In this document: piece after piece, positions 1 to 64,000 of the stretch
Layout of the letters: every line of letters starts with the position of its first letter
How positions within the stretch are numbered: the first letter of the stretch is position 1
IMG/VR virus record: IMGVR_UViG_2974570554_000001
Length of the DNA: 64,000 nucleotides
Reading direction: 5' to 3' (one strand)
From: a virus
Taxonomy: Duplodnaviria; Heunggongvirae; Uroviricota; Caudoviricetes; Demerecviridae
The notes under the pieces: generated by a model
Database searches by the model: none
Told to the model about the DNA's origin: nothing
Seen by the model: only the letters and a program-made list of their open reading frames with translations
Program-made: the position numbers and the translations under genes

Positions 1-232
1 AAGAGTACCATACTACGGTACAAACACGCCTATCGACGAATGCTATGAATGTGGCTTCAAAGGTGAGTTCAATTGTACCAGTAAAGGTTTCGAGTGCCCC
101 AATTGTGGCAACCATGAACCTGATAAATGCTCCGTCACTCGTCGTGTCTGTGGCTACCTAGGTAATCCTGGTACTCGCCCATTTAATGCAGGTAAACAGT
201 CAGAAATGACTAAACGTGTAAAACATCTTTAA
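1..232 (+). CDS. nrdD: anaerobic ribonucleoside-triphosphate reductase NrdD, C-terminal fragment; the gene begins upstream of the window
   Basis: Frame-2 translation gives ...DECYECGFKGEFNCTSKGFECPNCGNHEPDKCSVTRRVCGYLGNPGTRPFNAG...: paired CxxC zinc ribbon plus glycyl-radical motif RVCGY; stop at 230-232, then a hairpin terminator. Confidence 0.8.
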   Translation, partial: RVPYYGTNTPIDECYECGFKGEFNCTSKGFECPNCGNHEPDKCSVTRRVCGYLGNPGTRPFNAGKQSEMTKRVKHL

Positions 233-254
233 GAGGGCAATTGCCCTCTTTTTA
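232..254 (+). terminator. rho-independent terminator after nrdD
   Basis: agagggcaa/ttgccctct hairpin followed by TTTTT. Confidence 0.6.
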
Positions 255-271
255 ACCCTAGGAGAAAGTAT

Positions 272-484
272 ATGAAATTATTTATGGCATCTTGGTGTAC
301 ATACTGCCAACCAGTTAAAGAACTAATCAAAAATAAAGGACTGGATGTACAACTATTGGATATTGACCACTCGTTCGAGCTAGCTAGTCAATATCGCATC
401 AAACAAATCCCGGCACTAGTATTAGACGATGACACAGTAATGTTAGAATCACTAGAAATTATGCGCTACTTGGAGACTCTATAA
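272..484 (+). CDS. glutaredoxin-like redoxin (NrdC/NrdH-type)
   Basis: 70 aa, CTYC active-site motif, RBS AGGAG, adjacent to nrd genes. Confidence 0.6.
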   Translation: MKLFMASWCTYCQPVKELIKNKGLDVQLLDIDHSFELASQYRIKQIPALVLDDDTVMLESLEIMRYLETL

Positions 485-1476
485 TGCCAGTACGTTGTCA
501 AACATATAAAGAAGCCTATACCTTCGATTACCCTGAGGCAGTTGCATTTGCAGACGCCCAAAACTCAGTAATATGGTTTCACCACGAAATTAACGTAGAA
601 AAAGACATTCAAGATATTCGCGTTAATATGACACCAGCAGAAGCTCACGGTGTTATTACTACACTAAAACTGTTCACTCTATACGAACTAGTTCTAGGTA
701 ATGAATACTGGGGCGGTAGATTTAAACGCATGTTCCCCCGCCATGACTTCCGTCAGATGGGTAACGCATTCGCATTTGCTGAAATCAACATGCACGCACC
801 TTTCTACAATAAAATCAATGAAGCCCTAATGCTTAATACAGACGAGTTCTACACCAGCTACGTAGACGACCCTATTCTTAAATCTCGTATGGAATTTGTA
901 GAATCATTAGTATGCGATCCCGATGATCTAGTATCTGTAGGAGCATTTAGTATGATTGAAGGTGCTGTACTGTATAGTGCATTCGCTTACCTAAAACATT
1001 TCCAAGCACAAGGTAAGAATAAGATTCTAAACGTAGTACGTGGCATTAACTTCTCAGTACGCGATGAGAACTTACACTGTGAAGGTGGGGCTTGGGCATT
1101 TAATACATTGCGTCGTGAAATGGAACAATCAGGAGAGTTAACAGCTTCCCAATTTAACAAGGTATCAAAACGCCTACAAAGTGCAGGACGTCAAGTATAT
1201 GAGCACGAGGCTCGTATTATTGATATGATGTTCGAGAAAGGTGAGATTGAGGGTTTCCATGCAGAAGACCTAAAAACCTTTGTTAAATCACGTATCAACC
1301 TATGTCTAGGCCACCTAAGAATTGCTCCAATCTTTGAGATCGGTAACAATCCAATCGCAGAATGGTTCTATGATAATATCAATGCCCTGAAGTTCCACGA
1401 CTTCTTCACAGGTACAGGCTCAGAATATAACCGTGATTGGGATGAATCACGACTAAAATGGAAGGTGAAAGCATAA
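484..1476 (+). CDS. nrdB: ribonucleotide reductase small subunit NrdB
   Basis: 330 aa; di-iron/tyrosyl-radical R2-like sequence (EINMHAPFY..., C-terminal R1-binding tail); RBS GGAG; translationally coupled to nrdA. Confidence 0.8.
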   Translation: MPVRCQTYKEAYTFDYPEAVAFADAQNSVIWFHHEINVEKDIQDIRVNMTPAEAHGVITTLKLFTLYELVLGNEYWGGRFKRMFPRHDFRQMGNAFAFAEINMHAPFYNKINEALMLNTDEFYTSYVDDPILKSRMEFVESLVCDPDDLVSVGAFSMIEGAVLYSAFAYLKHFQAQGKNKILNVVRGINFSVRDENLHCEGGAWAFNTLRREMEQSGELTASQFNKVSKRLQSAGRQVYEHEARIIDMMFEKGEIEGFHAEDLKTFVKSRINLCLGHLRIAPIFEIGNNPIAEWFYDNINALKFHDFFTGTGSEYNRDWDESRLKWKVKA

Positions 1477-3173
1477 TGTCAAGTATTTATGATAAATTAG
1501 GTGCAGAAAGAAAAGCAGGACAAGCAAAGGGTCAAATTCCTCAATGGATGACTACAGCCGGATATCAACTCCTAAAACAAAAGTATCTCTCAGAAGGCGA
1601 GACAGTACTAGGTAGATACATTGCTATCGCTAAGACAGCAGCTAAGCACATGCCTATGGATAGAGAGCTATGGGAAGACCGATTCTTTAAACTATTCTGG
1701 AAGGGTTGGCTTGCTGCATCTACACCAGTACTAGCAAATATGGGTACTAATAAAGGTATGCCAGTTAGCTGTTCGGGTGGATATATTGATGATTCTATCC
1801 ACGGTTTCTACGATACTCTACACGAAACAGCAATGCTAACTAAGAATGGGTTTGGTACATCAGGTTATCTTGGTGATATTCGTCCTCGTGGAGCTAGTAT
1901 CTCTATTGGTGGCACAGCCGCAGGTGTTATGCCTGTAATCGAAGATTACGTACAATGTATGCGTGATGTAGCACAAGGAGCAACAAGACGTGGTGCTTGG
2001 GCAGGGTATCTTCCAATGGATCATGGTGACTTCTATGAAGTAGTTACCTTCTTAAAAAACTACCCTGACGATTTAAATCTAGGTTGGAATATTTCAGATG
2101 AGTTCGTAAGAAAACTTGAAGCTGGTAATGAGGATGCCATTGATCGCCTAGCTAAGTCTCTACATACTAAGCTTATTACAGGTAAAGGTTACTACTTCTT
2201 CCCAGATAAAGTTAACCGTCAGTCACCTCAAATGTACAAAGATTTAGGTCTAGATGTACGTGCAAGCAATCTGTGTACCGAAATCAACTTGTTTAGTGAC
2301 CCAGACCACACATTTACTTGTGTACTAAGCTCAATGAACTTAGCAAGATTCGATGAGTGGAAAGACACCGAAGCTGTATTTCATGCAACAGTATTCTTAG
2401 ACTGTGTTGCGCAGGAGTTTATTGAACAAGCATACGATATTCCTGGTCTTGAAAAAGCTACTCGCTTCACAGAGAAATCTCGTGCATTAGGTCTAGGCGG
2501 TCTAGGTTTCCATACGTACCTACAGGACAACATGATTGCATTCGAAACATTCGAAGCTCACATGAAGAACCTAGAAATCTTCACTCACATGTCTAACGAA
2601 GCACTAAGAGCTTCTAAGTGGATGGCTGAAGAACTAGGTGAGCCAGAGTGGTGTAAAGGTTACGGAGTACGTAACACCCACCGCTTAGCAGTAGCTCCAA
2701 ATACTTCAAGTGCATTAGTATGTGGTGGGGTTTCTCAAGGTATTGAGCCAATCCCAGGTAATAGTTACGTACAGCCAAGTGCTGCTGGGGAGCTAACTCG
2801 ATTGAATCCATCTTTCTTGAAATTCTGCAAGGAGAAGGGTGTAGAAGTTGATAGAGAACTGATCAAGTCAATCAATGATAAGTTAGGTTCGGTACAGCAT
2901 CTAGATTGGTTATCAGACCACGAAAAGATGGTGTTTAAGACTGCTTACGAGATTGATCAAATGGCACTGATTCGTTTAGCAGCAGCTAGGCAGCCACGAA
3001 TCTGTCAAGGTCAATCATTGAACCTATTCTTTGATGCTGATGAGGATGAGGAATACATCCTAGAAGTACATCAAGCCGCATTTACAAATGAAAATATTAA
3101 ACAACTATACTACATGCGCACTATGGCAGGTGTTCAAGCATCCAAAGGTGAATGTGTAGCTTGTGAGGGCTAA
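1476..3173 (+). CDS. nrdA: ribonucleotide reductase large subunit (class I NrdA-like, no ATP cone)
   Basis: Active-site motif SNLCTEINL and C-terminal CVACEG cysteine pair; start moved to ATG 1476, which has a strong RBS GGAAGGTGA. Confidence 0.75.
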   Translation: MSSIYDKLGAERKAGQAKGQIPQWMTTAGYQLLKQKYLSEGETVLGRYIAIAKTAAKHMPMDRELWEDRFFKLFWKGWLAASTPVLANMGTNKGMPVSCSGGYIDDSIHGFYDTLHETAMLTKNGFGTSGYLGDIRPRGASISIGGTAAGVMPVIEDYVQCMRDVAQGATRRGAWAGYLPMDHGDFYEVVTFLKNYPDDLNLGWNISDEFVRKLEAGNEDAIDRLAKSLHTKLITGKGYYFFPDKVNRQSPQMYKDLGLDVRASNLCTEINLFSDPDHTFTCVLSSMNLARFDEWKDTEAVFHATVFLDCVAQEFIEQAYDIPGLEKATRFTEKSRALGLGGLGFHTYLQDNMIAFETFEAHMKNLEIFTHMSNEALRASKWMAEELGEPEWCKGYGVRNTHRLAVAPNTSSALVCGGVSQGIEPIPGNSYVQPSAAGELTRLNPSFLKFCKEKGVEVDRELIKSINDKLGSVQHLDWLSDHEKMVFKTAYEIDQMALIRLAAARQPRICQGQSLNLFFDADEDEEYILEVHQAAFTNENIKQLYYMRTMAGVQASKGECVACEG

Positions 3174-3175
3174 AT

Positions 3176-3658
3176 ATGAATTATATGAATTACTACCCAA
3201 CAGATGTAGTTAATGGAGAGGGGACGCGATGCGTCCTCTTTGTTTCTGGATGTTCACATGGGTGTAAGGGCTGCTACAATGAGGTAGCTTGGAATCCAAA
3301 TAATGGACACGAATTCACCCAAGAACTGGAAGACCAAATTATCAAGGACTTACAAGATACTCGTATCAAGCGTAAAGGTATCACTCTATCTGGCGGAGAT
3401 CCTATGCATAAACGTAATGTGCAACAACTAGTTCAGTTATGTCATAGAATTAAGACTGAATGCCCAGGAAGGGACATTTGGCTCTACACTGGATACACAC
3501 ATGCTCAACTACTAGAAGATAAAAACCCATATCGTCAAGCATTGCTAGGATACACAGATGTTCTAGTAGATGGTAAATTCGAACAAGAACTATATGATCC
3601 AGGCTTACGCTTTCGTGGAAGTAGTAATCAACGTATCATTTACCTAGGGGACGCATAG
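3176..3658 (+). CDS. nrdG: anaerobic RNR activating enzyme NrdG (radical SAM)
   Basis: CSHGCKGC (CxxxCxxC) near the N-terminus; 160 aa. Confidence 0.8.
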   Translation: MNYMNYYPTDVVNGEGTRCVLFVSGCSHGCKGCYNEVAWNPNNGHEFTQELEDQIIKDLQDTRIKRKGITLSGGDPMHKRNVQQLVQLCHRIKTECPGRDIWLYTGYTHAQLLEDKNPYRQALLGYTDVLVDGKFEQELYDPGLRFRGSSNQRIIYLGDA

Positions 3659-3709
3659 CCCCCTTTCATGTCTCTATAGATGTTAACGTCATGTTATATA
3701 AAAATCTTC

Positions 3710-3738
3710 TTGCTATTTCGAGAGAATTTTTATATAAT
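3710..3738 (+). promoter_or_regulatory. T5 N25-type early promoter
   Basis: -35 TTGCTA at 3710, -10 TATAAT at 3733, 17-bp spacer, conserved leader AGTTCCATAAATTGAAAAGGAG. Confidence 0.6.
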
Positions 3739-3768
3739 AGTTCCATAAATTGAAAAGGAGATTGTATT

Positions 3769-4152
3769 ATGTTTTTAGATTATCAATTCTGCGAAGATAA
3801 TGATGTACGTATCGAAAAGATCCACCATCTTTCTACGCTAATCTCTAGTGATAGACGCAGCGATGTTGACGAGCTAATGCACGACTTAGATGGTTGCCAA
3901 ACTCAGTTCCACATCACAGAAAGAACAAAAGAGTTGGCTGACTTTCTAGACGCTGCTTATGAGCAAAAACTGCCAGACTACGCTATCAAAAACGAACTAT
4001 TTAATAAGGGTTTCCATAAAGGTATTGTGCTAGAAACCACGGTATTTAAGCAAGGACAGATTGGACGTCCTATATTATACATTTACGCTGAATCCGAATT
4101 GGAAGTTAAAGCTTTTATGGAAGAAGTATCTAATATTGTTTGGGGTGATTAA
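3769..4152 (+). CDS. hypothetical protein
   Basis: ORF downstream of the early promoter with RBS GGAG. Confidence 0.5.
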   Translation: MFLDYQFCEDNDVRIEKIHHLSTLISSDRRSDVDELMHDLDGCQTQFHITERTKELADFLDAAYEQKLPDYAIKNELFNKGFHKGIVLETTVFKQGQIGRPILYIYAESELEVKAFMEEVSNIVWGD

Positions 4153-4511
4153 TGAATATTCTATTAAGAGAGCGTTGGGAGCAAATCGTAAGTAATGTTC
4201 CAGCAACAGTAATACTTCCATCGGATATTGTGGACTTTATGTGCGAGTTCGGAGAGTCTCTAATTGACTCTAATGAGTGGCATGAAAACAGTTGGACTCT
4301 AATTGGCTTCGCTTTTGGCAATCCAAAGTGGTATCCCTTCGCCATAGAACTAGATATGGAAAAAGACTACACATACTGCCACATGGTACATGAGTTATTC
4401 GATGGTGATGGTGACTTAGAAAACGAATTTTTCGCAGACCTAATGAATGCTATCCCTGCGTACCGTAAACGCTTCTGTGATAATTTACTGGAGTTATTGA
4501 ATGACGATTAA
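4152..4511 (+). CDS. hypothetical protein
   Basis: Start overlaps the previous stop (ATGA); acidic. Confidence 0.5.
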   Translation: MNILLRERWEQIVSNVPATVILPSDIVDFMCEFGESLIDSNEWHENSWTLIGFAFGNPKWYPFAIELDMEKDYTYCHMVHELFDGDGDLENEFFADLMNAIPAYRKRFCDNLLELLNDD

Positions 4512-4947
4512 CAGTTTCCGAGGGGAACATGCGTTCCTATCTAATATGTTTGAAGTGGTAATTGAACATGACGGCATTACTTATCCTTCTAGTGAGAACA
4601 TGTATCAAGCGTTCAAAGCAGAAGAAAAACGAGAACGTAAGCTAATTGCTAAATTACCTCCAAACCAATCAAAGAACTACTGGAAATTTAATCCAGTTAA
4701 AAACCAGCTTTTCCATTGTAATAAACTAGCTTACATGGAAACCTGTCTAAGAGCCAAGTTCTCAAACCCACACCTAGCACATCTATTGCTAGCAACTGGT
4801 GACGCAGAGCTTATTGAAGGCAATTGGTGGGGTGATGGTTTCTGGGGTGTAATTGAAAAGACTGGTCACGGTCATAATAACCTTGGTAAGCTATTAATGA
4901 AGATTCGAGAGGAACTCCGTGAAGAACTTAAAGCAAAAACTAACTAA
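4501..4947 (+). CDS. NADAR/YbiA-like (DUF1768) protein
   Basis: N-terminal FRGEHAFLSNMFE...YPSSENMYQAFKA matches the NADAR signature. Confidence 0.65.
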   Translation: MTINSFRGEHAFLSNMFEVVIEHDGITYPSSENMYQAFKAEEKRERKLIAKLPPNQSKNYWKFNPVKNQLFHCNKLAYMETCLRAKFSNPHLAHLLLATGDAELIEGNWWGDGFWGVIEKTGHGHNNLGKLLMKIREELREELKAKTN

Positions 4948-5131
4948 GAATCCTAAACTAACATGTGGTGTAGGTTTGAAAGATGCAACGCCAGAAGAAA
5001 TAGCTGATATTAAGAAGTGGCTAGACGTTCGTGGTATTAAGTATGTACACAGAACTACTCACCTAAAGACAAATAATCCATTACCTTATAATGGTTTACT
5101 AATTATTAATCTTATCGGGACAAAGAAATGA
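4919..5131 (+). CDS. hypothetical ORF (GTG start, weak)
   Basis: Track ORF that overlaps the NADAR 3' end; no clear RBS. Confidence 0.2.
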   Translation: MKNLKQKLTKNPKLTCGVGLKDATPEEIADIKKWLDVRGIKYVHRTTHLKTNNPLPYNGLLIINLIGTKK

Positions 5132-5610
5132 CGTATGGCGTAGAAGACTTTAAGCCCTTTTATAACTATAAAATATACCCAGATGGGAGAGTATGGTCTT
5201 TAGCTAAGAAAAGATTCTTATCTCCATTCAAAAACAATTCTGGCTATTTGATGGTTAATCTATGCTTAAAAGGAAAAAGCACTAAGAAGCTGGTACATAG
5301 ACTAGTTGCAGAATTATTCGTAGAAGGAAAACAACCAGGATTGGAGGTCGATCATAGAGATCGGGACAAACTGAATAATTGGTATGAAAACCTGCGTTGG
5401 CAAACTCACTCAGAAAATGCCTCTAACAAAGGTGTCATAAAAGTAAAGAGCTATCCGAGTGTTAGAGACCCTAACGGGGTAGTGCACGAGGTAGAGCCTA
5501 ATATGAAATACTTTTGTATAAATCATGGGTTAGATAGGTCAGCCATGTCAAAAGTTACTCGTGGTATTTGGAAACAGTACAAGGGGTGGAGGTTAGCAAA
5601 TGACTTATAA
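5128..5610 (+). CDS. HNH homing endonuclease
   Basis: VDHRDRDKLNNWYENLRWQTHSENASNKG HNH motif; GYLMVNL N-terminal pattern of phage HNH homing enzymes. Confidence 0.65.
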   Translation: MTYGVEDFKPFYNYKIYPDGRVWSLAKKRFLSPFKNNSGYLMVNLCLKGKSTKKLVHRLVAELFVEGKQPGLEVDHRDRDKLNNWYENLRWQTHSENASNKGVIKVKSYPSVRDPNGVVHEVEPNMKYFCINHGLDRSAMSKVTRGIWKQYKGWRLANDL

Positions 5611-6061
5611 AGTATATACAGACGGCGGTTCAAGGGGGAATCCAGGTGTTGGTGGCTGGGCGTTTGTAGTATATCAGGGGTGGAGTGAAAAAGGGCATAA
5701 AAGTGGCGCGTTCGCAAAAACCACTAATAATATAGCCGAGCTAACAGCTATTGTAGAAGCTCTGCAATGGGCTATCCGTGCTAAGCTATCTCACATTGAA
5801 ATTCTAACAGACTCTAACTACGCTGTCCAAGGTTACAAAACGTGGATGCATGGTTGGGTTAAGAAAGGTTGGAAAACTGCGGGTGGAACTCCAGTTAAGA
5901 ACCTAGAACTTTGGCAGACATTATATAATATTTCTAGTCAAATTGATGTAACAATGACAAAAGTCAAAGGTCACTCAGGCATTGAAGGCAACGAACGAGC
6001 AGATGCTCTGTGTAATTGTGCAATGGACGAGTGGGAACTTGAAAATGTGGTGATGAAATGA
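5600..6061 (+). CDS. rnhA: ribonuclease H (RNase HI)
   Basis: YTDGGSRGNPG...TNNIAELTA...TDSNY...VKGHSGIEGNERADAL carry the catalytic DEDD/H residues. Confidence 0.8.
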   Translation: MTYKVYTDGGSRGNPGVGGWAFVVYQGWSEKGHKSGAFAKTTNNIAELTAIVEALQWAIRAKLSHIEILTDSNYAVQGYKTWMHGWVKKGWKTAGGTPVKNLELWQTLYNISSQIDVTMTKVKGHSGIEGNERADALCNCAMDEWELENVVMK

Positions 6062-6264
6062 GTAATTTTATTTGGAACATCAATTTCCTTATATTCTGGC
6101 GTCTAGCTTGGATTAAGAAAGGGTGTGAAGTTTTTGGTGATAATTGGGGTCAGATAGGTAGACTTTGTTATACCAAACAAACCACGCCTTACAAGTTCAT
6201 TATTCAACCAAAGATCACAAAGATTAAAAATTGGTTTGCTAATTTGGATAATAACTTGCTATAA
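6058..6264 (+). CDS. hypothetical small protein (weak)
   Basis: ATGA overlap with rnhA; Trp-rich; its 3' end overlaps the next promoter. Confidence 0.25.
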   Translation: MSNFIWNINFLIFWRLAWIKKGCEVFGDNWGQIGRLCYTKQTTPYKFIIQPKITKIKNWFANLDNNLL

Positions 6265-6265
6265 T
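6236..6265 (+). promoter_or_regulatory. T5-type early promoter
   Basis: -35 TTGCTA at 6236, -10 TATAAT at 6260, leader CATAGTTTGAAAG...GGAG. Confidence 0.55.
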
Positions 6266-6296
6266 ATTCGCATAGTTTGAAAGAACGGAGATTAAA

Positions 6297-6515
6297 ATGA
6301 TTTTAAAAGAAGATAATGTGGTTCAAAAAGATGGGCTGATGCACTTTACTGTGTACCACTCTAGAATAGACTTTGGTGTCTTTAAGAAGGGTGACGAAGT
6401 TTTCGTTTATAAAACAATCGAAGGTTTAGGTGACTTACAAGTACATAAGGCTGTACCGCTAGATACAGACCAAGTACACTACTTCTTCGACCATGAATTA
6501 GATCTGGAGCAGTAA
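6297..6515 (+). CDS. hypothetical protein
   Basis: RBS ACGGAG; 72 aa. Confidence 0.5.
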   Translation: MILKEDNVVQKDGLMHFTVYHSRIDFGVFKKGDEVFVYKTIEGLGDLQVHKAVPLDTDQVHYFFDHELDLEQ

Positions 6516-6516
6516 T

Positions 6517-6781
6517 ATGCCAAAAGCAACTGGTTACGAAAAAAGCATTTATTAAAGAGTGGGAAGATTGGGACGGCGATCAGTCAGTTCTAGCTTTCTA
6601 CAAATGTAAACTAGATGGTATCTTTGCCATTCTAGCAGATACAGAAGAAGCAGATGTAGTTGAAATTGATAACGAAAATTGTGTAGTTAATCTATATAAC
6701 TTTGGCGACAATGAACCATTCTTCGTACAACCGTTTAAAATTACTCTAGTGGAGAACACCGATGGCGAAAGCAACGATTAA
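6517..6781 (+). pseudogene. ORF interrupted at an A6 homopolymer (12-aa ATG ORF plus a 75-codon ATG-less ORF in the +1 frame)
   Basis: ATG at 6517 gives MPKATGYEKSIY*; a shift of one base inside gaaaaaagc continues as KAFIKEWEDWDGDQS... to the stop at 6781. Confidence 0.3.
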
Positions 6782-6956
6782 GAAAGAAGTTACCGTTACC
6801 TTAACGCTAACTCAAAATGAAGCTCGCTACCTAAAGGGGCTACTACAAAATTGGTTGGGTGAGTTTGAAGAACCTGCTGACCATAAAGAATTACGTAATG
6901 AACTCTTTAACGAAATCAACCAAGCTCTAGGAACTGCTTCACATAACTTCCGTTAA
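6762..6956 (+). CDS. hypothetical protein
   Basis: 64 aa ORF. Confidence 0.45.
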   Translation: MAKATIKKEVTVTLTLTQNEARYLKGLLQNWLGEFEEPADHKELRNELFNEINQALGTASHNFR

Positions 6957-6964
6957 AACTTGAA

Positions 6965-6992
6965 TTGCTAAAACATCAAAAACTTTATATAA
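6965..6992 (+). promoter_or_regulatory. T5-type early promoter
   Basis: -35 TTGCTA at 6965, -10 TATAAT at 6987. Confidence 0.6.
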
Positions 6993-7032
6993 TATTCCCA
7001 TAGTTTGAAAACAAAGAAAGGAAAAAATCAAT

Positions 7033-7308
7033 ATGACTGAACAAAAAGTAACTCTAAAACCTGTAGCTGGTGACTCTCTTCTAATCGGTAAATACCAGTC
7101 TGGTGTAGACCGTAAGGGTAAACCTGTGTTCCGTTCAATGCCAAAAGGCAAAGAACCTTCTACTATCGTGGAAGCGGTCTACGAAGACGGTCGTGTTCGC
7201 TCTAAAGAAGGCGACGTGTACGCAGTACGTCTGAACAAACGTCCAACTGTCATTAAGACTAAGCATGGTAAGAAAGCTCTTCCTGCTCAATGGATTACCG
7301 TAGCGTAA
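7033..7308 (+). CDS. hypothetical protein (basic)
   Basis: 91 aa; RBS AAAGGAAA. Confidence 0.55.
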   Translation: MTEQKVTLKPVAGDSLLIGKYQSGVDRKGKPVFRSMPKGKEPSTIVEAVYEDGRVRSKEGDVYAVRLNKRPTVIKTKHGKKALPAQWITVA

Positions 7309-7475
7309 TGGCTAAGGTACTTGTTGATGAGTCCGTATTATGGGGACTCATCAACTCCGACTTACTACTTCAACACCTAGAAAACGAAGGTGTTGATAAC
7401 TGGTCTGGGTACTATCATCCTGAAGACCTAGACGAACAAACTAACAAATTATTGAAGGAAATCAAACATGGCTAA
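7308..7475 (+). CDS. hypothetical small protein
   Basis: TAATG stop/start overlap. Confidence 0.4.
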   Translation: MAKVLVDESVLWGLINSDLLLQHLENEGVDNWSGYYHPEDLDEQTNKLLKEIKHG

Positions 7476-7716
7476 GAAACCTGCAAAAACAGTAAACACA
7501 GCAACAACTGAACGTAACAAAGCACGTCGTCTAGCACGCCACGTTAAGGCTCATCCTAAAGATGCACAGTCTGCTGCACGCGTGGGTAAACCACGTTCAG
7601 TTCGCAAAGCACCTTTTGTTAAGGGTAGCTTTCGCAAGGTTAACAAAGCATACCGTGATGAAGCGGGTCACGTACTGGAAGCACCTGCGTTTCGTCCAAT
7701 CGTTAAGAAAGCTTAA
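7468..7716 (+). CDS. small highly basic (K/R/A-rich) protein, possibly DNA-binding and histone-like
   Basis: 82 aa; KKPAKT...RLARHVKAHPK composition. Confidence 0.5.
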   Translation: MAKKPAKTVNTATTERNKARRLARHVKAHPKDAQSAARVGKPRSVRKAPFVKGSFRKVNKAYRDEAGHVLEAPAFRPIVKKA

Positions 7717-7722
7717 CAAAAT

Positions 7723-7750
7723 GAAAGGGGTTGGGTAGTCTAGCCCCTTA
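7723..7750 (+). terminator. putative terminator hairpin
   Basis: aggggttgggtagtctagcccct hairpin with a weak T tract. Confidence 0.35.
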
Positions 7751-7828
7751 TTAAGGAGACCTTATGTCTAGAAAAGAACTGTATAAACGATGGAAGCATC
7801 GACGCCTATACCGTGATGGAGTAAAGAA

Positions 7829-8770
7829 ATGAATAACTTCGTAGCAAAACATTGCCGAACGTTTAACAAGGCAACTGTCCAACGCGACAGAACTAAGTAT
7901 CATCGTCCTAGCTCTCGTAGCTTAATGGATGAATGGTTTGAAGATGAAAATGACGGGTTCGAGCACCCAGGAATGGTAGAGCCAAAGGAGCTTGAGACTC
8001 CTTCTATAAGCGATAACGTTTATAAAAGAAGTTTCACTAACAAACAGGAGATAAATATGGAGCAAGTGGTTGCACGTCAACAAGAGCTACATAAAAACCT
8101 ATACGGTAATGTAGACATGAATCGCATGGATTTGAGTCCAGTAACTCACTACCATCTAAACTGGGTATTTGACCTAGAAACATACGCAACTTGTCAAAAC
8201 GCCATCGTGCCTGAAATTTCAGCAGTAGCATTTGACATTCTTTCTGGTGAAGTATTTCACGAGATTACGTTGCACATTGATGTAGATTCTCAAGTTGCTC
8301 TCGGGCGCGAGGTTTCAGCTTCTACGCTATCATTTTGGCTAATGCAGTCAGAAGAAGCACGCCGTAAGATGTTGCTTGCAGACCCAGATTACTGTCGTAA
8401 AAATGGTTTGGAAATTCCACTGCCTATCTGCGGAGCAATGAGTAAACTACGTCAAGAAATTATTGATGTATCAGCTAAGTGGGCAGAACAAACTGGCTTT
8501 AGCAAAGAACCTCTAGTATGGGGTAATGGCATCACCTTCGATTTAGGTAAAACTATCTCGTTGTTTGAAACAGCTCAAATTCCATTGCCTTGGCAATTCT
8601 GGGCAGAGCGTGATGCTCGTACAATCATGGACTTAGCACCAGAAATTAAGAAAGGATTTAGTCTAGACTTCCGTGGTGTACCTCATTATGGTCTTGACGA
8701 CTGTAAACACGAGCTACGTTACTTGTCTGCTACATACATCAAAATCTGGGAAATGAGCAAAGAAAAGTAA
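7829..8770 (+). CDS. DnaQ-like 3'-5' exonuclease (DEDDh) with an N-terminal extension
   Basis: VFDLETYA..., SAVAFD..., WGNGITFD, HYGLDDCKHE match exo motifs I-III; internal alternative start at 8057 with RBS AGGAG. Confidence 0.6.
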   Translation: MNNFVAKHCRTFNKATVQRDRTKYHRPSSRSLMDEWFEDENDGFEHPGMVEPKELETPSISDNVYKRSFTNKQEINMEQVVARQQELHKNLYGNVDMNRMDLSPVTHYHLNWVFDLETYATCQNAIVPEISAVAFDILSGEVFHEITLHIDVDSQVALGREVSASTLSFWLMQSEEARRKMLLADPDYCRKNGLEIPLPICGAMSKLRQEIIDVSAKWAEQTGFSKEPLVWGNGITFDLGKTISLFETAQIPLPWQFWAERDARTIMDLAPEIKKGFSLDFRGVPHYGLDDCKHELRYLSATYIKIWEMSKEK

Positions 8771-8778
8771 AAACTTAA

Positions 8779-8807
8779 TTGCTTAAACATCAAAAACTTT
8801 ATATAAT
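8779..8807 (+). promoter_or_regulatory. T5-type early promoter
   Basis: -35 TTGCTT at 8779, -10 TATAAT at 8802. Confidence 0.6.
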
Positions 8808-8845
8808 ATATTCCTAAACTGAGAAAACAAAAGAAGGAAATCAAA

Positions 8846-9040
8846 ATGGCTAAACGTTCTAAAATGATTGGTATTAAAATGGCTGACCGCACTCGCAAAA
8901 TGGCAGGTGAATACGGCATTGAAATTCTTGAGCAACGCCGCTCTGGTCTGGCTAAAGTCCTAGGCTTGCTTGCTCGTGGTACTCGCGTTTCCAATCATCC
9001 TCGCGCTGTTGAATACACTGCGGCTCAATTCGGTCTTTAA
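8846..9040 (+). CDS. hypothetical protein
   Basis: 64 aa; RBS AAGGAAA. Confidence 0.5.
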   Translation: MAKRSKMIGIKMADRTRKMAGEYGIEILEQRRSGLAKVLGLLARGTRVSNHPRAVEYTAAQFGL

Positions 9041-9089
9041 TTAGACCGTCTTAAAACTTTCTCATTAACTAATTATAAGGATACCAAAT

Positions 9090-9326
9090 ATGAATGGTAA
9101 AATGGCAAAAAATCTTCGTCGTATTGCACGTGGTCTTACTACTGTGGATTCTAACGAACTTGTAGACGTAACAGGTACAACCCGTATTCGTACTGCACCA
9201 AACGGTACTAAAGTTGCTACCCGAACTCAAGCACACGCTAAAGGTAGTTACCGTAACATGCTTAAAGCGTGTAAATCAAATCGAATCTTCTCGTTTAACC
9301 CAGAAGAAAACGCTCACGTAGCTTAA
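9090..9326 (+). CDS. hypothetical protein
   Basis: 78 aa; RBS AAGGATA. Confidence 0.45.
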   Translation: MNGKMAKNLRRIARGLTTVDSNELVDVTGTTRIRTAPNGTKVATRTQAHAKGSYRNMLKACKSNRIFSFNPEENAHVA

Positions 9327-9361
9327 TAATTATGCAGAGAGCATAAAAATTAAAAATATAA

Positions 9362-9390
9362 TTGCTCTCTGCTAAAACCTTTGTTATAAT
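9362..9390 (+). promoter_or_regulatory. T5-type promoter (first of a tandem pair)
   Basis: -35 TTGCTC at 9362, -10 TATAAT at 9385. Confidence 0.45.
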
Positions 9391-9458
9391 GGTTATCTAA
9401 ATTAAAGAAAACCTCTTCATCAAATTTGAAAGCATTTGGTACTTAAATTAAAAATGTC

Positions 9459-9487
9459 TTGCTAAGTGCTTTGAAACTTGATATAAT
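9459..9487 (+). promoter_or_regulatory. T5-type early promoter
   Basis: -35 TTGCTA at 9459, -10 TATAAT at 9482, leader AGTTCCATAAATTGATAAGGAAT. Confidence 0.6.
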
Positions 9488-9517
9488 AGTTCCATAAATT
9501 GATAAGGAATTGAAGAT

Positions 9518-9673
9518 ATGAAAAAACGTGGTAAAATTCAAAAGATTGCAATGTTCGCTCTTGGTTACGGTTCTAGTATCCCTCTAGCGAGTAAGAAATC
9601 TGGTTTAGGTTTACGTCGTACTAAGACTCTAGCTAAACATATTGCCGAAAACGGTTTTCGTATTCGAGACTAA
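9518..9673 (+). CDS. small basic protein (51 aa; ORF track minimum is 60 aa)
   Basis: ATG 7 nt after RBS AAGGAAT; runs into the tRNA cluster. Confidence 0.4.
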   Translation: MKKRGKIQKIAMFALGYGSSIPLASKKSGLGLRRTKTLAKHIAENGFRIRD

Positions 9674-9678
9674 ATAAT

Positions 9679-9755
9679 TGCGAGGATGGAGAAATGGCGT
9701 CTTGCGAGTTTCATAAGCTCGATAACGGGTGGTTCGAATCCACCGCTCGCATCCA
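9679..9755 (+). tRNA. tRNA anticodon CAT (Met or Ile2-type)
   Basis: Anticodon arm cgagt-TTCATAA-gctcg; T-arm ggtgg-TTCGAAT-ccacc; CCA encoded. Confidence 0.55.
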
Positions 9756-9761
9756 AATTAT

Positions 9762-9838
9762 GCGCGTGTAGCTCAGTTGGTTAGAGCATCTGACTTTTAA
9801 TCAGGTGGTCGAAGGTTCGAGTCCTTCTACGCGCACCA
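9762..9838 (+). tRNA. tRNA-Lys (TTT)
   Basis: gcgcgtg acceptor stem; D-arm tagctcagttggttagagca; loop CTTTTAA; T-loop TTCGAGT; CCA encoded. Confidence 0.75.
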
Positions 9839-9839
9839 T

Positions 9840-9915
9840 ACACCGGAAGACAGATGGATTGGTCGTCACCCTTTCAAGGTGGAGTTTGCGGGTTCGAGTC
9901 CCGTCCGGTGTACCA
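9840..9915 (+). tRNA. tRNA-Glu (TTC)
   Basis: Anticodon stem tcacc/ggtgg with loop CTTTCAA; T-loop TTCGAGT; acceptor acaccgg/ccggtgt; CCA encoded. Confidence 0.6.
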
Positions 9916-10116
9916 AATTTAAGATTTCTTTAGCTAGTATCCTAAACCGTGCCAGTGCAAAGAACAACTCACCACCGAACGCAAGCAGCTAGTAGGTGGG
10001 GAACTGAGAAGTGGCGTTCTCAGCCGGAATTGCAATCCGAGTGGAGTATAGGGGTGTCGGTCGGCTACCACAGAGCAGCGAGATGCTAAGGGTATTAGGC
10101 TAAAGAGATTTTTAAC

Positions 10117-10193
10117 GGGGAATTAGCTCTAATTGGGAGAGCACCTGCTTTGCACGCAGGGGGTTATCGGTTCGAATCCGTTATTCTCCACCA
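10117..10193 (+). tRNA. tRNA-Ala (TGC)
   Basis: D-stem gctc/gagc; anticodon stem cctgc/gcagg with loop TTTGCAC; TTCGAAT T-loop; CCA encoded. Confidence 0.65.
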
Positions 10194-10199
10194 AATTCT

Positions 10200-10276
10200 A
10201 GAGGCTTGGCTGAGTTGGTTATAGCGACTCCTTCATGCGGAGTAAGACGGGGGTTCAAGTCCCTCAGCCTCTACCA
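10200..10276 (+). tRNA. tRNA-Met (CAT)
   Basis: Acceptor agaggct/agcctct; anticodon stem actcc/ggagt with loop TTCATGC; T-loop TTCAAGT; CCA encoded. Confidence 0.6.
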
Positions 10277-10304
10277 AGAATATTTATAAATAGGAATAAC
10301 CTAT

Positions 10305-10838
10305 ATGCCAAAACTAGTTACAAACAATAGAAAACAAAACCTAGAGAAAATAGAAGAACTATTTCTCGAACGACTAAAATCAGAAGGTATCACAGAAGCT
10401 CTAATGGGTAAGATGGTAAAAACCTTTTACGGTACAGCTCCTTGGTATTCTGCTAGAAGCAGAAAAGCACAGAAATCTCGTAGACAAATGTTCTACTACA
10501 TGGGTCACTCTCTGCTACTACTATGCAAAAAACACAGTATACCTACTAAAGCTGGTTTTGTGTACGCTGTAACTAATAAAACATTTCCAAACTGTGTAAA
10601 GTTGGGACACACAAAAGATTGTGAAGACCGACTAATGCAGTACCAAACACATAGCCCACTAAAAGACTATGAAATGACTTGGCAGCAGTTCACCCTAGAC
10701 TCTTATGCTGCAGAGCAGAAACTTCTTTCATTATTTGAGAGAATACGCCCTAACGGGGAGTGGGTAAGTCTACAAACTGAGGACACTTTAAAGTTGAAAC
10801 AGTTACTAAATAAAAGTTTTAAAAGTTTGTCGTATTAA
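10305..10838 (+). CDS. T5orf172 / GIY-YIG-like domain protein, a putative homing-type endonuclease inside the tRNA cluster
   Basis: GFVYAVTNKTFPNCVKLGHTKD...RLMQYQTHSP resembles the T5orf172 (GIY-YIG superfamily) core; it lies between tRNA genes. Confidence 0.5.
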   Translation: MPKLVTNNRKQNLEKIEELFLERLKSEGITEALMGKMVKTFYGTAPWYSARSRKAQKSRRQMFYYMGHSLLLLCKKHSIPTKAGFVYAVTNKTFPNCVKLGHTKDCEDRLMQYQTHSPLKDYEMTWQQFTLDSYAAEQKLLSLFERIRPNGEWVSLQTEDTLKLKQLLNKSFKSLSY

Positions 10839-10842
10839 ACGT

Positions 10843-10918
10843 CTATGGAGGGCGGCGGGATTGTAGACCCCGTGTTGCGAAAGCAGCTCCCTAGGTTCGA
10901 TTCCTAGATGCGGCACCA
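10843..10918 (+). tRNA. tRNA-like element (pseudo- or atypical tRNA)
   Basis: Good T-arm ctagg-TTCGATT-cctag and a 3' gcggcACCA, but no 5' strand complementary to the acceptor 3' strand and no clean 7-nt anticodon loop. Confidence 0.3.
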
Positions 10919-10924
10919 TATTTT

Positions 10925-11000
10925 GGGGGATTAACTCAGTGGTTAGAGTGGCATCCTGTTAAGTTGCTGGTCGGTGGTTCGAGTCCACCATCCCTCGCCA
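10925..11000 (+). tRNA. tRNA-Asn (GTT)
   Basis: Acceptor gggggat/atccctc; D-stem actc/gagt; loop CTGTTAA; T-arm ggtgg-TTCGAGT-ccacc; CCA encoded. Confidence 0.65.
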
Positions 11001-11018
11001 TTTTAAGTTAAAAAGTAA

Positions 11019-11047
11019 TTGCTCAACTAGTTACTTTTCTGTATAAT
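11019..11047 (+). promoter_or_regulatory. T5-type early promoter
   Basis: -35 TTGCTC at 11019, -10 TATAAT at 11042, leader AGTTACATAAAGTTGAGAAACGGAGAT. Confidence 0.6.
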
Positions 11048-11080
11048 AGTTACATAAAGTTGAGAAACGGAGATAACAAA

Positions 11081-11275
11081 TTGAATAAACTAGGGCGACT
11101 AAAAGAAGCTGTTAAAGAGATTCGTAACGATACTGTTCATAATCTTCTAACCAAGCTTGTTAATGCTGGTGACATGAGACAAGCTCTCTACTTTACAGCA
11201 GGTTGTTTAATGTACATTGAGCACGACAAACGTGACCGTGTACATCTAGAATACATTCGAGACATTTTGTTATAA
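11081..11275 (+). CDS. hypothetical protein (TTG start)
   Basis: TTG sits where the ATG of paralogous leader modules lies, 7 nt after GGAGAT. Confidence 0.4.
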   Translation: MNKLGRLKEAVKEIRNDTVHNLLTKLVNAGDMRQALYFTAGCLMYIEHDKRDRVHLEYIRDILL

Positions 11276-11284
11276 AAGAATTAT

Positions 11285-11362
11285 GCGGCTGTGTGCGAGA
11301 TGGTTTAGGCAACCTCCCTGTCACGGAGGAGTACGTGGGTTCAAGTCCCATCGGTCGCGCCA
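11285..11362 (+). tRNA. tRNA-Asp (GTC)
   Basis: Anticodon arm cctcc-CTGTCAC-ggagg; T-arm gtggg-TTCAAGT-cccat; acceptor pairs with two G-U; D-arm irregular. Confidence 0.55.
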
Positions 11363-11380
11363 AATTTAAAGGTGAAGATA

Positions 11381-11545
11381 ATGATTAAAGTAATTGTAGG
11401 CGGAGAGGTTCTAGTATTTGAAGAACTTCAAGATGCATTTGACAATGTACCATTCTGGTCGGAAGCGACTATGATTGATACTGACGATAAAATCGTATAT
11501 TGCTACGATGCGGACGGTTCTCTTCTTCACCAAGAAAACTTATAA
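11381..11545 (+). CDS. small hypothetical protein (54 aa)
   Basis: RBS AAAGGTGAAGATA; sits between tRNA genes. Confidence 0.3.
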   Translation: MIKVIVGGEVLVFEELQDAFDNVPFWSEATMIDTDDKIVYCYDADGSLLHQENL

Positions 11546-11546
11546 A

Positions 11547-11624
11547 CGGGGTGTAATGTCAGTCTGGTAGACGGCTCGCTTTGGATGCGAGAGGTCGCTG
11601 GTTCGAATCCAGCCTCCCCGACCA
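11547..11624 (+). tRNA. tRNA-Pro (TGG)
   Basis: C1-G72 acceptor (cggggtg/ctccccg) as in bacterial tRNA-Pro; anticodon stem ctcgc/gcgag with loop TTTGGAT; TTCGAAT T-loop; CCA encoded. Confidence 0.65.
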
Positions 11625-11929
11625 AATGAGGAAACAGTATCCTTGCTCAAATGGGTACTCACTGAGGGACGAGCAATCCCAATATGTGCAGGCTGTCTAG
11701 CATATGCAGCTTTCGGTTGAAGTCACATGTTTAGTAATGCAAACCCATTAGCTACGGCTTGGGAGCTTGCCACTTACTCGGTTAAGTCCAAGAACCGCTG
11801 TGGAATATGTAAAGTCGTGATTCCTTCGGGATAGCGACTTCGGAAGTTATCTTCTGACTGCTAGCAAGTCCATAGCTATAGACTGTTGCAAAAGGCCGCA
11901 ACAGGGCAGTACAAAAGATAATTTACAAT
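11625..11929 (+). ncRNA. candidate structured stable RNA inside the tRNA cluster (about 300 nt)
   Basis: No ORF; several strong hairpins including two UUCG-type tetraloops (ccttcggg, gacttcggaag) and gcaggctgtctagcatatgcagc; flanked by tRNA genes, like the T4 species-1/2 RNAs. Confidence 0.3.
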
Positions 11930-12006
11930 GCGGGAGTGACGGAGTTGGTATACGTGTCGGCTTTAGATGCCGAATTTTGAGGGTTCGAGTCCCTCCTCCC
12001 GTACCA
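11930..12006 (+). tRNA. tRNA with anticodon TAG and a short variable loop (Leu-CUA reader in a type-I body?)
   Basis: Acceptor gcgggag/ctcccgt; anticodon stem tcggc/gccga with loop TTTAGAT; 5-nt variable loop; T-arm gaggg-TTCGAGT-ccctc; CCA encoded. Confidence 0.5.
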
Positions 12007-12012
12007 AACAAT

Positions 12013-12109
12013 GGAAGAGTAAGCCAACAGATTCTGGGTACTGGCAACTGTCTTGAAAACAGTCGATCCTTGAAAGGGTGTGTGGGTTCGAATCCCACTT
12101 CTTCCGCCA
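12013..12109 (+). tRNA. tRNA-Ser (TGA), type II
   Basis: Acceptor ggaagag/ttcttcc; anticodon stem actgt/acagt with loop CTTGAAA; long variable arm; T-arm gtggg-TTCGAAT-cccac; GCCA end. Confidence 0.65.
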
Positions 12110-12114
12110 ATTAG

Positions 12115-12150
12115 AACACGTAGGTTCGAACCCCCTACGGTTGCGTATGC
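12115..12150 (+). other. orphan T-arm-like hairpin (tRNA remnant?)
   Basis: cgtagg-TTCGAAC-ccctacg with no acceptor partner and no CCA. Confidence 0.3.
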
Positions 12151-12208
12151 GTCCTGATGCTGGGCAGTTGCGGTGAAACTCCGAAGGGCAGTCCCATTAA
12201 AAATGTAA

Positions 12209-12237
12209 TTGCTAAAAACGTTAAATAAACGTATAAT
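12209..12237 (+). promoter_or_regulatory. T5-type early promoter
   Basis: -35 TTGCTA at 12209, -10 TATAAT at 12232, canonical leader. Confidence 0.65.
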
Positions 12238-12268
12238 AGTTACATAAAGTTGAGAAACGGAGATTGTT

Positions 12269-12514
12269 ATGGAAGAATTCTACAAAGCTGCCTTGTTGAT
12301 GAAGAAATACTGTAAAGGTTACTGGCATACAGATAGTGCCATATCTCCTATAGTAAATGAAGAACACTTCAAAAACTTAGTCCCAGGTACTCCAATTAGT
12401 GATGCACTGATCGAAGAGTACAACAAGGTAAAAGAACACCCATACAAGCGACCTAAGATTAGACATATCCTACAGCAAATTATTGCTGATGATATTTTGA
12501 CTTATAAGATTTAA
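12269..12514 (+). CDS. hypothetical protein
   Basis: 81 aa, ATG directly after the GGAGATTGTT leader. Confidence 0.5.
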   Translation: MEEFYKAALLMKKYCKGYWHTDSAISPIVNEEHFKNLVPGTPISDALIEEYNKVKEHPYKRPKIRHILQQIIADDILTYKI

Positions 12515-12515
12515 T

Positions 12516-12602
12516 GCGTACTGAAGACTGAGTGGTCGGTCAGCAGCCTTCCAAGCTGTCGCCCCGAAAGGGGCTGGGGTTCGACTCCCCCTGTACGCTC
12601 CA
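12516..12602 (+). tRNA. tRNA with a long variable arm (type II); anticodon uncertain (loop CTTCCAA reads TCC)
   Basis: Acceptor gcgtac(t)/(t)gtacgc; variable hairpin gccccgaaaggggc; T-loop TTCGACT; CCA encoded; anticodon stem gcagc/gctgt. Confidence 0.45.
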
Positions 12603-12618
12603 AACATTAAAAACGTAA

Positions 12619-12647
12619 TTGCTAAACATCGCATTTTAACGTATAAT
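12619..12647 (+). promoter_or_regulatory. T5-type early promoter
   Basis: -35 TTGCTA at 12619, -10 TATAAT at 12642. Confidence 0.65.
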
Positions 12648-12679
12648 AGTTACATAAAGTTGAGAAACGGAGATAATAA

Positions 12680-12916
12680 ATGGCAATTTCAAAAGTACCA
12701 CAATCTGCTCAGAAACAAATTGATACGTTAGTTCACGTATTTGCAGCAGGTGATGGTGGTGGCGCTTTAGTAGCGTTCAAATGTCACTATGAACAAATTG
12801 AACTCGACGCTATTGCTGGTGATAAAAACGCACAAACAGTAATGGCAAATATGCAAGGCATCATCAATCTAGTTCAGCACCTAGCAGGTATTGACAACGA
12901 TAATCTACAGTATTAA
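12680..12916 (+). CDS. hypothetical protein
   Basis: 78 aa after the canonical leader. Confidence 0.5.
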   Translation: MAISKVPQSAQKQIDTLVHVFAAGDGGGALVAFKCHYEQIELDAIAGDKNAQTVMANMQGIINLVQHLAGIDNDNLQY

Positions 12917-12992
12917 GCTTCTTTAGCTCAGTTGGGAGAGCAGCTCACTTGTAATGAGCAGGTCGTCCGTTCGAATCGGACAAGGAGCACCA
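12917..12992 (+). tRNA. tRNA-Thr (TGT)
   Basis: D-arm tagctcagttgggagagca; anticodon stem gctca/tgagc with loop CTTGTAA; T-arm gtccg-TTCGAAT-cggac; CCA encoded. Confidence 0.7.
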
Positions 12993-13012
12993 TTTTTATT
13001 ACGGAGAAGATT

Positions 13013-13195
13013 ATGATTTATTTCAAAAATAAAGCAGGAAAACTTGGTATAGTATCTTTCGATGATGCAGAGTACGAACTCCAAGCCGTACAAAATCCAG
13101 AAGAGTTACATAAAGATGTAACCGTAGCTGTGAGAGGACTCCCTAAAGACTGTCTTCCAGCAGAAAAGACTGCATTCTTAACTGTAGTCAAATAA
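13013..13195 (+). CDS. hypothetical small protein
   Basis: ATG after RBS ACGGAGAAGATT; the longer track ORF would overlap tRNA-Thr. Confidence 0.4.
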   Translation: MIYFKNKAGKLGIVSFDDAEYELQAVQNPEELHKDVTVAVRGLPKDCLPAEKTAFLTVVK

Positions 13196-13202
13196 GAATA
13201 AT

Positions 13203-13278
13203 AGCGAGGTAGTTTAATTGGTAAAACATCGGACTTTGACTCCGACGTCGGTGGGTTCAAATCCCCCTCTCGCCACCA
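13203..13278 (+). tRNA. tRNA-Gln (TTG)
   Basis: D-stem gttt/aaac; anticodon stem tcgga/tccga with loop CTTTGAC; T-loop TTCAAAT; weak 1-72 pair (a Gln trait); CCA encoded. Confidence 0.6.
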
Positions 13279-13279
13279 T

Positions 13280-13355
13280 ACTCTCTTAGCTCAGTGTGTA
13301 GAGCACCTCCCTTACAAGGAGGGGGTCGTTGGTTCGAATCCAACAGGGAGTACCA
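13280..13355 (+). tRNA. tRNA-Val (TAC)
   Basis: D-arm tagctcagtgtgtagagca; anticodon stem cctcc/ggagg with loop CTTACAA; T-arm gttgg-TTCGAAT-ccaac; CCA encoded. Confidence 0.65.
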
Positions 13356-13512
13356 TCTTTAAGCGCATTACACAGACAAGCTCTACCCTGATAGGTATCT
13401 TGGCTCTGCGGGAGTAGTGACCTAAGGAAATCTGAGGCTGTGTCAACACTAGGCTGTGCCGGACGAGGATAGTGTGCTTAAAAATGGTAACACAATAACA
13501 AAGGATGAAGAT

Positions 13513-13917
13513 ATGCAACTTGATGAAATGAAAGCAAAATTGCTAGAAGTACGTAAAGCTCGTAACGCAGTAGGTAAGGCAGCAATGCAATCACTTATCG
13601 CTGATTTCGACAAACAAGCACGTACTGGTAAAGAAGTTGACGGTATGGCTCTTATCAAGAAATATGTAGCTAACGCCAAAGATAACATGCGTCTAGAAAA
13701 AGACCGTGGCAACACCGCAGGTTACGAAGCTTACCGCGCAGAAGTAGATTTCCTAGAAACTCTATTGCCAAAGCAGCTAACCGAAGCAGAACTTCGTGAA
13801 ATCATCGAAACGGGTGCTTTCAAAGGTATCGGTCAAGTAATGAAGCACTTGCGGGAACATTACCAAGGTCAATACGATGGTGGTCTAGCATCTAAAATCG
13901 CTCGTGAGGTTGTATGA
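13513..13917 (+). CDS. hypothetical protein
   Basis: Start moved to ATG 13513, which has RBS AAGGATGAAGAT. Confidence 0.5.
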   Translation: MQLDEMKAKLLEVRKARNAVGKAAMQSLIADFDKQARTGKEVDGMALIKKYVANAKDNMRLEKDRGNTAGYEAYRAEVDFLETLLPKQLTEAELREIIETGAFKGIGQVMKHLREHYQGQYDGGLASKIAREVV

Positions 13918-14144
13918 ATCCAGCAGAAGTAAAAGCTAAACTAGACATTCTTGATGGTGAGCTTAAAGACCTCACCATCAAAGCAAAAGTCCTAGCAGAT
14001 AAGAAACGTGAGTGTGAGAACGAGAAAGCCCGCTTGCGAGTAATTCAACAATCTGCTTGCGACCATCCAAGAGAAGCACGTAGTTCGGTTATGGTAAATA
14101 ACGAACCCGAATACTTCTGTACATTGTGTGGAAAAGATTTTTAG
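13914..14144 (+). CDS. hypothetical protein with a C-terminal Cys pair
   Basis: ATGA coupling; ends ...FCTLCGKDF. Confidence 0.45.
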   Translation: MNPAEVKAKLDILDGELKDLTIKAKVLADKKRECENEKARLRVIQQSACDHPREARSSVMVNNEPEYFCTLCGKDF

Positions 14145-14214
14145 GGCTGAGCCGGTGGCGGCAAAGCGGATTCCAAACCCGCCTACGTAGGTTCGACTCC
14201 TACCAGTTCTGCCA
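14143..14214 (+). tRNA. tRNA-Trp (CCA)
   Basis: A1-U72 start as in E. coli tRNA-Trp; anticodon stem gcgg/ccgc with loop TTCCAAA; T-arm gtagg-TTCGACT-cctac; CCA encoded. Confidence 0.5.
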
Positions 14215-14220
14215 AACAAT

Positions 14221-14296
14221 ACTTCCGTAGCTCAGTTGGTAGAGCAAACGACCGATAATCGTTAGGTCACTGGTTCAAGTCCAGTCGGGAGTACCA
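14221..14296 (+). tRNA. tRNA-Ile (GAT)
   Basis: D-arm tagctcagttggtagagca; anticodon stem aacga/tcgtt with loop CCGATAA; T-arm actgg-TTCAAGT-ccagt; CCA encoded. Confidence 0.6.
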
Positions 14297-14301
14297 ATTT
14301 T

Positions 14302-14394
14302 CTCCCCTTAGCTCAGTTGGTAGAGCAGCGGGTTTATACTCCGTAGCAACAGATAATTGGCTGGTCACTGGTTCGAGTCCAGTAGGGGAGACCA
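14302..14394 (+). tRNA. atypical 93-nt tRNA (anticodon loop TTTATAC reads TAT) with a roughly 20-nt insertion or long variable arm
   Basis: C1-G72 acceptor ctcccct/aggggag; classic D-arm; anticodon stem gcggg/tccgt with G-U pairs; extra segment agcaacagataattggctggtc; T-arm actgg-TTCGAGT-ccagt; CCA encoded. Confidence 0.45.
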
Positions 14395-14524
14395 GAATTG
14401 CAATAGCAGAGGCTCCTGCTTCACGGTGAGCACAGATCGAAATCGTATAGCTGTGCTGGAACAACTCAGAGCATCGTAGAACACCGTGACTAATAATAAA
14501 TAAATAATATCATGGAGATACTAT

Positions 14525-14743
14525 ATGAAAACAGCTAACCTACTTAAATTCGCATCAGAAAAAGCTTTCGTTGTTAACCGTCACAAGCGTTCTCAAGAAA
14601 AGTTGCGCTCTCAGTGCCAACGCTTGTTAAAGGCAGGTCGTTTAGTAGAAGTTGAGAAGACACATGATCAAGTCATGTATCGTACTCCAGAATCAGTAGA
14701 GCAAGACGCTATTGCAGCATCACATCTACGAGAAGAAGTTTAA
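14525..14743 (+). CDS. hypothetical protein
   Basis: 72 aa; RBS GGAGATACTAT. Confidence 0.45.
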   Translation: MKTANLLKFASEKAFVVNRHKRSQEKLRSQCQRLLKAGRLVEVEKTHDQVMYRTPESVEQDAIAASHLREEV

Positions 14744-14744
14744 A

Positions 14745-14820
14745 GCGGGAATAGCTCAGCAGGTAGAGCACTTGGTTGAAGACCTTGGTGTCGCTGGTTC
14801 AACTCCAGCTTCCCGCACCA
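14745..14820 (+). tRNA. tRNA-Phe (GAA)
   Basis: Overall similarity to E. coli tRNA-Phe (gcgggaatagctcag...gtagagca; loop TTGAAGA; variable loop GTGTC); anticodon stem has two T-T mismatches. Confidence 0.6.
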
Positions 14821-14829
14821 CAATTTAAT

Positions 14830-14905
14830 GCAGCTATAGTTCAACTGGATAGAGCACCACCCTACGAAGGTGATAATCTAGGTTCGAGTCCTAGTAGCTG
14901 TGCCA
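14830..14905 (+). tRNA. tRNA-Arg (ACG)
   Basis: Acceptor gcagcta/tagctgt; loop CTACGAA; T-arm ctagg-TTCGAGT-cctag; CCA encoded. Confidence 0.55.
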
Positions 14906-14930
14906 ACTTAATAAAAAATAGGAACAGAAG

Positions 14931-15218
14931 ATGATTACAGCAAAAGAACTTCAAGCATTAAATGTAGCTAAACACATGCAAAACGAACAACGTGTTAGCG
15001 ATGCCCTAGACAAAGCTCTTACAGGTGTTACACTTAACTATAATCAACGCACAGTTTCAGGTTTATATGTTCCTGGTCTTAAATCTACAGATAGACCTTA
15101 TGTGGAGTCAATGATGCGTGACGCCGGATATGATCAAGTATCTTTTGTTTCACAGAATGATGGGCGTAACGGTACAGATGTTCATATCTCGTTTGTACTA
15201 CCACCACAAGCAGAATAA
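14931..15218 (+). CDS. hypothetical protein
   Basis: 95 aa; RBS GGAACAGAAG. Confidence 0.5.
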   Translation: MITAKELQALNVAKHMQNEQRVSDALDKALTGVTLNYNQRTVSGLYVPGLKSTDRPYVESMMRDAGYDQVSFVSQNDGRNGTDVHISFVLPPQAE

Positions 15219-15220
15219 TT

Positions 15221-15310
15221 GGAGAGATGCCTGAATTGGTTAAGGGAGCGGGTTGCTAACCCGTCGGCTGCTTCGGTGGTCTCTGGGTTCGAATCCCAGT
15301 CTCTCCGCCA
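15221..15310 (+). tRNA. tRNA-Ser (GCT), type II
   Basis: Acceptor ggagaga/tctctcc; anticodon stem gcggg/cccgt with loop TTGCTAA; long variable arm; T-arm ctggg-TTCGAAT-cccag; GCCA end. Confidence 0.65.
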
Positions 15311-15435
15311 AATTTAATATTGTTATAATCGTAACAGAGTCCACGAGAACTCCTAAGGATGCTCGAAGATGTTTTATTACTACAAACCTCGAATAGAAAC
15401 CGTAACTCCCGTTATGGTCACACTAGGAGAGAAAC

Positions 15436-15639
15436 ATGTGGCGAAGACACAAAGTAAGAGTAAATTGGCATCGCCGTCTAAAAGACGATGAAATTGCAAA
15501 AGAAAACGGTTTTAACCAACGCTCGTTCAAACAAACTGAAGTCTATGAATATGATTTGTCTTGGTGGGACTACCCACATAGAACAGTACAGCGTAACTGG
15601 AAAAGCCAAAATAAGAACAGAAAACAATGGGAACGCTAG
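15436..15639 (+). CDS. hypothetical basic protein
   Basis: RBS AGGAGAGAAAC. Confidence 0.4.
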   Translation: MWRRHKVRVNWHRRLKDDEIAKENGFNQRSFKQTEVYEYDLSWWDYPHRTVQRNWKSQNKNRKQWER

Positions 15640-15665
15640 ACGTTCCCTTTCTTGTGGAGAATATA

Positions 15666-16214
15666 ATGAAGAATCAAATTTACCTAGCAGGCGATATGCT
15701 AAACCGTGGTGCTCAACTTCAACGAGCAGAAGAAAAACGTGATTTGCTTAATCTAGGGTACGAATTATACGTGCCACAGGATAATAAAGATATAAATGAT
15801 AAAGAAAATCTTGACTCGAACGATGGTCTAGCAGAGAAAATTGTTCGTGCAGATACTAATGGTATCGTGAATTCTGATATCGTGGTCATGGAAGCTCGTG
15901 AAGCAGCACTTGGTACTTGTATTGAACTTGGTCAGATTAAAGGTATGAAAGACGTCGCTAAAACAGTCTTGTCTATGCTAGAGTCTGGTTGCTCTCTTAA
16001 AGAAGTAATTCATAATATGGAGCAGATTCGTGATAAGCTTGTTCTAGTTCACAACTCAGATATTCGTCGTGCAGGTAATCCTACCGAAACAGGCGATCGT
16101 CGCTCTTACGCTCCACACCAGTATTTATACGGCTGTGTGCTTGATGTAACCAATGGGCATGGTTTTTACGATTGGAACGAAATCACTTACATTCTAGATA
16201 AGGACAACGCGTAA
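15666..16214 (+). CDS. nucleoside 2-deoxyribosyltransferase-like protein (NDT / Rcl family)
   Basis: IYLAGDM near the N-terminus and EAREAALGTCIELG, which resembles the NDT catalytic-Glu motif; RBS GGAGAAT. Confidence 0.5.
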   Translation: MKNQIYLAGDMLNRGAQLQRAEEKRDLLNLGYELYVPQDNKDINDKENLDSNDGLAEKIVRADTNGIVNSDIVVMEAREAALGTCIELGQIKGMKDVAKTVLSMLESGCSLKEVIHNMEQIRDKLVLVHNSDIRRAGNPTETGDRRSYAPHQYLYGCVLDVTNGHGFYDWNEITYILDKDNA

Positions 16215-16840
16215 TGTTAGAAAAGATTTGGTCAGTTATTGCGGTGCTCCTAGTAATCGGAGCATCAATCATCTCAGGGGCAGATTTGTTTGTGTCTGCC
16301 TTGAGTCTAGTAGGTATTCTGTTTGTACTAGGTGTCGCTTTTAAGCGGCCAGAGTCACAGTTACTGGGTGCTGTATTCTGTGGGTTCTTGGCGTTTGCCT
16401 CGATGGGCGCAGGCTTTTATGCGAATGCAGTCGTCAATGGATTGATACTAATTCCAGCCTCTATATATGGATATTTTCATTGGAAGAGAAGAAAAGGTTT
16501 TCAATTAGAGCAAAGTATGTCTAGTGGTGGACTCACTAATATGATTGCTTCATTAGTGGCCGTCACAGCATTAGTGTTCTTCTTTGGAACTATGGGAGCA
16601 GGTGGGGCTATGCCTTTACTAGATGCTCTCACAGCAGTTATGCCAGTCGTCGCTACTTTCTTGATGATTGGAGCATATCGTGATCAGTGGTTCTTATGGA
16701 TACCTTACAATGCAATACAAGCCTTTATGTGGTTTACCGCCGCGTCTTTGCAGCCTGCGGTACTGGCGGTGTTTGTGTTAAAGATGGTATTCCTAGTGAA
16801 CTCACTAATTGGATTCTATCAATGGAGAAAAGGGGCGTAA
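16214..16840 (+). CDS. pnuC: PnuC-like nicotinamide riboside transporter
   Basis: Polytopic membrane protein; IYGYFHWKRRKG and WFLWIPYNAIQAFMWF resemble the PnuC signature motifs; ATGA coupling with the upstream gene. Confidence 0.55.
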   Translation: MLEKIWSVIAVLLVIGASIISGADLFVSALSLVGILFVLGVAFKRPESQLLGAVFCGFLAFASMGAGFYANAVVNGLILIPASIYGYFHWKRRKGFQLEQSMSSGGLTNMIASLVAVTALVFFFGTMGAGGAMPLLDALTAVMPVVATFLMIGAYRDQWFLWIPYNAIQAFMWFTAASLQPAVLAVFVLKMVFLVNSLIGFYQWRKGA

Positions 16841-16923
16841 GCCTCTTTCTTTAAAGTTTCATTTGCTAACTTCTCTTATTTCACGTATAATTATTATATA
16901 AATTGATGAGAGAGGTTATCAAA

Positions 16924-17046
16924 ATGAACTCAGTTCTTATGGGCATTGCCTGTATTACTTTGATAATGTTTTCAGTAGCAGGTCTAGGTCTACTTTTGAA
17001 AGCGTTATTCCCTATGCTTTGTAACGATTCTAAGGAGAAATTTTAA
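16924..17046 (+). CDS. small membrane peptide (40 aa)
   Basis: RBS GAGAGG; single TM helix. Confidence 0.3.
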   Translation: MNSVLMGIACITLIMFSVAGLGLLLKALFPMLCNDSKEKF

Positions 17047-17333
17047 TGGTTAAACCACGTTATGATTTACGTCTATTTGACATTACAGAGAAAGGTTACG
17101 AGCTTCTAGCTAAACTAAAGTTTACCACCTTCTTGCCAGACGGTACTCGTACTATCACCTGCAAAGGCGGTACTGATTTACATAAATCAATCTCTAGCAT
17201 GATTGAAATGGGTCACTTAAAAGTTGAAGTCCTAAGACAGTTCAACTTCCCAGGTGAGCTACAAGCTGCTAGAAATAATGAAAAACATAAGCCAGCTAAG
17301 AAATGTTGTCCACATTGCGGAGGCAAACTATGA
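17046..17333 (+). CDS. hypothetical protein with a C-terminal CCPHCGGKL zinc ribbon
   Basis: 95 aa. Confidence 0.5.
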   Translation: MVKPRYDLRLFDITEKGYELLAKLKFTTFLPDGTRTITCKGGTDLHKSISSMIEMGHLKVEVLRQFNFPGELQAARNNEKHKPAKKCCPHCGGKL

Positions 17334-17587
17334 TTGACACTTGGGAATGGGCAGAAGTTGCATCTAAAATCTTAGGACTTCCAGAAGAAACCGACGAAGA
17401 AGTTGTAGAACACCACCTACTCCAAGAGTATGGTCTAGACTTGGAAGGTTTTGGTAATATTGCTGAGAAGCTTCTAGGTATGACTGCACCTATGCGAACT
17501 GTACTTGGTAATGAGTTAGTACAAGCGTTCGTTGTAAATGACGAGCATGGTACTCGTGCAATTGTTAAACAGGAGTTTGTAAAATGA
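17330..17587 (+). CDS. hypothetical protein
   Basis: Start at ATG 17330 with RBS GGAGGCAAACT. Confidence 0.45.
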   Translation: MIDTWEWAEVASKILGLPEETDEEVVEHHLLQEYGLDLEGFGNIAEKLLGMTAPMRTVLGNELVQAFVVNDEHGTRAIVKQEFVK

Positions 17588-17745
17588 TTAAACTATCCTT
17601 ACAACAAGCAGAAGCTATGTTGGCTTTCCTTAATGACATTGAAGAAGAGAAAGGCAATCTACTTCCCCAAGAAGAAGAATTACAAGCCTATCTTGACGCA
17701 GCAATTGACGCTGAAAAAGATAAAAACTTAATTGCTAACTAGCTA
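17584..17745 (+). CDS. small acidic protein (53 aa)
   Basis: RBS ACAGGAG; its end overlaps the -35 element of the next promoter. Confidence 0.35.
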
Positions 17746-17760
17746 ATAAATCTGTATAAT
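17732..17760 (+). promoter_or_regulatory. T5-type early promoter
   Basis: -35 TTGCTA at 17732, -10 TATAAT at 17755, canonical leader. Confidence 0.65.
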
Positions 17761-17791
17761 AGTTACATAAAGTTGAGAAACGGAGATTGTT

Positions 17792-18025
17792 ATGAAAAAC
17801 GTAGTTATTAGTGAAAGCCTGTTTAAAGCAATGATGGAGCAGCTAGGTTACTGGGCTGACTACTGCGATGACTCGGAAGGTTATCTAAAAGATTTGCTGT
17901 CAGATGTAAACGAAAACGCAAAGGAAAACGCAGTAGCACTTAGTGTAGTTCATGAACTAATCTGCGAAAAAGAGGGCTACGACTGTGATGATGAACAATC
18001 AGACGCACTAGAAATCATATTTTAG
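17792..18025 (+). CDS. hypothetical acidic protein
   Basis: 77 aa after the canonical leader. Confidence 0.5.
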   Translation: MKNVVISESLFKAMMEQLGYWADYCDDSEGYLKDLLSDVNENAKENAVALSVVHELICEKEGYDCDDEQSDALEIIF

Positions 18026-18101
18026 GGTTGTATGCTGAAGTGGACGAAGCGCGGGATTGCAAACCCCGTCTTACTCGGTTCGAGTCCGAGACTTCCCTCC
18101 A
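18025..18101 (+). tRNA. tRNA-Cys (GCA)
   Basis: Anticodon region gcgggATTGCAAAccccgtc resembles E. coli tRNA-Cys; T-arm ctcgg-TTCGAGT-ccgag; discriminator U73; acceptor has two T-T mismatches. Confidence 0.5.
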
Positions 18102-18119
18102 AATTACTTAAAAATGGAA

Positions 18120-18149
18120 TTGCTAAATAACTAAAAATTCCGTATAATA
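18120..18149 (+). promoter_or_regulatory. T5-type early promoter driving a non-coding leader and tRNA-His
   Basis: -35 TTGCTA at 18120, -10 TATAAT at 18144; the downstream leader diverges (GTTGAGAGAGTCAAG) and no ORF follows. Confidence 0.55.
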
Positions 18150-18155
18150 GTTACA

Positions 18156-18414
18156 TAAAGTTGAGAGAGTCAAGTAAGCGCGGTAACTGGTGTAATGTAG
18201 TCACTACTTCGTGGATTGTAATTCTTTCTCGACTTGTCACATTAAAACATTCTTGAATTGTCTGATAGAGTAAGAGCCGTCAGAAAAAGACAGAAAGCCA
18301 TGCTACCCACACTAGACTCTTACAGTGTTGGGTACGAAAGCCTGAATAAGAACATGGTCAGGTCATGCCGTGAGGATAGCTACCTCTAGAGCTAACTGTG
18401 TAGAGTGTTTTAAT
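18156..18414 (+). ncRNA. candidate promoter-driven structured ncRNA or tRNA-His precursor leader
   Basis: About 260 nt with no ORF; the 13-nt segment gtcacattaaaac (18233) is the exact reverse complement of gttttaatgtgac (18407), which overlaps the tRNA-His 5' end. Confidence 0.35.
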
Positions 18415-18491
18415 GTGACGTTGGCTGAAGTGGGAATGGCTCTGGGTTGTGATTCCAGAATATGCGGGTTCGATCCCCGTACGTCACCCCA
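18415..18491 (+). tRNA. tRNA-His (GTG)
   Basis: Acceptor gtgacgt/acgtcac; anticodon stem ctggg/tccag with loop TTGTGAT; discriminator C73 (His identity); T-arm gcggg-TTCGATC-cccgt; CCA encoded. Confidence 0.6.
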
Positions 18492-18508
18492 AATCTAAAG
18501 AGGTAAAC

Positions 18509-18709
18509 ATGAGAAACTGGTTTACAACTAGAAAAATAGTAGTGCCTAGTAGTAAAACACAAGCTATAGGGTACACACTATATTTAACACCAATTATAGC
18601 GTGTATATGCGGACAAAATTGGGATCGTAAGATTGCTAATATGTCAGACATTAGACGCTGTGCAGATAAACAGTGGGAAGCACATGAGAAAGCTACTAAA
18701 ACGTCGTAA
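18509..18709 (+). CDS. hypothetical protein
   Basis: Strong RBS AAAGAGGTAAAC. Confidence 0.4.
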   Translation: MRNWFTTRKIVVPSSKTQAIGYTLYLTPIIACICGQNWDRKIANMSDIRRCADKQWEAHEKATKTS

Positions 18710-18887
18710 TAAACAAAAATTTACTGCAATCTTCAAAGAAGGTCGCACAATGTTCCCTAAAGGCGAGTTCAACAATGTAACTTACCTAGGGCAGTCCAAC
18801 GGTATGAATCTATTTCGTGCCGATGAAGGCTTTGCTTATAAAGGCATGACTTTCTGTAACGAAGCGACTTGGTCATAACAAAATAAT

Positions 18888-18964
18888 GCGCCCTTAGCTC
18901 AGCTGGATAGAGCACGTCCCTTCTAAGGATGTGGTCGTAGGTTCGAATCCTACAGGGCGTGCCA
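18888..18964 (+). tRNA. tRNA-Arg (TCT)
   Basis: D-arm tagctcagctggatagagca; anticodon stem cgtcc/ggatg with loop CTTCTAA; T-arm gtagg-TTCGAAT-cctac; GCCA end. Confidence 0.7.
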
Positions 18965-18980
18965 TTTTCTATTGGAGAAG

Positions 18981-19145
18981 ATAATGTTCACATTAGGCGT
19001 AATATGGCTTATTTTTCAAGGTATAACTTGTACTGCTCTAGCTGATTGTAAAAGTGAAGACATGTGTAATAAAATTATGTGGATGCCAACGATAGTACGT
19101 TGGATTATCTTTACTGTCCCGTCCTTAGTCGTATGGGCTAATAAA
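18981..19145 (+). CDS. small membrane protein (54 aa)
   Basis: RBS GGAGAAGATA; two hydrophobic segments. Confidence 0.3.
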
Positions 19146-19159
19146 TAACGGAGAAGATT

Positions 19160-19489
19160 ATGTTTACTAGAGAACAAAAATACGTTGTAATATCTCTTAG
19201 AGATATTCGTGAAGGACTAGATGAAGGTCAAAAAATGGCTTTAGCTGGTCTACTATCAAAGATGGAAAACCATCGTAAAGCTCGTGGCAGAGAGCCAATT
19301 GAAGCAGTAGTTATTGACAAAAACACTCTAGGTGAACTACCGTATGAGGACGGTTTCAAAATTGTTGAATCAGCAGTACATGCAAAACATCAACGAAACT
19401 GCGAACATACATATAAACGTGACATTGCAGTTATGGGTGGTCTAGACGTACTAACCTGTACCAAATGTGGTCACGTAGAACTTGAATAA
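19160..19489 (+). CDS. hypothetical protein with a C-terminal CxxC...CxxC zinc ribbon
   Basis: RBS ACGGAGAAGATT. Confidence 0.5.
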   Translation: MFTREQKYVVISLRDIREGLDEGQKMALAGLLSKMENHRKARGREPIEAVVIDKNTLGELPYEDGFKIVESAVHAKHQRNCEHTYKRDIAVMGGLDVLTCTKCGHVELE

Positions 19490-19494
19490 ACAAC

Positions 19495-19581
19495 GCTGGC
19501 GTGGTGGAATTGGTAATACACGTGGGGCTTAAAACCCCATGCCCTAGAGGATTGAGAGTTCGAGTCTCTCCGCCAGTACCA
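19495..19581 (+). tRNA. tRNA-Leu (TAA), type II
   Basis: Acceptor gctggcg/cgccagt; anticodon stem tgggg/cccca with loop CTTAAAA; long variable arm; T-arm gagag-TTCGAGT-ctctc; ACCA end. Confidence 0.65.
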
Positions 19582-19599
19582 AATTCCTAAAAACTTGAA

Positions 19600-19628
19600 T
19601 TGCGAAGTAGGTCAATCTCAAGTATAAT
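19600..19628 (+). promoter_or_regulatory. T5-type early promoter
   Basis: -35 TTGCGA at 19600, -10 TATAAT at 19623. Confidence 0.55.
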
Positions 19629-19658
19629 ATATACATAAATTGAAGAAGGAAACAGAAT

Positions 19659-20285
19659 ATGCAAATTACAGTAACTAAAGCACTTACTGAAATCAAAAAA
19701 CTAGACAAACAAATCGCTAAACATACCCAACGTGGTCAGTTTATCCTAACCGCAACTCGCGGTCGTGTAGCAGGTTTCGCTTCTGTTGAAGAAGCTGGCA
19801 AAACTGTTAAGAGTAACTTTGACAAAATTCAAGCTCTGATGAAGCGTCGCGCTAACATCAAGGCAAAAGTTACAGCATCTAACGCTGCGACTAAGCTAAC
19901 AATCGCTGGTAGCGAAATGACAGTAGCGGAAGCAATTGAACGCAAAGACTCAATCGAGATGGAAGAAAACCTTCTTCAAGTAATGAAGAACCAGTTCAAC
20001 CAAGCTGTTAATAAACAGGTTCGTCACGAATCTCAAGTTCAAGACGAAATCGACCGTAAGGTTGAGCAAGTCTTCGGTAATGCTAAGAAAATCGACACTA
20101 ACGATGGTACTTACAAGGCTATCCGTGAGCAAGTCGAAGCAGCTAACAAGTTTGAGCTTGTTGATACTAACAAGCTAGCGGATCAAATCGAGCAGTTGGA
20201 AGACCGCATCGACGACTTCCGTGCTAACGTTGACGTAGAGTTGTCCGTTTCTAACGCGACTACCAACATCGAAATCGACGATTAA
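19659..20285 (+). CDS. hypothetical coiled-coil, acidic protein
   Basis: 208 aa; RBS GAAGGAAAC. Confidence 0.55.
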   Translation: MQITVTKALTEIKKLDKQIAKHTQRGQFILTATRGRVAGFASVEEAGKTVKSNFDKIQALMKRRANIKAKVTASNAATKLTIAGSEMTVAEAIERKDSIEMEENLLQVMKNQFNQAVNKQVRHESQVQDEIDRKVEQVFGNAKKIDTNDGTYKAIREQVEAANKFELVDTNKLADQIEQLEDRIDDFRANVDVELSVSNATTNIEIDD

Positions 20286-20647
20286 TAAATTTTCTAGGGG
20301 TTGGTGAAAAGAAGTAACTAGCTCACTCTTCCAAAGCGGTAGGGAGTATAAACAATACCGCTTACCAAACTAACTAATCGCATAGTATGATAAATGTTTT
20401 CGGGCTTTGCCGCTCTAAATCATTTCCTTAGTAAAAGTTCAGCTTTTAGCGTTCAAGATTTAAGTGTTAGTTTTTAAGTTTTAAGTATTACGCCTTACAC
20501 GCTTATGCTTTATACGCTTATCAAATCCCTGAGTAGTTTAGTGAGTGATGAGGCTATTGACTCCATTCTTTGTACAGGGCTGCCAATTCCTAGAACCCAT
20601 TCAGCCCCTTAGCGTCCAGCGAGGGGCTTTTTCGTAGGTGTCAATTT
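20286..20647 (+). repeat. AT-rich non-coding region with short tandem repeats (TTAAGT(G/A)TTA x3, ACGCTTAT x3) ending in a terminator
   Basis: About 360 nt with no ORF. Confidence 0.35.
20603..20632 (+). terminator. rho-independent terminator
   Basis: cagcccctt...gaggggc hairpin followed by TTTTT. Confidence 0.5.
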
Positions 20648-20914
20648 ATGACAAAAATTATTAATATAAAGAATGAAGATTGTGATGTGTATATCGGTAG
20701 AGGCTCTCCATTAGGTAATCCTTTTTCTCGTGCCACATTTGGGAGATTAAAAGCAATCGAACTGTATCATGAACATTATTTACCCGCCATGAGAAAGCAA
20801 GGAAGAATTACGGACGATTACTTACGTTCTCTAAAAGGTAAAAGACTAGGATGCCATTGCAAGCCACAACCTTGTCATGGAGATAAGCTAGTAGAGATTA
20901 TAAACAATGTTTAA
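20648..20914 (+). CDS. DUF4326-like small protein
   Basis: IGRGSPLGNPF...LGCHCKPQPCHG motif pattern. Confidence 0.45.
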   Translation: MTKIINIKNEDCDVYIGRGSPLGNPFSRATFGRLKAIELYHEHYLPAMRKQGRITDDYLRSLKGKRLGCHCKPQPCHGDKLVEIINNV

Positions 20915-21278
20915 CCCATACGTAATCATTGGTGTACTTTCTGTATCGCTAGCTGGCGCAGGGTATTTTGGGTATTACCAAACCAAACAGTTAGGTGCAG
21001 CCGAGGTAAAGCTAGACGCTGCCAATCTAGAAATTAAGAATAAAGAAGCTACCATTACACAGCTTCAAATCGAAAATGGAAAAATTATCGAAAAAGCTCA
21101 ACGGTATCAGGCTGATGTTCAGCGTGTACAGCTTGAGAAAGATAAAATAAAAGAAAAAGCCATTAAAGACTTAGGTAGGGTCGAGAAGATCGCTAAAAGA
21201 AAGTCAAAATTATATGAAAAATTAATAAATAAAGATTATAAGAATACACAACGTCAATTGGAGGAGCTAACTCAATGA
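20907..21278 (+). CDS. i-spanin-like protein (N-terminal TM helix plus coiled coil)
   Basis: N-terminal TM helix, then a K/E-rich coiled coil; translationally coupled to a lipoprotein gene. Confidence 0.4.
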   Translation: MFNPYVIIGVLSVSLAGAGYFGYYQTKQLGAAEVKLDAANLEIKNKEATITQLQIENGKIIEKAQRYQADVQRVQLEKDKIKEKAIKDLGRVEKIAKRKSKLYEKLINKDYKNTQRQLEELTQ

Positions 21279-21565
21279 GATATTTAGCTACTCTTCTATT
21301 GCTAGTTGGCTGCGTATCTGTAGAACCAAAACCTGATGATGTTGCTCTACAGACATATAAACCTACCAAACCATCACCAGTACAAACCTATAATGTAGAC
21401 TGGAAGGTAGATGCTAATGGTAATGTGTATCTTTCTAGTGAAGACGGTGTTAAAGTAAATGCCGAAAGAAAAGATACTCTAAGATATATTAAAGACATGC
21501 AAAATCTTGTATGTTACTACGAAGACTCATACTCATTCTGTAAGGAGAATATTAATGAAAAATAA
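21275..21565 (+). CDS. o-spanin-like outer-membrane lipoprotein
   Basis: Lipobox LLLVGC after the signal peptide; 96 aa; ATGA coupling. Confidence 0.4.
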   Translation: MRYLATLLLLVGCVSVEPKPDDVALQTYKPTKPSPVQTYNVDWKVDANGNVYLSSEDGVKVNAERKDTLRYIKDMQNLVCYYEDSYSFCKENINEK

Positions 21566-22202
21566 ATGCACCGCTGGCTTTGCTCGTTCAGGAAAAGATA
21601 CTTTTGCAGGATTTCTAGCAGATAAGCTAAATATGGATACATATGCTCTAGCACAACCTATTAAAGACATTATGTGCGCTCTATTTGGTTGGGGTGACGA
21701 GCACCGTGACGGTTCTTATAAAGAAATAGAAATGCTGTACTCAATCTCCCCAGAAACCATTGATCAAGCGGGTATTCTATATAACCAATATGGACTAGAC
21801 AATTATGAAGCATTTCATGACTGCTGGGATAAGCTTGTAATTCTATTTGGTATAGAAATTAGAGAAGATGATCTAGGTTATTGTGTAATTAGTCCTAGAC
21901 GTGCATTCCAACTATTTGGTACAGAGTGGGGCAGAACCCTCCATGATGATATTTGGCTAGAGATTGCTCCTAAAGAAAATACTATAATTACTGATGTTCG
22001 TTTCGACAATGAAGCTAAGTATTTCAATGCGCTAGGTGCTGAAGTAATTCATATTGAACGTCCTGGCTTCAGACCAGTAACAAACGGACATGCTAGTGAA
22101 GCTGGTGTATCCTACGAGCTTGTAGACTTCTTTATTGTTAATGATAAAGGACTAAAAGAGTTACAAGAAGCTGCCAACGAAGTAGCTAAGGCAGTGAAAT
22201 AA
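21555..22202 (+). CDS. deoxynucleoside monophosphate kinase (T4 gp1 / T5 Dnk type)
   Basis: GFARSGKDT P-loop as in T4 dNMP kinase (GxxRSGKDT); RBS AGGAG. Confidence 0.65.
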   Translation: MKNKCTAGFARSGKDTFAGFLADKLNMDTYALAQPIKDIMCALFGWGDEHRDGSYKEIEMLYSISPETIDQAGILYNQYGLDNYEAFHDCWDKLVILFGIEIREDDLGYCVISPRRAFQLFGTEWGRTLHDDIWLEIAPKENTIITDVRFDNEAKYFNALGAEVIHIERPGFRPVTNGHASEAGVSYELVDFFIVNDKGLKELQEAANEVAKAVK

Positions 22203-22210
22203 ATAAGTTT

Positions 22211-22241
22211 AAGCCCTTGCAGAGATGCAGGGGCTTTTTTG
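22211..22241 (+). terminator. rho-independent terminator
   Basis: gcccttgca-gagatg-caggggc hairpin followed by TTTTTT. Confidence 0.6.
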
Positions 22242-22285
22242 TATCTGAATAAAATGATCTTCGTGTAACATCTATTAAACATTTC

Positions 22286-22314
22286 TTTACATTTTTGTAA
22301 AATTCTCCTATAAT
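22286..22314 (+). promoter_or_regulatory. sigma70-like promoter of a different class
   Basis: -35 TTTACA at 22286, -10 TATAAT at 22309; no T5 leader; precedes the fibre module. Confidence 0.4.
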
Positions 22315-22357
22315 ATTAACAAATGTTGAACAAATATTTATAAGGAGAAAGAAATAA

Positions 22358-22693
22358 ATGGCATATCAAATTTTTACAAGTGACAAGAAGGGTATTGGGG
22401 AAATCATAGAACTACCTATCTCCCCAGAGTACGCTCACTGTTTTGCAGGAGTTCGATACTTCGACTCTAGCGATAATCAAATAGTTCCTACATCTGGCTC
22501 AGTAAATATTAAGGCCAGACACCTAACTAATAATAACTATGATGACGTAGTTAATGCTGATCTAGATGCATCAGAAGCAGGAGCTGAAGCAGAATGGGGT
22601 GGTAATGTTACCTCAGTAAAAGCAACGCCTTCTAGTCTTGCCGGAACAGATCTTGCTACATATCAAGTAGTAGTTGTTCAAAACTTAAGTTAA
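22358..22693 (+). CDS. hypothetical protein (fibre-module accessory?)
   Basis: 111 aa; RBS AAGGAGAAAG. Confidence 0.45.
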   Translation: MAYQIFTSDKKGIGEIIELPISPEYAHCFAGVRYFDSSDNQIVPTSGSVNIKARHLTNNNYDDVVNADLDASEAGAEAEWGGNVTSVKATPSSLAGTDLATYQVVVVQNLS

Positions 22694-22703
22694 GGAGAAT
22701 AAT

Positions 22704-25217
22704 ATGGGATTTGGCCCAGCCTATGGTACTGGTAGGGGCGGTGGAGCAGTAGACATCTTTACTAAAAAAGATGGGAACCCTGCCATTTTCGCCAATACTG
22801 GTGCTAGAGACACATACTTTACAACAAACCCTGATGAGTTAGCTAAAGTAAAATCATCAGGTAACGCAGTAGCAATAGGTACTACTGATCAAATAACAGC
22901 TGCCTATGTATATAAAAATAATGCATGGCAAGCAATTGCAACCAACTTCAAGGGCGACAAAGGTGCTCCAGGTGCTCCTGGAGATGGGATTGATTACAGT
23001 CACCTAGAGGACAATCAATTACCTAAGTGGGATTCAAAAGCAAAAATGTTTGTTAGCTCAGGCGTACTTTCCCAAGAAGATGGTGAAATAAGAATGGCAC
23101 CTAACTCCTTGACCTTTGGGCACCACAAAATGTCCTCTGCTATAGCAGATGTTACCTTCACTAACCTAGGCACAAACGAAAACTACTCGTTTGTTTATCA
23201 GACAATGAACCCTGGCGATAAGGATGCTTACATACGTGAAATAGATAGCAATATAGAAGAGATCGTAAGGGTACCTGTGGGGACAGATGATGTTGTGAAC
23301 CCATCAAATACAGTTACAGTAGATGTTGATGAAATATTCCTAGGCGGTACTTTTATACTATCACAAGATACACAAGATGTGTTAATGGAGGTATATAATT
23401 TTGATAATCCTACTCAACTTATTTGGAGAGATAACTTAGGTGATATGCCTTCAGGAGAAAACACAGTTACCTTCGATACACCATTTAAATGTAGGGCTGG
23501 TTTTAAGTATATTATCCACCTACTAAGTAAGGCAGGTGACTTAGTAGCAAAAGGTTCCGGTAGCTCTTTCAGTTGGAAGATCAACCGTGCGAAAATGTAC
23601 ATTAAAAAAGTTGCCTCTCAAGATTGGGTAAATGAGCAGCCGTTTATTGATGACGTTACTTTAACCGGTAACATGTTTACCTTTACTATGGCGAATGGGG
23701 CAACTAAATCTGTTACTTTACCTCCAGCTACAGGTGGGGTCGCATCACCTTACGACTTTACTAGCTTTAATTCTGATAAAACTCCTGTTCTATCAGAGAT
23801 TGCGAATAGCACCCCAGTATACCACTTTAATGGTCTAGCAGATTCTACCTTTACATTACCATCTACGGACAGTTTACCACCAAATAAAAACATCGCCCTA
23901 CTAATTAGAAATGCAAGCCCCAATAACTCTTCCCTAAGTGTAGTGTCTAGTGGGACTGATTTTATAGATAGAGCAAACATTCGTACACTAAATATACCGC
24001 AAGGTATGCTGGCCATGTTTATAAGTGATTATACTAGAGACCTATGGCACATGGTACCTCTTGATTCAGCTGGTAGTGGACAGAATCTAAATACTAATCA
24101 AATAGTTAAGAGTATACAGCCAACAGCAAGTGGTACTGGTCTAGTTACCACATACTACGACGACACAAGTATAACTACCACATTCGATCCTTGGGTTTCG
24201 GATATTAATAAACTTAACGACGCTGTAGATACGCTACAAAGACAACTTAAATCTAAGACTAGATACTATGTGTATAAGGGAAGTAACACTCCACCACCAG
24301 ATATCCCAACTGGAGCTAGGGGAGGGTACTACTTTACCTTTACAGGTACTTCAGCTGATGTAGTATTACCTGCACCAAGCAGAACAGCGGCTATAGCTGA
24401 TGGGACAATACTGTTCGTTGATAACAATAGTACAAGCTATAAAGTGACTGTAACAATCACTGGATCAGATACTATTGCAGGTACTACTAAGGTAGATATA
24501 CCAGCTGAATCAGCAGCCTGGTTCGTTCGTAACGGAAATAACTGGCAAGAACTGTATTCTGGCTACCTACCAGAATCGCATAAAAAGCTAATAGACGAGA
24601 TAAAAACTCTAATCTCAGCAAGTAATACCTTTATGCGAGATGTTGGTATCCAAGGTGACGATCCTAATGCTGGCAAAGTAGAATGTACAGAATTAGAGTT
24701 TCATAAGTGTAAGGTAACTCAAGATACTACAGTACCTACTAAAGGTATTGTTAAGTTTGAAGGTACTACGTTTGTAAACCCAGACGGTTCAAAGATAACT
24801 ACAGATATTATTAAATTAGTAGGTATGGAGTTGGTGGATCCACTAGATGGAACACCGCCTAAATTACTACTTCTTGGTGGTGGTAACTTACCTACTCCGC
24901 ACCAAACAAGTGCGTATGGTTTCTTCAGCCCAGATGCCAATACACCTGATTCTATAGATCCTAATAGTCTTCCTGTGTTTAGGAACGGCAGGGTTACACT
25001 ACATAAAGATACCACCGATGCACAATATGCATATGTTATATTACCACCTGGTGAAGGTACTGATGCTGAGAGAATTGGTGAACTTGGTGGTTTACCCTCT
25101 TACTGGGCTAAGAGTGATAAAATCTATAATATTGGTGGTGTTTCTAGAACATATACTGTGTTCCGCTCTCCTTACCCATTCAGGGAACAGGACTTAACAT
25201 TAGTAATATATCATTAA
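22704..25217 (+). CDS. tail fibre / receptor-binding protein (837 aa)
   Basis: Collagen-like GDKGAPGAPGDG segment; S/T/N/G-rich beta composition typical of fibres; RBS AAGGAG. Confidence 0.5.
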   Translation: MGFGPAYGTGRGGGAVDIFTKKDGNPAIFANTGARDTYFTTNPDELAKVKSSGNAVAIGTTDQITAAYVYKNNAWQAIATNFKGDKGAPGAPGDGIDYSHLEDNQLPKWDSKAKMFVSSGVLSQEDGEIRMAPNSLTFGHHKMSSAIADVTFTNLGTNENYSFVYQTMNPGDKDAYIREIDSNIEEIVRVPVGTDDVVNPSNTVTVDVDEIFLGGTFILSQDTQDVLMEVYNFDNPTQLIWRDNLGDMPSGENTVTFDTPFKCRAGFKYIIHLLSKAGDLVAKGSGSSFSWKINRAKMYIKKVASQDWVNEQPFIDDVTLTGNMFTFTMANGATKSVTLPPATGGVASPYDFTSFNSDKTPVLSEIANSTPVYHFNGLADSTFTLPSTDSLPPNKNIALLIRNASPNNSSLSVVSSGTDFIDRANIRTLNIPQGMLAMFISDYTRDLWHMVPLDSAGSGQNLNTNQIVKSIQPTASGTGLVTTYYDDTSITTTFDPWVSDINKLNDAVDTLQRQLKSKTRYYVYKGSNTPPPDIPTGARGGYYFTFTGTSADVVLPAPSRTAAIADGTILFVDNNSTSYKVTVTITGSDTIAGTTKVDIPAESAAWFVRNGNNWQELYSGYLPESHKKLIDEIKTLISASNTFMRDVGIQGDDPNAGKVECTELEFHKCKVTQDTTVPTKGIVKFEGTTFVNPDGSKITTDIIKLVGMELVDPLDGTPPKLLLLGGGNLPTPHQTSAYGFFSPDANTPDSIDPNSLPVFRNGRVTLHKDTTDAQYAYVILPPGEGTDAERIGELGGLPSYWAKSDKIYNIGGVSRTYTVFRSPYPFREQDLTLVIYH

Positions 25218-25229
25218 GGAGTTAAAGAT

Positions 25230-27689
25230 ATGACAAAATTAACTGTAGGTACTCCTGTCACGTCCCCACTTACTCCGGGGCGTGACGATACCAACATTTG
25301 GCCAACCCACCTAGCTAAATATGGTGGAGGAGGCCTGCATTTTGCTCCTGATATCGCTAGCAGGGATAATTTATCTCTGCCTAGACGAGTTGGAGCAACA
25401 GTATTAGTAGACTCTAATGCTGATGGAGAACGCCAAGCATTTAAGTGGACAGGTGTCAACGATGATGGTACAAAGGCAGATGGTTCACAAGGTACATGGG
25501 AACCCACCGAGCTAGGCACACAAGATACCTTCTCTGGACTTACATTTGTTAATGCAGATGGCAGTACCACATCTGATATCAGCGTGTTAGCGCTTAGCGG
25601 GCTCACGCTAAGCGGAGACCCTACTAATGGGTTTACCTTAACTAGCGACACAAACGGAGGTATCAATATCGGCACTCTTGGTGACGACTCCACCAAGACT
25701 AAAGCAGATACGTTAGAGGTAGAGTGGCCATTACAAGCATATAGTGATCCAGATAAGGCGGATACCGCTAAGGTGTCTTTAAAGCATGGATTATGGCAAT
25801 TAGCTGAAGCCCCTAACTATCTAGCATACCTAAGTGATGAGGAAGGCATCTTAGCTAAAGTTAGAGTACAGGGAGGTAAAACTGAAGAGGACTTTACATT
25901 TAATCATGCTAAGTCTACTAAAGGTAAAATCTGGCCTGATTATGTTATCTGCCCACCAGGAAACTACATCGAGATAAAACGAGATGACAAATTGATTGGG
26001 TTACAAGAGGCAGACGACAAAGACCCTAACATTAGTGGCGGCATGACTTATTATATCGCATTTGTAGTATCTCCTTTAGGTAAAGCTCCTGTTGGGTTAG
26101 GGTTTATTAGACCTTACCTATTCGACGAAGCTAAGGACGATTTCGTAATGGACGTCAACGGGCACCCTCTAGGTACTCAAGTAAACTACAGGTCTGGACA
26201 AAGTCTAAAGCCTTCTGGAAATCCGATACTGGTAACAGGTTTGGTGAACGAGAAAGGCTTGGATGAATTCTCTATGATTGTAGAGGACGACTTCCCAGAA
26301 GGTAAGATTGTACTTGGCGACATGCTGTCCGGCCCAACTGGTATTATGATACAAGCAATTACTAAAGATAGTAAGTCTGGTAGTGCCTTACGCCAGTTCC
26401 AACTAGACACAGGTATAGTGCTAAGAGATGTTATTAAGTGGGTGGATCAAATAGAGTGCTCTCTAGCTTGGGGTATAAAAGGGTATTACGTACCCGCAAC
26501 TTGGATTGCCTCTACTAAAGGTTGGCCAATGCCTAAGCGAGTAAGTTTATTTAATATTACTCCTGCTAAAATTTCTGTAGAAGATGGTTATTTAAGTATC
26601 GCAGCAACTACGGCAAGACAAGAAGATCAGGACAAGTATGGGGAACCTACTGTACCTTGTGATTTCTACGTAAGCGATATTTGTGATGCTGACCATACTA
26701 ACATGATGGGAGGTAAGGAAGTAAGATTTGGGCTAACCTGTAAAGATAGTCTAGAAGATATGATCGTATCTCTAGTCTACTGGGACGGTACTCCAGATGA
26801 ATACTCAGTAGTGTTCGACACTAGAAGTGGCGGTACTCCTGTTCTTAAAGATGGCTGGCATAAGCTTACTGCTACAGAGGTATCTCAAAATACAGTAGGT
26901 AGGGATGTTACCATAATTGGTAAGGCGGTACTTCCAGCAACTGCTACAAACTACGGTGTTATCGCATACCCTAAAACAGTAAATCACAGAGCAGATATTG
27001 AAATCAAAGACTTGTTCTTTGGGGCTGAGACTCCATTTACAGGATTTATATCAAAACGCCCTAAGTACCCTAGTGAAACGGCAATAGAGTACCATGAAGA
27101 AAAAGGTGTATTCTCCCAAGATAATGAGAAATACGTTAGCTTACGCTACACCTTAAACCCAACCAATGGTGACGCACAGGGTAGTCCACTGCCTTGTGGT
27201 GAATTAGTAAGCGGAGCTCTAGATGTTGCGGTAGACCCTAGAGTAAATAAAGTTGCAGGCTCAGGAGCAACTGGCGGTGAGGGTGCGTTGCAGTTCTCAA
27301 ACGATGGTAAGTTCCATAACTACTATGAGTTTAAGAGAAATGGCCAAACAGAGACATCCCATAGTCATGTATTCATACATCCTGGGGAAGCACTAAAAAA
27401 ACCAGGCGACGTAGCTACCGTAAAACTATTCTGGTCTAAGGTATCTTTTGATGGACAATCCTTCTCTAAAATTCCAGCTTCGGAAACAGAGATTATTGTG
27501 AGGTATGGGGATGCTCCGCAGATGGTAGTACTAAATGACTTCTCACTAGACCTACAGGGTGGGGATAGAATAGCATTCAGAGGATGGTGTAGTGTCGCTG
27601 ATGGTGCTTACTTAATCTCTAATAGTAAAACCAGACCACTAGTAAACACCTCTGTTTACTACAAACGTCTAGAGATCAAAAAATCATAA
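25230..27689 (+). CDS. second tail-fibre-like protein (819 aa)
   Basis: G/T/S/D-rich repeats; RBS AAGGAG. Confidence 0.5.
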   Translation: MTKLTVGTPVTSPLTPGRDDTNIWPTHLAKYGGGGLHFAPDIASRDNLSLPRRVGATVLVDSNADGERQAFKWTGVNDDGTKADGSQGTWEPTELGTQDTFSGLTFVNADGSTTSDISVLALSGLTLSGDPTNGFTLTSDTNGGINIGTLGDDSTKTKADTLEVEWPLQAYSDPDKADTAKVSLKHGLWQLAEAPNYLAYLSDEEGILAKVRVQGGKTEEDFTFNHAKSTKGKIWPDYVICPPGNYIEIKRDDKLIGLQEADDKDPNISGGMTYYIAFVVSPLGKAPVGLGFIRPYLFDEAKDDFVMDVNGHPLGTQVNYRSGQSLKPSGNPILVTGLVNEKGLDEFSMIVEDDFPEGKIVLGDMLSGPTGIMIQAITKDSKSGSALRQFQLDTGIVLRDVIKWVDQIECSLAWGIKGYYVPATWIASTKGWPMPKRVSLFNITPAKISVEDGYLSIAATTARQEDQDKYGEPTVPCDFYVSDICDADHTNMMGGKEVRFGLTCKDSLEDMIVSLVYWDGTPDEYSVVFDTRSGGTPVLKDGWHKLTATEVSQNTVGRDVTIIGKAVLPATATNYGVIAYPKTVNHRADIEIKDLFFGAETPFTGFISKRPKYPSETAIEYHEEKGVFSQDNEKYVSLRYTLNPTNGDAQGSPLPCGELVSGALDVAVDPRVNKVAGSGATGGEGALQFSNDGKFHNYYEFKRNGQTETSHSHVFIHPGEALKKPGDVATVKLFWSKVSFDGQSFSKIPASETEIIVRYGDAPQMVVLNDFSLDLQGGDRIAFRGWCSVADGAYLISNSKTRPLVNTSVYYKRLEIKKS

Positions 27690-27690
27690 A

Positions 27691-27716
27691 AGAGGGGTGA
27701 AAGCCCCTATTATAGG
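27691..27716 (+). terminator. putative terminator
   Basis: agaggggtgaaagcccct hairpin. Confidence 0.35.
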
Positions 27717-27724
27717 TAAAAACT

Positions 27725-28195
27725 ATGAATAAACTAAAACTACTAACGTTAGCAGTACTAGCATCAGTAGGTATGAGCGGAGCAGCTCTAGCAAATACAG
27801 TTAACGCTGACTTCTCTACAAGCCTACAAAGTTACTGTACTATTGGTCAAACCTCCCCAGGTATTATGCACCTAGATGGTAAAGCACTTACTACAGATAC
27901 TCCTGCGCAACTTGTTGTAAACAACAACGATGCTGGTGTTTATCAAGTAAGTATTAATGCTCCTGCTGACTTTACAAATAAACCAAATAGCTATGCAGGT
28001 ACTACATCGTTTACCTCAGCATTTGGTCTACAAGGTCAAAACGATACAGACAACCCTGTTGCTAACGGTGCAACTCATGCGCTAGCTAACAGTGGTACTG
28101 ATAATATGAGTGTATCTCTATTTGGTACTTCTACAACTGACTTTACGGCAGGTAACTACTCGGCGGTAGTTGTAGCATCATGCGTGGCTCAGTAA
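27725..28195 (+). CDS. secreted pilin/adhesin-like protein
   Basis: Signal peptide ...SGAALA; mature protein rich in T/S/N with a Cys pair (YCT...SCVAQ). Confidence 0.45.
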   Translation: MNKLKLLTLAVLASVGMSGAALANTVNADFSTSLQSYCTIGQTSPGIMHLDGKALTTDTPAQLVVNNNDAGVYQVSINAPADFTNKPNSYAGTTSFTSAFGLQGQNDTDNPVANGATHALANSGTDNMSVSLFGTSTTDFTAGNYSAVVVASCVAQ

Positions 28196-28587
28196 TACTA
28201 TTAAGCCTATTAATCTCAGGGTGGGCAAATGCGCTCACCCTGTCACCAATGTATAAAGATGACTTGGTGTACCAGGATTTATATATGGCTAAGTTTAAAC
28301 TAGAGAATAATGGAGCAGATCTACAAGAGTACGATGTATCATTGCATAAAGAATCCCCAGAAGGCGAAATACTATATACTTCAGAGGATGTACTAGGTGG
28401 TGATGGATATAAATCTTTAAGTGTTCCTATTTACGATATAAAACCAGATAAGTTACAAAAGTATTATATATGTGTAACGGAAAAGCCTAAGGAGAACCAA
28501 AAATGGGGTGTAGTTGGAAGAGCTTGTGCAAAAGTGCGATTATATTGGCCACAATCACAGCTACGTCAGTTAGCGCAGCAGGATTAA
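28180..28587 (+). CDS. secreted protein
   Basis: Signal peptide MRGSVILLSLLISGWANA. Confidence 0.4.
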   Translation: MRGSVILLSLLISGWANALTLSPMYKDDLVYQDLYMAKFKLENNGADLQEYDVSLHKESPEGEILYTSEDVLGGDGYKSLSVPIYDIKPDKLQKYYICVTEKPKENQKWGVVGRACAKVRLYWPQSQLRQLAQQD

Positions 28588-28880
28588 TTCCTAGCCCAGA
28601 GCTACCTTACGGTAATGATTCAATACGTACACCTGATGGTTTCCAATGTTCTAGCGCCATAGCTCCCTCTGCTTACATGGATGCTGGTGTGTACCAAGAA
28701 GATGATAATAGTAAGTATGGGGACCCTGATAGGGGTGTGTACGTACGAATAATGGTACCATTATACAGTGGTACTAAGAGGCTTGATTGTAGTCAGCTTT
28801 ACAAACAAGCATTAAAGGAGAGACAGCGTGAGCAAGCTCTCAGCAATATTAAAGACAACGTGTTTAAGTCTAATAATTAG
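28503..28880 (+). CDS. secreted protein
   Basis: Signal peptide ...TATSVSAAG; RBS AAGGAG; overlaps the previous ORF by 85 nt. Confidence 0.4.
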   Translation: MGCSWKSLCKSAIILATITATSVSAAGLIPSPELPYGNDSIRTPDGFQCSSAIAPSAYMDAGVYQEDDNSKYGDPDRGVYVRIMVPLYSGTKRLDCSQLYKQALKERQREQALSNIKDNVFKSNN

Positions 28881-29031
28881 TGGCTGTACATTTAACTTTA
28901 CTATAGACACAGATTATGCATCACAAAGAGATCATGGTGGACCAATTGAAGAAGAAGTCACAACTCATAACAAAACTGAGACAGATCCTAATGTCGACGC
29001 GAACATAGAAGTTCCTGGAGCAGCCCTATGA
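28828..29031 (+). CDS. small lipoprotein (Llp-like candidate)
   Basis: Lipobox LIISGC; 67 aa; located immediately after the fibre genes. Confidence 0.45.
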   Translation: MSKLSAILKTTCLSLIISGCTFNFTIDTDYASQRDHGGPIEEEVTTHNKTETDPNVDANIEVPGAAL

Positions 29032-29237
29032 GATTATCCCCAGATGTGGAAAGAATCCTAGAGGCTATTAACACCATAAAAGGTGGAGCAAGTATTGTTC
29101 CAGAAGACATAGACTCTGCAGTTAGTCACGTACTATCAGGCTTACCTAAAAATGCTCGAATGGAGTGTATAGGCATGAGACCTGAACAGAAACGTGCATT
29201 TTTACTTGGGTATGCAGCATGTATGCGCTTTCAATAA
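29028..29237 (+). CDS. hypothetical protein
   Basis: ATGA coupling; 69 aa. Confidence 0.35.
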   Translation: MRLSPDVERILEAINTIKGGASIVPEDIDSAVSHVLSGLPKNARMECIGMRPEQKRAFLLGYAACMRFQ

Positions 29238-29325
29238 TATCAGCAGCAACATGTACTAGTTATATACTAGATTGGAGTATACCAAAATCATTAGCAGTAT
29301 TATTTATTACTCTATTAATTATATA

Positions 29326-29354
29326 AGCCGAGGTTAAAAGCCTCGGCTTTTTAT
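29326..29354 (+). terminator. rho-independent terminator
   Basis: aagccgagg-ttaaaag-cctcggctt hairpin followed by TTTTATTT. Confidence 0.6.
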
Positions 29355-29461
29355 TTGTTACATGTCCATAACACTTCTCCCCACAAGTTCTTAACATCTC
29401 TATTAATTGTCTTGAAATTGAGACATTTATATTATATACTAACAATTGGAGGTGTTTATAT

Positions 29462-30133
29462 ATGAACAAAATGAATCTTTTAGCCTCTCTATATGCTTTA
29501 TTGCAGGATATAAAAGATCCAAAAACTCTGTTAATGAGAGTAATTTCTATTTTTATTCTCTTGGTTAGCTACCTAATAGTAACCAATCAGAGCACCTTCT
29601 TTGACTTTGCAAAAAACTTTTCTAGAACTACCGTTGTAGAGCAAGTACAGGCTGAAAGAGTAGCGCAATATCCTAGGGTTGCCAAGGAGAAAGCTTCAAT
29701 GCTATACGTGCAAGCTAACTCTGATGCTGTATTTATCGCAGAATATACGCCTAAGTTTATTAATAACTATCAGGATATTATAGCTTGGGAAGGTAGAATA
29801 AACGTAGATCCGTCTAAACTAAGAAAAGCAGTTATTGATAAATCAAGCACCACTTACCAAAATCATTTGGTTGGTCGCAATGAGGTAGTAACCTTTGAAA
29901 ATAACTCACCAATACGTGGGGCATTTGTAACTAATGGACTAGAGTATGAAGCTCTAGGAATAAAATATATGTACACTTGCCCTATATTCAACCAGGCTAA
30001 TAGTTACTCTGGTTACATTGGTATAGCATGGGCGGATAAACCGTTTGAAGATAAAAACGAAAAGGCTCTATTGGAAGCATACCTAGAAAGAGTATGTAAT
30101 CCACAAGCAAGGGCACTGGGGAGATCTAAGTAA
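29462..30133 (+). CDS. holin-like membrane protein (large T5-type holin?)
   Basis: N-terminal TM segment; directly precedes the endolysin; 223 aa. Confidence 0.4.
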   Translation: MNKMNLLASLYALLQDIKDPKTLLMRVISIFILLVSYLIVTNQSTFFDFAKNFSRTTVVEQVQAERVAQYPRVAKEKASMLYVQANSDAVFIAEYTPKFINNYQDIIAWEGRINVDPSKLRKAVIDKSSTTYQNHLVGRNEVVTFENNSPIRGAFVTNGLEYEALGIKYMYTCPIFNQANSYSGYIGIAWADKPFEDKNEKALLEAYLERVCNPQARALGRSK

Positions 30134-30134
30134 T

Positions 30135-30524
30135 ATGGGTTGGTCATTACCTTTCGGAAAACTATGGACTGGATTCAGTCGTAAAGAGTTTGCATGTAAA
30201 TGTGGTTGTGGTTACGATACTGTAGACGCTGAATTACTAGCTGTACTCAAGAAGTTGAAAAAACACTTTAAGAATAAGGCGGTATTTATTGATAGTGGTT
30301 GCAGATGTGTACAACATAACAAGAAAATCGGGGGTACTCCTAAGTCTAGTCATTTATCTGGTAGGGCAGCAGATATTAGAGTAGCTGGGGTATTTCCAGA
30401 TATGGTAGCGGAGTATTTATTGGAAACATATCCCGATAAATATGGTATTGGACGATACCGATCATTTACGCATATTGATACTAGAAAAGGAAAAGCACGT
30501 TGGGATAACCGTGCTAAACTGTAA
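30135..30524 (+). CDS. endolysin, peptidase M15-type L-alanoyl-D-glutamate peptidase
   Basis: SSHLSGRAADI...FTHIDTR show the Zn-ligand pattern H..D...H of VanY/M15 peptidases; 129 aa like the T5 lysin. Confidence 0.7.
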   Translation: MGWSLPFGKLWTGFSRKEFACKCGCGYDTVDAELLAVLKKLKKHFKNKAVFIDSGCRCVQHNKKIGGTPKSSHLSGRAADIRVAGVFPDMVAEYLLETYPDKYGIGRYRSFTHIDTRKGKARWDNRAKL

Positions 30525-30527
30525 TCT

Positions 30528-30555
30528 ATGGGAGCTTCGGCTCCCATTTTTTATT
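30528..30555 (+). terminator. rho-independent terminator
   Basis: atgggagc-ttcg-gctcccat hairpin followed by TTTTTTATTTTT. Confidence 0.65.
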
Positions 30556-30562
30556 TTTGAAT

Positions 30563-30590
30563 TGTCAACTTACAAAAATTTTCATATAAT
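30563..30590 (+). promoter_or_regulatory. T5-type promoter variant
   Basis: -35 TTGTCA at 30563, -10 TATAAT at 30585. Confidence 0.5.
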
Positions 30591-30614
30591 ATATAAAGAA
30601 ATTAAGGAGAGCTT

Positions 30615-31076
30615 ATGAAGATTGAAAAATTAGAACATCTACTGGCAACAGCAGAACAATGGGCAAAAGACCTACATCATGGACAAACATATGCTTTCGG
30701 TGACGATTACTTCGAAGCTCACATTAAGGAAGTAGAGAAGATGGTAATAGAGCTTACTAGAAGTGATTCATTCACACGAACTGAGCGTTACCTAGCACGT
30801 ATCGTAGCACTACTGCATGACGCTGTAGAAGATACAGACTGCACTATCGCAGAGATTCAACGCACATTTGGTACTCGTATTGCACAGTGTGTAATGAACC
30901 TAACCAAAGTAGATAAAGAGTCTTGGGAATCGCAATGGTCTAGAGCTACACGTGACCCTATCTCTCTGGTAGGTAAGAAAGCAGACATAATGGTTAACCT
31001 TCGCGTTTCTTTGGCAAACAACCGTGCAAACCTGATTGATAAATACACAACTGGCTTACGTTATTTATCTCTTTAA
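30615..31076 (+). CDS. HD-domain phosphohydrolase (SpoT/Mesh1-like small alarmone hydrolase?)
   Basis: HHGQTY...ALLHDAVEDT fit the His...HD...D motif of the RelA/SpoT-type HD hydrolase domain. Confidence 0.5.
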   Translation: MKIEKLEHLLATAEQWAKDLHHGQTYAFGDDYFEAHIKEVEKMVIELTRSDSFTRTERYLARIVALLHDAVEDTDCTIAEIQRTFGTRIAQCVMNLTKVDKESWESQWSRATRDPISLVGKKADIMVNLRVSLANNRANLIDKYTTGLRYLSL

Positions 31077-31105
31077 TTGCCAAACATCGTTAAATAACGT
31101 ATAAT
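31077..31105 (+). promoter_or_regulatory. T5-type early promoter
   Basis: -35 TTGCCA at 31077, -10 TATAAT at 31100; leader variant GAGAAATGGAGATTGTC. Confidence 0.6.
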
Positions 31106-31124
31106 AGTTACATAAAGTTGAGAA

Positions 31125-32177
31125 ATGGAGATTGTCTTGAATATTTTCGTATTAGACCTAGACCCCAAGCTAGCAGCACAGTATCACTGTGATAAGCATA
31201 TTATTTCTCAAATGAAAGAAAGTGTACAGATGTTATGTACTGCTATGATTCATTGGGGTAACAAACCGCCACTTAATAAATCTGGTGAGCCTTATAAGAA
31301 AGCTCACGAAAACCATCCGTGCACTAAATGGGTACGTGACGGTATTGACAACTATCAATGGCTATGGGATTTGACTTATGCGCTTGTCGAAGAAGCTGAG
31401 TATCGTTTTGGTAATACATACCATATTGCAAGTATTATACGTGATGGCTCACTACCTCGCTTACCAGAGCAACATCCCACACCCCGTACTCGTACACCTT
31501 TCGCTAATGCTACAGCAGATTGGCTTAAGTCTAGTGACAATTGGGAAGATAAGTCGTCTTTCGTGACGCTTAACGCTGTTGATATTTATCGTCTTTACTA
31601 CATTGTAGATAAGATGCACATGACAGCAGTTGATATGGGTGAGCAAAACCTACATTGGCAATCTAAGCATACTCTAGGCGAAGAGTTCACTGAGTATTCT
31701 ATTTGGACAAAACGTGGAGCACCAGAATTTATGAGTGATCGTTTCTATGCACAGCAATGTGAATACTTTGGTATCAAACCAGCACAGCTTATTCATATGG
31801 GTCGTTACCCAGAATCAGACGAAGCCAAAAAGCTTAAAGCTAAAATGGAGCGTAAACTAGGCAAGAAAGCTTCTGGTTCTATTACAGCTACCAAAGCTAA
31901 AAAGACAACCAAAGCCGATGTTCTAGTAGACGTACGTGAGCTTATGGGTCACGATGGTATGGATTGCCTACTTAAACTTACGTTACCAGACTTACAGAAA
32001 CTAAAGCTGGCACTTGTTGCTATGCACGAGAATCAAGTAGAATGCCCAGATATGCCAACTGGTCGTACAAAAGCGCCTTTTATTAAAGCACTAAACACGC
32101 TTTTCAATAGCGACATTGACTTCAATAAAATGACTATCGCAGGTCTTAAAGAAGTTCTTGAGCATTTCGGTGCTTAA
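31125..32177 (+). CDS. hypothetical two-domain protein (K/A-rich linker)
   Basis: ATG 31125 was created inside the leader (AACGG to AATGG); the paralogous start position is TTG 31137. Confidence 0.5.
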   Translation: MEIVLNIFVLDLDPKLAAQYHCDKHIISQMKESVQMLCTAMIHWGNKPPLNKSGEPYKKAHENHPCTKWVRDGIDNYQWLWDLTYALVEEAEYRFGNTYHIASIIRDGSLPRLPEQHPTPRTRTPFANATADWLKSSDNWEDKSSFVTLNAVDIYRLYYIVDKMHMTAVDMGEQNLHWQSKHTLGEEFTEYSIWTKRGAPEFMSDRFYAQQCEYFGIKPAQLIHMGRYPESDEAKKLKAKMERKLGKKASGSITATKAKKTTKADVLVDVRELMGHDGMDCLLKLTLPDLQKLKLALVAMHENQVECPDMPTGRTKAPFIKALNTLFNSDIDFNKMTIAGLKEVLEHFGA

Positions 32178-32192
32178 TAAATAAAACTTGAT

Positions 32193-32221
32193 TTGCTAAA
32201 ACATCTAAATTTTTATATAAT
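32193..32221 (+). promoter_or_regulatory. T5-type early promoter
   Basis: -35 TTGCTA at 32193, -10 TATAAT at 32216. Confidence 0.6.
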
Positions 32222-32248
32222 ATACGCATAGTTTGAAAGGAGATTAGC

Positions 32249-32554
32249 ATGGCTAAAGAAGAATTTGAAAAACCAGCAAATGATTACGACAAACCTGAGC
32301 TTGTGTACGCAGTTACTTTGCTGCTTAACCTACACGACATGCCACAGGAAGTAAACAAACTTTCTAAAAAGGCACTATGGCGTATTTATGATGCATTCCA
32401 AGAGCGTGGCAATGCATTTGCAAACATCGAAGACGACCTTCGTAAAGCAGAACGAGAACGAAACGAATGGCAAACTCGTGCAGTAGTAGCAGAACGAAAA
32501 GTTAAGAAAATGGAAGGAGCACGACATGGTAAACGTACCAAGCCACGTAAATAA
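32249..32554 (+). CDS. hypothetical protein
   Basis: 101 aa; RBS AAGGAGAT. Confidence 0.5.
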   Translation: MAKEEFEKPANDYDKPELVYAVTLLLNLHDMPQEVNKLSKKALWRIYDAFQERGNAFANIEDDLRKAERERNEWQTRAVVAERKVKKMEGARHGKRTKPRK

Positions 32555-32726
32555 CACTCTACCACCAGTAGACTTATTTATCTATGTTAAGGTGGAGGGT
32601 GAGTTCAAGCGTGTTAAACGTAAGACTTGGGCTACATCTAATCATCCAAACCATATTGAAGTCTTCGATGAAGAAGACAATTCTTACCTAGTTAAGATGG
32701 AGAAAGTACAATGGTTCTATCCTTAG
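32526..32726 (+). CDS. hypothetical protein
   Basis: 66 aa; overlaps the upstream gene end. Confidence 0.3.
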   Translation: MVNVPSHVNNTLPPVDLFIYVKVEGEFKRVKRKTWATSNHPNHIEVFDEEDNSYLVKMEKVQWFYP

Positions 32727-32905
32727 AGACAACTTTACTAGTAGTTGGTACAGTAGCTACTGTAGCCAACACGCTAACTAACGGTTTTACAGCAGACTTA
32801 TATAATAGTGTGTGTATCTTATTCGCTATCTGGGATATGAACAGATGGCTAGACGAAGGTTGGACTACTTCTAACCTACGTAAATACTTCTTTGGAGACA
32901 AGTAG
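32711..32905 (+). CDS. small membrane protein
   Basis: Hydrophobic N-terminus. Confidence 0.3.
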   Translation: MVLSLETTLLVVGTVATVANTLTNGFTADLYNSVCILFAIWDMNRWLDEGWTTSNLRKYFFGDK

Positions 32906-33276
32906 TGTCAACAGAATTAAAGGACTTTTTGGTAGAAAAGATTCTACCCCAATACTGCGAGGAGACTAATTCGTTCTCCCCGCAAATTCAAGAAGAATAT
33001 CTGACCAAGGAAGGTTGGCTAGATAAATCTTACATATGTAAAAGCTTAAAGCTGCATATGTCAACTGCTACTTTTCGTAAAGTAGTAAAACATGTATTTG
33101 ATGAAGCACAATTCATCCAGATGCCTACGGAAACCGAACTAACAAAAGAAGAGTTCCTAGAACATTATGAGTTCGAGAAATTCCCATTCGGTCGTGGTTG
33201 GATTGGCTATATGTACGGACTAACTGGTAAGGTGGTTAAACGTGAAGATGTATTTAAGTGGATTTGCAGTCCTTAG
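32905..33276 (+). CDS. hypothetical protein
   Basis: 123 aa. Confidence 0.45.
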   Translation: MSTELKDFLVEKILPQYCEETNSFSPQIQEEYLTKEGWLDKSYICKSLKLHMSTATFRKVVKHVFDEAQFIQMPTETELTKEEFLEHYEFEKFPFGRGWIGYMYGLTGKVVKREDVFKWICSP

Positions 33277-33493
33277 TTTCTGTGTATCTAGTTTCTTTGC
33301 AGGAGCTTATGTACAACGCTTACGACTAGAGGCGGAGAAACCCGCATTCCCATTACGGGCAATTCAAGCAACGTGTACAAAAACAAACGACTGCACCATT
33401 TTTCTATACCAAAACAAACCAGAGATTCAATCCGTAGCTTCGGGTAAAGATCAAACGCCTAGAAAGGCAAAAACGGTAATAGTGAGAAACTAA
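33242..33493 (+). CDS. hypothetical secreted/membrane protein
   Basis: Hydrophobic N-terminus. Confidence 0.3.
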   Translation: MKMYLSGFAVLSFCVSSFFAGAYVQRLRLEAEKPAFPLRAIQATCTKTNDCTIFLYQNKPEIQSVASGKDQTPRKAKTVIVRN

Positions 33494-33494
33494 T

Positions 33495-33818
33495 ATGAAG
33501 ATGATAGTACCGCAAGACCCCATTGATACTCTAATGACTAGAGAAGATTTCATCAAGCGAGTAGAGGAGTGCGTAAACTCAGAGAACCTTCGCCTAGTTG
33601 GAATCACTCTATTCAACATCACCAATATCAATGCAAAAGCAGGTTCACATATCTTGCAAGCACTAGCGTTGTTAAAACCTATTGCGCTAGAAAATCCTGA
33701 GCTTGCTGCAAAAATCAACAGAGAGCTAGTAGCTGCTTCCAATACTCTGAAACAGCTTACTCAGCATTTCGAAATCGAAAAAGCAATGGGAGAGAAGCTC
33801 CATGAAACACAACATTAA
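33495..33818 (+). CDS. hypothetical protein
   Basis: 107 aa. Confidence 0.45.
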   Translation: MKMIVPQDPIDTLMTREDFIKRVEECVNSENLRLVGITLFNITNINAKAGSHILQALALLKPIALENPELAAKINRELVAASNTLKQLTQHFEIEKAMGEKLHETQH

Positions 33819-34017
33819 TTTACCCGAAATTAACAAGTTTCTGGACACTACCCATGAAAAGAACCTAGAAAGGCTACGTGCTAAGTTAGCTAAAGGTGAG
33901 TGGCATTGGTTATTCCCAGATAATTGGGTTAACGATGCCGCCAATCGTAACGTACTATTCCACGCTATCAACGCTAAACTAATGCCTAAGCCTAAGTTCT
34001 TCGGGAGCGCCAGTTAA
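33802..34017 (+). CDS. hypothetical protein
   Basis: 71 aa. Confidence 0.4.
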   Translation: MKHNINLPEINKFLDTTHEKNLERLRAKLAKGEWHWLFPDNWVNDAANRNVLFHAINAKLMPKPKFFGSAS

Positions 34018-34180
34018 AAATGAGTTGGATAGGCATAACAGCCCTGGTGTCGCTATTTGTAGTCTTTGCGGCACTTATTAGCGCGTATAGCAGAGGGTAT
34101 GCTGTAGGCTACAAGGATGGTGAGGAATCAGGGCAAGTATTAAGTTCACTGGAGTCTCTCAAGCCAGTGGAGGAGAAAAA

Positions 34181-34495
34181 ATGAAAGGCTCAATGAAACT
34201 TAAATTCGACCTAGGTTGGGTTTTCTCTGTAACACTTGCAGTAGGTGTAATTATGTTCGGAGCTGCTAGGCTTAGTCTGGCAATGGAAGCACAAGAACGT
34301 TTAGCAACCTCGTGTCAACTGTTCGAAGAAAGTTTATATGATGCTGTAGAGAAAGATCCAGGTGACAAGCGTGGTATAATAACCGCACGTTGTATTAATG
34401 AGTATAAAAAGCCTACCTTGGCAATCGCTCTAGATACAGATAAGTGGTCTTACCAAGAAATTTACGCTAAAGCGGTAAGAACTTTAAAGATGTAG
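34181..34495 (+). CDS. membrane-anchored protein
   Basis: RBS GGAGGAGAAAAA; TM helix. Confidence 0.45.
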   Translation: MKGSMKLKFDLGWVFSVTLAVGVIMFGAARLSLAMEAQERLATSCQLFEESLYDAVEKDPGDKRGIITARCINEYKKPTLAIALDTDKWSYQEIYAKAVRTLKM

Positions 34496-34524
34496 TTGCT
34501 AAACAACCTGAAATTCTCTATAAT
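34496..34524 (+). promoter_or_regulatory. T5-type early promoter
   Basis: -35 TTGCTA at 34496, -10 TATAAT at 34519. Confidence 0.6.
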
Positions 34525-34556
34525 ATATACATAAATTAAAGAGAAGGAAGATTAAA

Positions 34557-35759
34557 ATGTTAAATAAAGATATGAATGGCAGAATGCTTTCTAAGGAGTT
34601 GGCAGTAGCTCTTGGAAAAGCCAGTCATCTAGTTGCTCCACTAAGCAAAGTTCTACGTGATAAGTATGACGCTATCTTTGAAGCCTCTCGTGGAATTATC
34701 AGTGTACCACGCGGTTACGGTACATACTGGGATTGGGCAGTACAAAAGCCTAGTAAGCATGGTTTCAAGTTCGATGCTAGATTCGACTTCTGGGCTGAAT
34801 CTAAGAAAGGTATGGAAGGCGTGGCTTTCATCCACAATGGTCAAGTGTTTATGCCTATATATCGAGACGGCCATGTAGTGTACGTAGTACATCTAGCATC
34901 CGGTCAAAAACACGCACTGGATATTGAACATCTAATGCCCCTGTTCCCTCGTGCAGTGTGTCAAACACTAAACAAAGAACAGACACGCATGTTCAATGAC
35001 CTCCAAGACCAAATCTCGAATATCTGTGATGCTCGTACAGACTGGTTAAACGGAAAAGGTACTTATACTCAGGGTCAACTAGACCCAGATTACACAGGCA
35101 GCCTGACTCCTTGTGAGCAGGAAGCAATTTCAGAACTGGATGATGATATGACAAATACATGGGCAACAGTAGGTCGTCGTGGTATGGGCGGAAGCATCAA
35201 AGACAAAAAACAAAACCCTTGGGTAACTAGCAACCCAGACCGTAATCTATTTATTACACAAGAAATGCTAGAACAAGCAATGCACAAAGAACAAACTACT
35301 CTTAAATCAGAAAAAGGTACAGAAGATATGACTAAAGCAACTCAAGTAAAAACTGGCATGATCAACGTAAACAAAGAAGCTCTTAAACAAGTAGGTTACT
35401 TGAACGCAGGTCGTGCTTCAAACAAACTAATCAAAGAATCGGTTCGTCCACTATTGAACGTAATGTTCAAACCAACCTTCATGCAAAAAATCGCTATGAA
35501 GCTATTTAAAATGGAAAACCCAGTGGACGTAGCACTAAAATCAGGTCTATCTGACTTGCTATGTGCTCAAATGGTTCAAGCAATCGTGGAAATCAAAGGC
35601 GTAGAAAACGAATACGTTCGTGAAGTAACTCAAGCTGGTATCACTCAAGCCGGTTACGAGCTATCTAAGTCTATCCCATTCGAAGATGCAATCGACAAAG
35701 TGGTTGCAAACCTAGAGAAAGGTGCTGAAGGCATCGTATCAAAAATCTCTAAAAAATAA
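34557..35759 (+). CDS. hypothetical protein (400 aa)
   Basis: RBS GAGAAGGAAG. Confidence 0.55.
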   Translation: MLNKDMNGRMLSKELAVALGKASHLVAPLSKVLRDKYDAIFEASRGIISVPRGYGTYWDWAVQKPSKHGFKFDARFDFWAESKKGMEGVAFIHNGQVFMPIYRDGHVVYVVHLASGQKHALDIEHLMPLFPRAVCQTLNKEQTRMFNDLQDQISNICDARTDWLNGKGTYTQGQLDPDYTGSLTPCEQEAISELDDDMTNTWATVGRRGMGGSIKDKKQNPWVTSNPDRNLFITQEMLEQAMHKEQTTLKSEKGTEDMTKATQVKTGMINVNKEALKQVGYLNAGRASNKLIKESVRPLLNVMFKPTFMQKIAMKLFKMENPVDVALKSGLSDLLCAQMVQAIVEIKGVENEYVREVTQAGITQAGYELSKSIPFEDAIDKVVANLEKGAEGIVSKISKK

Positions 35760-35789
35760 TTGCTAAAGCGGGTGAAAACCCGCTATAAT
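35760..35789 (+). promoter_or_regulatory. T5-type promoter with a hairpin in the spacer
   Basis: -35 TTGCTA at 35760, -10 TATAAT at 35784; gcgggtgaaaacccgc lies between them. Confidence 0.5.
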
Positions 35790-35815
35790 AATCACATAAA
35801 GTTAAGGAGATTAAA

Positions 35816-35972
35816 TGATTAAAATCCTTTGGATGGTCTTGGTACTAGGATGTACCTTGTTCCTTGTCTTCGGACGAAACATCATCAAGGAAGCTTTCCG
35901 CAGCGGGAAACGTGATATTGACGCTGTAGCAAACGAACTTAAAGAATCTAACGACAAACAGGAAACTAAATA
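35816..35972 (+). CDS. small membrane protein (52 aa)
   Basis: RBS AAGGAGAT; TM helix. Confidence 0.35.
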
Positions 35973-35974
35973 AT

Positions 35975-37219
35975 ATGAATAAAGCACAAGGCATTCTAGC
36001 AGCAACACTTGGTTCAGTAGTAATTCTAGCAGGTTCGCTAGTATGGGGTATCGGTTCTAACGACCTAGGCTACCGTCAAGTTATCCAATCTCCTAGCGGT
36101 GAAATCTCCGTGAAGTTCGACCAAGGTTGGTACTGGCAAGGTTTTGATACGGTTTACACGTATCCAGATAACATTAACTACGAAACACCGGATTCTGTAA
36201 CTACTGACTCTAAGGGTCGCCAGATGAAGAAAGAAGGTATCACAGTTCAGTACCAAGATGGTGGTATCGGTTTCGTAGACGGCTCGGTAATGATTTCATT
36301 GCCTAACGACAAAGAAAACATGGTTCAGCTCCATAAAGCGGCTAATAGCCCACAGGGTTTGATTGACAAAATCATCAGTCGTGAAGTTCGTCAAGGTCTT
36401 AACCTAACAGCAGGTCTTATGACCTCAGAAGAAGCCTACGCAGTACGTCGTAATGACTATGCAAATTGGGCACGAATGCAGGTTGAGCAGGGTCGTTTCC
36501 AAACAGTCTTGAAAGACAAGACAGTTACTATGGAAGATGGTAAGACCCAAACAAAACAAGTTCCTACAATCCAGTACCAAAAAGATGGTATCACTCCTGT
36601 GTACCAAGATGGTATGTTCGCTGATTACGGACTTAAAGTAACTGGTTTCCAAATCACGAGTTGGGACTTCGAAGATAAGACTAAAGCTCAGATTGACAAA
36701 AAACGTGAAGCCGAAATGGCTATCATTACTGCGAAAGCTAACGCTGACCGCGCAGACTGGGAAACTAAAGAAGTAGAAGCTAAAGGTAAGAAAGACATTG
36801 CAACTGTTAAATACCGTGAACTTCAACTTAAAGAAAAAGCTGTTATCGCTGCTGAACGAGAAAAAGCTGTTGCGCTTACTCGTGCTCAACAAAAAGTTGA
36901 AGTAGCTAAACAACTCGTAGCAGAGCAAACACAAAAAGCTATCGCTGCTAAGAAAGAAGCAGAAGCATTTACAACCATGTCAGTTGCTAAAGCACAAGAC
37001 AAAAAACGTATGATGCAATCAGATGGTGCTCTACAACAAAAACTAGATGCTTACAAATACTCACAACGAGTATGGGCAGAAGCATTTGCTAAACGTGCTG
37101 TTCCAGCTATTCAAATGGGTCAAGCACAAAGTGGAAACGGCGACGCTTCCGAATTTCAATCAATGCTTAACGCAATGATGGCTAAAGACCTATTGGTTAA
37201 CGTTAAAGCAACGAAATAA
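35975..37219 (+). CDS. SPFH/band-7 (flotillin/HflKC-like) membrane protein with a long K/A/E coiled-coil tail
   Basis: N-terminal TM segment, SPFH-like core, C-terminal AEREKA/KAQ repeats. Confidence 0.55.
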   Translation: MNKAQGILAATLGSVVILAGSLVWGIGSNDLGYRQVIQSPSGEISVKFDQGWYWQGFDTVYTYPDNINYETPDSVTTDSKGRQMKKEGITVQYQDGGIGFVDGSVMISLPNDKENMVQLHKAANSPQGLIDKIISREVRQGLNLTAGLMTSEEAYAVRRNDYANWARMQVEQGRFQTVLKDKTVTMEDGKTQTKQVPTIQYQKDGITPVYQDGMFADYGLKVTGFQITSWDFEDKTKAQIDKKREAEMAIITAKANADRADWETKEVEAKGKKDIATVKYRELQLKEKAVIAAEREKAVALTRAQQKVEVAKQLVAEQTQKAIAAKKEAEAFTTMSVAKAQDKKRMMQSDGALQQKLDAYKYSQRVWAEAFAKRAVPAIQMGQAQSGNGDASEFQSMLNAMMAKDLLVNVKATK

Positions 37220-37228
37220 ACACACATT

Positions 37229-37252
37229 TAGCCACCTTCGGGTGGCTTTTTG
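37229..37252 (+). terminator. rho-independent terminator
   Basis: tagccacc-ttcg-ggtggct hairpin followed by TTTTT. Confidence 0.65.
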
Positions 37253-37282
37253 CGTATCCACACGTAACACTTGGAGGATTTC

Positions 37283-37693
37283 ATGAATTGGCGGCGAGGC
37301 GCGGGTAAAATCTGTCGTGGTATCTGTTATTTAGGTATATGTTTTTATTTTATGCTGGTAGGCACATATATACACGCAGTTACCGGTTCTGCTTTCTTAA
37401 TGGGAGCTGCTATCTTCATTATAAACCTACTATTCTGGCAAGCGATGGGCTATATCCAGAATAAGACAGATAAATTAAAAGAAGAACGCATAGAAGCCGA
37501 AACAGAAGCTATGCGGAAGCAAAATATTGCTGACCAACGGGCTTGGGATCACGTATCTTCAGTAATTTGTATGGTACTTGTAAGTAATATGTCTGAAAAA
37601 CCTATTAATACATTTGAAGCACTATCATTTAAGATGGGCTACAGTGACTTGCTAAGAGCTATAGCTAGAGGAGAAAGAGCATGGCGAATATAG
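37283..37693 (+). CDS. membrane protein
   Basis: RBS GGAGGATTTC; two TM segments. Confidence 0.45.
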   Translation: MNWRRGAGKICRGICYLGICFYFMLVGTYIHAVTGSAFLMGAAIFIINLLFWQAMGYIQNKTDKLKEERIEAETEAMRKQNIADQRAWDHVSSVICMVLVSNMSEKPINTFEALSFKMGYSDLLRAIARGERAWRI

Positions 37694-38082
37694 ATAATTT
37701 TGCTAAAAAGTTCAGTCTATTGACAGAAGAAGAAAGAAATCAATTGCTTGATATAGTAAAACTTGATAAAATTAAGTCTGAATTTGAAAATCACAAAAAC
37801 TCACTTTCAGAGAAAGGTTATCACCTTACTTCACATTGCACATCGTATGAACAGTCTCATTTTTCAAAGAATGTACTGAATGATGAGCCAATGCTACACG
37901 TTACACTCAGTCGAAACGACTTAGGTGAGTGGAAGTGTGAAATCTCGCATATGATAGGGCTGGTTAAAGTCACATCAGGAGAATTTTGCTATCCTCATGA
38001 TGGATTTTCAAGAATCTTTGAGAAACAGGTCTTAAAAGTTGCTATGGCAACAGAGCACCTTCAACCAGAGAGGTTACGATGA
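37681..38082 (+). CDS. hypothetical protein
   Basis: 133 aa. Confidence 0.45.
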   Translation: MANIDNFAKKFSLLTEEERNQLLDIVKLDKIKSEFENHKNSLSEKGYHLTSHCTSYEQSHFSKNVLNDEPMLHVTLSRNDLGEWKCEISHMIGLVKVTSGEFCYPHDGFSRIFEKQVLKVAMATEHLQPERLR

Positions 38083-38185
38083 AGACACGAGCTATTTGGG
38101 CAACTATTCTAGGGCTGTTAGGCTTCGCATTAACGGGAAGCCTGCCAGCAGGTATTATTAGTGCAATTATAGGAGCATTACTAGT

Positions 38186-38935
38186 ATGAGCGTAATTGAT
38201 ATTACAGATCGTCGCCATATTTACTTCGTTGGCGACCTTCATGGTGACTGGAAAGCACTAAAGTTTTTCCTAGACCAAGTAGAATTCAACTACAGAGACA
38301 TTATTGTCTCTGTAGGGGACTTATTCGACCGTGGTGAGAAGCCACTAGAAGTAATTAACTTCTTCCTATACACTGAGAACGCTCTAGCAGTTCTTGGCAA
38401 CCACGAAGATATGGCAATCCAAGGTATAGTGCATGGCGATAACCGTTGGGCTATGACTTGGATACAAAATGGCGGGGATTGGTTCTTAGACTATCCTGAA
38501 GGTATGATTAAAGGGATTCTCAAGCAGATTGAGAAGGAGTTCCCTTACCAGCTAACATTGCGATACGAAAACACAAAATTTGGAGTAACACATGCAGAAG
38601 CACCAACAGAGCACTGGGATGACTATGTTCAAAGAGCAGGCAAATACCATCCTGACGACAATCGAGCAATCTGGGGACGCAGCGCCATCAAAGGTAATAG
38701 ATTTACTAACATTCGTGGGGTGGACTTCACTATTCACGGGCACAGTGTTCGTGACTCTGTTACTAGCATCGGCAATCAAATGTGGATTGACACTGGCTCA
38801 GTATTTGATGGAGGCGACCGTAAATACGGACTCACAGTAATGGAGTGGGATAAATCTGGTAAAGGTGGTTGGGTAAATCACCGTATAATCAGAAATCATT
38901 TTGAACGTGGTGGTCTAGAACATATAATTATCTAA
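38186..38935 (+). CDS. serine/threonine protein phosphatase (calcineurin-like PPP family)
   Basis: GDLHGD, GDLFDRG, GNHED and later H-rich motifs. Confidence 0.7.
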   Translation: MSVIDITDRRHIYFVGDLHGDWKALKFFLDQVEFNYRDIIVSVGDLFDRGEKPLEVINFFLYTENALAVLGNHEDMAIQGIVHGDNRWAMTWIQNGGDWFLDYPEGMIKGILKQIEKEFPYQLTLRYENTKFGVTHAEAPTEHWDDYVQRAGKYHPDDNRAIWGRSAIKGNRFTNIRGVDFTIHGHSVRDSVTSIGNQMWIDTGSVFDGGDRKYGLTVMEWDKSGKGGWVNHRIIRNHFERGGLEHIII

Positions 38936-38964
38936 TTGCTAAAACACGTTAAAAAGCGTATAAT
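38936..38964 (+). promoter_or_regulatory. T5-type early promoter
   Basis: -35 TTGCTA at 38936, -10 TATAAT at 38959. Confidence 0.65.
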
Positions 38965-38998
38965 AGTTACATAAAGTTGAGAAACGGAGATAGTCATT

Positions 38999-39262
38999 AT
39001 GGCAGATTTTTGGGACAAACACCTTAACAAAGTGCAACAATACGAAATCGTAGATTCAGTTGCAGGTACTTGTGAGTCAGGTTGTAATGTTGATTACTGG
39101 CAAAAAGAGTTTGGCTTTAGCGATGAAGTTCGTGATGAGCTAGATTGGGACTTCCCTAGTCTAGCTGCTAAATTCGAATTATTCCGCTGTGAAGATTGCA
39201 TGTGGTGGGGCGACATGGGTGAAGTTGGTGACTGTAATGAATGTGGTGGAGATTTAGTATGA
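38999..39262 (+). CDS. hypothetical Cys-rich protein
   Basis: 87 aa; several Cys pairs. Confidence 0.45.
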   Translation: MADFWDKHLNKVQQYEIVDSVAGTCESGCNVDYWQKEFGFSDEVRDELDWDFPSLAAKFELFRCEDCMWWGDMGEVGDCNECGGDLV

Positions 39263-39504
39263 GAAAGTATAAAGACCTAATACACGAAAAGTACCCACAA
39301 GCTATTTATTGTGAAGCAACTCGTGAAGACTTCATGGCACGTATCCCCCTACAAGAATCAGCATATGGAGAGTTGGCTATTCATGAAGACGACGTATACC
39401 TAGAGCTACACAATAGAAAATGGGGTGTAACTCTAAGTCTAGTTAAAGAAACTGGAATGCTACATATCCCGTACCTAATCAACACTTACAGATTCACGGA
39501 GTAG
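39259..39504 (+). CDS. hypothetical protein
   Basis: RBS GGAGATTTAGT. Confidence 0.45.
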   Translation: MRKYKDLIHEKYPQAIYCEATREDFMARIPLQESAYGELAIHEDDVYLELHNRKWGVTLSLVKETGMLHIPYLINTYRFTE

Positions 39505-39506
39505 CT

Positions 39507-39761
39507 ATGAACGTAATTATATTTAATGACCATGTACAGCCCACAGACACTGCCACCTTATTTGGTGGGGATAGTGAGCCCGTATATATTATTGATAGTG
39601 ATGAAGTACGAGATTTACCTCATTTATTAGCAGTTTTAGAAATCTACAAGTCCACTTCTCAGGCTCGTCAAGCAGGTCGTAAAGGTAAAATACCCACTGG
39701 CTGGACAGTTATGAAGGCTAGTAAGAAAGTTGAACTATTTATTTGGAATCCTACGGAGTAG
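39507..39761 (+). CDS. hypothetical protein
   Basis: 84 aa. Confidence 0.45.
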   Translation: MNVIIFNDHVQPTDTATLFGGDSEPVYIIDSDEVRDLPHLLAVLEIYKSTSQARQAGRKGKIPTGWTVMKASKKVELFIWNPTE

Positions 39762-39766
39762 AAGAT

Positions 39767-40693
39767 ATGAAATTTAACGTACAAGATTTGATTGACCGTG
39801 GCTTGGTTAAGGCTAAAGAATACGACAATGGACTAAAAGTATTGAAGTATGATCGCTCGGTATTCTTCAAGAACTTGTGGCATCTAGACGAACGCTTGCT
39901 TGAGTGTCGTGGTCGCGTGGTTGACGCTGACTGGAATGTGATTGTTAATCCATTCAAGAAAGTATTCAATTACGGTGAAAATGGTACTGGTAACGAGCTA
40001 CGAAAAGACTGTCTGTACCGTGAAGTACACAAGCTTAACGGGTTCTTGGGTTGTGTTACTCGTTCCTCAGAGTATGGCATGTTGTACTCTACTACTGGCA
40101 CACTAGACTCCACTTACGCTGGTATGGTGAAAGAGATGTTCCTAGAACATACTCGTAACATTGATGAAATTCATCCAGATTTTACGATGATGTTCGAGGT
40201 CTGTCATGAAGACGACCCACACATCGTACCAGAGCAGGTAGGTCTATACCTGATTGGTTGCCGCCATACTGGTGAGGGTGAAGAATGCGAAGAAGAGCAG
40301 TTTACAGAGAAAGAGCTGGATAAACTTGCTCGTGCATTTGGTTGGCGTCGTCCAGAGCATCGCTTAGATACTCTAGAAAATATCCTAGCACGAGCTAAGG
40401 TATCTAAGACAGAAGGTGTTATGGTGTGTTCAGCACTAAATGACGAGCACTTGTTTAAATACAAGACTCCACACTATCTGTCTAAAAAGCTGCTCATGCG
40501 TCTAGGCAAGGCTAAAGTTGAGAAACTGTTTGAAGCTCCAGACATGTTCAAGCAATGGTTGAAGGATGAAGAGTTCTTCGGTATTGTGGACTACATCCTA
40601 GCTAATATGGATAAGGAAGAATGGTTGGCACTAGGTGAGCAAGGTCGTCGTAAGTTCATGGAAGATTGGTTCGACAAAAACAACGCTTTTTAA
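39767..40693 (+). CDS. ATP-dependent RNA ligase (Rnl-family nucleotidyltransferase)
   Basis: Nucleotidyltransferase motif I KLNG (KxNG) in ...YREVHKLNGFLGCV; sits in the operon with the kinase and phosphoesterase; RBS GGAGTAGAAGAT. Confidence 0.5.
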   Translation: MKFNVQDLIDRGLVKAKEYDNGLKVLKYDRSVFFKNLWHLDERLLECRGRVVDADWNVIVNPFKKVFNYGENGTGNELRKDCLYREVHKLNGFLGCVTRSSEYGMLYSTTGTLDSTYAGMVKEMFLEHTRNIDEIHPDFTMMFEVCHEDDPHIVPEQVGLYLIGCRHTGEGEECEEEQFTEKELDKLARAFGWRRPEHRLDTLENILARAKVSKTEGVMVCSALNDEHLFKYKTPHYLSKKLLMRLGKAKVEKLFEAPDMFKQWLKDEEFFGIVDYILANMDKEEWLALGEQGRRKFMEDWFDKNNAF

Positions 40694-40694
40694 A

Positions 40695-40723
40695 TTGCCA
40701 AAGCAGGGATGCTTTGATATAAT
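40695..40723 (+). promoter_or_regulatory. T5-type early promoter
   Basis: -35 TTGCCA at 40695, -10 TATAAT at 40718. Confidence 0.55.
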
Positions 40724-40748
40724 ATCTGTAGAAATTGAGGAGATTGTT

Positions 40749-41012
40749 ATGATTATTTCTAAGTATGATGTAGTTGTTAGTTTTGGTGCAAGTAGTTACT
40801 GTGACGTAACTATGTGCCAAAGTGATTTTTGCCAGATTAAGGACGAGCTTATAGAGAGACTGAGTGAGTTTGGTGGAGAAATCTGCGTAACACTTACTAC
40901 TATATCTTTTACCATAGCTGGCATTGAAAATGTATCATATGCGGAAGAGCTAGAAACTAAGCTAGCAGGTATTGGTGAATACTTACTTGATTGTTTATGG
41001 GAGCAAGAATAA
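40749..41012 (+). CDS. hypothetical protein
   Basis: Start after leader GAGGAGATTGTT. Confidence 0.4.
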   Translation: MIISKYDVVVSFGASSYCDVTMCQSDFCQIKDELIERLSEFGGEICVTLTTISFTIAGIENVSYAEELETKLAGIGEYLLDCLWEQE

Positions 41013-41416
41013 TGAAAAAACTATATTTGATTCGCGGTGTATCGGGTTCTGGCAAAACTACTCTAGCTAAGTCAATGGAACAAGGTATGCGATACTCTCG
41101 TGCTGTTGCTGCTGACGACTACTTCATGTTTGAAGGTAAATATCTATTTGATGTTAATAAGCTACATGCAGCGCATCAATGGTGTCAAGACCAAGTTGAT
41201 GGTCTTATGATTTGCGAGATGCACCACATTATTGTACATAATACCTTTACTACTGAAAAAGAAATGAAGCCATACTTTGACTTAGCGGAGAAATACGGTT
41301 ATGAAGTAACAACTCTAGTGGTTGAAAATCGTCATGAATCGGAATCGGTACACGATGTACCAGAAGAAACTCTAACACGTCAGCGTCAACGCCTACGTGC
41401 TAATATCCGTCTATAA
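41012..41416 (+). CDS. P-loop kinase (polynucleotide 5'-kinase-like)
   Basis: Walker A GVSGSGKTT at the N-terminus; about 135 aa; RBS GGGAGCAAGAATA. Confidence 0.55.
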   Translation: MKKLYLIRGVSGSGKTTLAKSMEQGMRYSRAVAADDYFMFEGKYLFDVNKLHAAHQWCQDQVDGLMICEMHHIIVHNTFTTEKEMKPYFDLAEKYGYEVTTLVVENRHESESVHDVPEETLTRQRQRLRANIRL

Positions 41417-41425
41417 GGAGGTAAT

Positions 41426-41989
41426 ATGCGTCTACAGTTCGGAGCAAAACTAAATCCAGATGTGAATTATTTTATCACGTCTGACTTACACTTCTTTCAT
41501 ACTAACATTATGAAGTTCTGTCCAGAGACGCGTCCTTGGGCTGACCGTAATGAAATGACGGAAGCACTTATTGCACATTGGAACTCTATTGTGGGTGAAG
41601 ATGATGTAGTGTTCCACCTTGGAGATTTTTCATTCGCAGGAATGGAGAAAACTCAGGCTGTCCTAGACCGATTGAATGGTCACATCGTATGGGTAATGGG
41701 CAACCACGACAAAACTGTTCGAAATCAGTTGAAGTCACCAAACAAGTTCGAATATCTCGAAGTTACTTATAATAAAATCAAAATCTGTATGTTCCACTAT
41801 GCAATGCGTGTATGGAATATGCAACATCATGGTAGCATCCACTTCTATGGTCACTCCCATGGGTCACTAGAAGGTACTGGACGCTCTATGGACGTGGGCT
41901 ATGATGCTCATGGTCGAATCCTGCCGCTAGATTGGGCAGTAAGACAGATGCTCAAAGTTGAGCGTATAGAAACAGAAGACCACCACTAA
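41426..41989 (+). CDS. calcineurin-like metallophosphoesterase (putative 2',3'/3'-phosphatase)
   Basis: DLHFFH...GDFSF...GNHD...GHSH motifs; RBS AGGAGG. Confidence 0.6.
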   Translation: MRLQFGAKLNPDVNYFITSDLHFFHTNIMKFCPETRPWADRNEMTEALIAHWNSIVGEDDVVFHLGDFSFAGMEKTQAVLDRLNGHIVWVMGNHDKTVRNQLKSPNKFEYLEVTYNKIKICMFHYAMRVWNMQHHGSIHFYGHSHGSLEGTGRSMDVGYDAHGRILPLDWAVRQMLKVERIETEDHH

Positions 41990-42450
41990 TGATTAAATAT
42001 ACCGCAATACTATCAAGCCTAGTGCTAATGCTAGGCTTTGCTCACGATGCCCTTGCAACTGAAAAAGTTGAAGACCCCGCCAAGATTGAAGTCTATGGCG
42101 GGGCTTTGTCGTATCACTTCGATACGGATAAAGACCTAAATAACGTAAATCCACTTGTCATTGCTACATATGACGATTGGGCTACAGGCTACTTCTATAA
42201 TAGCTATAAAGAGAACTCCTTCATGGTAGGACGAAACTTCTATCTAGAAAGAAAAGAGCAATCTCCTGTAGTTATAGGGGTAATCCTGGGAGCTGTAACG
42301 GGCTATAATAAAAATCAAGTACCTATGTGCTTTACAGATGGATTCTGTCCTATGGTAATGCCTTACATTCAATGGCATTATGGTAACTGGAAGCCAACTA
42401 TAATCTTCGGCGGAGCATTCGTTTCTGCTGCTGTTGGATACGAATTTTAA
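41989..42450 (+). CDS. small outer-membrane beta-barrel-like protein
   Basis: Signal peptide; alternating aromatic/hydrophobic beta pattern; C-terminal ...VGYEF (terminal Phe). Confidence 0.45.
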   Translation: MIKYTAILSSLVLMLGFAHDALATEKVEDPAKIEVYGGALSYHFDTDKDLNNVNPLVIATYDDWATGYFYNSYKENSFMVGRNFYLERKEQSPVVIGVILGAVTGYNKNQVPMCFTDGFCPMVMPYIQWHYGNWKPTIIFGGAFVSAAVGYEF

Positions 42451-42454
42451 AACT

Positions 42455-42487
42455 TAGGTTGCTTAGGCAACCTTTTTTACGTATAAT
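42455..42487 (+). promoter_or_regulatory. terminator-hairpin / T5-promoter fusion
   Basis: aggttgcttaggcaacct hairpin followed by TTTTTT; its TTGCTT is the -35 (42459) for -10 TATAAT at 42482. Confidence 0.55.
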
Positions 42488-42517
42488 ATATGTATAAATT
42501 GAAGAGAAGGAAACAAT

Positions 42518-43390
42518 ATGTCAAATATTAGCATTATGTGTAACGGCGACAACCATCATTACGAACTACAAGTAGACTTCACTAAGTTCTCAGATGGAGC
42601 AGAAACTTGTACTATTCGCAAACCAAATGTAGACCTTACTAAGTCTAATTTCGTGGTCGTTACTATTAACTTCCAAGACGTTACTCGTGATATTGTACGT
42701 CTACTCCTAGTGAAAGATGCACTAGACCAAATGCGTGCTGAAAACTGTATCAATTGGGAACGCATCTCACTAAACATGCCATACATCCCTAACGCTCGCG
42801 CTGACCGTAAGTTTGGTTTTGGTATGCCAATGCCAATGAAAGTATTTGCTAACCTTATCAACGACCTAGAGTTCGATGAAGTAATGGTAGAAGACCCTCA
42901 TTCAGATGTTAGTGTGGCACTAATCAATAACGCCACTGTACTAGACCAATCAGCGTTGGTTAGTATAATGGAACATCATATAGAACGCTACATGCCTGAC
43001 TTCACTCTGTGTGCCCCAGACTTAGGTGCTGCTAAGAAAATCTTTGATGTAGCGTTTGCTCTGGATAAACGAGACTGGATTCAAGGTCTTAAAATCCGTG
43101 ACGTACTAACAGGTGATATTGTTAAGTGTGACCTAGTACAAGATGAAGTGCCTGAAAACGTTCTTATCGTGGACGACATTTCAGACGGTGGAGCATCATT
43201 CAAGTTCTTGGCTAAGAAACTAAAAGAGCGTGGAGCTAAGAAAGTAGGTCTATATGTTACTCATGGTATCTTCTCTAAGGGTCTAGACCCAATCCGTGAA
43301 GATATTGACTATGTATTCGTACACAACTTCATTGGTGGTTACATCAATGCAGCAAACGTCCTAGCATTTAATGAAGGTAAGGATCAATAA
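42518..43390 (+). CDS. ribose-phosphate pyrophosphokinase (Prs) homologue; candidate ADP-ribose pyrophosphokinase (Adps-like)
   Basis: FSDGAETCTIRK, PYIPNARADRK and VLIVDDISDGGASFKFLAKKLKERGAKKV align with Prs FSDGE, PYFGYARQDR and VDDMIDTGGT...LKERGAKRV. Confidence 0.7.
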   Translation: MSNISIMCNGDNHHYELQVDFTKFSDGAETCTIRKPNVDLTKSNFVVVTINFQDVTRDIVRLLLVKDALDQMRAENCINWERISLNMPYIPNARADRKFGFGMPMPMKVFANLINDLEFDEVMVEDPHSDVSVALINNATVLDQSALVSIMEHHIERYMPDFTLCAPDLGAAKKIFDVAFALDKRDWIQGLKIRDVLTGDIVKCDLVQDEVPENVLIVDDISDGGASFKFLAKKLKERGAKKVGLYVTHGIFSKGLDPIREDIDYVFVHNFIGGYINAANVLAFNEGKDQ

Positions 43391-43863
43391 TGATTAAAGT
43401 AATTCAAGGTGATATGGTCAAGCACCTACAATCAAAAGACCACCTAGATGCATACGCTCACCAGTGTAACTGTTTCTGTAGAATGGGGAGAGGCATTGCG
43501 CCTCTTCTAGCTAAAGCAGTGCCTTGGCTAAGGGCTGCGGATAGTTTTGATGAAGGCGACAAAAATAAGTTGGGTACAGTATCCAAAGCTAAGCACCCTA
43601 ATGGGGCAGTAGTATTCAATGTATATGGTCAATATCATTGGAACAAATTTAAAGTAGCACCTGGGAGAAATACTGACTACGATGCGCTAGAGAAGGGGCT
43701 GTGGAGAGTGTTGGCAGATATGCTAAAGGACGACATGAAAACATTAGGCTTACCTCTGATTGGTTGCGGTCTAGCAGGGGGTGATTGGGATAATGTAGTG
43801 CTCCCAATGATTCACAAAGTGTTTGATAATTCAGGCGTTGACGTAACTATTTTTAAATTGTAA
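43390..43863 (+). CDS. macro-domain protein (ADP-ribose binding/processing)
   Basis: IQGDM...AHQCNC...GIA...LIGCGLAGGDWDNV pattern typical of macro domains; ATGA coupling. Confidence 0.55.
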   Translation: MIKVIQGDMVKHLQSKDHLDAYAHQCNCFCRMGRGIAPLLAKAVPWLRAADSFDEGDKNKLGTVSKAKHPNGAVVFNVYGQYHWNKFKVAPGRNTDYDALEKGLWRVLADMLKDDMKTLGLPLIGCGLAGGDWDNVVLPMIHKVFDNSGVDVTIFKL

Positions 43864-43892
43864 TTGCTTAACTAATTAAATTTACGTATAAT
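43864..43892 (+). promoter_or_regulatory. T5-type early promoter
   Basis: -35 TTGCTT at 43864, -10 TATAAT at 43887. Confidence 0.55.
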
Positions 43893-43924
43893 ATATTCAT
43901 AAATTAAAGAGAAGGAAATAATCT

Positions 43925-45577
43925 ATGTCATACAACATCCCTTACCTAGCAGCACTTATCACTGACGGCTACAAAGTATTCCACCCGTTTGCTTACCGCC
44001 CAGGCACCACTCACGTGTACAGTAATGGTACTGCTCGTTTTAATAAACACTCGAACGTACCAAACAACGCTGAAATCGTTCACTTTGGTATCCAAATGGC
44101 TCTACAGAAGCTAAACACATTGTGGAACGAAAACTTCTTCAAGCACCCTAAAGAAGCAGTTCTAGCAGAATACCAACGTGTTATCTCTGGCTACCTAGGC
44201 AAGAAAATTAGTGTAGACCATATTGCTAAACTACACGATGTTGGTTATCTGCCAATCGAAGTTAAGTCACTACCAGAAGGTTCTCTTGTACCTTACGGTG
44301 TGCCACCATACACTATTCACAACACTGTGGAAGGTCTAGGTTGGGTAACTAACCTGCTAGAAACTCCATTCAGTGCTGAGTATTGGCCTGCTGTAACATC
44401 TGCTACTACTGCATTTGCTTACCGCTCTCGATTCGAACAAGTACCATCACTACGTGCTGGCGGTATGATTAAGTTCATGGGTCACGACTTCTCTGCTCGT
44501 GGTCTGTGGGGTATGTTTGCACCAGAACAGAATGGTCACTTGACTTCATTTGTTGGTACAGACTCTATGGTATCTGGTCTAGCAATGGAGCAATACTACG
44601 ATGCTCGTATCGACAAAGAGCTAGTAATGGCTTCTGTTGATGCTACAGAGCACTCGGTAATGTGCAGCTACGAAACAGAGAACGAGCTAGAATCATTGAT
44701 TCACTTGATTAGCAACGTTACTCCAAACGGTATTATCTCTATCGTTTCGGATACATGGGACTTCTGGCAGTTGGTAACTCAATACCTACCACAAATCAAA
44801 GACCTAATCATGTCTCGTGATGGTACAGTGGTTATTCGTCCAGACTCAGGCGACCCTGTTGAAATCTTGTGTGGTTTAGGTAACTGGGTAGAAGTGGACG
44901 CCCGAGTATACCGAAAAGCAGCATATCATGATGATGTATCTGAGTCAGAAAATAATAGTTATTACAAGTTCTTCAATGAGTGGAAAGACTGCGAATATGC
45001 AAAATACAAAGGTACATTCTACAAAATTAAACGTGAATCATATCATGGATATGTAGAACTTCAAGAAGAAGTACCAGAGCACGAAGTTAAAGGTCTAGTA
45101 GAATGTCTATGGGATACATTCGGTGGTACAGAAGTTGATGGTCTACGTCTTCTAGACTCTCACATCGGAGCAATTTACGGTGACTCTATTACTCTAGCAC
45201 GTCAAGACCAAATTATCGAGCGTTTGCTTGCTAAAGGTTTTGTTCCTAGCGTAGTTCTTGGTATTGGCTCATTCACATACCAGTATGTTACTCGTGATAC
45301 TCACGGCTTTGCTATTAAAGCTACTGACATTCAAGTTGGTGAAGGCAATCACATTGCTATTAGCAAAGACCCTAAAACTGACCAAAGCAAAAAGTCTGCT
45401 AAAGGCTTGCTAATGGTCGTAAAAGACGGCGATAGCTACCGTCTAGTGGCAGACGTTACTCCAGAGCAGGAAGCTTCGGAAGAAAACTGCCTAAAAACTA
45501 TCTTCAAAGACGGTGAGTTCGTTAAACGTACCTCACTTGCTGAAATCCGTGCTCGAATTGACTCGCATTTCGCGTAA
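43925..45577 (+). CDS. nicotinamide phosphoribosyltransferase (NAMPT/NadV) homologue; candidate Namat-type nicotinamide-ADPR transferase
   Basis: 550 aa; N-terminal ...TDGYKVFHP... and the overall length match NAMPT-family enzymes; RBS AGAGAAGGAAATA. Confidence 0.65.
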   Translation: MSYNIPYLAALITDGYKVFHPFAYRPGTTHVYSNGTARFNKHSNVPNNAEIVHFGIQMALQKLNTLWNENFFKHPKEAVLAEYQRVISGYLGKKISVDHIAKLHDVGYLPIEVKSLPEGSLVPYGVPPYTIHNTVEGLGWVTNLLETPFSAEYWPAVTSATTAFAYRSRFEQVPSLRAGGMIKFMGHDFSARGLWGMFAPEQNGHLTSFVGTDSMVSGLAMEQYYDARIDKELVMASVDATEHSVMCSYETENELESLIHLISNVTPNGIISIVSDTWDFWQLVTQYLPQIKDLIMSRDGTVVIRPDSGDPVEILCGLGNWVEVDARVYRKAAYHDDVSESENNSYYKFFNEWKDCEYAKYKGTFYKIKRESYHGYVELQEEVPEHEVKGLVECLWDTFGGTEVDGLRLLDSHIGAIYGDSITLARQDQIIERLLAKGFVPSVVLGIGSFTYQYVTRDTHGFAIKATDIQVGEGNHIAISKDPKTDQSKKSAKGLLMVVKDGDSYRLVADVTPEQEASEENCLKTIFKDGEFVKRTSLAEIRARIDSHFA

Positions 45578-45597
45578 ATAAATTAAAATAAATAAAA

Positions 45598-45625
45598 GAA
45601 AAGGCTACCTAGGTAGCCTTTTATA
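45598..45625 (+). terminator. rho-independent terminator
   Basis: aaaaggctacc-tag-gtagcctttt palindrome. Confidence 0.6.
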
Positions 45626-45641
45626 TTCGTGGGAGAATATA

Positions 45642-46289
45642 TTGATAGAATTATTAGATTTTCATGGTAGCGACAACGCTATTGCTAACAGTGCTCGTGT
45701 TAGTTTTGCTGATTTTGGTGTTTGGAACGAAATTCCAGAGAATTACTCCGTGGAGCGACGTAATAAACTAATTAAGTACCTAGCCAACCACAAACATTTA
45801 ACCCCATTCAGACACACTTCACTAAGTATTCGCTGTAAAGCACCTATTTTTATCGCCAGACAACTAGGTAAACACCAAGCAGGACTATCGTGGAATGAAG
45901 TATCAAGACGTTATGTAAAATCTAATGTAAAGTTCTTTATTCCTGAAAAATGGAGAGCAGCACCTGAAGGTAGTATAAAGCAGGGGAGCGCAGGTACACA
46001 CCCAGATAATGATAATATTAAACTAGGATATGATCACTTTATCGAGCACTGTGAGGAGTTCTATAATAAACTTCTCTCCGATGGAGTGGCTCCAGAAATG
46101 GCTAGAATGGTTCTACCTCAATCTATGATGACAGAGTGGGTATGGACAGGTAACTTACTTGCAATGGCTCACATCTATAAAGAACGAATTGCTCCTGGAG
46201 CGCAGGAAGAGGTAAGAGAGTTCGCTAAAAAATTAGACTCAGTTATAAGACCGCTCTTTCCAATTTCTTGGTCTGCTTTAGTAGATTAA
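45642..46289 (+). CDS. thyX: flavin-dependent thymidylate synthase ThyX
   Basis: ThyX signature RHR-x7-S region ...KHQAGLSWNEVSRRY; about 215 aa. Confidence 0.65.
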   Translation: MIELLDFHGSDNAIANSARVSFADFGVWNEIPENYSVERRNKLIKYLANHKHLTPFRHTSLSIRCKAPIFIARQLGKHQAGLSWNEVSRRYVKSNVKFFIPEKWRAAPEGSIKQGSAGTHPDNDNIKLGYDHFIEHCEEFYNKLLSDGVAPEMARMVLPQSMMTEWVWTGNLLAMAHIYKERIAPGAQEEVREFAKKLDSVIRPLFPISWSALVD

Positions 46290-46296
46290 TAACCAC

Positions 46297-46322
46297 AGGG
46301 GCTACTTCGGTAGCCCCTTTAA
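46297..46322 (+). terminator. rho-independent terminator
   Basis: aggggctac-ttcg-gtagcccct hairpin followed by TTTAA. Confidence 0.55.
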
Positions 46323-46338
46323 CATTTAATTAATATAG

Positions 46339-46371
46339 TTGCAAATTTCTCATAACATGGTATTATATAAT
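46339..46371 (+). promoter_or_regulatory. promoter variant
   Basis: -35 TTGCAA at 46339; -10 TATTAT/TATAAT around 46361-46371. Confidence 0.4.
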
Positions 46372-46391
46372 CATTCAGAGGAGAATTACAT

Positions 46392-46901
46392 ATGAAAAAA
46401 CTTTTAGCAACAATTTTAATGGTAGCAGCTTGTGGTACTGCATCTGCAGCAGAACTTAACTTATCTGCCCAACAAGGTATGATTACAGACTCAGTTAGAG
46501 GAGACACCCTGGCAGGGGTTCAGTTATCTGTAGATGATATTTACGAAGGCGTAGGGCTTTATGGTAGTGTTGGCAAGATACATGGTGACTCTGTACCTAA
46601 AGATATAAACTCTAATAAACGATATAGAAGTATTGGTGTAACCTATAAAGCTACAGATAACGTAACAGTATATACAGGTTTTTCTCAAGCCAGATATTCT
46701 GGGAAATCCGAAACTTACTATGTGCATCAGGTAGTGGAAGGCAGAAAAATGAAGTTAAAAGCACACAGAGCAGTGCACGATGACAAAAATGGTATCGAAG
46801 TAGGTATGCGCTATACAATGGATAACGGCTTAGCTTTCGGTATGGGGTATAATACAGCACCTAAGGCGGTGTTTACAACTATTGGTTGGACATTTAAGTA
46901 A
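46392..46901 (+). CDS. Ail/Lom/OmpX-like small outer-membrane beta-barrel protein
   Basis: Signal peptide ...TASAA; alternating beta pattern; C-terminal ...TIGWTFK aromatic terminus. Confidence 0.5.
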   Translation: MKKLLATILMVAACGTASAAELNLSAQQGMITDSVRGDTLAGVQLSVDDIYEGVGLYGSVGKIHGDSVPKDINSNKRYRSIGVTYKATDNVTVYTGFSQARYSGKSETYYVHQVVEGRKMKLKAHRAVHDDKNGIEVGMRYTMDNGLAFGMGYNTAPKAVFTTIGWTFK

Positions 46902-46914
46902 ATAAATGAAAATA

Positions 46915-46947
46915 AGGGTTGCTTCGGCAACCCTTTTAACGTATAAT
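46915..46947 (+). promoter_or_regulatory. terminator-hairpin / T5-promoter fusion
   Basis: gggttgcttcggcaaccc hairpin followed by TTTT; its TTGCTT is the -35 (46919) for -10 TATAAT at 46942. Confidence 0.6.
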
Positions 46948-46978
46948 AGTTACATAAAGTTGAGAAACGGAGATTTTT

Positions 46979-47275
46979 ATGAAAGTAACTCTACATACAA
47001 TGTTTGAAGGTAACGGTAACTACTGGATTTCAGTACTACTGCGTAACAACATGTGTAAGAACTCATTAGATACAGACAATTATGTAGAGTTTAACTGTGG
47101 TAAGGGTATTCGTTCAGCAGTAGACAAGGCAGCTAAACTACGTAAAGTCCTAGATACAGGGCAAAAGTTAATAGATGAAGATGAACTCTGGATTCTAGTG
47201 GAGCGTGGGGCAGTTACTGCTGAAGAATTAAAAGAAGCATATGCAGACGTGGAGGTTATGTATGAGAGATATTAA
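46979..47275 (+). CDS. hypothetical protein
   Basis: 98 aa after the canonical leader. Confidence 0.45.
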   Translation: MKVTLHTMFEGNGNYWISVLLRNNMCKNSLDTDNYVEFNCGKGIRSAVDKAAKLRKVLDTGQKLIDEDELWILVERGAVTAEELKEAYADVEVMYERY

Positions 47276-47516
47276 AGAGCAAAAACTACGTGAAGATTGG
47301 GCTAGTGCTAAGATTGAGCTTAACAAAGGCATTCTAAAAATCAACAAGCTGCTGGCTCGTCAAGAGCAGGGTACTGTAGGCATGAAAGTGTCTAAAGATG
47401 CCTACAAAGCCATCCGTGACCTAGAAGATGCTTGGCTTGCTAAAAGTGCTCTACAAGGTGAAGTTAATCGTTGTGAGCGTAATCTAAAGAACTACTTGTT
47501 TAACAAATACCTATAG
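47262..47516 (+). CDS. hypothetical protein
   Basis: RBS GGAGGTTATGT. Confidence 0.4.
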   Translation: MRDIKEQKLREDWASAKIELNKGILKINKLLARQEQGTVGMKVSKDAYKAIRDLEDAWLAKSALQGEVNRCERNLKNYLFNKYL

Positions 47517-47524
47517 GTGAAGAT

Positions 47525-47893
47525 ATGAAAGCATACGAAGTAAACCTTCAAACAGAACCAGTAGTTGTATTCTGTGACCCAGAGAAGGCACAGTTCTTCT
47601 TTATCGACGACCCAGACGATAAGGCTTGGAGTAAATTCTTCTGGAAGGTTACAAGCTTAGGTAAACTAGCAGAGATGCTGGCTAAAATGTTTTACCACCA
47701 AAAGGATTGTTGGGGCGACCCATTCCTAGAAGGGTTCGGTGTGGTTAAGTACAATGATAGTAACAATACCTACTTCATTGAAGATAAAGAGTTTGGTAAA
47801 ATTATTATCGAAATGGAAGATTTAGACCACCATTGGGATTACGTTAACGTGACCAAAAAACTTGATAAAGAGCTTGCTCGTTTAGTTAAATAG
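47525..47893 (+). CDS. hypothetical protein
   Basis: 122 aa. Confidence 0.45.
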   Translation: MKAYEVNLQTEPVVVFCDPEKAQFFFIDDPDDKAWSKFFWKVTSLGKLAEMLAKMFYHQKDCWGDPFLEGFGVVKYNDSNNTYFIEDKEFGKIIIEMEDLDHHWDYVNVTKKLDKELARLVK

Positions 47894-47903
47894 GAGATAG
47901 TCT

Positions 47904-48308
47904 ATGATTAGAAGTATTATAGCAGATTTGTTGGATGCTGGTTTTATTGGTTGGTTCATCTTGGCAATAGGTACTTTTCTAGCGTTTTTAATGCTATGGG
48001 GTATCTTTATTGCGGTGGACTCTGTAGGTATTGATACCAGATCTTATGTAGTACAGGCATACGCTAAGAAGTATCACCCAGCCTATACTACTACCACAAT
48101 GGTGTCTAATGGTAACGGTGGTATGACACCAGTTATTCAATACCACCCAGAACGCTGGACTGCCTCTGTAGCTTATGAAGGTAATGGTCTTAGCTGTGAG
48201 ATTGACCAACTAACTTATCACCAACTAAAGCTACCTCAAGAAGTAGTTGCTCATATTGGTCAAGGAAGAATTACAGCGTATAGCTACTGCACGGGCATTC
48301 AACTTTAA
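47904..48308 (+). CDS. membrane protein
   Basis: N-terminal TM helix. Confidence 0.45.
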   Translation: MIRSIIADLLDAGFIGWFILAIGTFLAFLMLWGIFIAVDSVGIDTRSYVVQAYAKKYHPAYTTTTMVSNGNGGMTPVIQYHPERWTASVAYEGNGLSCEIDQLTYHQLKLPQEVVAHIGQGRITAYSYCTGIQL

Positions 48309-48315
48309 TATTGAA

Positions 48316-48344
48316 TTGCTAAACATCGGAAATTAACGTATAAT
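48316..48344 (+). promoter_or_regulatory. T5-type early promoter
   Basis: -35 TTGCTA at 48316, -10 TATAAT at 48339. Confidence 0.65.
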
Positions 48345-48376
48345 AGTTACATAAAGTTGAGAAACGGAGATTGTTT

Positions 48377-48916
48377 ATGAATTACCAAGAATACGTAGAA
48401 GCGGTACAAAAACGTGCAGCACTTATCAAGGACATGAAGCGTAAGGACATTACTGTAGGACAGCTAGATGACTGGAAAGCGGTAAAAGCAAGTCTAGAAA
48501 AAGAGATGCGCAAGTTCATCTGGACGTGGGCTTGCCACATGCGCAGCTTTATCTGCAATAACCCTGACTTGTTTGACGGTGAGACTTTCCGCATTATGGA
48601 CAGCCACTACAACATCAACAAGCAACCATTGTTAAAGGTTCGCAAGGATGGTGGCCTAGCCTTACGCATGGAGCAGGATTGTGGTGAATATCGTGAAATG
48701 GGTAATGTTATCGTTGTACCTAAAGACTTCATCCTAGACCGTGAAGCGTATATTCGTCGTCGAAAAGTATTTATGGCGTACAAGAAAATAGAGCAGCGTG
48801 AGAAGCACATTATCTTACTCCAAGAGAAGCAAAAACAAGTTAGAACACAGATAGGCCTAGAACAAACACAGCTGGCAGCAGCTAAACTACAGCTACAGGA
48901 GCTAATCAATGATTAA
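48377..48916 (+). CDS. hypothetical protein
   Basis: ATG directly after the GGAGATTGTTT leader. Confidence 0.5.
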   Translation: MNYQEYVEAVQKRAALIKDMKRKDITVGQLDDWKAVKASLEKEMRKFIWTWACHMRSFICNNPDLFDGETFRIMDSHYNINKQPLLKVRKDGGLALRMEQDCGEYREMGNVIVVPKDFILDREAYIRRRKVFMAYKKIEQREKHIILLQEKQKQVRTQIGLEQTQLAAAKLQLQELIND

Positions 48917-49304
48917 AGATACACTATTTATTCAAGAACTAAGTCTAGTCGCTTTTGCTAACTCGCTAGGCTTCTATATGGTACAGAACGAACGTGGTCT
49001 ACGTTTCTTCGCAGACGCTCGTGACGTTAAAGTTTCATTCGACCGCATGATTGAATGGCACAACGGTGTGGTTCGTGGTCGTGGCTTCTGGTGTATGTCA
49101 TTGGCTAACATCTCTGAGTGGATTTCTCAGGTTGCTTGTCGTCGTATCACCGAAGAAGAGCTATCTAAAGCATATGGTGAACGTCTTGTGTACGAGATCA
49201 AGTACAAATACAGCAAGAAGAAAGCTCGTTGGGTCAAGCAATACGACACTGACAACATCATCAAATACACTGAACGTGGTAGTGCTAACTACGGTATTAA
49301 ATAA
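48909..49304 (+). CDS. hypothetical protein
   Basis: 131 aa. Confidence 0.45.
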   Translation: MIKDTLFIQELSLVAFANSLGFYMVQNERGLRFFADARDVKVSFDRMIEWHNGVVRGRGFWCMSLANISEWISQVACRRITEEELSKAYGERLVYEIKYKYSKKKARWVKQYDTDNIIKYTERGSANYGIK

Positions 49305-49316
49305 AGGAGAAACACT

Positions 49317-49589
49317 ATGAATAAAACCTACAAACTACCTATTACGTTAACACTACTAGTTTGTTGTATAATGATGTTGTTAGGCATCGCAACCACTACA
49401 ATAGCAGGGCATTTGACTTTCTTAGCTGGTGTTATAGGAACAGCCTTATGCGTGGTTGCTTTTATACTTAATAGTATCTTTGATAGTATACAAGCTTTTA
49501 GGTTAGAGCAAAAGAATAATGCTATATTCTTGGAATCCTTGTCGATTAATATAGCTAGGATTCAAGGGGCGATGGAAAGTACGAAATAA
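49317..49589 (+). CDS. membrane protein
   Basis: Two TM helices; RBS AGGAGAAACACT. Confidence 0.4.
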   Translation: MNKTYKLPITLTLLVCCIMMLLGIATTTIAGHLTFLAGVIGTALCVVAFILNSIFDSIQAFRLEQKNNAIFLESLSINIARIQGAMESTK

Positions 49590-49597
49590 GATAAATA

Positions 49598-49631
49598 AAG
49601 GGTTGCTTCGGCAACCCTTTTCGCGTATAAT
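49598..49631 (+). promoter_or_regulatory. terminator-hairpin / T5-promoter fusion
   Basis: gggttgcttcggcaaccc followed by TTTT; TTGCTT is the -35 (49603) for -10 TATAAT at 49626. Confidence 0.6.
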
Positions 49632-49664
49632 AGTTACATAAAGTTGAGAAAGAGAGAAAAGCTT

Positions 49665-49946
49665 ATGTCAAACATCCAACAGATTTTCCGTGTACAAATA
49701 ATGTTAGCTAATGACGCTACTCAAGACTACGATACGTTCTACAGCAACTTTGAAAAGGATTCTCAATACTCCGCAGCTAAACGTGAGTTCTTCATTGAGT
49801 ACATGGGCAACGAATGGTGGGTTGATACTTTCTCTAATCATCTATGCTGTGTAACTGAGTTTAACACTATCGAAGCGGCACAGGAAGCAGAGCAAGAAGG
49901 CTATGAACTCCTAACATCATACGGTTACTGGAAAGAGGAAGAGTAA
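49665..49946 (+). CDS. hypothetical protein
   Basis: ATG after the leader ...GAGAAAGAGAGAAAAGCTT. Confidence 0.45.
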   Translation: MSNIQQIFRVQIMLANDATQDYDTFYSNFEKDSQYSAAKREFFIEYMGNEWWVDTFSNHLCCVTEFNTIEAAQEAEQEGYELLTSYGYWKEEE

Positions 49947-50272
49947 TGAAGAGCTTAGTCGATGAACTGCAACTCTTAGTAGAGACGGAAGGTCTAGGTG
50001 TCATTAACCGTAAACGTTTCCTGCGTATGTGTAAGCGTCATGGTGTTAGCTACTATATTGCTACGGAGATGCTCATTTGGTCAGGCATTCTTCTCCCTAA
50101 GACAGACAAGCAATGGCATCCTTGTCTAATCAACTTAACGCCACGAGAGTGGCACACATACCACGGCTGGAAGCATAAAGGTTGGCAGGTTCTACGTGGT
50201 GAAATGGCAACTCGTATTAATAATAAACCAATGTTTAGTAACTTACAAGTAAAGTGGATTCCTTATGAATAA
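49946..50272 (+). CDS. hypothetical protein
   Basis: 108 aa. Confidence 0.45.
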   Translation: MKSLVDELQLLVETEGLGVINRKRFLRMCKRHGVSYYIATEMLIWSGILLPKTDKQWHPCLINLTPREWHTYHGWKHKGWQVLRGEMATRINNKPMFSNLQVKWIPYE

Positions 50273-50579
50273 ATTAATTATCGTACTAGCACTAATCCCT
50301 AGCCTAGCAATGGCTACAGCAAAATCAGAGAAGGACATTATGCAAATGCTTGCATCTGCACCTATTGCTCGTGTTGCTTGTAGCCGTCTAGATTACTCTG
50401 ACGACTGTGAGCAATATGTTGAAGACAAGATTCGTGAAGATATGCTTGACTCCGGCTACACTAAGAAAGAAGCCAATGCATGTGCTGAATCAACCCTTAA
50501 AGCCAACGATGAATTAGGTATGCAATGTGCAGAAGCCTTTGATCTAGGTGATGAATATGAAGATTTCTTAAATAACTAA
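50265..50579 (+). CDS. secreted acidic Cys-containing protein
   Basis: Signal peptide MNKLIIVLALIPSLAMA. Confidence 0.45.
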   Translation: MNKLIIVLALIPSLAMATAKSEKDIMQMLASAPIARVACSRLDYSDDCEQYVEDKIREDMLDSGYTKKEANACAESTLKANDELGMQCAEAFDLGDEYEDFLNN

Positions 50580-50608
50580 TTGTCAAAACATCAAAATCTT
50601 TATATAAT
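50580..50608 (+). promoter_or_regulatory. T5-type early promoter
   Basis: -35 TTGTCA at 50580, -10 TATAAT at 50603. Confidence 0.55.
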
Positions 50609-50639
50609 ATATACATAAATTGAAACGGAGATTGTCTTT

Positions 50640-51197
50640 ATGAAATTTGATATGTACTGTGATTGGTCGCCTGCTGCTATTGGTGTTGTTGTGGTTGAAG
50701 AAGGTCGTGGTGTTTATTACAAGCGTTACGAAACTGAATGGCATAACTCTACTTTCGGTGAGCTTGAGGCAGTAAACATCTGTTTCGACCTAATTGATGA
50801 ACTGGGCTTACAGAACGTAACAATTCATACAGACCATGAGCCGTTAATCCTAGCAATCGAGCGTAATGTTGTTCCTAAATGTAAAAAGACTAAGAACCTA
50901 GATACGCTTGCTAATAAGGTTGAACTATACCGCAATACAATGCAACGCTTCCAAGACCGTGACGATGTGAAAGCTGTACACTGTAAGTCACACGCTGGTA
51001 ACGTCTTTAACTGTGCTGCTGATGTGTTAGCTCGCAAACAATCTAACGACAAGATTATGAGCGACTGGGAACAACGTCTTAGAGCAAACAATAAATTTCA
51101 CACAGCAGCAAGACGAGCAACTAAACCCCTCCCAACACTTTGGGACGTGGCACAAGCTTGGTTCACTAATATGGTATATGGAGTGGTAGTATGTTAA
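50640..51197 (+). CDS. RNase H-fold protein (second RNase H-like gene)
   Basis: MYCDWS (D), GELEAV (E), TIHTDHE (D), HAGNVFNCAADVLA (H, D) are spaced like the RNase HI catalytic residues. Confidence 0.4.
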   Translation: MKFDMYCDWSPAAIGVVVVEEGRGVYYKRYETEWHNSTFGELEAVNICFDLIDELGLQNVTIHTDHEPLILAIERNVVPKCKKTKNLDTLANKVELYRNTMQRFQDRDDVKAVHCKSHAGNVFNCAADVLARKQSNDKIMSDWEQRLRANNKFHTAARRATKPLPTLWDVAQAWFTNMVYGVVVC

Positions 51198-51352
51198 AAG
51201 GTATTCCAGCAGATGTTTTTGTGGTAGCAATCGCAGGTTTCTCAGTTCTTCTAGCTCTAGGAGCACCCGTATTAATGGCTGTGTTTAATATTCTAATCTG
51301 TATTAATGCTGCTAAACGAGCACCTATCATAGGCAAAGACGGAATTTTCTAA

Positions 51353-51381
51353 TTGCTTAACTAACTAAATTCTTATATAAT
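51353..51381 (+). promoter_or_regulatory. T5-type early promoter (copy 1 of a near-identical triplet)
   Basis: -35 TTGCTT at 51353, -10 TATAAT at 51376; module AATTGCTTAACTAA...TATAAT..GTATAAATTGAAACGGAGATAGTCTTTATG. Confidence 0.6.
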
Positions 51382-51412
51382 GTATGTATAAATTGAAACG
51401 GAGATAGTCTTT

Positions 51413-51808
51413 ATGAAACTTTACATTGCAGTAGACGCTAAGGTTAGCAGCACCCCTCGAAGCCATCGTCCATTCCCTGAGAACCCTGGTGGGCATATTA
51501 CCCTAGCTTTCATGGACGTGGCAGAGACGGATAAGTTATATACCTGTAACCTAGACTTCTTGTATGACCCCGCTACAGTAGTTGGCGTTGAGTATTGGGA
51601 ACACGCTGACGTTACGGTTCTTCTTATCGACTCTGATGGTTTAGCACCAGCTAGAGAATACCTAGAGAAACAAGGCTTTACCTATGACCATGACTTTATC
51701 CCACATATCACTGTGGCTAAAGGTAATAAGGCAAAAGCGTACAAAGACTACGTTTGTTGCTCAGTTAGTCTAGGACATACATATCTGCGAGTTAAAGACT
51801 TTTCGTAA
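51413..51808 (+). CDS. hypothetical protein
   Basis: 131 aa. Confidence 0.45.
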   Translation: MKLYIAVDAKVSSTPRSHRPFPENPGGHITLAFMDVAETDKLYTCNLDFLYDPATVVGVEYWEHADVTVLLIDSDGLAPAREYLEKQGFTYDHDFIPHITVAKGNKAKAYKDYVCCSVSLGHTYLRVKDFS

Positions 51809-51816
51809 ATCTAGAA

Positions 51817-51845
51817 TTGCTTAACTAACTAAATTCTTATATAAT
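51817..51845 (+). promoter_or_regulatory. T5-type early promoter (copy 2 of the triplet)
   Basis: -35 TTGCTT at 51817, -10 TATAAT at 51840. Confidence 0.6.
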
Positions 51846-51876
51846 ATATGTATAAATTGAAACGGAGATAGTCTTT

Positions 51877-52221
51877 ATGAAAAATTACCTTTACGTAGTA
51901 CGCATGGATGGTGACATTTGTGGTATCGAGCAACACGACCTAGTGGCGTTCGAAACAGATACTCCAGCAGAGCTTACTCAGTTCTACCAATGTATCGAAG
52001 GCATGGCTCGTGACCACGTTTCTATGTACCTAGACGAAGATGAGTACGAAGAAGAAACTGGTATGGAAATGGAAGTAGAGTCTGAAATCTTCCACTACAC
52101 ACCTGAGCAATGGGGTGACTGGTACACATGTGCAGAAGGTCAATGGCACAACCGTGAAGGCTACCACAACATCGCTCAAGACGAAAACGGTTACTGGTAC
52201 GTTGTAGAAGGAGACAAGTAA
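51877..52221 (+). CDS. hypothetical acidic protein
   Basis: 114 aa. Confidence 0.45.
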   Translation: MKNYLYVVRMDGDICGIEQHDLVAFETDTPAELTQFYQCIEGMARDHVSMYLDEDEYEEETGMEMEVESEIFHYTPEQWGDWYTCAEGQWHNREGYHNIAQDENGYWYVVEGDK

Positions 52222-52469
52222 TGAAACTATGGCACTTAATTTTGGCACTAGTAGTTGGTGTTACGATGATGGCATTTGGTACTGCTAACATTATTGAAGT
52301 GGGCATGAAGGAATATGGGGAAACCATTCACCTTCAAGTATGTAATGGTGATATTACCAAAGCAGAAGCTGCGGTAGAGCTTAAAAACGCACCTTTCACA
52401 GATATTGCTATTGAAGGCTACAAGTCGATGGACTGTAGCGATGTTCGTAAACTAGTGGATGAATTATAA
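52221..52469 (+). CDS. membrane-anchored protein
   Basis: N-terminal TM helix. Confidence 0.4.
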   Translation: MKLWHLILALVVGVTMMAFGTANIIEVGMKEYGETIHLQVCNGDITKAEAAVELKNAPFTDIAIEGYKSMDCSDVRKLVDEL

Positions 52470-52747
52470 TGGAATTTGTAGAAGTAACAGCAGAACTACG
52501 TCAATACGGTTTATTTGTTCGTGGCGGCAACACACACCAAAAGTTAGCATTTAAGCTCAAGTCAACCTCAGCACAAGCGGCGATGCGACAGTTCACAAAG
52601 CATTACCGATACGCGCTAGGGGTTGACCCTGACAAGATGGAAACATTCTTTGTTGTACCAAAATGTGAAGAAGGCTATGACTTCTATAGTACTGATTCGG
52701 ACGGCTGGGATATTAACAACAAGTTCTATCCAGCGTGTAACAAATAA
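52469..52747 (+). CDS. hypothetical protein
   Basis: 92 aa. Confidence 0.4.
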   Translation: MEFVEVTAELRQYGLFVRGGNTHQKLAFKLKSTSAQAAMRQFTKHYRYALGVDPDKMETFFVVPKCEEGYDFYSTDSDGWDINNKFYPACNK

Positions 52748-52756
52748 AATCTAGAA

Positions 52757-52785
52757 TTGCTTAACTAATCAAAATCTCATATAAT
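52757..52785 (+). promoter_or_regulatory. T5-type early promoter (copy 3 of the triplet)
   Basis: -35 TTGCTT at 52757, -10 TATAAT at 52780. Confidence 0.6.
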
Positions 52786-52814
52786 ATATACATAAATTGA
52801 AACGGAGATAGTCT

Positions 52815-53315
52815 ATGAAAATGAAATGTCACGATTGCGAAGCTGTTTTTGATGCTGCGGAATACTGCCCTGAGTGTGGTTCAAATGGTTGTCATGAAAC
52901 TATTGAAGAGCCTAAAACTGCTATCTTTGCTGAAATGCAAGCACTACACGGTCAGATGCTATGTCTAGCAGGTGATTATGTTAAAGCTCTTACTAATAAA
53001 GAGATTCCACTAAAACAACGCTGGCAAGCATATGTTGATGCACCAGACTTCGTTCAGAAAGGTGAATGCTATGTATTTAACGGCTATGATGCATTCTGTC
53101 AGAAAGTGTGGGGCAAGACCATGATGGACAAGTTCTACGATGGTCAACGTTACCAAGAGTTTGACTGTGTTGACTCTATCCTAGATAGCCTTCTTTCACA
53201 CATCGAGTGGGAGCTAGGTGTGGACGAGAAAGACTTCGAAGACCACGAGCTAGTTGTTGAGTTCCGTGAGCTAGTTCTTAAATGTCGTGTTGAAACTTGT
53301 GTATGGGATTGGTAA
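52815..53315 (+). CDS. hypothetical protein with an N-terminal CxxC...CxxC zinc ribbon
   Basis: 166 aa. Confidence 0.45.
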   Translation: MKMKCHDCEAVFDAAEYCPECGSNGCHETIEEPKTAIFAEMQALHGQMLCLAGDYVKALTNKEIPLKQRWQAYVDAPDFVQKGECYVFNGYDAFCQKVWGKTMMDKFYDGQRYQEFDCVDSILDSLLSHIEWELGVDEKDFEDHELVVEFRELVLKCRVETCVWDW

Positions 53316-53316
53316 T

Positions 53317-53547
53317 ATGTGGGTATCAGTTTATGAATTTGTAGCAATGGTTGAAGCGGCTAACTCGCTCTTTTGTCTAAGACAGCGAACTACACGACTA
53401 GAGCCGGCGGTATTAGCAAAACAATGTCAGCGAGACGTTTATGGAGTGTACCACAACAAAGAACATAATTGTGACCGCCTAGAAGAACGTGTAGTTATGA
53501 CTGTAATGAATAAGGTACTAGAAGATGCGAAAAGTAATATTTCTTGA
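53317..53547 (+). CDS. hypothetical protein
   Basis: 76 aa; weak RBS. Confidence 0.3.
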   Translation: MWVSVYEFVAMVEAANSLFCLRQRTTRLEPAVLAKQCQRDVYGVYHNKEHNCDRLEERVVMTVMNKVLEDAKSNIS

Positions 53548-54004
53548 TTTCGACGGTGTTATTAACGCCCAGACTGGCGAGTGGAAGACTACAGAAGTCC
53601 CAGACTACTTAGGTTACTGCCCACACAACCCTAAGCTTGTACAAACACTAAATATCTTGATAGAACGTTCACAGGCTGACTTAGTTATCTCTAGCACTTG
53701 GCGTCTAGGCACAGATATTACTACATTACAGCAAGTTTGTACTGCTATTGGTATCAAAGGCAAGGTCATTGGTAAGACTGATTCACTAGGCAAGTGGACG
53801 GTACGTGGTAACGAGATTGACAAGTACATCGACGAGCACAAAGAGCAGTTAGGCTACGATTACTCATGGAATTACAAGTCATACGTTATTTTGGATGATG
53901 ACTCGGACATGCTTCTGCCGCAAGCGGCTAACTTTGTCCGAATTGATAATGAAGTGGGTATTACACTAAAAGACGTTGAAAAGGCTATGCAGGTGTTATC
54001 ATGA
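53525..54004 (+). CDS. HAD-superfamily phosphatase-like protein
   Basis: FLDFDGV (HAD motif I DxDG) at the N-terminus; LDDDSD near the C-terminus. Confidence 0.45.
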   Translation: MRKVIFLDFDGVINAQTGEWKTTEVPDYLGYCPHNPKLVQTLNILIERSQADLVISSTWRLGTDITTLQQVCTAIGIKGKVIGKTDSLGKWTVRGNEIDKYIDEHKEQLGYDYSWNYKSYVILDDDSDMLLPQAANFVRIDNEVGITLKDVEKAMQVLS

Positions 54005-54261
54005 CAGACGTAGCAGACCGGTACAGAGTTAAAAAGATTCTAGACCAAATCAGAATGAAGTACGAGACGGAACTCGTATCTGATTATGATAATAGCAGGG
54101 AGCTACGTATCTACTGTTGCAGTAAACGTTGTAACAGAGTAAACATCGTCGTGTGGAAGCGTGACCAGACATTTGGTATTTATGGTGATGATGACAGTCT
54201 ACAGGGCAACGAAAGCATTCCTCTTGATAAGCTAGAGGATTTATTGGAGATTATTCTATGA
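54001..54261 (+). CDS. hypothetical protein
   Basis: 86 aa. Confidence 0.4.
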   Translation: MTDVADRYRVKKILDQIRMKYETELVSDYDNSRELRIYCCSKRCNRVNIVVWKRDQTFGIYGDDDSLQGNESIPLDKLEDLLEIIL

Positions 54262-54497
54262 AATCTAAGTTTTGGCTAACAATCGCATCTATCCTTGCAT
54301 CATTTACTGCACAAGCTGCTGTTGAGCTTGAAGCCAACGAGCACTGGCTGGTAAAGATTCGAAATACAATGTACGATGTGCAAGTCGTTGAAGTACACGG
54401 TAATACAGTTCGTATCCAGTATGAAGACGGCATGATTGGTATGGCTAACAAAGAGGACATTAAATGGCTTACAAAACTATCCTCAGACTTCATCTAA
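54258..54497 (+). CDS. secreted protein
   Basis: Signal peptide MKSKFWLTIASILASFTAQAA. Confidence 0.4.
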   Translation: MKSKFWLTIASILASFTAQAAVELEANEHWLVKIRNTMYDVQVVEVHGNTVRIQYEDGMIGMANKEDIKWLTKLSSDFI

Positions 54498-54584
54498 GAG
54501 TATTAAAATGGCTACGCTCCATTGCCATTGATGAAGAAGATCAACTAGCTATCGAGCATGAGATAGCAGACACATTAAGAACCT

Positions 54585-54609
54585 TAGCCTCCTTGTGAGG
54601 CTATTTTTA
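54585..54609 (+). terminator. rho-independent terminator
   Basis: tagcctc-cttgt-gaggcta hairpin followed by TTTTTAT. Confidence 0.5.
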
Positions 54610-54635
54610 TATCTGCACATCTAATAAAAATTGTG

Positions 54636-54664
54636 TTGCCAATTTGTTGGGAGCTTGATATAAT
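54636..54664 (+). promoter_or_regulatory. T5-type promoter variant
   Basis: -35 TTGCCA at 54636, -10 TATAAT at 54659. Confidence 0.5.
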
Positions 54665-54687
54665 ATTCGAAGAAAAGGAGAAAAACT

Positions 54688-55836
54688 ATGTCAATATTAA
54701 ACCTAACACACCTTCAAGCGGAGAAGGTAACAGTATTCTATAAACTATGTGCTGGACACATCAAACTATCCGAGCTATCCGATGAAGATATGCTTCGTTT
54801 TTGCACCTCTACTAAGTTCTGCGCTAACGCCAAGAGAAGAGGAGAGCAGCGTTGGGCTATGGACTGGCAAGGTATCGGACTAGACCTCCACAGTAAGGAG
54901 TATGATAAAATCTGGGCTGCCGTTGCAGAGCACGTAGAAGGAGCACCTGTACGTGCTAAAAATCTACCTAAGAAAACAATACCTGCCAAGCTATTTCAAA
55001 TACCAGCAACTATAGCAGAGCATCTGAAGGAAGACGAGTCACCGGCTGAAAACGTATATAATATCTTTGATGCTACAGGTAAGGTTGTGCATAAAGTACA
55101 GCTAGAAGCTTTTATCAGTGGTGAAGGTATCGTTACACCTGAGAAACAAGCGGTAGATTTTATTAAGCGCCTAAAGCTAGACTTAAGTCAATTGGCGGAA
55201 GTGCAGCGTTACCTAAATCGCTCTGTGCAAGCCAAGACTAAGAAGTTTAGATTAATATACATGAAGCTACCTGACTATTTAGTAGAGTTACAAGATAAGT
55301 TACTAGATACTAAAGCTAAACTATTGTCGGAACAAGATCTCCCAAACCTATCGTATTATATTGGTAAGCTAGGGTTACAAGGATATCGCTTTGTAGAAGT
55401 AGAACCTGTACACGATAAGCAAGGTGATGTCTCTTTCTTCAAAGCACTGGATACTTACTCGTTTGCAGAGTTAAAAGATAAAGACTTCCCATCTAAAGGT
55501 AGTTACGGTATAGCATGCCCTAAACTAAAACAATCTAACAGACCTGTACAGGCACCAAGGGATACATGGCACCACTATAAGCTAGAGAAGACTGACTACC
55601 TAGGAGCTGTGTTAAAGAACTATAGAGACCACAAAGACATTATTCAAGAGTTTACTAAAAAGCCTAAGCCTTTTTATATTACTAGAGATTCTCTGGATGC
55701 ACCGTATAAGTGGAATTATGAAGCGATTGCCCTAGATTTCTACCATACCCACAATATAGCAGTTCATCCTGAGGTATTCGAGAATACTAGCATTTTCCTA
55801 GATAGAGAGCCATTGGAGTGGTTAAATGAAATTTAG
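54688..55836 (+). CDS. hypothetical protein (382 aa)
   Basis: RBS AAAGGAGAAAAAC. Confidence 0.5.
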   Translation: MSILNLTHLQAEKVTVFYKLCAGHIKLSELSDEDMLRFCTSTKFCANAKRRGEQRWAMDWQGIGLDLHSKEYDKIWAAVAEHVEGAPVRAKNLPKKTIPAKLFQIPATIAEHLKEDESPAENVYNIFDATGKVVHKVQLEAFISGEGIVTPEKQAVDFIKRLKLDLSQLAEVQRYLNRSVQAKTKKFRLIYMKLPDYLVELQDKLLDTKAKLLSEQDLPNLSYYIGKLGLQGYRFVEVEPVHDKQGDVSFFKALDTYSFAELKDKDFPSKGSYGIACPKLKQSNRPVQAPRDTWHHYKLEKTDYLGAVLKNYRDHKDIIQEFTKKPKPFYITRDSLDAPYKWNYEAIALDFYHTHNIAVHPEVFENTSIFLDREPLEWLNEI

Positions 55837-56185
55837 ATACTTAGGGGATGTTTATAGCATCCCCAAAAAGACTTACGAGTTCTGCATAGCTAGAAACTTA
55901 CTGCGCAAGCTCTTTGCAGAAGCTATACCAGACAATCCAAGCCATGAACGTAAGACGTTCTTTATTCTATCGACATACGACCCAGACTTCCGCTGGTTTA
56001 GCGCAAGTTCTAAGAATCCTAGATATTATAGGAGATTCAATGATACTGTCAAACATCTAGCAATACCAAATCTCACTAGCAATCAATGTAAGTTTCTTGA
56101 CAGTATAACCAAGGACTTGACAGATTTTCGACAAGCCATCAAACTATCCAAGGAGGCTGTAAAAACCATATACGAAATTTCTTGA
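55826..56185 (+). CDS. hypothetical protein
   Basis: 119 aa; last + strand gene before the non-coding region. Confidence 0.45.
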   Translation: MKFRYLGDVYSIPKKTYEFCIARNLLRKLFAEAIPDNPSHERKTFFILSTYDPDFRWFSASSKNPRYYRRFNDTVKHLAIPNLTSNQCKFLDSITKDLTDFRQAIKLSKEAVKTIYEIS

Positions 56186-56210
56186 CAATTCATGAGAAAG
56201 GCTTTATAAT
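56182..56210 (+). promoter_or_regulatory. consensus sigma70 promoter firing into the non-coding repeat region
   Basis: -35 TTGACA at 56182, 17-bp spacer, -10 TATAAT at 56205; no ORF for more than 1.2 kb downstream. Confidence 0.5.
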
Positions 56211-56459
56211 ATATCTAAAGACCTATAGACATTTATGACAGGGCTAGGGATGAGCCACAGCGTGACGTGACAAAAATTACGACACGTCCTAAGCACAGGC
56301 TAGCACACAGACCTTGCCCGTCATGAGATATAAGGGGGAGTATTAACTAAAGAAAACTATATTTATAGACGAACAGAATACGCCCCGCTATAACTCTAGC
56401 CTGCTATTACAACAACCCTATTCTTCACTCTAGCTTCGTATGATGTCTAGAGTTTTCTT

Positions 56460-57000
56460 GTATCTAGAATTTGCACCACCTCACGTTAGTGTATCCTCGG
56501 CATATCTCGTGCGAAGCACATGTCTAGCCGGAATTGGGGGAAGGACAAAGGGTACAATAGGTTCTATCATTAATAGTAGAAGTCGGATTTGCACCTGGTT
56601 AAGGAGCGACCCCCGAAAAGTCAATTGGTTTTTCCAAATTTCTGCCCAAATCCCACAAAATCTTTAAATCCTGTCTGTTTTGCACCTAGACCACCATATA
56701 ACCCCCATAAACGCCTAAAAAACTCGAAAAATCCAATTTGAGGTCGGATCCGCACCTGCTGGCGGGCGCAGAGTGTCAATTGAAGTTTTATCGAATTTGC
56801 ACCGCTCGCGCTAGCGTATCCACACCCAAATTCGGGCATAATATGTGCGCAGCACGAGTCTAGCCCGTGTCCCCATGTCGGTTCTGCACCTAGTCCCACC
56901 AAAATAATTTATAATAGAATTTGCACCTACTGCCCCAAGAATGTCGTTTTTGCACTTGTCGGATTCGCACCTACAGGCGCAGAGGACATCGAGCCGTCTA
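56460..57000. repeat. array of about 9 dispersed TTTGCACCT-type repeats (GTCGGATTTGCACCT core) plus the palindrome CTAGACGTCTAG
   Basis: Copies near 56469, 56589, 56676, 56751 (TCCGCACCT), 56803, 56888, 56924, 56950 and 56964 with irregular spacing; non-coding. Confidence 0.6.
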
Positions 57001-57049
57001 GACTTCTATCCATCTAGACGTCTAGCCATCCGTATGGCATACTGCAAAC

Positions 57050-57250
57050 CGTTACAGTACACCGTGTTGTATAAAATTTTACCGTATACCGTCCCGTATA
57101 AAATATGGCACGATTCTTGCTTATTAAAAAGTTATCCACAACTGTATATTTATACATCGCTCTAAAACGCTCTATACAGAGTTATCCACAACCTTATCCA
57201 CCGAAAAACTACTGTATAGATATACAGATATATACTTGCCTTATATTATT
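57050..57250. promoter_or_regulatory. DnaA-box cluster with iterons and an AT-rich palindrome (origin-like, or host-DnaA binding as at the T5 injection-stop region)
   Basis: TTATCCACA at 57133 and 57183, TTATCCACC at 57194; repeated CCGTATA / GTATAAAAT; palindrome TGTATAGATATACAG. Confidence 0.5.
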
Positions 57251-57480
57251 TCGAATACCGTTTCTAGCGCCTATAAGCCACGTACAGACGTTTTAAGCCT
57301 TTTAGGGTACTATGACGCCTACACCATCCTATACGCCCATAGCGCCATGTAACACTAGCACGACTTTTACGTGCTGCCGGAGCGGCGCGGTTTACCATAC
57401 TGTAAACAAGTTACAGATAGGTGTACGGTAAAAGTTGATGAAAAAGCGTCACTTTTCGGTGACGCTGTAACAGTTTAAAT

Positions 57481-57687
57481 CTAGTCTATAATCCAGAGGT
57501 ATTCCCCTTCTTTCAATCCTAGCAAGTGGTTAAACCCTGTCAGGATACGCCCCCACGGGATAGGGCTGCCCTCCATAGTCTCACACCACTCCAAGTACAT
57601 AGTGGTGATATTTTCGCTAAAATCACCGTTTCTTACACGGTCTTGAATTTCACCCAAGCCGATAATCACTACAGAATGGCGTTCCAT
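57481..57687 (-). CDS. hypothetical small protein (leftward operon)
   Basis: 68 aa; its start abuts the stop of the upstream minus-strand gene. Confidence 0.45.
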   Translation of the reverse strand: MERHSVVIIGLGEIQDRVRNGDFSENITTMYLEWCETMEGSPIPWGRILTGFNHLLGLKEGEYLWIID

Positions 57688-57867
57688 TTAGTTTACCTCC
57701 ACCGGATAAAGTTTGTTTACTACAGCGTACACCGTACCGTTATCATCTTGCCACACCTGACCAAATTCGGTGGTTTCTACGTGCTTCAAAATCATAGGAA
57801 CAATATGACCATTATGCATAATGTTGCACATCCAAGTTTGTCCCAAGGTCATAACGTGAACGCTCAT
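57688..57867 (-). CDS. hypothetical small protein (59 aa; ORF track minimum is 60 aa)
   Basis: ATG 57867..57865 overlaps the upstream stop (ATGA); translation MSVHVMTLGQTW... Confidence 0.4.
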   Translation of the reverse strand: MSVHVMTLGQTWMCNIMHNGHIVPMILKHVETTEFGQVWQDDNGTVYAVVNKLYPVEVN

Positions 57868-58112
57868 TAGTAAGTTACCTTTAGGTCAGCAGTTAATGAA
57901 ACACGAAATTCTTGTGTCGCAGGTACTTCAAAAAATATACCACTCCCAAGACTTACAACGCCGATATATTTATCGTCCACGCCGTGAACGTTATCACAAT
58001 CTGTCACGATAAGAGGGGCGTTATCCTCATCTAGCACGATTGTTCCCGCAGCAATATCATATAGCGGTAGTTTCTTGCTACTAGTAGCCGTTGCAATTGA
58101 TAGTTTACTCAT
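57867..58112 (-). CDS. hypothetical small protein
   Basis: 81 aa. Confidence 0.45.
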   Translation of the reverse strand: MSKLSIATATSSKKLPLYDIAAGTIVLDEDNAPLIVTDCDNVHGVDDKYIGVVSLGSGIFFEVPATQEFRVSLTADLKVTY

Positions 58113-58217
58113 TTTAGAATCACCAAAATTTTATTATAGTCCATACGTACCGTATAAAACGGTTTGCCATTTCTAGCAGCCCATAGCAACGCAGTTGCAT
58201 AGTTGTCAAATTCCATA

Positions 58218-58448
58218 CTAATAATGTGTCGGTAGGTTAAGTCTTAACAATCCATTGCGAACACCAAAACATAGGTGCTTACATTCTACAGGTTCAAGCT
58301 CGCAAGGGTAGCACATAAAAGACTCACCACAATAAACATACGGGGATACTACAGAAATATAACTCCCGTCAATGGCTACAATAACACCACATTTGCCGTT
58401 AGTATCTTTGCAGCGACCTTTTACTTTTACAATTTGGTTAACTTTCAT
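58218..58448 (-). CDS. hypothetical Cys-rich small protein
   Basis: 76 aa, 7 Cys. Confidence 0.4.
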   Translation of the reverse strand: MKVNQIVKVKGRCKDTNGKCGVIVAIDGSYISVVSPYVYCGESFMCYPCELEPVECKHLCFGVRNGLLRLNLPTHY

Positions 58449-58522
58449 TTATGGGTACTCCGTAGGGTATAGGGTACACATAGCATACCCTAAACATGTT
58501 AACACAATGATTACAACTAACA

Positions 58523-58843
58523 TTATAAATCTAGCCATCCATTGTAAAACGTTGCGCCCTCAAAAATCGCGCGCCATGTTAACAAGTCAGCCCTAGCGTA
58601 TTGGTACAGCATACCGCCATTAGTCGCGCCCTTAGCAAAAGCTATAGCATACGCTAAAACTTTAGCTTTTAACACGTCCTCGACATCATTGAAAAGGCTG
58701 ATATTTCGAGTGATTTCGAAATGGTATTCTTTGTTGCTCAAGAAGCATTGAGCCATTTCTAGACGTTTGCTCATTGGAGTATCCGCGTCCAGTTGGTACG
58801 CTGTACTGATTTTTGGTTGTTCTAAAAATTGTTGGTACGACAT
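58523..58843 (-). CDS. hypothetical protein
   Basis: 106 aa. Confidence 0.45.
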   Translation of the reverse strand: MSYQQFLEQPKISTAYQLDADTPMSKRLEMAQCFLSNKEYHFEITRNISLFNDVEDVLKAKVLAYAIAFAKGATNGGMLYQYARADLLTWRAIFEGATFYNGWLDL

Positions 58844-58919
58844 TTTGTTGCCCTCGCTTAAAGCGGTTATTATTGTCTAGGTCTTAATAATAACCTAGGC
58901 GACTGATAAAAACTTTGAC

Positions 58920-59234
58920 CTAGCTCACAAAATGATAATCTACTTGATCAATACCAATTTCTCGCCAAACGGGATCATTAGTTGTTAGGCCATACCCATT
59001 TAGTATAAAGTCAATACTAGCATTATTACCTAGATTACAAAGCCCTTCAATATTCATTTGGTCGTTATAGAACATAATACCGTAAGCCGGATTAACCATA
59101 ACAGCCAATTGAGAATCATTCTCAATATACCATACGGTATTCTCAGGGCTTTCTTCATCAATGATTTTACGTGCTTCAGCAATGATTGAGTCTAGGCTAA
59201 TCAAAGTTGGTGTTTCTTTACAATTAAAACCCAT
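58920..59234 (-). CDS. hypothetical acidic protein
   Basis: 104 aa. Confidence 0.45.
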   Translation of the reverse strand: MGFNCKETPTLISLDSIIAEARKIIDEESPENTVWYIENDSQLAVMVNPAYGIMFYNDQMNIEGLCNLGNNASIDFILNGYGLTTNDPVWREIGIDQVDYHFVS

Positions 59235-59407
59235 TATTCACTATCCTCTAAACAAGTGCAACAAATTAGACACAAATCGCATTCACCACAAAAATCAGCG
59301 CAGTCATCGCAGTTATCGCATTCTGGACAAACATCCAGATAATCAACCGAGCCACATTTAGGGCAAGGCTCATTATCCGCATCATACTGTTTACACATTT
59401 TTAACAT
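59234..59407 (-). CDS. Cys-rich metal-binding-like small protein
   Basis: CPKCGSVDYLDVCPECDNCDDCADFCGECDLCLICCTC; internal ATG with RBS GGAG; the longer track ORF starts with TTG. Confidence 0.4.
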   Translation of the reverse strand: MLKMCKQYDADNEPCPKCGSVDYLDVCPECDNCDDCADFCGECDLCLICCTCLEDSE

Positions 59408-59462
59408 CTCCAATAAGGGTAAAAACCAACCAATAGGGATAAACAAAACGCTATACTGCAAA

Positions 59463-59585
59463 TTAGTTCAAACATGTTATGCCTACTTTTTCAAATAGTT
59501 TATGCATAGTTGCGGCAGTCGCCACACACTCGCCAGTCTCAATACTGATACAAAACCAAATAACATCAAAAAACATACGGTACAT
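59463..59585 (-). CDS. small hydrophobic protein (40 aa)
   Basis: RBS GGAGGG 7 nt before the ATG; first gene of the leftward operon. Confidence 0.35.
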   Translation of the reverse strand: MYRMFFDVIWFCISIETGECVATAATMHKLFEKVGITCLN

Positions 59586-59744
59586 TGTTTTGCCCTCCTA
59601 GTGGGTAGGCTTTTATTACACTCCTATTTTCATGATTTGTCTAATAACATTTAGTTATATCCACCAGCAAAACGATGCCCAGGCGTTATAAGCGCTGTAA
59701 GCCACTCTGAGAGGTTCTAGCAAAAAGCCTTGTTTTAGTATGCC

Positions 59745-59915
59745 TTACCTGTGGATAACCGCTTACAATGGATTCTAGAGCCTAGAAACGCCATTCTATA
59801 TCGTATAAGCTGTGATTTAGTGTAGATAAAAGCCGTTTTCCTGTTAGTATCTTGTGGATAACCAGTAGATATACAGTATTATTAGAACTTGCTAATGTTA
59901 ATAAGTCTGTGGATA
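59745..59915. promoter_or_regulatory. second DnaA-box cluster, in opposite orientation to the first
   Basis: TGTGGATAA at 59752, 59851 and 59905, in the divergent intergenic region. Confidence 0.5.
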
Positions 59916-60369
59916 AAAAGTTGGCACGAAAATTTCCTAATATATAAATCAAGAAATATTTTGCTATATAATATAACTAGAAATTCTTTGACAAGCTCAA
60001 AAATCTATGAATCGAGTTATGCATGAAAGTGACTAAATATGCAGAAAAATAGCTAAAAGTGCATAAACGATTTAAATGGGCAAACGTACAGGGTAAGGCT
60101 ATTTTTCAATACAGAGCCATACAGAGCGTTTTAGAGGCATGTATAAATATACAGTAGTTTTTAAGTTGGCATGGTTATTGCTACGCGTGCGCATTCTTTA
60201 TATATTTAAGCAAAAATTCGCTGATAGATAAAACCTATCAATAAGCCAAAAAGAAAAGATTTAAACGATTAGACTATAATCCTAGATTCGCTATTATATA
60301 CCCATACCGCAACAACACGGCGGGGAAGAAAAGCTTGAAAAGCTTCTCGAAAAAAGTTGAAAAAAGTTG

Positions 60370-60397
60370 TTGACAAGGTTTTTTAAATCCTTATAAT
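60370..60397 (+). promoter_or_regulatory. consensus sigma70 promoter for the rightward module
   Basis: -35 TTGACA at 60370, 16-bp spacer, -10 TATAAT at 60392. Confidence 0.5.
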
Positions 60398-60561
60398 GGC
60401 AACCAGAAACAACGAAAACGCTCTTTAACAATTTGGAAAATGCGATTTGACCCATTGCTTACTTGATTGGTTGCTGAGTGATAACCGTTAGCTGATTTTG
60501 AGGAAGTCAGCTAACTGAGAATCACTCTCATTTTAAACTAACCTATTAAGAGGAAAATATC

Positions 60562-60999
60562 ATGGCTAAAAAATGGACAGAAGAAATGGCGGAAAAAGCA
60601 GCAACTCTTTACACTGCTAAACTTGAAGCGGAAGGTAAAGAAGCGGCAGCACATACCGATTTTCTTGATACTATTGCGGTTGACGTTGAAGCGGTAAGTG
60701 GTAAAGCGGTTCGCTCAAAACTTACTGTTATGGGTGTTTACCAGAAACCGGACGCCGTAGCTAGTGTAGCTAAAACGAACACTGTACGCAAAGAACACTA
60801 TGTTCGTGCTCTAGCTCATACGCTTGGCTTAGACGCTGACGATTTGGACAGCTTGAAAAACGCTAAAATGTCAGCCCTTGAAGCGTTATCGACTGCGATT
60901 GGTATCACTGATATTCAGGCAGCAAGCGCAAAAGATTACGAACCTGATTTAGAAAAGGTTTGTGAAGCTTTCGAAAACGCCCGTGGTCTAGACCTATAG
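60562..60999 (+). CDS. hypothetical protein (A2-position, pre-early-like)
   Basis: RBS AAGAGGAAAA; 145 aa; codon usage richer in GCG/CCG/CGT than the early region. Confidence 0.5.
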   Translation: MAKKWTEEMAEKAATLYTAKLEAEGKEAAAHTDFLDTIAVDVEAVSGKAVRSKLTVMGVYQKPDAVASVAKTNTVRKEHYVRALAHTLGLDADDLDSLKNAKMSALEALSTAIGITDIQAASAKDYEPDLEKVCEAFENARGLDL

Positions 61000-61080
61000 A
61001 CGCCTAAACAATTAGGGGGAATTATCCCCCTAATTTACAGTGTAAATTTACCCAAGTTTACACTGTAAATTAACCCATAA

Positions 61081-61449
61081 TTGGAGAGTAACAAAATGGC
61101 TAAAATTAGTATTAAATCGCTTTTAAACAATGGTAGCGCAAAACAAGAACTACAAAACAAAGTGGAAAAACTAACAGGTGTTAGTTTTAACTGGCGACCA
61201 AATAACCGTATTTCTGGGCGTACACTGCAAGCCGTCATTGACCTATCAGAGTACAAACGACCGCTTTTTAATGAAAGTGAGATTGATTCGCTACGCTACG
61301 AAAACAAGGCAGCAAAAACAGTTGTTTTGGGTATGTTGTGCGAAGCTCTAGAAATCAGTGACCTAGAACAACGCAAGGCAATTATGACGATTGCGAGTTG
61401 TTCAAGCTCTGACGACTTTGTGACAAAAGTTCTATTCATGTTTGTATAA
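61081..61449 (+). CDS. hypothetical protein
   Basis: RBS TTGGAGAG; 122 aa. Confidence 0.45.
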   Translation: MESNKMAKISIKSLLNNGSAKQELQNKVEKLTGVSFNWRPNNRISGRTLQAVIDLSEYKRPLFNESEIDSLRYENKAAKTVVLGMLCEALEISDLEQRKAIMTIASCSSSDDFVTKVLFMFV

Positions 61450-61523
61450 CGGGACAAAATATTCTAGGGTATTCTAGCGAGTACCCTAGCGAATATTTTT
61501 AACCGCAAAAGCGAGTATATACA

Positions 61524-63188
61524 ATGAAACAAGTAAACGAAGTAATCACAGCAAACGCAACGGCAATCATTAAAGCGGCAAAAGGTCTTAACTTTTGGCA
61601 AAAACGCCTAGATACAAAACGCCGTGAATGTGCTATCGAAATTCGTGATACTCTCAAGCTAGATTTACATTCTACTGTTTTGGTGGAATGGCTAGACGAC
61701 AACAAGCCAGTCAAACCAGTAAAAGCAAAAAGTCATACACAGCAAGCACAGCAAGATATTGAGCCAACGTTTGCGGGTTCACTAACAGGTCGTGAGCGTG
61801 ACCAATTAGAAGACGGTGTTTATGTTCTAACAGCCGGACAAAACAACACTAATCCGCATCCAGTGTTAAAAACATTGCTATCAATTGCAAATGAGCTTGA
61901 TGCTGAATTTGGTATTATGCCAATCAAATACACAACTGTATTGCAAGGTCGTGAGCGCAAAGAGCCTAAATATCATGCAGATATTAAAATGCATGTTCTA
62001 GAGCCTGTTGATACTTGGCTAGGTGGTGAAGGTAACGTGCTACTAGCTAACAGTGCCCAGATTCTACCAACGGCTAAACAGCCAATTAACGCCGCTGAGC
62101 GTTTGAACACTGGTGAATCTATGACCATTGTTGCAAGTCCTCGCCGCCAAGCGAAAACGCTATCACGCCAGAAAAACGGTGCATTCCGTTGGGTTTATAC
62201 TACTGGTGTGTGTACTCAAATGCATTACACTGACAGCCGAGCAGGGGCGGAAGCTGAAGCCGAACATTGCTTAGGTGGTCTATTGATTGAAGTCAAAGAC
62301 GGTTTAGTGAGCCACCGCCGACTAACAGCCGATGAAAACGGCGTGATTATTGATGCAGGTTCGGTGTACTTCCCTGACGGCTCAATCAAAGCTTACAATG
62401 ATGTTTTCGAGCAAAAGCCTGTTATCGTTCTAGGTGATTTGCATTGCGAAAAAATGTGTGACGATTCATTCACCAGAGCATTACGCCAAATTCACGACGT
62501 TAACCCGTCTCTAATCGTGGTTCATGATGCGCTTGATTTTATGAGCCGTAATCACCACAACCGTGAAGACTGGACATTCTTATACCAAATGCAAGACCGC
62601 TCAGTAATTGAAGATTTAACCGATGTAATCAACCACTTGAATGCACTTGCTGACTATGCGCCTGTTTTCATTGTTGAATCTAATCATGATTTAGCTCTAG
62701 ATTCTTGGGTACGTGACAATAAATTCGATGTTCGCAAAGACCCGAAAAACGCCCGTACTTATCACGCTCTAATGCTTGCTTACATTGAAGCAATGGACAA
62801 TAACGAGCTAGGCGATATGGCAAAAATGGATTTAGCATTCCGAGCACTTGCCGATAAATTGCCAGAGCTAAACAGCAATATTGAATTTGGTAAAATCGAC
62901 TCACAACGTCTAGTATTTGGTTATGATGTTTCTATGCATGGTCATGTTGGTACAGGTGGAGCGCGTGGCTCAGCAGTATCATTCAAAAAGATGCGCATCA
63001 AAACTGTAACAGGTCACACCCATTCACCATTTGAAGATAATAATACGGTTGTTGTTGGTGTAACAGGTTCGATGGAAATGGGCTACAACAAAGGCGGTAC
63101 AACTTGGGACAGAGCAAACGCCGTTGTTTACCCTAACTCAACTCACCAACTACTACCAACCTACCTAATCGGTGAAGAACAATTCTAA
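61524..63188 (+). CDS. A1-like calcineurin-type metallophosphoesterase (554 aa; putative host-DNA-degradation / DNA-transfer protein)
   Basis: VLGDLHCE, HDALD, ESNHD, GHVGTGG and GHTHSP phosphoesterase motifs in the C-terminal half; size matches T5 A1 (about 556 aa). Confidence 0.5.
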   Translation: MKQVNEVITANATAIIKAAKGLNFWQKRLDTKRRECAIEIRDTLKLDLHSTVLVEWLDDNKPVKPVKAKSHTQQAQQDIEPTFAGSLTGRERDQLEDGVYVLTAGQNNTNPHPVLKTLLSIANELDAEFGIMPIKYTTVLQGRERKEPKYHADIKMHVLEPVDTWLGGEGNVLLANSAQILPTAKQPINAAERLNTGESMTIVASPRRQAKTLSRQKNGAFRWVYTTGVCTQMHYTDSRAGAEAEAEHCLGGLLIEVKDGLVSHRRLTADENGVIIDAGSVYFPDGSIKAYNDVFEQKPVIVLGDLHCEKMCDDSFTRALRQIHDVNPSLIVVHDALDFMSRNHHNREDWTFLYQMQDRSVIEDLTDVINHLNALADYAPVFIVESNHDLALDSWVRDNKFDVRKDPKNARTYHALMLAYIEAMDNNELGDMAKMDLAFRALADKLPELNSNIEFGKIDSQRLVFGYDVSMHGHVGTGGARGSAVSFKKMRIKTVTGHTHSPFEDNNTVVVGVTGSMEMGYNKGGTTWDRANAVVYPNSTHQLLPTYLIGEEQF

Positions 63189-63207
63189 ACCGTAGCACAT
63201 AAACTAC

Positions 63208-63909
63208 GTGGCGGGCGCAAATGTGATGCCCGTCACACTTTTACTTAACCGCATAAGCGAGTATTTACCAATGAAAAAAGCATACATATTTGACCTAGAC
63301 GGAACAACAATTGATAGTTTTCACCGTGTTGAGCCGTGTCTTGATTCACAAGGTAACTTGAATCTAGATAAATATATTAAGGAAGCTTGCACTCCTGAAA
63401 AGGTAGCCAATGACAAACTGTTGCCCCTTGCCGGATACATGCAACAACTAATCAAACAGGGTGAACTTGTTATCATCCTAACAGCTCGTTACATGCTTAA
63501 TCATGATTATGTTTACCTACGCCGTAACCAATTGAGAACGCCTATCATTTGCAGCCGTGACCAATTGAGCCGTGTATTCGGTGAAGGTAATGCAGCCCGT
63601 ATCAGTGCAATGTCAGACGCACCATACAAACAACAATGGTTCGAGCATCTATTTGCTAGTATGCCACAAGTTACAGAATGGTGTTTCTTTGACGACCATG
63701 ACGGTATATTAGAAATGGCTAATTCATTAAAAGGTGTTACAGCTACAGACGCCAAATTGATGAATCAGTTGTTAGAAATGCAATGGGCTGACATTTACCG
63801 CCAAGGTGAACAAGACACCGCCGAGTTGATTCAAGACCTAATCGCTGAATGTTCACATCAAGACGTGATTTGCAAACCAGAATGGATTGACCAGCTTTTA
63901 GCTGAATAA
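63208..63909 (+). CDS. HAD-family 5'-deoxyribonucleotidase-like protein (Dmp-like)
   Basis: Internal MKKAYIFDLDGTTIDS (HAD motif I); 233 aa versus about 244 aa for T5 Dmp; lies next to the A1-like gene. Confidence 0.5.
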   Translation: MAGANVMPVTLLLNRISEYLPMKKAYIFDLDGTTIDSFHRVEPCLDSQGNLNLDKYIKEACTPEKVANDKLLPLAGYMQQLIKQGELVIILTARYMLNHDYVYLRRNQLRTPIICSRDQLSRVFGEGNAARISAMSDAPYKQQWFEHLFASMPQVTEWCFFDDHDGILEMANSLKGVTATDAKLMNQLLEMQWADIYRQGEQDTAELIQDLIAECSHQDVICKPEWIDQLLAE

Positions 63910-64000
63910 TCAAAGAAAAGCTGTACAAATGAGAATGATTACCGTCCTCAATAAGGGGGGCGGTAATGAGACTTGTTCTCATCTACGGTAGGGTGTGCAC

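Follow-up and report, generated by a model that had tools for sequence, protein, structure and literature searches.

The non-coding stretch at positions 56186-57480 is probably the Vibrio-phage counterpart of T5 'Repeat Region 3', the junction between unique DNA and the A2-A1-dmp repeat, with the roles proposed below. The window, that is, the whole 64-kb stretch of DNA that was analysed, was identified by record comparison as the right half of Vibrio phage Thalassa (MG649967.1, Demerecviridae). The T5 region is a candidate injection-stop signal (iss) locus (Davison, bioRxiv 10.1101/866236), and the anatomy of T5 and the iss hypothesis are also covered in bioRxiv 10.64898/2026.04.02.716235. The sources on Repeat Region 3 are Heusterspreute 1987 and Wang 2005, in the form in which Davison cites them (bioRxiv 10.1101/866236), and the annotation of AY587007.1. 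Two-step transfer of the genome has been verified in T5 and BF23 only (Davison preprint, bioRxiv 2020, 10.1101/866236). A search of the literature found no paper on Thalassa, on the recognition site of the T5 terminase, or on LexA in connection with T5.

The likeness to the T5 injection-stop locus, which the first-pass annotation had pointed out, was borne out by colinearity with Repeat Region 3, by shared sequence elements and by a significant local alignment. The boundary of the terminal repeat lies inside the stretch, the core of the direct repeat D (DRD), the DnaA/SOS-box-like module and the nick motif are shared with T5, and there is no conserved ORF. In both phages about 1.2-1.3 kb of non-coding DNA occupies the inner edge of the dmp-A1-A2 repeat and runs past the repeat end, and the elements follow in the same order: terminator, DnaA/SOS module, palindromes, nick motif, DRD array, repeat end. 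An operon terminator stands ahead of these elements in both, and a strong promoter in the unique DNA is aimed at the array. Unlike T5, Thalassa infects Vibrio, belongs to the subfamily Ermolyevavirinae, which lies outside the published 25-phage comparison, and has a repeat of 7.4 kb compared to 10.1 kb in T5. The features of the window that bear on the comparison were as follows.

56182-56210, + strand: consensus sigma-70 promoter, TTGACA-17-TATAAT, 12/12 match, overlapping the stop codon of gp211
56217-56462, + strand: predicted structured non-coding transcript of ~240 nt, folding z = -4.2, both ends predicted
56464-56973, + strand: nine direct repeats, consensus TCGgaTTTGCACCT, equal to T5 'direct repeat D' (repeat search and comparison with T5)
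56566-56665, no strand: strongly conserved block at the deposited repeat end, with GTCGGATTTGCACCTGGTTAAGGA before and GCGACCCCCGAAAAGTCAATTGG after the end, column conservation 0.80-0.91 in 10 Vibrio phages
56606-64000, no strand: right-hand copy of the direct terminal repeat (DTR), 7395 bp, matching record bases 1-7395
56765-56773, + strand: GGCGCAGAG, T5-nick-site-like motif after a DRD copy (motif scan)
56976-56984, + strand: GGCGCAGAG directly inside the innermost DRD copy, positional counterpart of the T5 7.9% nick
56992-57031, no strand: five phased 8-bp units, AGCCGTCT AGACTTCT ATCCATCT AGACGTCT AGCCATCC, including the palindrome at 57014-57025
57052-57104, + strand: two 26-nt iterons ending in GTATAAAAT, the second copy strongly conserved (repeat search)
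57129-57229, + strand: DnaA-box and SOS-box-like module, the most conserved block of the region, column conservation 0.83-0.99
57445-57466, - strand: intrinsic terminator of the repeat's leftward small-ORF operon, gp222 to gp214, with an eight-pair stem followed by a T-run
59750-60167, - strand: inverted partner elements, placed in the repeat's second non-coding region (DnaA-box scan and inverted-repeat search)

Terminal-repeat boundary and coding status

The first-pass annotation had placed a candidate terminal-repeat boundary here and had proposed a comparison with the other genome end. In the self-comparison of the complete genome, record bases 1-7395 matched window positions 56606-64000 with 0 mismatches. 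The inner edge of the DTR is inside 56186-57480, between DRD copies 2 and 3 counting from outside, so that the boundary was placed in the right stretch, while the duplication starts at 56606 and not at 56.2 kb. A2, A1 and dmp lie at the far end of the DTR, and the non-coding stretch spans its boundary. That the two copies are identical in the record is probably due to the way in which the genome was assembled.

The deposited repeat boundary of phage Ceto is the base homologous to Thalassa 56606, and those of five further relatives are spread over ~570 bp (Thalassa-equivalent 56423-56990), which probably reflects imprecise coverage-based calls. The exact end of the Thalassa repeat is uncertain because the deposited boundaries of its close relatives scatter in this way. 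When the repeat ends of T5 and Thalassa were compared for a common cut-site sequence, the sole significant local match was the DRD core, and local alignment gave nothing equivalent to T5 'direct repeat A' close to the Thalassa boundary.

It had also been claimed that the 1.3 kb contains no ORF. The stretch does contain ORFs, up to 93 aa long and two of them listed in GenBank, but it is non-coding, as had been said, because most relatives have stops or frameshifts in the frames of gp212 and gp213. It is extremely unlikely that small proteins encoded here, gp212 (- strand, 56621-56902) and gp213 (+ strand, 56941-57165), are what the stretch is for. Both ORFs are present and annotated, and the minus-strand gp212 matches phrog_34037; this family was most likely built from these same annotations, making the match circular. 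Stops or frameshifts occur in Pontus, Pylo, Cilsick, VPT02, pVp-1 and Ceto, with the DNA motifs retained, and the annotators of most relatives called no gene at this position. A Pfam search of the local ORFs gave no match.

The DRD array and the nick-like motif

The first-pass annotation had counted about nine irregularly spaced copies of a motif in this region, and exactly nine same-strand copies were found. The motif itself, TTTGCACCT, which it had not recognised, is the annotated direct repeat D of T5 (TGTGCAAATCCGACA). The 13-nt core GTCGGATTTGCAC starts at 56464, 56582, 56673, 56743, 56790, 56877, 56914, 56943 and 56958. With up to two mismatches to GTCGGATTTGCAC, the window held seven matches, all of them within the array, and the enrichment of the array (nine + strand matches within 516 nt, the background rate being 0.057) corresponded to a Poisson P of ~1e-16. 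T5 also has nine same-strand DRD copies with this core, at 9672-10409, where they read TGTCGGATTTGCACA on the reverse strand, and in both phages the DRD strand is the coding strand of A2-A1-dmp. The 3' flank of the repeat differs, being CCT in Thalassa and A in T5. In a more distant Vibrio group the array keeps the half-site TTYGCACAT. A scan of IMG/VR with 14-mers gave multi-copy motif arrays in 34 of 240 loci, all on 96-122 kb contigs among the matches listed, and otherwise mostly single chance matches.

The repeat end, as deposited or annotated, falls within the array in T5, KpGranit, phi 3, Thalassa, Ceto, Hades, Gary and Pylo. T5 has six copies inside and three outside the end and Thalassa seven and two; in Klebsiella phage KpGranit five are inside and three outside the end predicted by PhageTerm, and in V. 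cholerae phage phi 3 twelve copies span the annotated end. The deposited end falls at the outer edge of the array in Pontus and at its inner edge in Cilsick, and the distance from the end to the nearest DRD copy varies between phages.

The motif GGCGCAGRG occurred at three sites in the 64 kb (20955, 56765 and 56976), all on the + strand, compared to 0.21 expected. Three of the four annotated major nicks of T5 that were examined read AGCGCAGGG on the reverse strand. The 7.9% nick of T5 abuts DRD copy 1, and the Thalassa motif at 56976 is on the homologous strand; a GCGCAG nick motif abuts the innermost DRD copy in both phages.

Arrays of short terminase sites that flank a cut are familiar from the R-sites of lambda cosB, from the P1 pac hexamer repeats, which lie to either side of the cut, and from the short-repeat arrays next to the T7 terminal repeat. 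The DRD array resembles them in having many short identical sites, irregularly spaced, to the left and right of the point where the packaged end is formed. It differs from pac and cos arrays in that the deposited end does not keep a fixed position relative to the nearest copy, and in that T5 has an additional DRD pair inside exo2, at 79 kb, far from the genome ends. A pure packaging signal does not account for this distant pair.

We propose that the nine copies are putative sites for a conserved phage protein, which from their position we infer to be most likely the small terminase (TerS). The bound protein would mark the concatemer cut that gives the repeat end packaged first; by homology to T5, the end beside the array would be that end. 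Thalassa has both TerS (gp17, phrog_3802) and A2 (phrog_1725), each of them conserved, and the identity of TerS across lineages is 41-43%. Conservation and distribution did not separate the two as DRD binders: they are confined to the same phages, and from lineage to lineage A2 has diverged about as much as TerS, which leaves the two candidates inseparable.

It is a minor but real possibility that the DRD array is itself the signal for stopping and restarting injection, bound by a pre-early DNA-binding protein such as A2, or by an envelope or virion component, that would hold the DNA or engage it again, and that its overlap with the repeat end is incidental. The estimated shear point of T5 (9618) is just before DRD copy 1 (9672), which would leave the array in the DNA still outside the cell at the pause, and A2, which every lineage checked has conserved, carries the GenBank and PHROG annotation of a DNA-binding protein required in second-step transfer. 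However, two or three copies always lie past the repeat end, where they have no obvious use as a stop and where sites flanking a cut would typically be found, and the internal pair of T5 at 79 kb also speaks against this reading.

The DnaA/SOS-box-like module and its neighbours

The DnaA boxes and the iterons reported by the first-pass annotation were both present, the latter as the 26-nt pair. Within the module, TTATCCACA (57132) abuts CTGTATATTTATACAT (57142) and is followed by TTATCCACA (57182), a 3-bp gap and TTATCCACC (57194); the pair TTATCCACA-acc-TTATCCACC occupies 57182-57202. The palindrome core CTGTATAGATATACAG (57212-57227) begins 9 bases beyond this pair, or 6 if its TAC flank is included. 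The module is common even to V. cholerae phages, at 81-87%. It was the best local alignment of the region to T5 Repeat Region 3, with a score of 37 compared to 23.4 ± 2.4 for shuffled sequences (maximum 31), and the DnaA pair together with the adjoining CTGTATAGATATACAG aligned significantly to T5 IRD'/palD. T5 has the same DnaA pair with a 3-bp gap beside a palindrome of the form TACTGTATA..TATACAGTA, its palindrome D (TACTGTATAAATATACAGTA). Thalassa has one pair and a single box 50 bp apart, and T5 two pairs with a 52-bp spacer.

CTGTAT-N4-ATACAG had its sole perfect instance in the 64 kb at 57212. Compared with the LexA SOS-box consensus TACTGTATATATATACAGTA (PMC13203515), the CTGT-N8-ACAG palindrome scored 17/20 in Thalassa; most Vibrio relatives had 18/20, and T5 palD had 19/20. 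SOS-box-like counterparts were present in T5, KpGranit, phi 3 and D415. One idea considered for this site was that LexA cleavage following A1-driven breakdown of host DNA releases a brake; it was set aside, as T5-like phages have been isolated on recA1 hosts. The genotype of DH5a is recA1, and the host fields of T5-like phage records include such strains.

Each of the five perfect DnaA boxes of the window belongs to one or the other of the terminal repeat's two non-coding regions. The inverted partner carries three of them on the - strand (59750, 59853 and 59908, the last reaching 59916), and a 48-nt inverted copy of 57129-57176 lies at 60120-60167. T5 has the same layout, with IRCspacerIRD and IRD'spacerIRC' in the two non-coding regions of its repeat.

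The part between the module and the DRD array has diverged: the DRC and DRE repeats and palindromes E-J of T5 are missing, no T5 TTTTTAAATGAGAATCATT repeats are present, and Thalassa has in their place an unrelated phased array of 8-bp units like AGACGTCT and the GTATAAAAT iterons. The perfect palindrome noted in the first-pass annotation, CTAGACGTCTAG at 57014-57025, is part of this phased array. The array scored 32/40 against five tandem copies of AGACGTCT, the top score of the window, compared to 25 at best in 500 shuffles, and seven of the nine other Vibrio phages scored 30-32/40. A MetJ operator is made up of 8-bp met boxes AGACGTCT, at least two of them in tandem (PMC4239095). The met-box-like array of Thalassa is not positioned at a gene promoter.

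By homology to T5, the DNA would enter from the dmp end, the right end of the window, and we infer that transfer would pause after ~7 kb (~5.5% of the genome), once the module at 57129-57229 and the flanking palindromes are inside the cell. Synthesis of A1 and A2 from the DNA already inside would then restart transfer. The stop element may be the DnaA/SOS-box module together with its inverted partner at 59.7-60.2 kb, acting through bound host proteins as in Davison's DnaA model.

The same sites could instead be a decoy or landing pad that titrates or reprograms host DnaA, LexA and possibly MetJ early in infection and has no mechanical role in transfer, which we regard as improbable. The DNA that enters first does carry DnaA boxes, the SOS-box-like palindrome and the phased met-box-like array, which come close to the consensus sites of three host regulators with the same specificity in Vibrio and E. 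coli. Against this, T5 and phi 3 lack the phased array, so few sites count for little beside the host regulons, and the DRD array would be left unexplained.

A replication origin, at which DnaA boxes, iterons and AT-rich palindromes recruit host DnaA, is very improbable. Three DnaA boxes within 70 bp, the adjoining iterons and a further DnaA cluster, inverted and at a distance of 2.6 kb, are what such a reading would draw on, and perfect TTATCCACA boxes paired at a short fixed gap also occur in oriC and datA. The T5 literature, however, places the replication origins near the centre of the genome (Davison, bioRxiv 10.1101/866236). The replication genes would still be outside the cell when the junction DNA enters, there is no adjacent gene for an initiator or helicase loader, and an inverted duplication of the module within the repeat is not the layout of an origin. 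Unlike the boxes of oriC, those of Thalassa probably do not mark a replication origin. A part in the injection pause is the role that we prefer for the module.

The promoter, the predicted RNA and the meaning of the junction

The perfect sigma-70 promoter at 56182 was found as the first-pass annotation had described it. It follows gp211, the last early gene, and points towards the terminal repeat. The accompanying statement that all T5-type promoters stop at about 56.2 kb did not hold for consensus promoters, since another consensus promoter (12/12) lies at 60370 (+ strand) within the repeat and a further one at 56052 (- strand). A regular-expression scan found a consensus-like promoter at the position equivalent to 56182 in six of nine phages, including Thalassa; four read TTGACA-17-TATAAT, and two read TTGATA-17-TACAAT with a preceding TG. 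The other three have a near-identical promoter sequence by eye, with a -35 element outside the scan pattern. The position is kept even where the upstream gene differs between phages, and T5 has an 11/12 promoter at the same relative position (10799-10771, - strand).

The transcript predicted downstream closes with a hairpin, CTCTAG...CTAGAG, followed by TTTTCTTG, just ahead of the outermost DRD copy, and the terminal hairpin and T-run were present in all eight aligned sequences. The folding z of the counterparts was -2.6 in Pontus and -3.95 in T5. Compensatory changes affected 13 of the 48 predicted pairs across five relatives and included a long-range helix. Rfam at gathering thresholds returned only tRNAs for the whole window, and a search of the region at E up to 1 gave no match. 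Most likely, the promoter gives a structured non-coding RNA of ~240 nt that would stop just before the DRD array, and the array would not be read through.

A joint reading that goes further would make these elements a minimal junction common to the whole family, in which DRD loads TerS and sets the end, the DnaA/LexA sites are the injection brake, and the ~240-nt RNA is a new junction ncRNA. What T5 and the Vibrio phages have in common would then comprise the DRD core, the nick motif, a near-consensus SOS box adjoining the DnaA pair, and the promoter-driven structured RNA. As a whole, this reading is rather unlikely.

The questions addressed were raised by T5: what halts the DNA once 8% of the genome is inside the cell, and how terminal repeats of the T5 type are cut. 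The T5 locus is too full of overlapping repeats to be dissected by eye. The A1, A2 and TerS proteins of the Vibrio subfamily share only ~30-40% identity with those of the coliphages, and despite this divergence the 13-nt DRD core and the nick motif are nearly unchanged, as are the SOS-box-like palindrome and the DnaA pair, still 3 bp apart, while the rest has been replaced. The outcome is a short, testable list of candidate cis-elements, for which V. harveyi and the Thalassa-like phages provide a second experimental system. This type of locus was already known from T5, and Thalassa shows which of its short motifs the family has kept across very different hosts.

Inner end of the Thalassa terminal repeat

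The window was matched by megablast to Vibrio phage Thalassa (MG649967.1; Demerecviridae, Thalassavirus; 128,602 bp), where the record position minus 64,602 gives the window position and the last base of the window is the last base of the record. Both ends of the record carry the same gene set (small ORFs, A2, a hypothetical gene, A1 and dmp). Moreover, record positions 1-7395 were identical to window positions 56606-64000, with 0 mismatches over 7395 bp, and the stretch at 56186-57480 therefore contains the inner edge of a 7.4-kb direct terminal repeat, in its right-hand copy. The duplication at the other genome end proposed in the first-pass annotation for 56.2-64 kb was thus found, with the duplicated block beginning only at 56606 in the self-comparison. 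Assembly probably accounts for the zero divergence between the two copies, and the boundary is placed as called by the depositor.

The deposited boundary of Ceto is the base homologous to that of Thalassa, and those of Hades, Pontus, Gary, Pylo and Cilsick were spread over Thalassa-equivalent positions 56423-56990, up to ~570 bp apart in homologous coordinates. We read this scatter as imprecise coverage-based calls. Three of these five records are marked circular despite containing both repeat copies, and the ends of all five probably need re-mapping. Every scattered boundary lay inside the array of direct repeat D (DRD) or at its edge. Both Thalassa junctions were ...G(C)GAC|CCCC-like, with GGAGCGACCCCCG at the inner junction (56597-56615) and GTGTGCAC (63983-64000) then CCCCTATC (positions 7396-7405 of sequence L001) at the other end, which may reflect a common cut-site context or chance.

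The Thalassa array consists of nine same-strand copies at 56464-56973. All seven window matches to the core GTCGGATTTGCAC at ≤2 mismatches fell within it (Poisson P ~1e-16 for clustering). This motif, previously not recognised, is identical to the core of the annotated direct repeat D of T5, TGTGCAAATCCGACA (TGTCGGATTTGCACA on the other strand), and by sequence the two are the same repeat. The T5 annotation (AY587007.1) lists nine copies at 9672-10409, six inside the left terminal repeat end at 10139 and three beyond it. In both phages the repeat lies on the coding strand of A2-A1-dmp, upstream of these genes on that strand. Five copies inside and three outside the PhageTerm-predicted repeat end were found in Klebsiella phage KpGranit, the annotated end of V. 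cholerae phage phi 3 is spanned by 12 copies, and an array of TAGRTTTCGCACAT is kept in D415, from a more distant Vibrio group. In a motif scan of IMG/VR, multi-copy arrays occurred in 34 of 240 loci, all on 96-122 kb contigs among the matches listed with a size, and the other matches were single chance matches.

An adjacent pair of T5 copies (annotated copies 11 and 12; AY587007.1, 79019-79048) lies inside exo2, ~370 bp from the 64.7% nick, and no such internal copy was present in the half-genome of Thalassa examined. The reverse complement of the core, GTGCAAATCCGAC, looks like a tRNA T-arm (GTTCGAATCC...), and a 3-mismatch scan caught five Thalassa tRNA genes (12086, 12969, 13255, 13332 and 18941, minus strand); this likeness is probably a coincidence. 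Within a 31-nt repeat (56499-56529 and 56835-56865), the small palindrome GTGCGAAGCAC occurs at 56507-56517 and 56843-56853, and its outer bases covary among relatives (TTGCGAAGCAA, ATGCGAAGCAT, ATTTGCAAAGCAAAT).

Colinearity with T5 Repeat Region 3

Repeat Region 3 of T5 (9194-10409), described in a comparison of 25 enterobacterial T5-like phages, is a 1.2-kb untranslated region extending 270 bp past the repeat (Davison, bioRxiv 10.1101/866236). It carries an inverted-repeat module in which DnaA boxes form pairs 3 bp apart and which has its partner in Repeat Region 2; palindromes and then nine DRD copies come next. The region was proposed as the injection stop signal site (bioRxiv 10.1101/866236). 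The promoter, repeats, palindrome, iterons and DnaA boxes reported for Thalassa in the first-pass annotation were all present.

Elements of the Thalassa region, read from the repeat outwards
57466-57445, small-ORF operon terminator
57229-57129, module of DnaA boxes and SOS-box-like palindrome
Iterons (GTATAAAAT)
57031-56992, palindromic 8-bp phased array
56984-56976, GGCGCAGAG
DRD copies, then the repeat end, then two further DRD copies

The likeness to the T5 injection-stop ingredients held up, as this order is colinear with Repeat Region 3 and the top local alignment of the whole region to it, which joined the DnaA pair and adjoining palindrome of each phage, scored 37, compared with 23.4 ± 2.4 (maximum 31) for shuffles. 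The two regions are very probably homologous, although the DRC and DRE repeats of T5 have no counterpart in Thalassa.

At 57132-57202 there are two perfect DnaA boxes and an 8/9 box. Apart from these, the 64 kb has just three perfect boxes, all on the opposite strand (59750-59916), in a second non-coding repeat region (59586-60561) that also holds inverted pieces of the stretch and, at 60370 (+), a perfect promoter lying upstream of A2. There, 60120-60167 is a 48-nt inverted copy of 57129-57176, which parallels the inverted module pair of T5, and the region apparently corresponds to Repeat Regions 1 and 2 of T5. All T5-like lineages examined had the SOS-box-like palindrome CTGTAT-N4-ATACAG in the non-coding parts of their repeats.

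Positions of the SOS-box-like palindrome
Thalassa: window 57212-57227, 57142-57157, 60139-60154
T5: 9332, 6137
KpGranit: 5857, 9484
phi 3: 7229
D415: 5342, 8439, 9116

The copies scored (Thalassa, the Vibrio consensus and T5 palD) matched the LexA consensus at 17-19 of 20 positions. LexA is not mentioned in connection with T5-like repeat regions in the Davison preprint or the searchable literature.

The 12-bp palindrome lies at 57014-57025, within five phased 8-bp units (56992-57031) that matched a MetJ met-box tandem (AGACGTCT)x5 at 32 of 40 positions, the top score in the window. The pattern was kept in seven of nine other Vibrio relatives (30-32/40) and was absent from T5 and phi 3. A second, weaker met-box-like site was seen at 60966-61005.

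Four annotated T5 major nicks were inspected, of which three have AGCGCAGGG on the nicked-strand side. The 7.9% nick adjoins DRD copy 1. A motif similar to these nick sites, GGCGCAGRG, occurred three times in the window, compared with 0.21 expected. All three sites lie on the strand that corresponds to the nicked strand of T5, and one adjoins the innermost Thalassa DRD copy. Judged from these motifs, Thalassa virion DNA may carry site-specific nicks.

GGCGCAGRG sites in the window
20955-20963, +
56765-56773, +
56976-56984, +

The region was matched by 58 Vibrio phage records, and its non-coding DNA was often more conserved than adjacent genes (Noelle, ~88% identity in the region and 37% in A1). 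Three blocks were prominent in a ten-phage alignment: the DnaA/palindrome module (0.83-0.99), common even to V. cholerae phages, the innermost DRD pair, and 100 bp around the Thalassa repeat end.

Annotated ORFs, promoter and candidate RNA

The stretch had been described as free of ORFs, and GenBank annotates two within it, gp212 (56621-56902, -) and gp213 (56941-57165, +). In most relatives, stops or frameshifts interrupt both reading frames while the DNA motifs are kept, and the stretch is non-coding. Most annotators of related phages made no gene call here. Together with gp1 (record 16-297), these ORFs lie across the repeat array and are interrupted in related phages, and the calls are probably spurious.

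All 12 consensus positions were matched by the promoter at 56182-56210 (+). In a regular-expression scan of nine Vibrio phages, six, Thalassa among them, had a consensus-like promoter directed towards the array immediately behind the last early gene, and a near-identical sequence was seen by eye in the other three. Its position was unchanged even with a different upstream gene. At the corresponding place in T5 there are an 11/12 promoter and a structured leader. The 234 nt downstream of the Thalassa promoter folded with z = -4.2 relative to shuffles, and the Pontus and T5 counterparts also folded better than shuffles. Furthermore, a long-range helix with compensatory changes was common to five relatives, and a hairpin with a T-run just before the outermost DRD copy was found in all eight aligned sequences. 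Most likely, the promoter drives a short structured RNA without read-through of the array. This candidate unannotated non-coding RNA of ~240 nt (56217-56462, +) lies between the last early gene and the array, and no Rfam family matched the region. Inside gp211, in antisense orientation, there is a further perfect consensus promoter (56025-56052, -), and the last 100 nt of this gene hold a cluster of TTCTTGACA elements, with promoter/element positions at 56097, 56118 and 56182 (+).

Putative roles in DNA transfer and terminus formation

As extrapolated from homology to T5, entry would start at the dmp end (window 64000) and halt temporarily after ~7 kb, and A1 and A2 would set transfer going again. 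The DnaA/SOS-like module is a plausible, if tentative, candidate for the injection stop element, because its conservation is the highest of all elements, its position is just inside the point given by T5 shear data, and the DNA already entered carries a duplicated inverted partner of it.

Terminase recognition sites are usually arrays flanking a cut. Since the DRD array has this form and always straddles the repeat end, it is likewise a tentative candidate for a terminase role in terminus formation. The dmp end would be injected first and so packaged last, and the array-side end should therefore be packaged first. However, the exo2 pair of T5 is not explained by such a role. TerS, the small terminase, and A2 are equally plausible as putative DRD binders on present evidence.

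The element is of a known kind, and Thalassa is a new member, because published comparisons cover no Vibrio phage. Its value is comparative, since it reveals the motifs that survive across subfamilies and hosts.

Follow-up and report, generated by a model that had tools for sequence, protein, structure and literature searches.

DnaA-box clusters in the presumed first-injected terminal repeat of Vibrio phage Thalassa as probable counterparts of the T5 first-step-transfer modules

Two oppositely oriented clusters of consensus DnaA boxes lie near the right end of the window (the whole 64,000-nt stretch analysed), which is the right half of the T5-like Vibrio phage Thalassa (Demerecviridae). Judged from their sequence, the clusters are very probably the Thalassavirus counterparts of conserved non-coding modules of the T5 first-step-transfer (FST) region. 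The A2-proximal cluster (59750-59916) would correspond, with high confidence, to T5 IRC-spacer-IRD, and the boundary cluster (57132-57202), together with a palindrome and the DRD repeats, to IRD'-spacer-IRC'. The latter, T5 Repeat Region 3, is a candidate injection stop signal (iss), suspected of pausing DNA injection. As DnaA boxes in the T5 iss were observed in 1987 (Heusterspreute et al. 1987) and a membrane-DnaA stop or roadblock was hypothesized for T5-like coliphages in a 2020 preprint (Davison, bioRxiv 10.1101/866236), the Thalassa clusters extend a known kind of element to a new phage lineage; the initial annotation's idea of a DnaA roadblock coincides with that published hypothesis.

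The rebuilt Thalassa genome is 128,602 bp long, of which 113.8 kb is unique DNA, with a G+C content of 40%. Its first and last 7395 bases are identical in a whole-genome comparison, and the right copy is the counterpart of the T5 left repeat because the Thalassa record is flipped relative to T5 (window position = record coordinate - 64602). The segment had been called pre-early, and this is borne out: it is the presumed first-injected part of a T5-like phage, with dmp-A1-A2 inside the 7395-bp terminal repeat. Inward from the entering end, the order is dmp, A1, A2, boxes and a divergent small-ORF operon with its terminator, followed by an SOS-like palindrome, box pair, spacer, box, a DRD array over the repeat boundary and convergent early genes (gp205-211, plus strand), as in T5 (AY587007; Wang et al. 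2005). The features are as follows.

56464..56970 (+): DRD-type repeat array (GTCGGATTTGCAC and variants), extending across the inner end of the terminal repeat (56606)
56606..64000 (no strand): right terminal repeat (7395 bp), the same sequence as record positions 1-7395
57052..57104 (+): two tandem 26-nt repeats (TTACnGTAyACCGT...GTATAAAAT), immediately outside the box module
57106..57120 (+): predicted sigma54-type -24/-12 motif TGGCACGATTCTTGC, separated by 11 bp from DnaA box 1
57132..57140 (+): DnaA box 1 TTATCCACA, in the boundary-proximal, iss-like module
57142..57157 (no strand): SOS-box-like palindrome CTGTATATTTATACAT, one core mismatch
57160..57173 (+): IRB-like motif CTCTAAAACGCTCT, with an inverted copy at 60123-60136
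57182..57202 (+): DnaA box pair TTATCCACA-ACC-TTATCCACC, 3-bp spacer
57212..57227 (no strand): palindrome CTGTATAGATATACAG with a perfect CTGT-N8-ACAG LexA/SOS-box core, 9 bp past the box pair
57445..57466 (-): intrinsic terminator of the small-ORF operon, 8-bp stem with five G-C pairs and a T-run
57481..59585 (-): nine small pre-early ORFs, gp214-gp222 (35-106 aa), running away from A2 towards the repeat boundary
59750..59758 (-): DnaA box TGTGGATAA, 9/9 columns invariant in an 8-phage alignment
59821..59829 (-): near-consensus DnaA box TGTAGATAA, GATAA invariant
59853..59861 (-): DnaA box TGTGGATAA, 8/9 columns invariant in the same alignment
59896..59916 (-): DnaA*-GTC-DnaA pair TGTTAATAA-GTC-TGTGGATAA, 3-bp spacer
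59920..60050 (no strand; strongly AT-rich from 59850): AT-rich tract, 25-28% G+C, adjoining the box cluster and separating the divergent operons
59922..59936 (+): predicted degenerate sigma54-type motif TGGCACGAAAATTTC, right behind the last box
60123..60181 (+): inverted IRB-like motif followed by SOS-box-like palindrome ATGTATAAATATACAG (60139-60154) and predicted sigma54-type motif TGGCATGGTTATTGC (60167-60181), in that order
60370..60397 (+): consensus sigma70 promoter TTGACA-16-TATAAT, 12/12 matches, for the A2-gp224-A1-dmp operon
60562..63909 (+): pre-early operon, comprising A2 (60562-60999), gp224 (61096-61449), A1 (61524-63188) and dmp (63208-63909), all +

All five perfect 9-mers reported earlier in two opposed clusters were located, with coordinates shifted by 1-3 nt: TTATCCACA occurs in the 64-kb window at 57132-57140 and 57182-57190 (+) and at 59750-59758, 59853-59861 and 59908-59916 (-). 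The near-consensus box given at 57194 is likewise present (TTATCCACC, +), as are TGTAGATAA at 59821 (-) and TGTTAATAA at 59896 (-), so that each terminal repeat holds 3 + 5 = 8 perfect and near-consensus boxes. In 100 dinucleotide-preserving shuffles of the window, perfect boxes numbered 0.57 on average and two at most, and none of the 100 reached the observed five, upholding the claim that the count is far above chance; the scaled shuffle mean gives about 0.025 expected in 2.8 kb and a Poisson estimate of about 1e-10 for five. Across the whole genome, perfect boxes are confined to the two 7395-bp repeat copies, five in each, with none in the rest of the window or in the 113.8 kb of unique DNA, which confirms local enrichment. 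Outside the box region, the relaxed consensus TTWTNCACA shows no enrichment. Of the segment described as AT-rich, only 59850-60050 is strongly so.

In the boundary-proximal module, DRD copies with at most two mismatches start at 56582, 56673, 56743, 56790, 56877, 56943 and 56958, and weaker copies at 56464 and 56914. The 13-mer GTCGGATTTGCAC is common to Thalassa and T5, which has nine copies at 9673-10398 spanning its LTR end at 10139; eight copies cross the repeat boundary in KpGranit and nine in phage phi 3. The GTATAAAATA portion of the 26-nt repeats is kept in Vibrio relatives. All nine columns of DnaA box 1 are invariant in the 8-phage alignment, where mean column identity is 61%. The adjacent palindrome has 15 nt in common with T5 palindrome D (57142-57156, overlapping 10-mers), and CTAAAACGCT is the core of T5 IRB/IRB' (5289/6196) and occurs at 7390 in KpGranit. 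Box pairs spaced by 3 bp are regarded as a hallmark of T5-like phages, with about eight boxes per FST region (Davison, bioRxiv 10.1101/866236). Box 1 and the pair are 50 bp apart start-to-start; Davison's constant 52-bp spacer is defined differently. The palindrome at 57212-57227 is the sole AT-rich CTGT-N8-ACAG site in the genome, its other repeat copy aside, and the same element stands beside boxes in T5 (9332, 6137), KpGranit (3534, 7161), phi 3 (7229) and other Vibrio lineages.

In the A2-proximal module, the 16-mer ATAAGTCTGTGGATAA (59901-59916) is identical to T5 9424-9439 within IRC', and the 18-mer TGTATAAATATACAGTAG is common to the element at 60123..60181 and T5 palindrome D. The box at 59821-59829 reads GGTGGATAA in the three most distant aligned phages (L006, L008 and L017), and relatives carry TGGCATGATAGTTGC or TGGCACGAAAATTGC where Thalassa has TGGCACGAAAATTTC.

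At about 30% amino-acid identity of A1, Thalassa and T5 share ATAAGTCTGTGGATAA, AAGTTATCCACA, TGTATAAATATACAGTAG, GTCGGATTTGCAC and CTAAAACGCT, and the palindrome CTGTATAnnTATACAG and the IRB core are common to both. The boundary module resembles T5 Repeat Region 3 (IRD'-spacer-IRC', palindrome D, DRD) in lying about 0.5 kb inside the inner repeat end, after a small-ORF pre-early operon and its terminator, and in the order of palindrome, 3-bp-spaced box pair, spacer of about 50 bp, box and boundary-crossing repeat array; the DRD 13-mer, palindrome core and box-pair 16-mer are identical. It differs in having three boxes, two of them perfect (T5: four, one perfect and three variants), and a sigma54-type motif on the outer side. 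The Fur-box-like DRC palindromes of T5 were not found in Thalassa, where CTAGAC-rich and 26-nt repeats stand instead; the terminal repeat is 7.4 kb rather than 10.1 kb, and the host is Vibrio. Similarly, the inverted box copy on the A2 side of the cassette matches T5 Repeat Region 2 (IRC-spacer-IRD) in sitting between divergent pre-early units with the same palindrome and IRB motif, but it is rearranged, its five boxes and motifs being spread over about 430 bp (59750-60181), and its palindrome lies between the boxes and A2, whereas that of T5 is on the far side. The inverted-repeat arms are 41-48 nt with 73-83% identity, compared with near-identical 131-bp copies in T5.

The position and orientation of the boxes are maintained between Vibrio phages and T5, and the same motif arrangement is seen in KpGranit (Sugarlandvirus), in X1/VspSw1-type, Ceto-type and D415-type Vibrio phages (one box is inverted in D415), and in V. 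cholerae phage phi 3, which was deposited in T5 orientation with its left terminal repeat annotated. Wherever the repeat boundary is annotated or measured (four phages), the module is located 410-680 bp inside it. Across 44 records, identity is 95-99% over the 141-nt left module, compared with about 90% at 63-74% coverage for the whole 3.6-kb region. Partial blastn matches to the left module also occur in Slocum, My1 and phiR2-01, where they fall within the terminal repeats, and in DU_PP_V, at about 7.1 kb. Box columns stay invariant although A2 protein identity drops to 33-34% and the content of the ORF cassette changes. Non-coding DNA around the boxes is likewise highly conserved, most of all at 59687-59935, so conservation does not set the boxes apart. 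No perfect box was found in the A2-proximal region of phi 3, as in Davison's Type 4 phages, which miss this cluster; the A2-proximal cluster is therefore dispensable in at least one lineage.

Sites resembling those of two further host proteins accompany the boxes. The conserved palindrome comes close to the LexA/SOS-box consensus and is a putative LexA site: T5 palindrome D, TACTGTATAAATATACAGTA, matches the textbook LexA consensus TACTGTATATATATACAGTA at 19 of 20 positions in our own comparison, and Thalassa 57212-57227 resembles the LexA/SOS operators of Gammaproteobacteria (CTGT-N8-ACAG) in its perfect core and AT-rich centre. Unlike those operators, it overlaps no recognisable promoter and neighbours DnaA boxes in a non-coding part of a virulent phage genome. 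A LexA/SOS reading was not found in Davison's text. Vibrio lineages add putative sigma54-type motifs (TGGCAYG-N4-TTGC) beside the boxes; two matches occur in the window, with 0.18 expected, and the one at 57106 is kept in all Vibrio T5-like lineages sampled and absent from T5 and KpGranit.

These features might be combined as follows. The dmp end, at the right end of the window, would enter the cell first, as assumed by homology with T5, and the naked entering DNA would expose high-affinity consensus sites to host DnaA, which we consider rather likely to bind them. LexA would probably join it, and sigma54-RNA polymerase possibly, in Vibrio lineages. At about 0.5 kb inside the terminal-repeat boundary, the bound proteins would form a nucleoprotein complex that holds transfer at about 6.9 kb (5.3% of the genome) until the pre-early proteins A1 and A2 have been synthesised. 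DnaA oligomers may link the inverted second cluster to the first one, looping out the small-ORF cassette. That DnaA at the boxes mediates the pause is a tentative suggestion, and the explanation as a whole, a DnaA-box injection-stop module, stands slightly below an even chance. Two-step transfer has been demonstrated for T5 and BF23 only, the DnaA roadblock is still a proposal in papers from 2023 and 2026, and no experiment on DnaA binding, or on a role for DnaA, in any T5-like phage was found in the reachable literature.

DnaA, with or without LexA, might instead act on RNA polymerase rather than on DNA transfer, which is the leading competitor, albeit an unlikely one. The boundary module would then back the terminator and stop read-through between convergent pre-early and early units, and the A2-proximal module would tune or separate divergent pre-early promoters. 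The positions are suitable, as the former lies between the minus-strand terminator (57445-57466) and plus-strand gp205-211, a convergence also seen in T5, and the latter within a 976-bp divergent intergenic region upstream of the perfect sigma70 promoter. DnaA-box complexes reportedly block transcribing RNA polymerase at asnC, according to Schaefer and Messer. However, the boxes are at least 450 bp from the one clear promoter (60370-60397), whose TTGACA is kept in relatives, and do not overlap it; a search for a leftward promoter of the small-ORF operon located none to which they could be related, and a good intrinsic terminator already closes that operon. It is less probable still that boxes, palindrome, IRB and DRD are recognised by conserved phage proteins, namely A2 or A1 for transfer restart or cleavage or terminase for terminal-repeat formation, or that the motifs are homology arms for cassette exchange, their likeness to host DnaA and LexA consensus being incidental or mimicry. 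A2 belongs to the DNA-binding protein family phrog_1725, the DRD array crosses the physical genome end in four genera as an end-formation signal would, and the cassette is exchanged between close relatives whose flanks remain 95-99% identical. Yet 9/9 DnaA matches and perfect CTGT-N8-ACAG cores persist where A2 is only 31-40% identical, which a conserved host partner explains more easily.

The classical T5 iss model, in which hairpins, cruciforms or a knot folded from palindromes and long-range inverted repeats jam transfer without need of a host protein, appears improbable for Thalassa. Palindromes and inverted repeats are numerous in the region and the left module folds better than most shuffles (z = -2.2; 4 of 200 as good), but this effect is modest and weaker in the right module (z = -1.6; 6 of 100 as good), the entering DNA is double-stranded, and the exact conservation of protein-consensus 9-mers, including the box inverted in D415, is left unexplained. 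Least credible is that the boxes form a DnaA-dependent replication origin or titrate host DnaA. Consensus R-type boxes, close same-orientation sites, two opposed arrays and an adjacent AT-rich tract do resemble E. coli oriC, but the Thalassa arrays are 2.6 kb apart, bracket genes and lie in the first-injected DNA of a lytic phage with its own replisome (polymerase, primase, helicases and a 'replication binding protein', all encoded far from the repeat). An origin, also raised in the initial annotation, is further disfavoured because T5 origins map near the genome centre and replication genes arrive with second-step DNA only (Davison, bioRxiv 10.1101/866236). As a sponge, eight sites per repeat are few against the host chromosome.

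The interval 57481..59585 is a variable cargo cassette, its content differing even among phages with A1, A2 and dmp 96-98% identical. GenBank lists nine ORFs here, not the eight counted at first, and their tight coupling holds except at two junctions with gaps of about 75 nt. None of gp214-gp222 has a Pfam family; PHROGs of unknown function are matched by eight of them, and gp221 matches none. The anti-restriction or Ocr/ArdA-like folds suspected among them did not emerge from family searches or from a structure model of gp220. The Cys-rich protein is present as described (CPKCG...CPECDNCDDC), and the annotations of the two repeat copies place its start codon differently.

The window was identified by megablast as part of Vibrio phage Thalassa (MG649967; 128,602 bp; Demerecviridae, Ermolyevavirinae), window coordinates being equal to record coordinates minus 64602. 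The first 7395 bases of the Thalassa genome are identical to the last 7395; therefore, window 56606-64000 is the right terminal repeat. The record is oriented oppositely to that of T5, its left repeat being followed by late genes and its right repeat preceded by early and replication genes, and thus the right repeat of Thalassa is the counterpart of the T5 left repeat, which in T5 enters the cell first. The identical 7395-bp repeats in a member of the Demerecviridae and the inward gene order dmp-A1-gp224-A2 place Thalassa among the T5-type phages. A search of the terminal repeat against Rfam returned a single sub-threshold chance match, so no known RNA is recognized there.

Five perfect copies of the 9-mer DnaA box TTATCCACA, and no others, are present on the two strands of the 64-kb window, as compared with a mean of 0.57 and a maximum of 2 in dinucleotide-preserving shuffles. 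The initial annotation had reported all five at coordinates 1-3 nt away, and the extra near-consensus box that it placed at 57194 is likewise present. When the complete Thalassa genome was reassembled from the public record for a genome-wide search, none were found in the 113.8 kb of unique DNA; because perfect boxes occur in the two terminal-repeat copies only, the proposed local enrichment of the 9-mer is decisively borne out. The terminal repeat contains eight boxes including the near-consensus ones, two pairs being spaced by 3 bp (57182/57194 and 59896/59908) and the remaining four being single. All boxes in the left cluster are on the plus strand and all those in the right cluster are on the minus strand; the two inversely oriented clusters bracket the small pre-early ORFs.

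Elements of the Thalassa pre-early region, inward from the right end of the window (perfect boxes from a pattern search of the window)
Outermost: dmp, A1, gp224 and A2 (the pre-early operon)
Next: intergenic region of 976 bp, containing the minus-oriented boxes and, directed towards A2, a perfect sigma70 promoter (60370-60397)
59908, minus: perfect DnaA box TTATCCACA
59896, minus: near-consensus DnaA box TGTTAATAA, in a 3-bp-spaced pair with the 59908 box
59853, minus: perfect DnaA box
59821, minus: near-consensus DnaA box TGTAGATAA
59750, minus: perfect DnaA box
57481-59585, minus: nine small ORFs (gp214-gp222), transcribed away from A2
57445-57466: intrinsic terminator
57194, plus: near-consensus DnaA box TTATCCACC, paired with the 57182 box
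57182, plus: perfect DnaA box (box 2)
57132, plus: perfect DnaA box (box 1)
56464-56970: array of DRD-type repeats, on both sides of the boundary
56606: terminal-repeat boundary, followed by convergent early genes

Boxes 1 and 2 of the boundary module (57132-57202) are 50 bp apart, start to start, as compared with 49-61 bp in relatives and T5; this distance and the constant 52-bp spacer of Davison (2020) are not exactly comparable because the module arms were delimited differently. Inverted repeats I1, I2, I3 and I12 join the boundary region to the A2-proximal region, with only 73-88% identity over 16-48 nt. Region 56186-57480 is large, repeat-rich and untranslated, contains no supported gene, and overruns the terminal repeat into unique DNA. 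Upstream of the nine-ORF operon, a search of the minus strand of 59586-60400 for its leftward promoter gave no convincing match to sigma70. A block at 59637-59657 (GTCTAATAACATTTAGTTATA), which includes an ATAAC-N5-GTTAT dyad, is invariant at nearly all columns in eight of eight Vibrio phages, and both its flanks vary.

The order of elements in Thalassa equals that in T5 (annotated record AY587007).

Corresponding elements of T5, inward from A2
6022-6060 and 6112-6152: repeats IRC and IRD, next after A2 and between divergent promoters
6045 and 6118, plus: DnaA boxes
Following IRC/IRD: ORF011-017 and terminators
9330-9462: palindrome D, IRD' and IRC'
9358, 9370, 9419 and 9431, minus: DnaA boxes, in two pairs with 3-bp spacers
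9673-10398: nine DRD repeats, across the terminal-repeat end at 10139, followed by convergent early ORFs

A k-mer comparison of the non-coding parts of Thalassa and T5, whose A1 proteins are only ~30% identical, revealed five common elements: the 16-mer ATAAGTCTGTGGATAA, which is a DnaA*-GTC-DnaA pair; AAGTTATCCACA; the 18-mer TGTATAAATATACAGTAG of palindrome D; the IRB core CTAAAACGCT; and the DRD 13-mer GTCGGATTTGCAC, which has the same relative orientation and lies astride the repeat boundary in both phages. Klebsiella phage KpGranit exhibits the same motif grammar around a repeat boundary defined by PhageTerm. In Vibrio cholerae phage phi 3, which is deposited in the T5 orientation with its left terminal repeat annotated, the interval 7229-7783 around the repeat end at 7769 contains nine DRD copies together with the palindrome, two boxes and a sigma54-like motif; no perfect boxes are present near the phi 3 A2. 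In these four genera, the DRD arrays (GTCGGATTTGCAC; KpGranit 2721-3267, phi 3 7527-7783) straddle the inner terminal-repeat boundary, i.e., the physical genome end, and the DRD array may be an end-formation or packaging signal. Judged by their sequence, the Thalassa box clusters are the repeat modules of the T5 first-step-transfer (FST) DNA and injection stop signal (iss), as carried by Vibrio phages of the Ermolyevavirinae and related lineages.

The modules are conserved well beyond Thalassa. In all related loci spanning both positions, perfect boxes are confined to two clusters, the plus cluster lying 4.3-5.0 kb and the minus cluster 1.6-1.9 kb upstream of A1. In an eight-phage alignment of the boundary module, box 1 is invariant at nine of nine columns (mean column identity, 61%), including in the D415-type phage, the A1 of which is 36% identical. 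The A2-proximal alignment shows no variation in the 59750 box and variation at one of the nine positions of the 59853 box, even in phages with A2 only 33-34% identical. Much of 59687-59935 is conserved in that alignment, so the boxes are not isolated conserved islands. Overall, the non-coding DNA is more strongly conserved than the surrounding coding DNA, the same pattern as in the coliphages of Davison (2020). Across 44 GenBank records, the 141-nt boundary module retains 95-99% identity, and blastn yields partial matches within the terminal repeats of Slocum, My1 and phiR2-01, and also in DU_PP_V. From E. coli to Vibrio phages, four motif types are kept (DnaA box pairs, an SOS-box-like palindrome, IRB and DRD), while over the same span A1 is ~30% and A2 31-40% identical in amino acid sequence and the intervening genes turn over completely. 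This is strong comparative evidence that the four motif types are functional.

Perfect boxes are absent from the IMG/VR loci whose A1 is ~29% identical. Rhizobium phage RHph_N1_10 and Shewanella phage 1/4, considered as an outgroup, carry A1-like genes in another context, without A2 or a terminal repeat, and cannot serve to test host-specific motif covariation. The 3-bp-spaced pair TTATCCACANNNTTATCCAC occurs in more than 120 IMG/VR contigs, most of them not T5-sized, and by itself is not a specific marker of T5-like phages.

The palindrome beside the DnaA boxes has a perfect CTGT-N8-ACAG core in every lineage.

SOS-box-like and sigma54-type motifs
57212-57227: SOS-box-like palindrome, perfect, with an AT-rich centre
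57142-57157 and 60139-60154: SOS-box-like palindromes, one core mismatch each
T5 9332 and 6137, KpGranit 3534 and 7161, phi 3 7229, and D415: SOS-box-like palindromes
57106-57120 and 60167-60181, plus: sigma54-type motifs TGGCAYG-N4-TTGC
59922-59936, plus: degenerate sigma54-type motif

Of the 20 positions in the textbook LexA consensus, T5 palindrome D agrees at 19; the palindrome is, on sequence grounds, a near-consensus LexA/SOS box (CTGTATAnnTATACAG) kept from T5 to the Vibrio phages. A composite IMG/VR query, in which a DnaA box lies within 3-33 bp of CTGTAT-N4-ATACAG, matched 92 stretches, at least 41 of which adjoin homologues of dmp, A1 or A2; among the 80 of 92 stretches listed, 31 of the 62 contigs behind them are 100-131 kb, the size of T5. 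The text of Davison (2020) mentions neither LexA nor SOS.

The sigma54-type core TGGCAC-N5-TTGC is found at 57106 and 60167 (0.18 expected per window), and these sites are the sole TGGCAYG-N4-TTGC copies in the Thalassa genome. Such motifs adjoin the DnaA boxes and palindrome in every Vibrio T5-like lineage sampled (L006, L008, L016, L017, and phi 3 as L235), with up to seven per pre-early region in relatives; none are present in T5 or KpGranit. Thalassa encodes no GAFTGA-type enhancer-binding activator, and some of the relatives' copies face each other in pairs or overlap an opposite-strand start codon, layouts that are unusual for real promoters. TGCA-containing dyads (ATATGCAG...AAGTGCATAAAC) occur in a conserved block at 60020-60075. 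This block precedes the sigma54-type motif at 60167 by ~110-145 bp, the distance usual for an enhancer-binding-protein site. The stretch that separates the DRD array from the DnaA boxes contains Fur-box-like palindromes (e.g., AATGAGAATCATTATC) in T5 (9574-9640), KpGranit (3352-3411) and VspSw1-type Vibrio phages (4223-4604 in locus L006, with equivalents in L008 and L017); such palindromes are absent from the Thalassa boundary module.

As early as 1987, a DnaA box had been recognized in the T5 iss (Davison, 2020), and 25 enterobacterial T5-like phages have ~8 DnaA or DnaA-like boxes, with 3-bp-spaced pairs, in two inverted modules; that set includes no Vibrio phage (Davison, 2020). The initial annotation therefore rediscovered, in a new subfamily, a feature that is real and ancient and of a kind already known. 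Searches of the accessible literature found no paper that deals with the pre-early regions of Thalassa or the Ermolyevavirinae, none that reports LexA sites in T5-like repeats, and none describing sigma54 motifs in these phages. The two-step injection pause has been demonstrated for T5 and BF23 only, and two papers (one on BF23 from 2023, the other in PNAS from 2026) state that the function of the boxes still awaits experimental tests. How T5 halts once ~8% of its DNA has been injected, and by what means transfer resumes, is a question ~60 years old. The present comparison narrows the target to a module of ~100 bp (57106-57227) that is suited to mutation or binding assays, and Thalassa adds a second, genetically tractable host.

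The identity of the Thalassa modules, their homology, their conservation and their exclusivity to the first-injected DNA are shown by the sequence comparisons. Given the sequence match, the boxes would bind host DnaA, and the resulting complex would pause DNA transfer ~6.9 kb in; in the model of Davison (2020), membrane-bound DnaA may retain the incoming DNA, which A1 and A2 then release. We rank a DnaA-mediated pause above its rivals because an exact match to the host consensus persists across hosts and lineages, because the boundary cluster is the universally conserved one (phi 3 lacking perfect boxes near A2), and because this cluster sits where the shear point of T5 maps. The same position, between convergent pre-early and early units, might instead suit a transcriptional insulator, and the repeats, the DRD array especially, might be sites for phage proteins or end formation. 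A protein-free DNA structure might also act as the transfer stop, but the folding z-scores of the two modules are only -2.2 and -1.6, too modest for DNA structure to be the whole explanation. A replication origin or a DnaA sponge is unlikely: an AT-rich tract adjoins the right box cluster, as would befit an origin, but the origins of T5 map elsewhere (Davison, 2020).

The LexA-like and sigma54-like sites point to additional host factors. In a broader and rather improbable scheme, several abundant host DNA-binding proteins would dock at the iss region of T5-like phages, which would be a landing pad for more than DnaA. Its universal core, shared by phages from E. coli to Vibrio, would consist of DnaA boxes and the near-consensus LexA/SOS box. 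Vibrio phages would add -24/-12 sites for sigma54-RNA polymerase; Fur-box-like palindromes would be the addition in T5, KpGranit and VspSw1-type phages. The bound proteins would build, on the DNA injected first, a brake or boundary complex of several proteins. If so, the LexA component would tie brake release to the host DNA damage caused by A1.

The ORFs in 57481-59585, counted as eight in the initial annotation, number nine. None has a Pfam match; eight match PHROGs families, all of unknown function, and gp221 has no match. For gp220, a homologue search yielded six close relatives and nothing further, the AlphaFold2 model is of low confidence (pLDDT 62.5), and Foldseek with this model against the PDB gave no match at E < 0.1. 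The suggested Ocr/ArdA-like folds thus find no evidence in Pfam and PHROGs searches of the nine ORFs or in the structure of gp220, the one protein modelled. The small-ORF cassette is highly variable: among the phages sampled (L003, L005-L009, L016 and L017), gp214 and gp216 occur in Thalassa only, and both are missing even from one whose A1, A2 and dmp are 96-98% identical. This suggests that cassettes are exchanged by way of the conserved flanks.

The GenBank annotation differs between the two identical Thalassa repeat copies. gp213 (56941-57165, plus), which overlaps DnaA box 1, is annotated in the right copy only, and gp212/gp1 (56621-56902, minus) lies inside the DRD array; both are probably not genes. 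The Cys-rich gp221/gp9 (59234-59461, minus) is assigned a different start codon in each copy, giving a protein of 75 or 54 aa.
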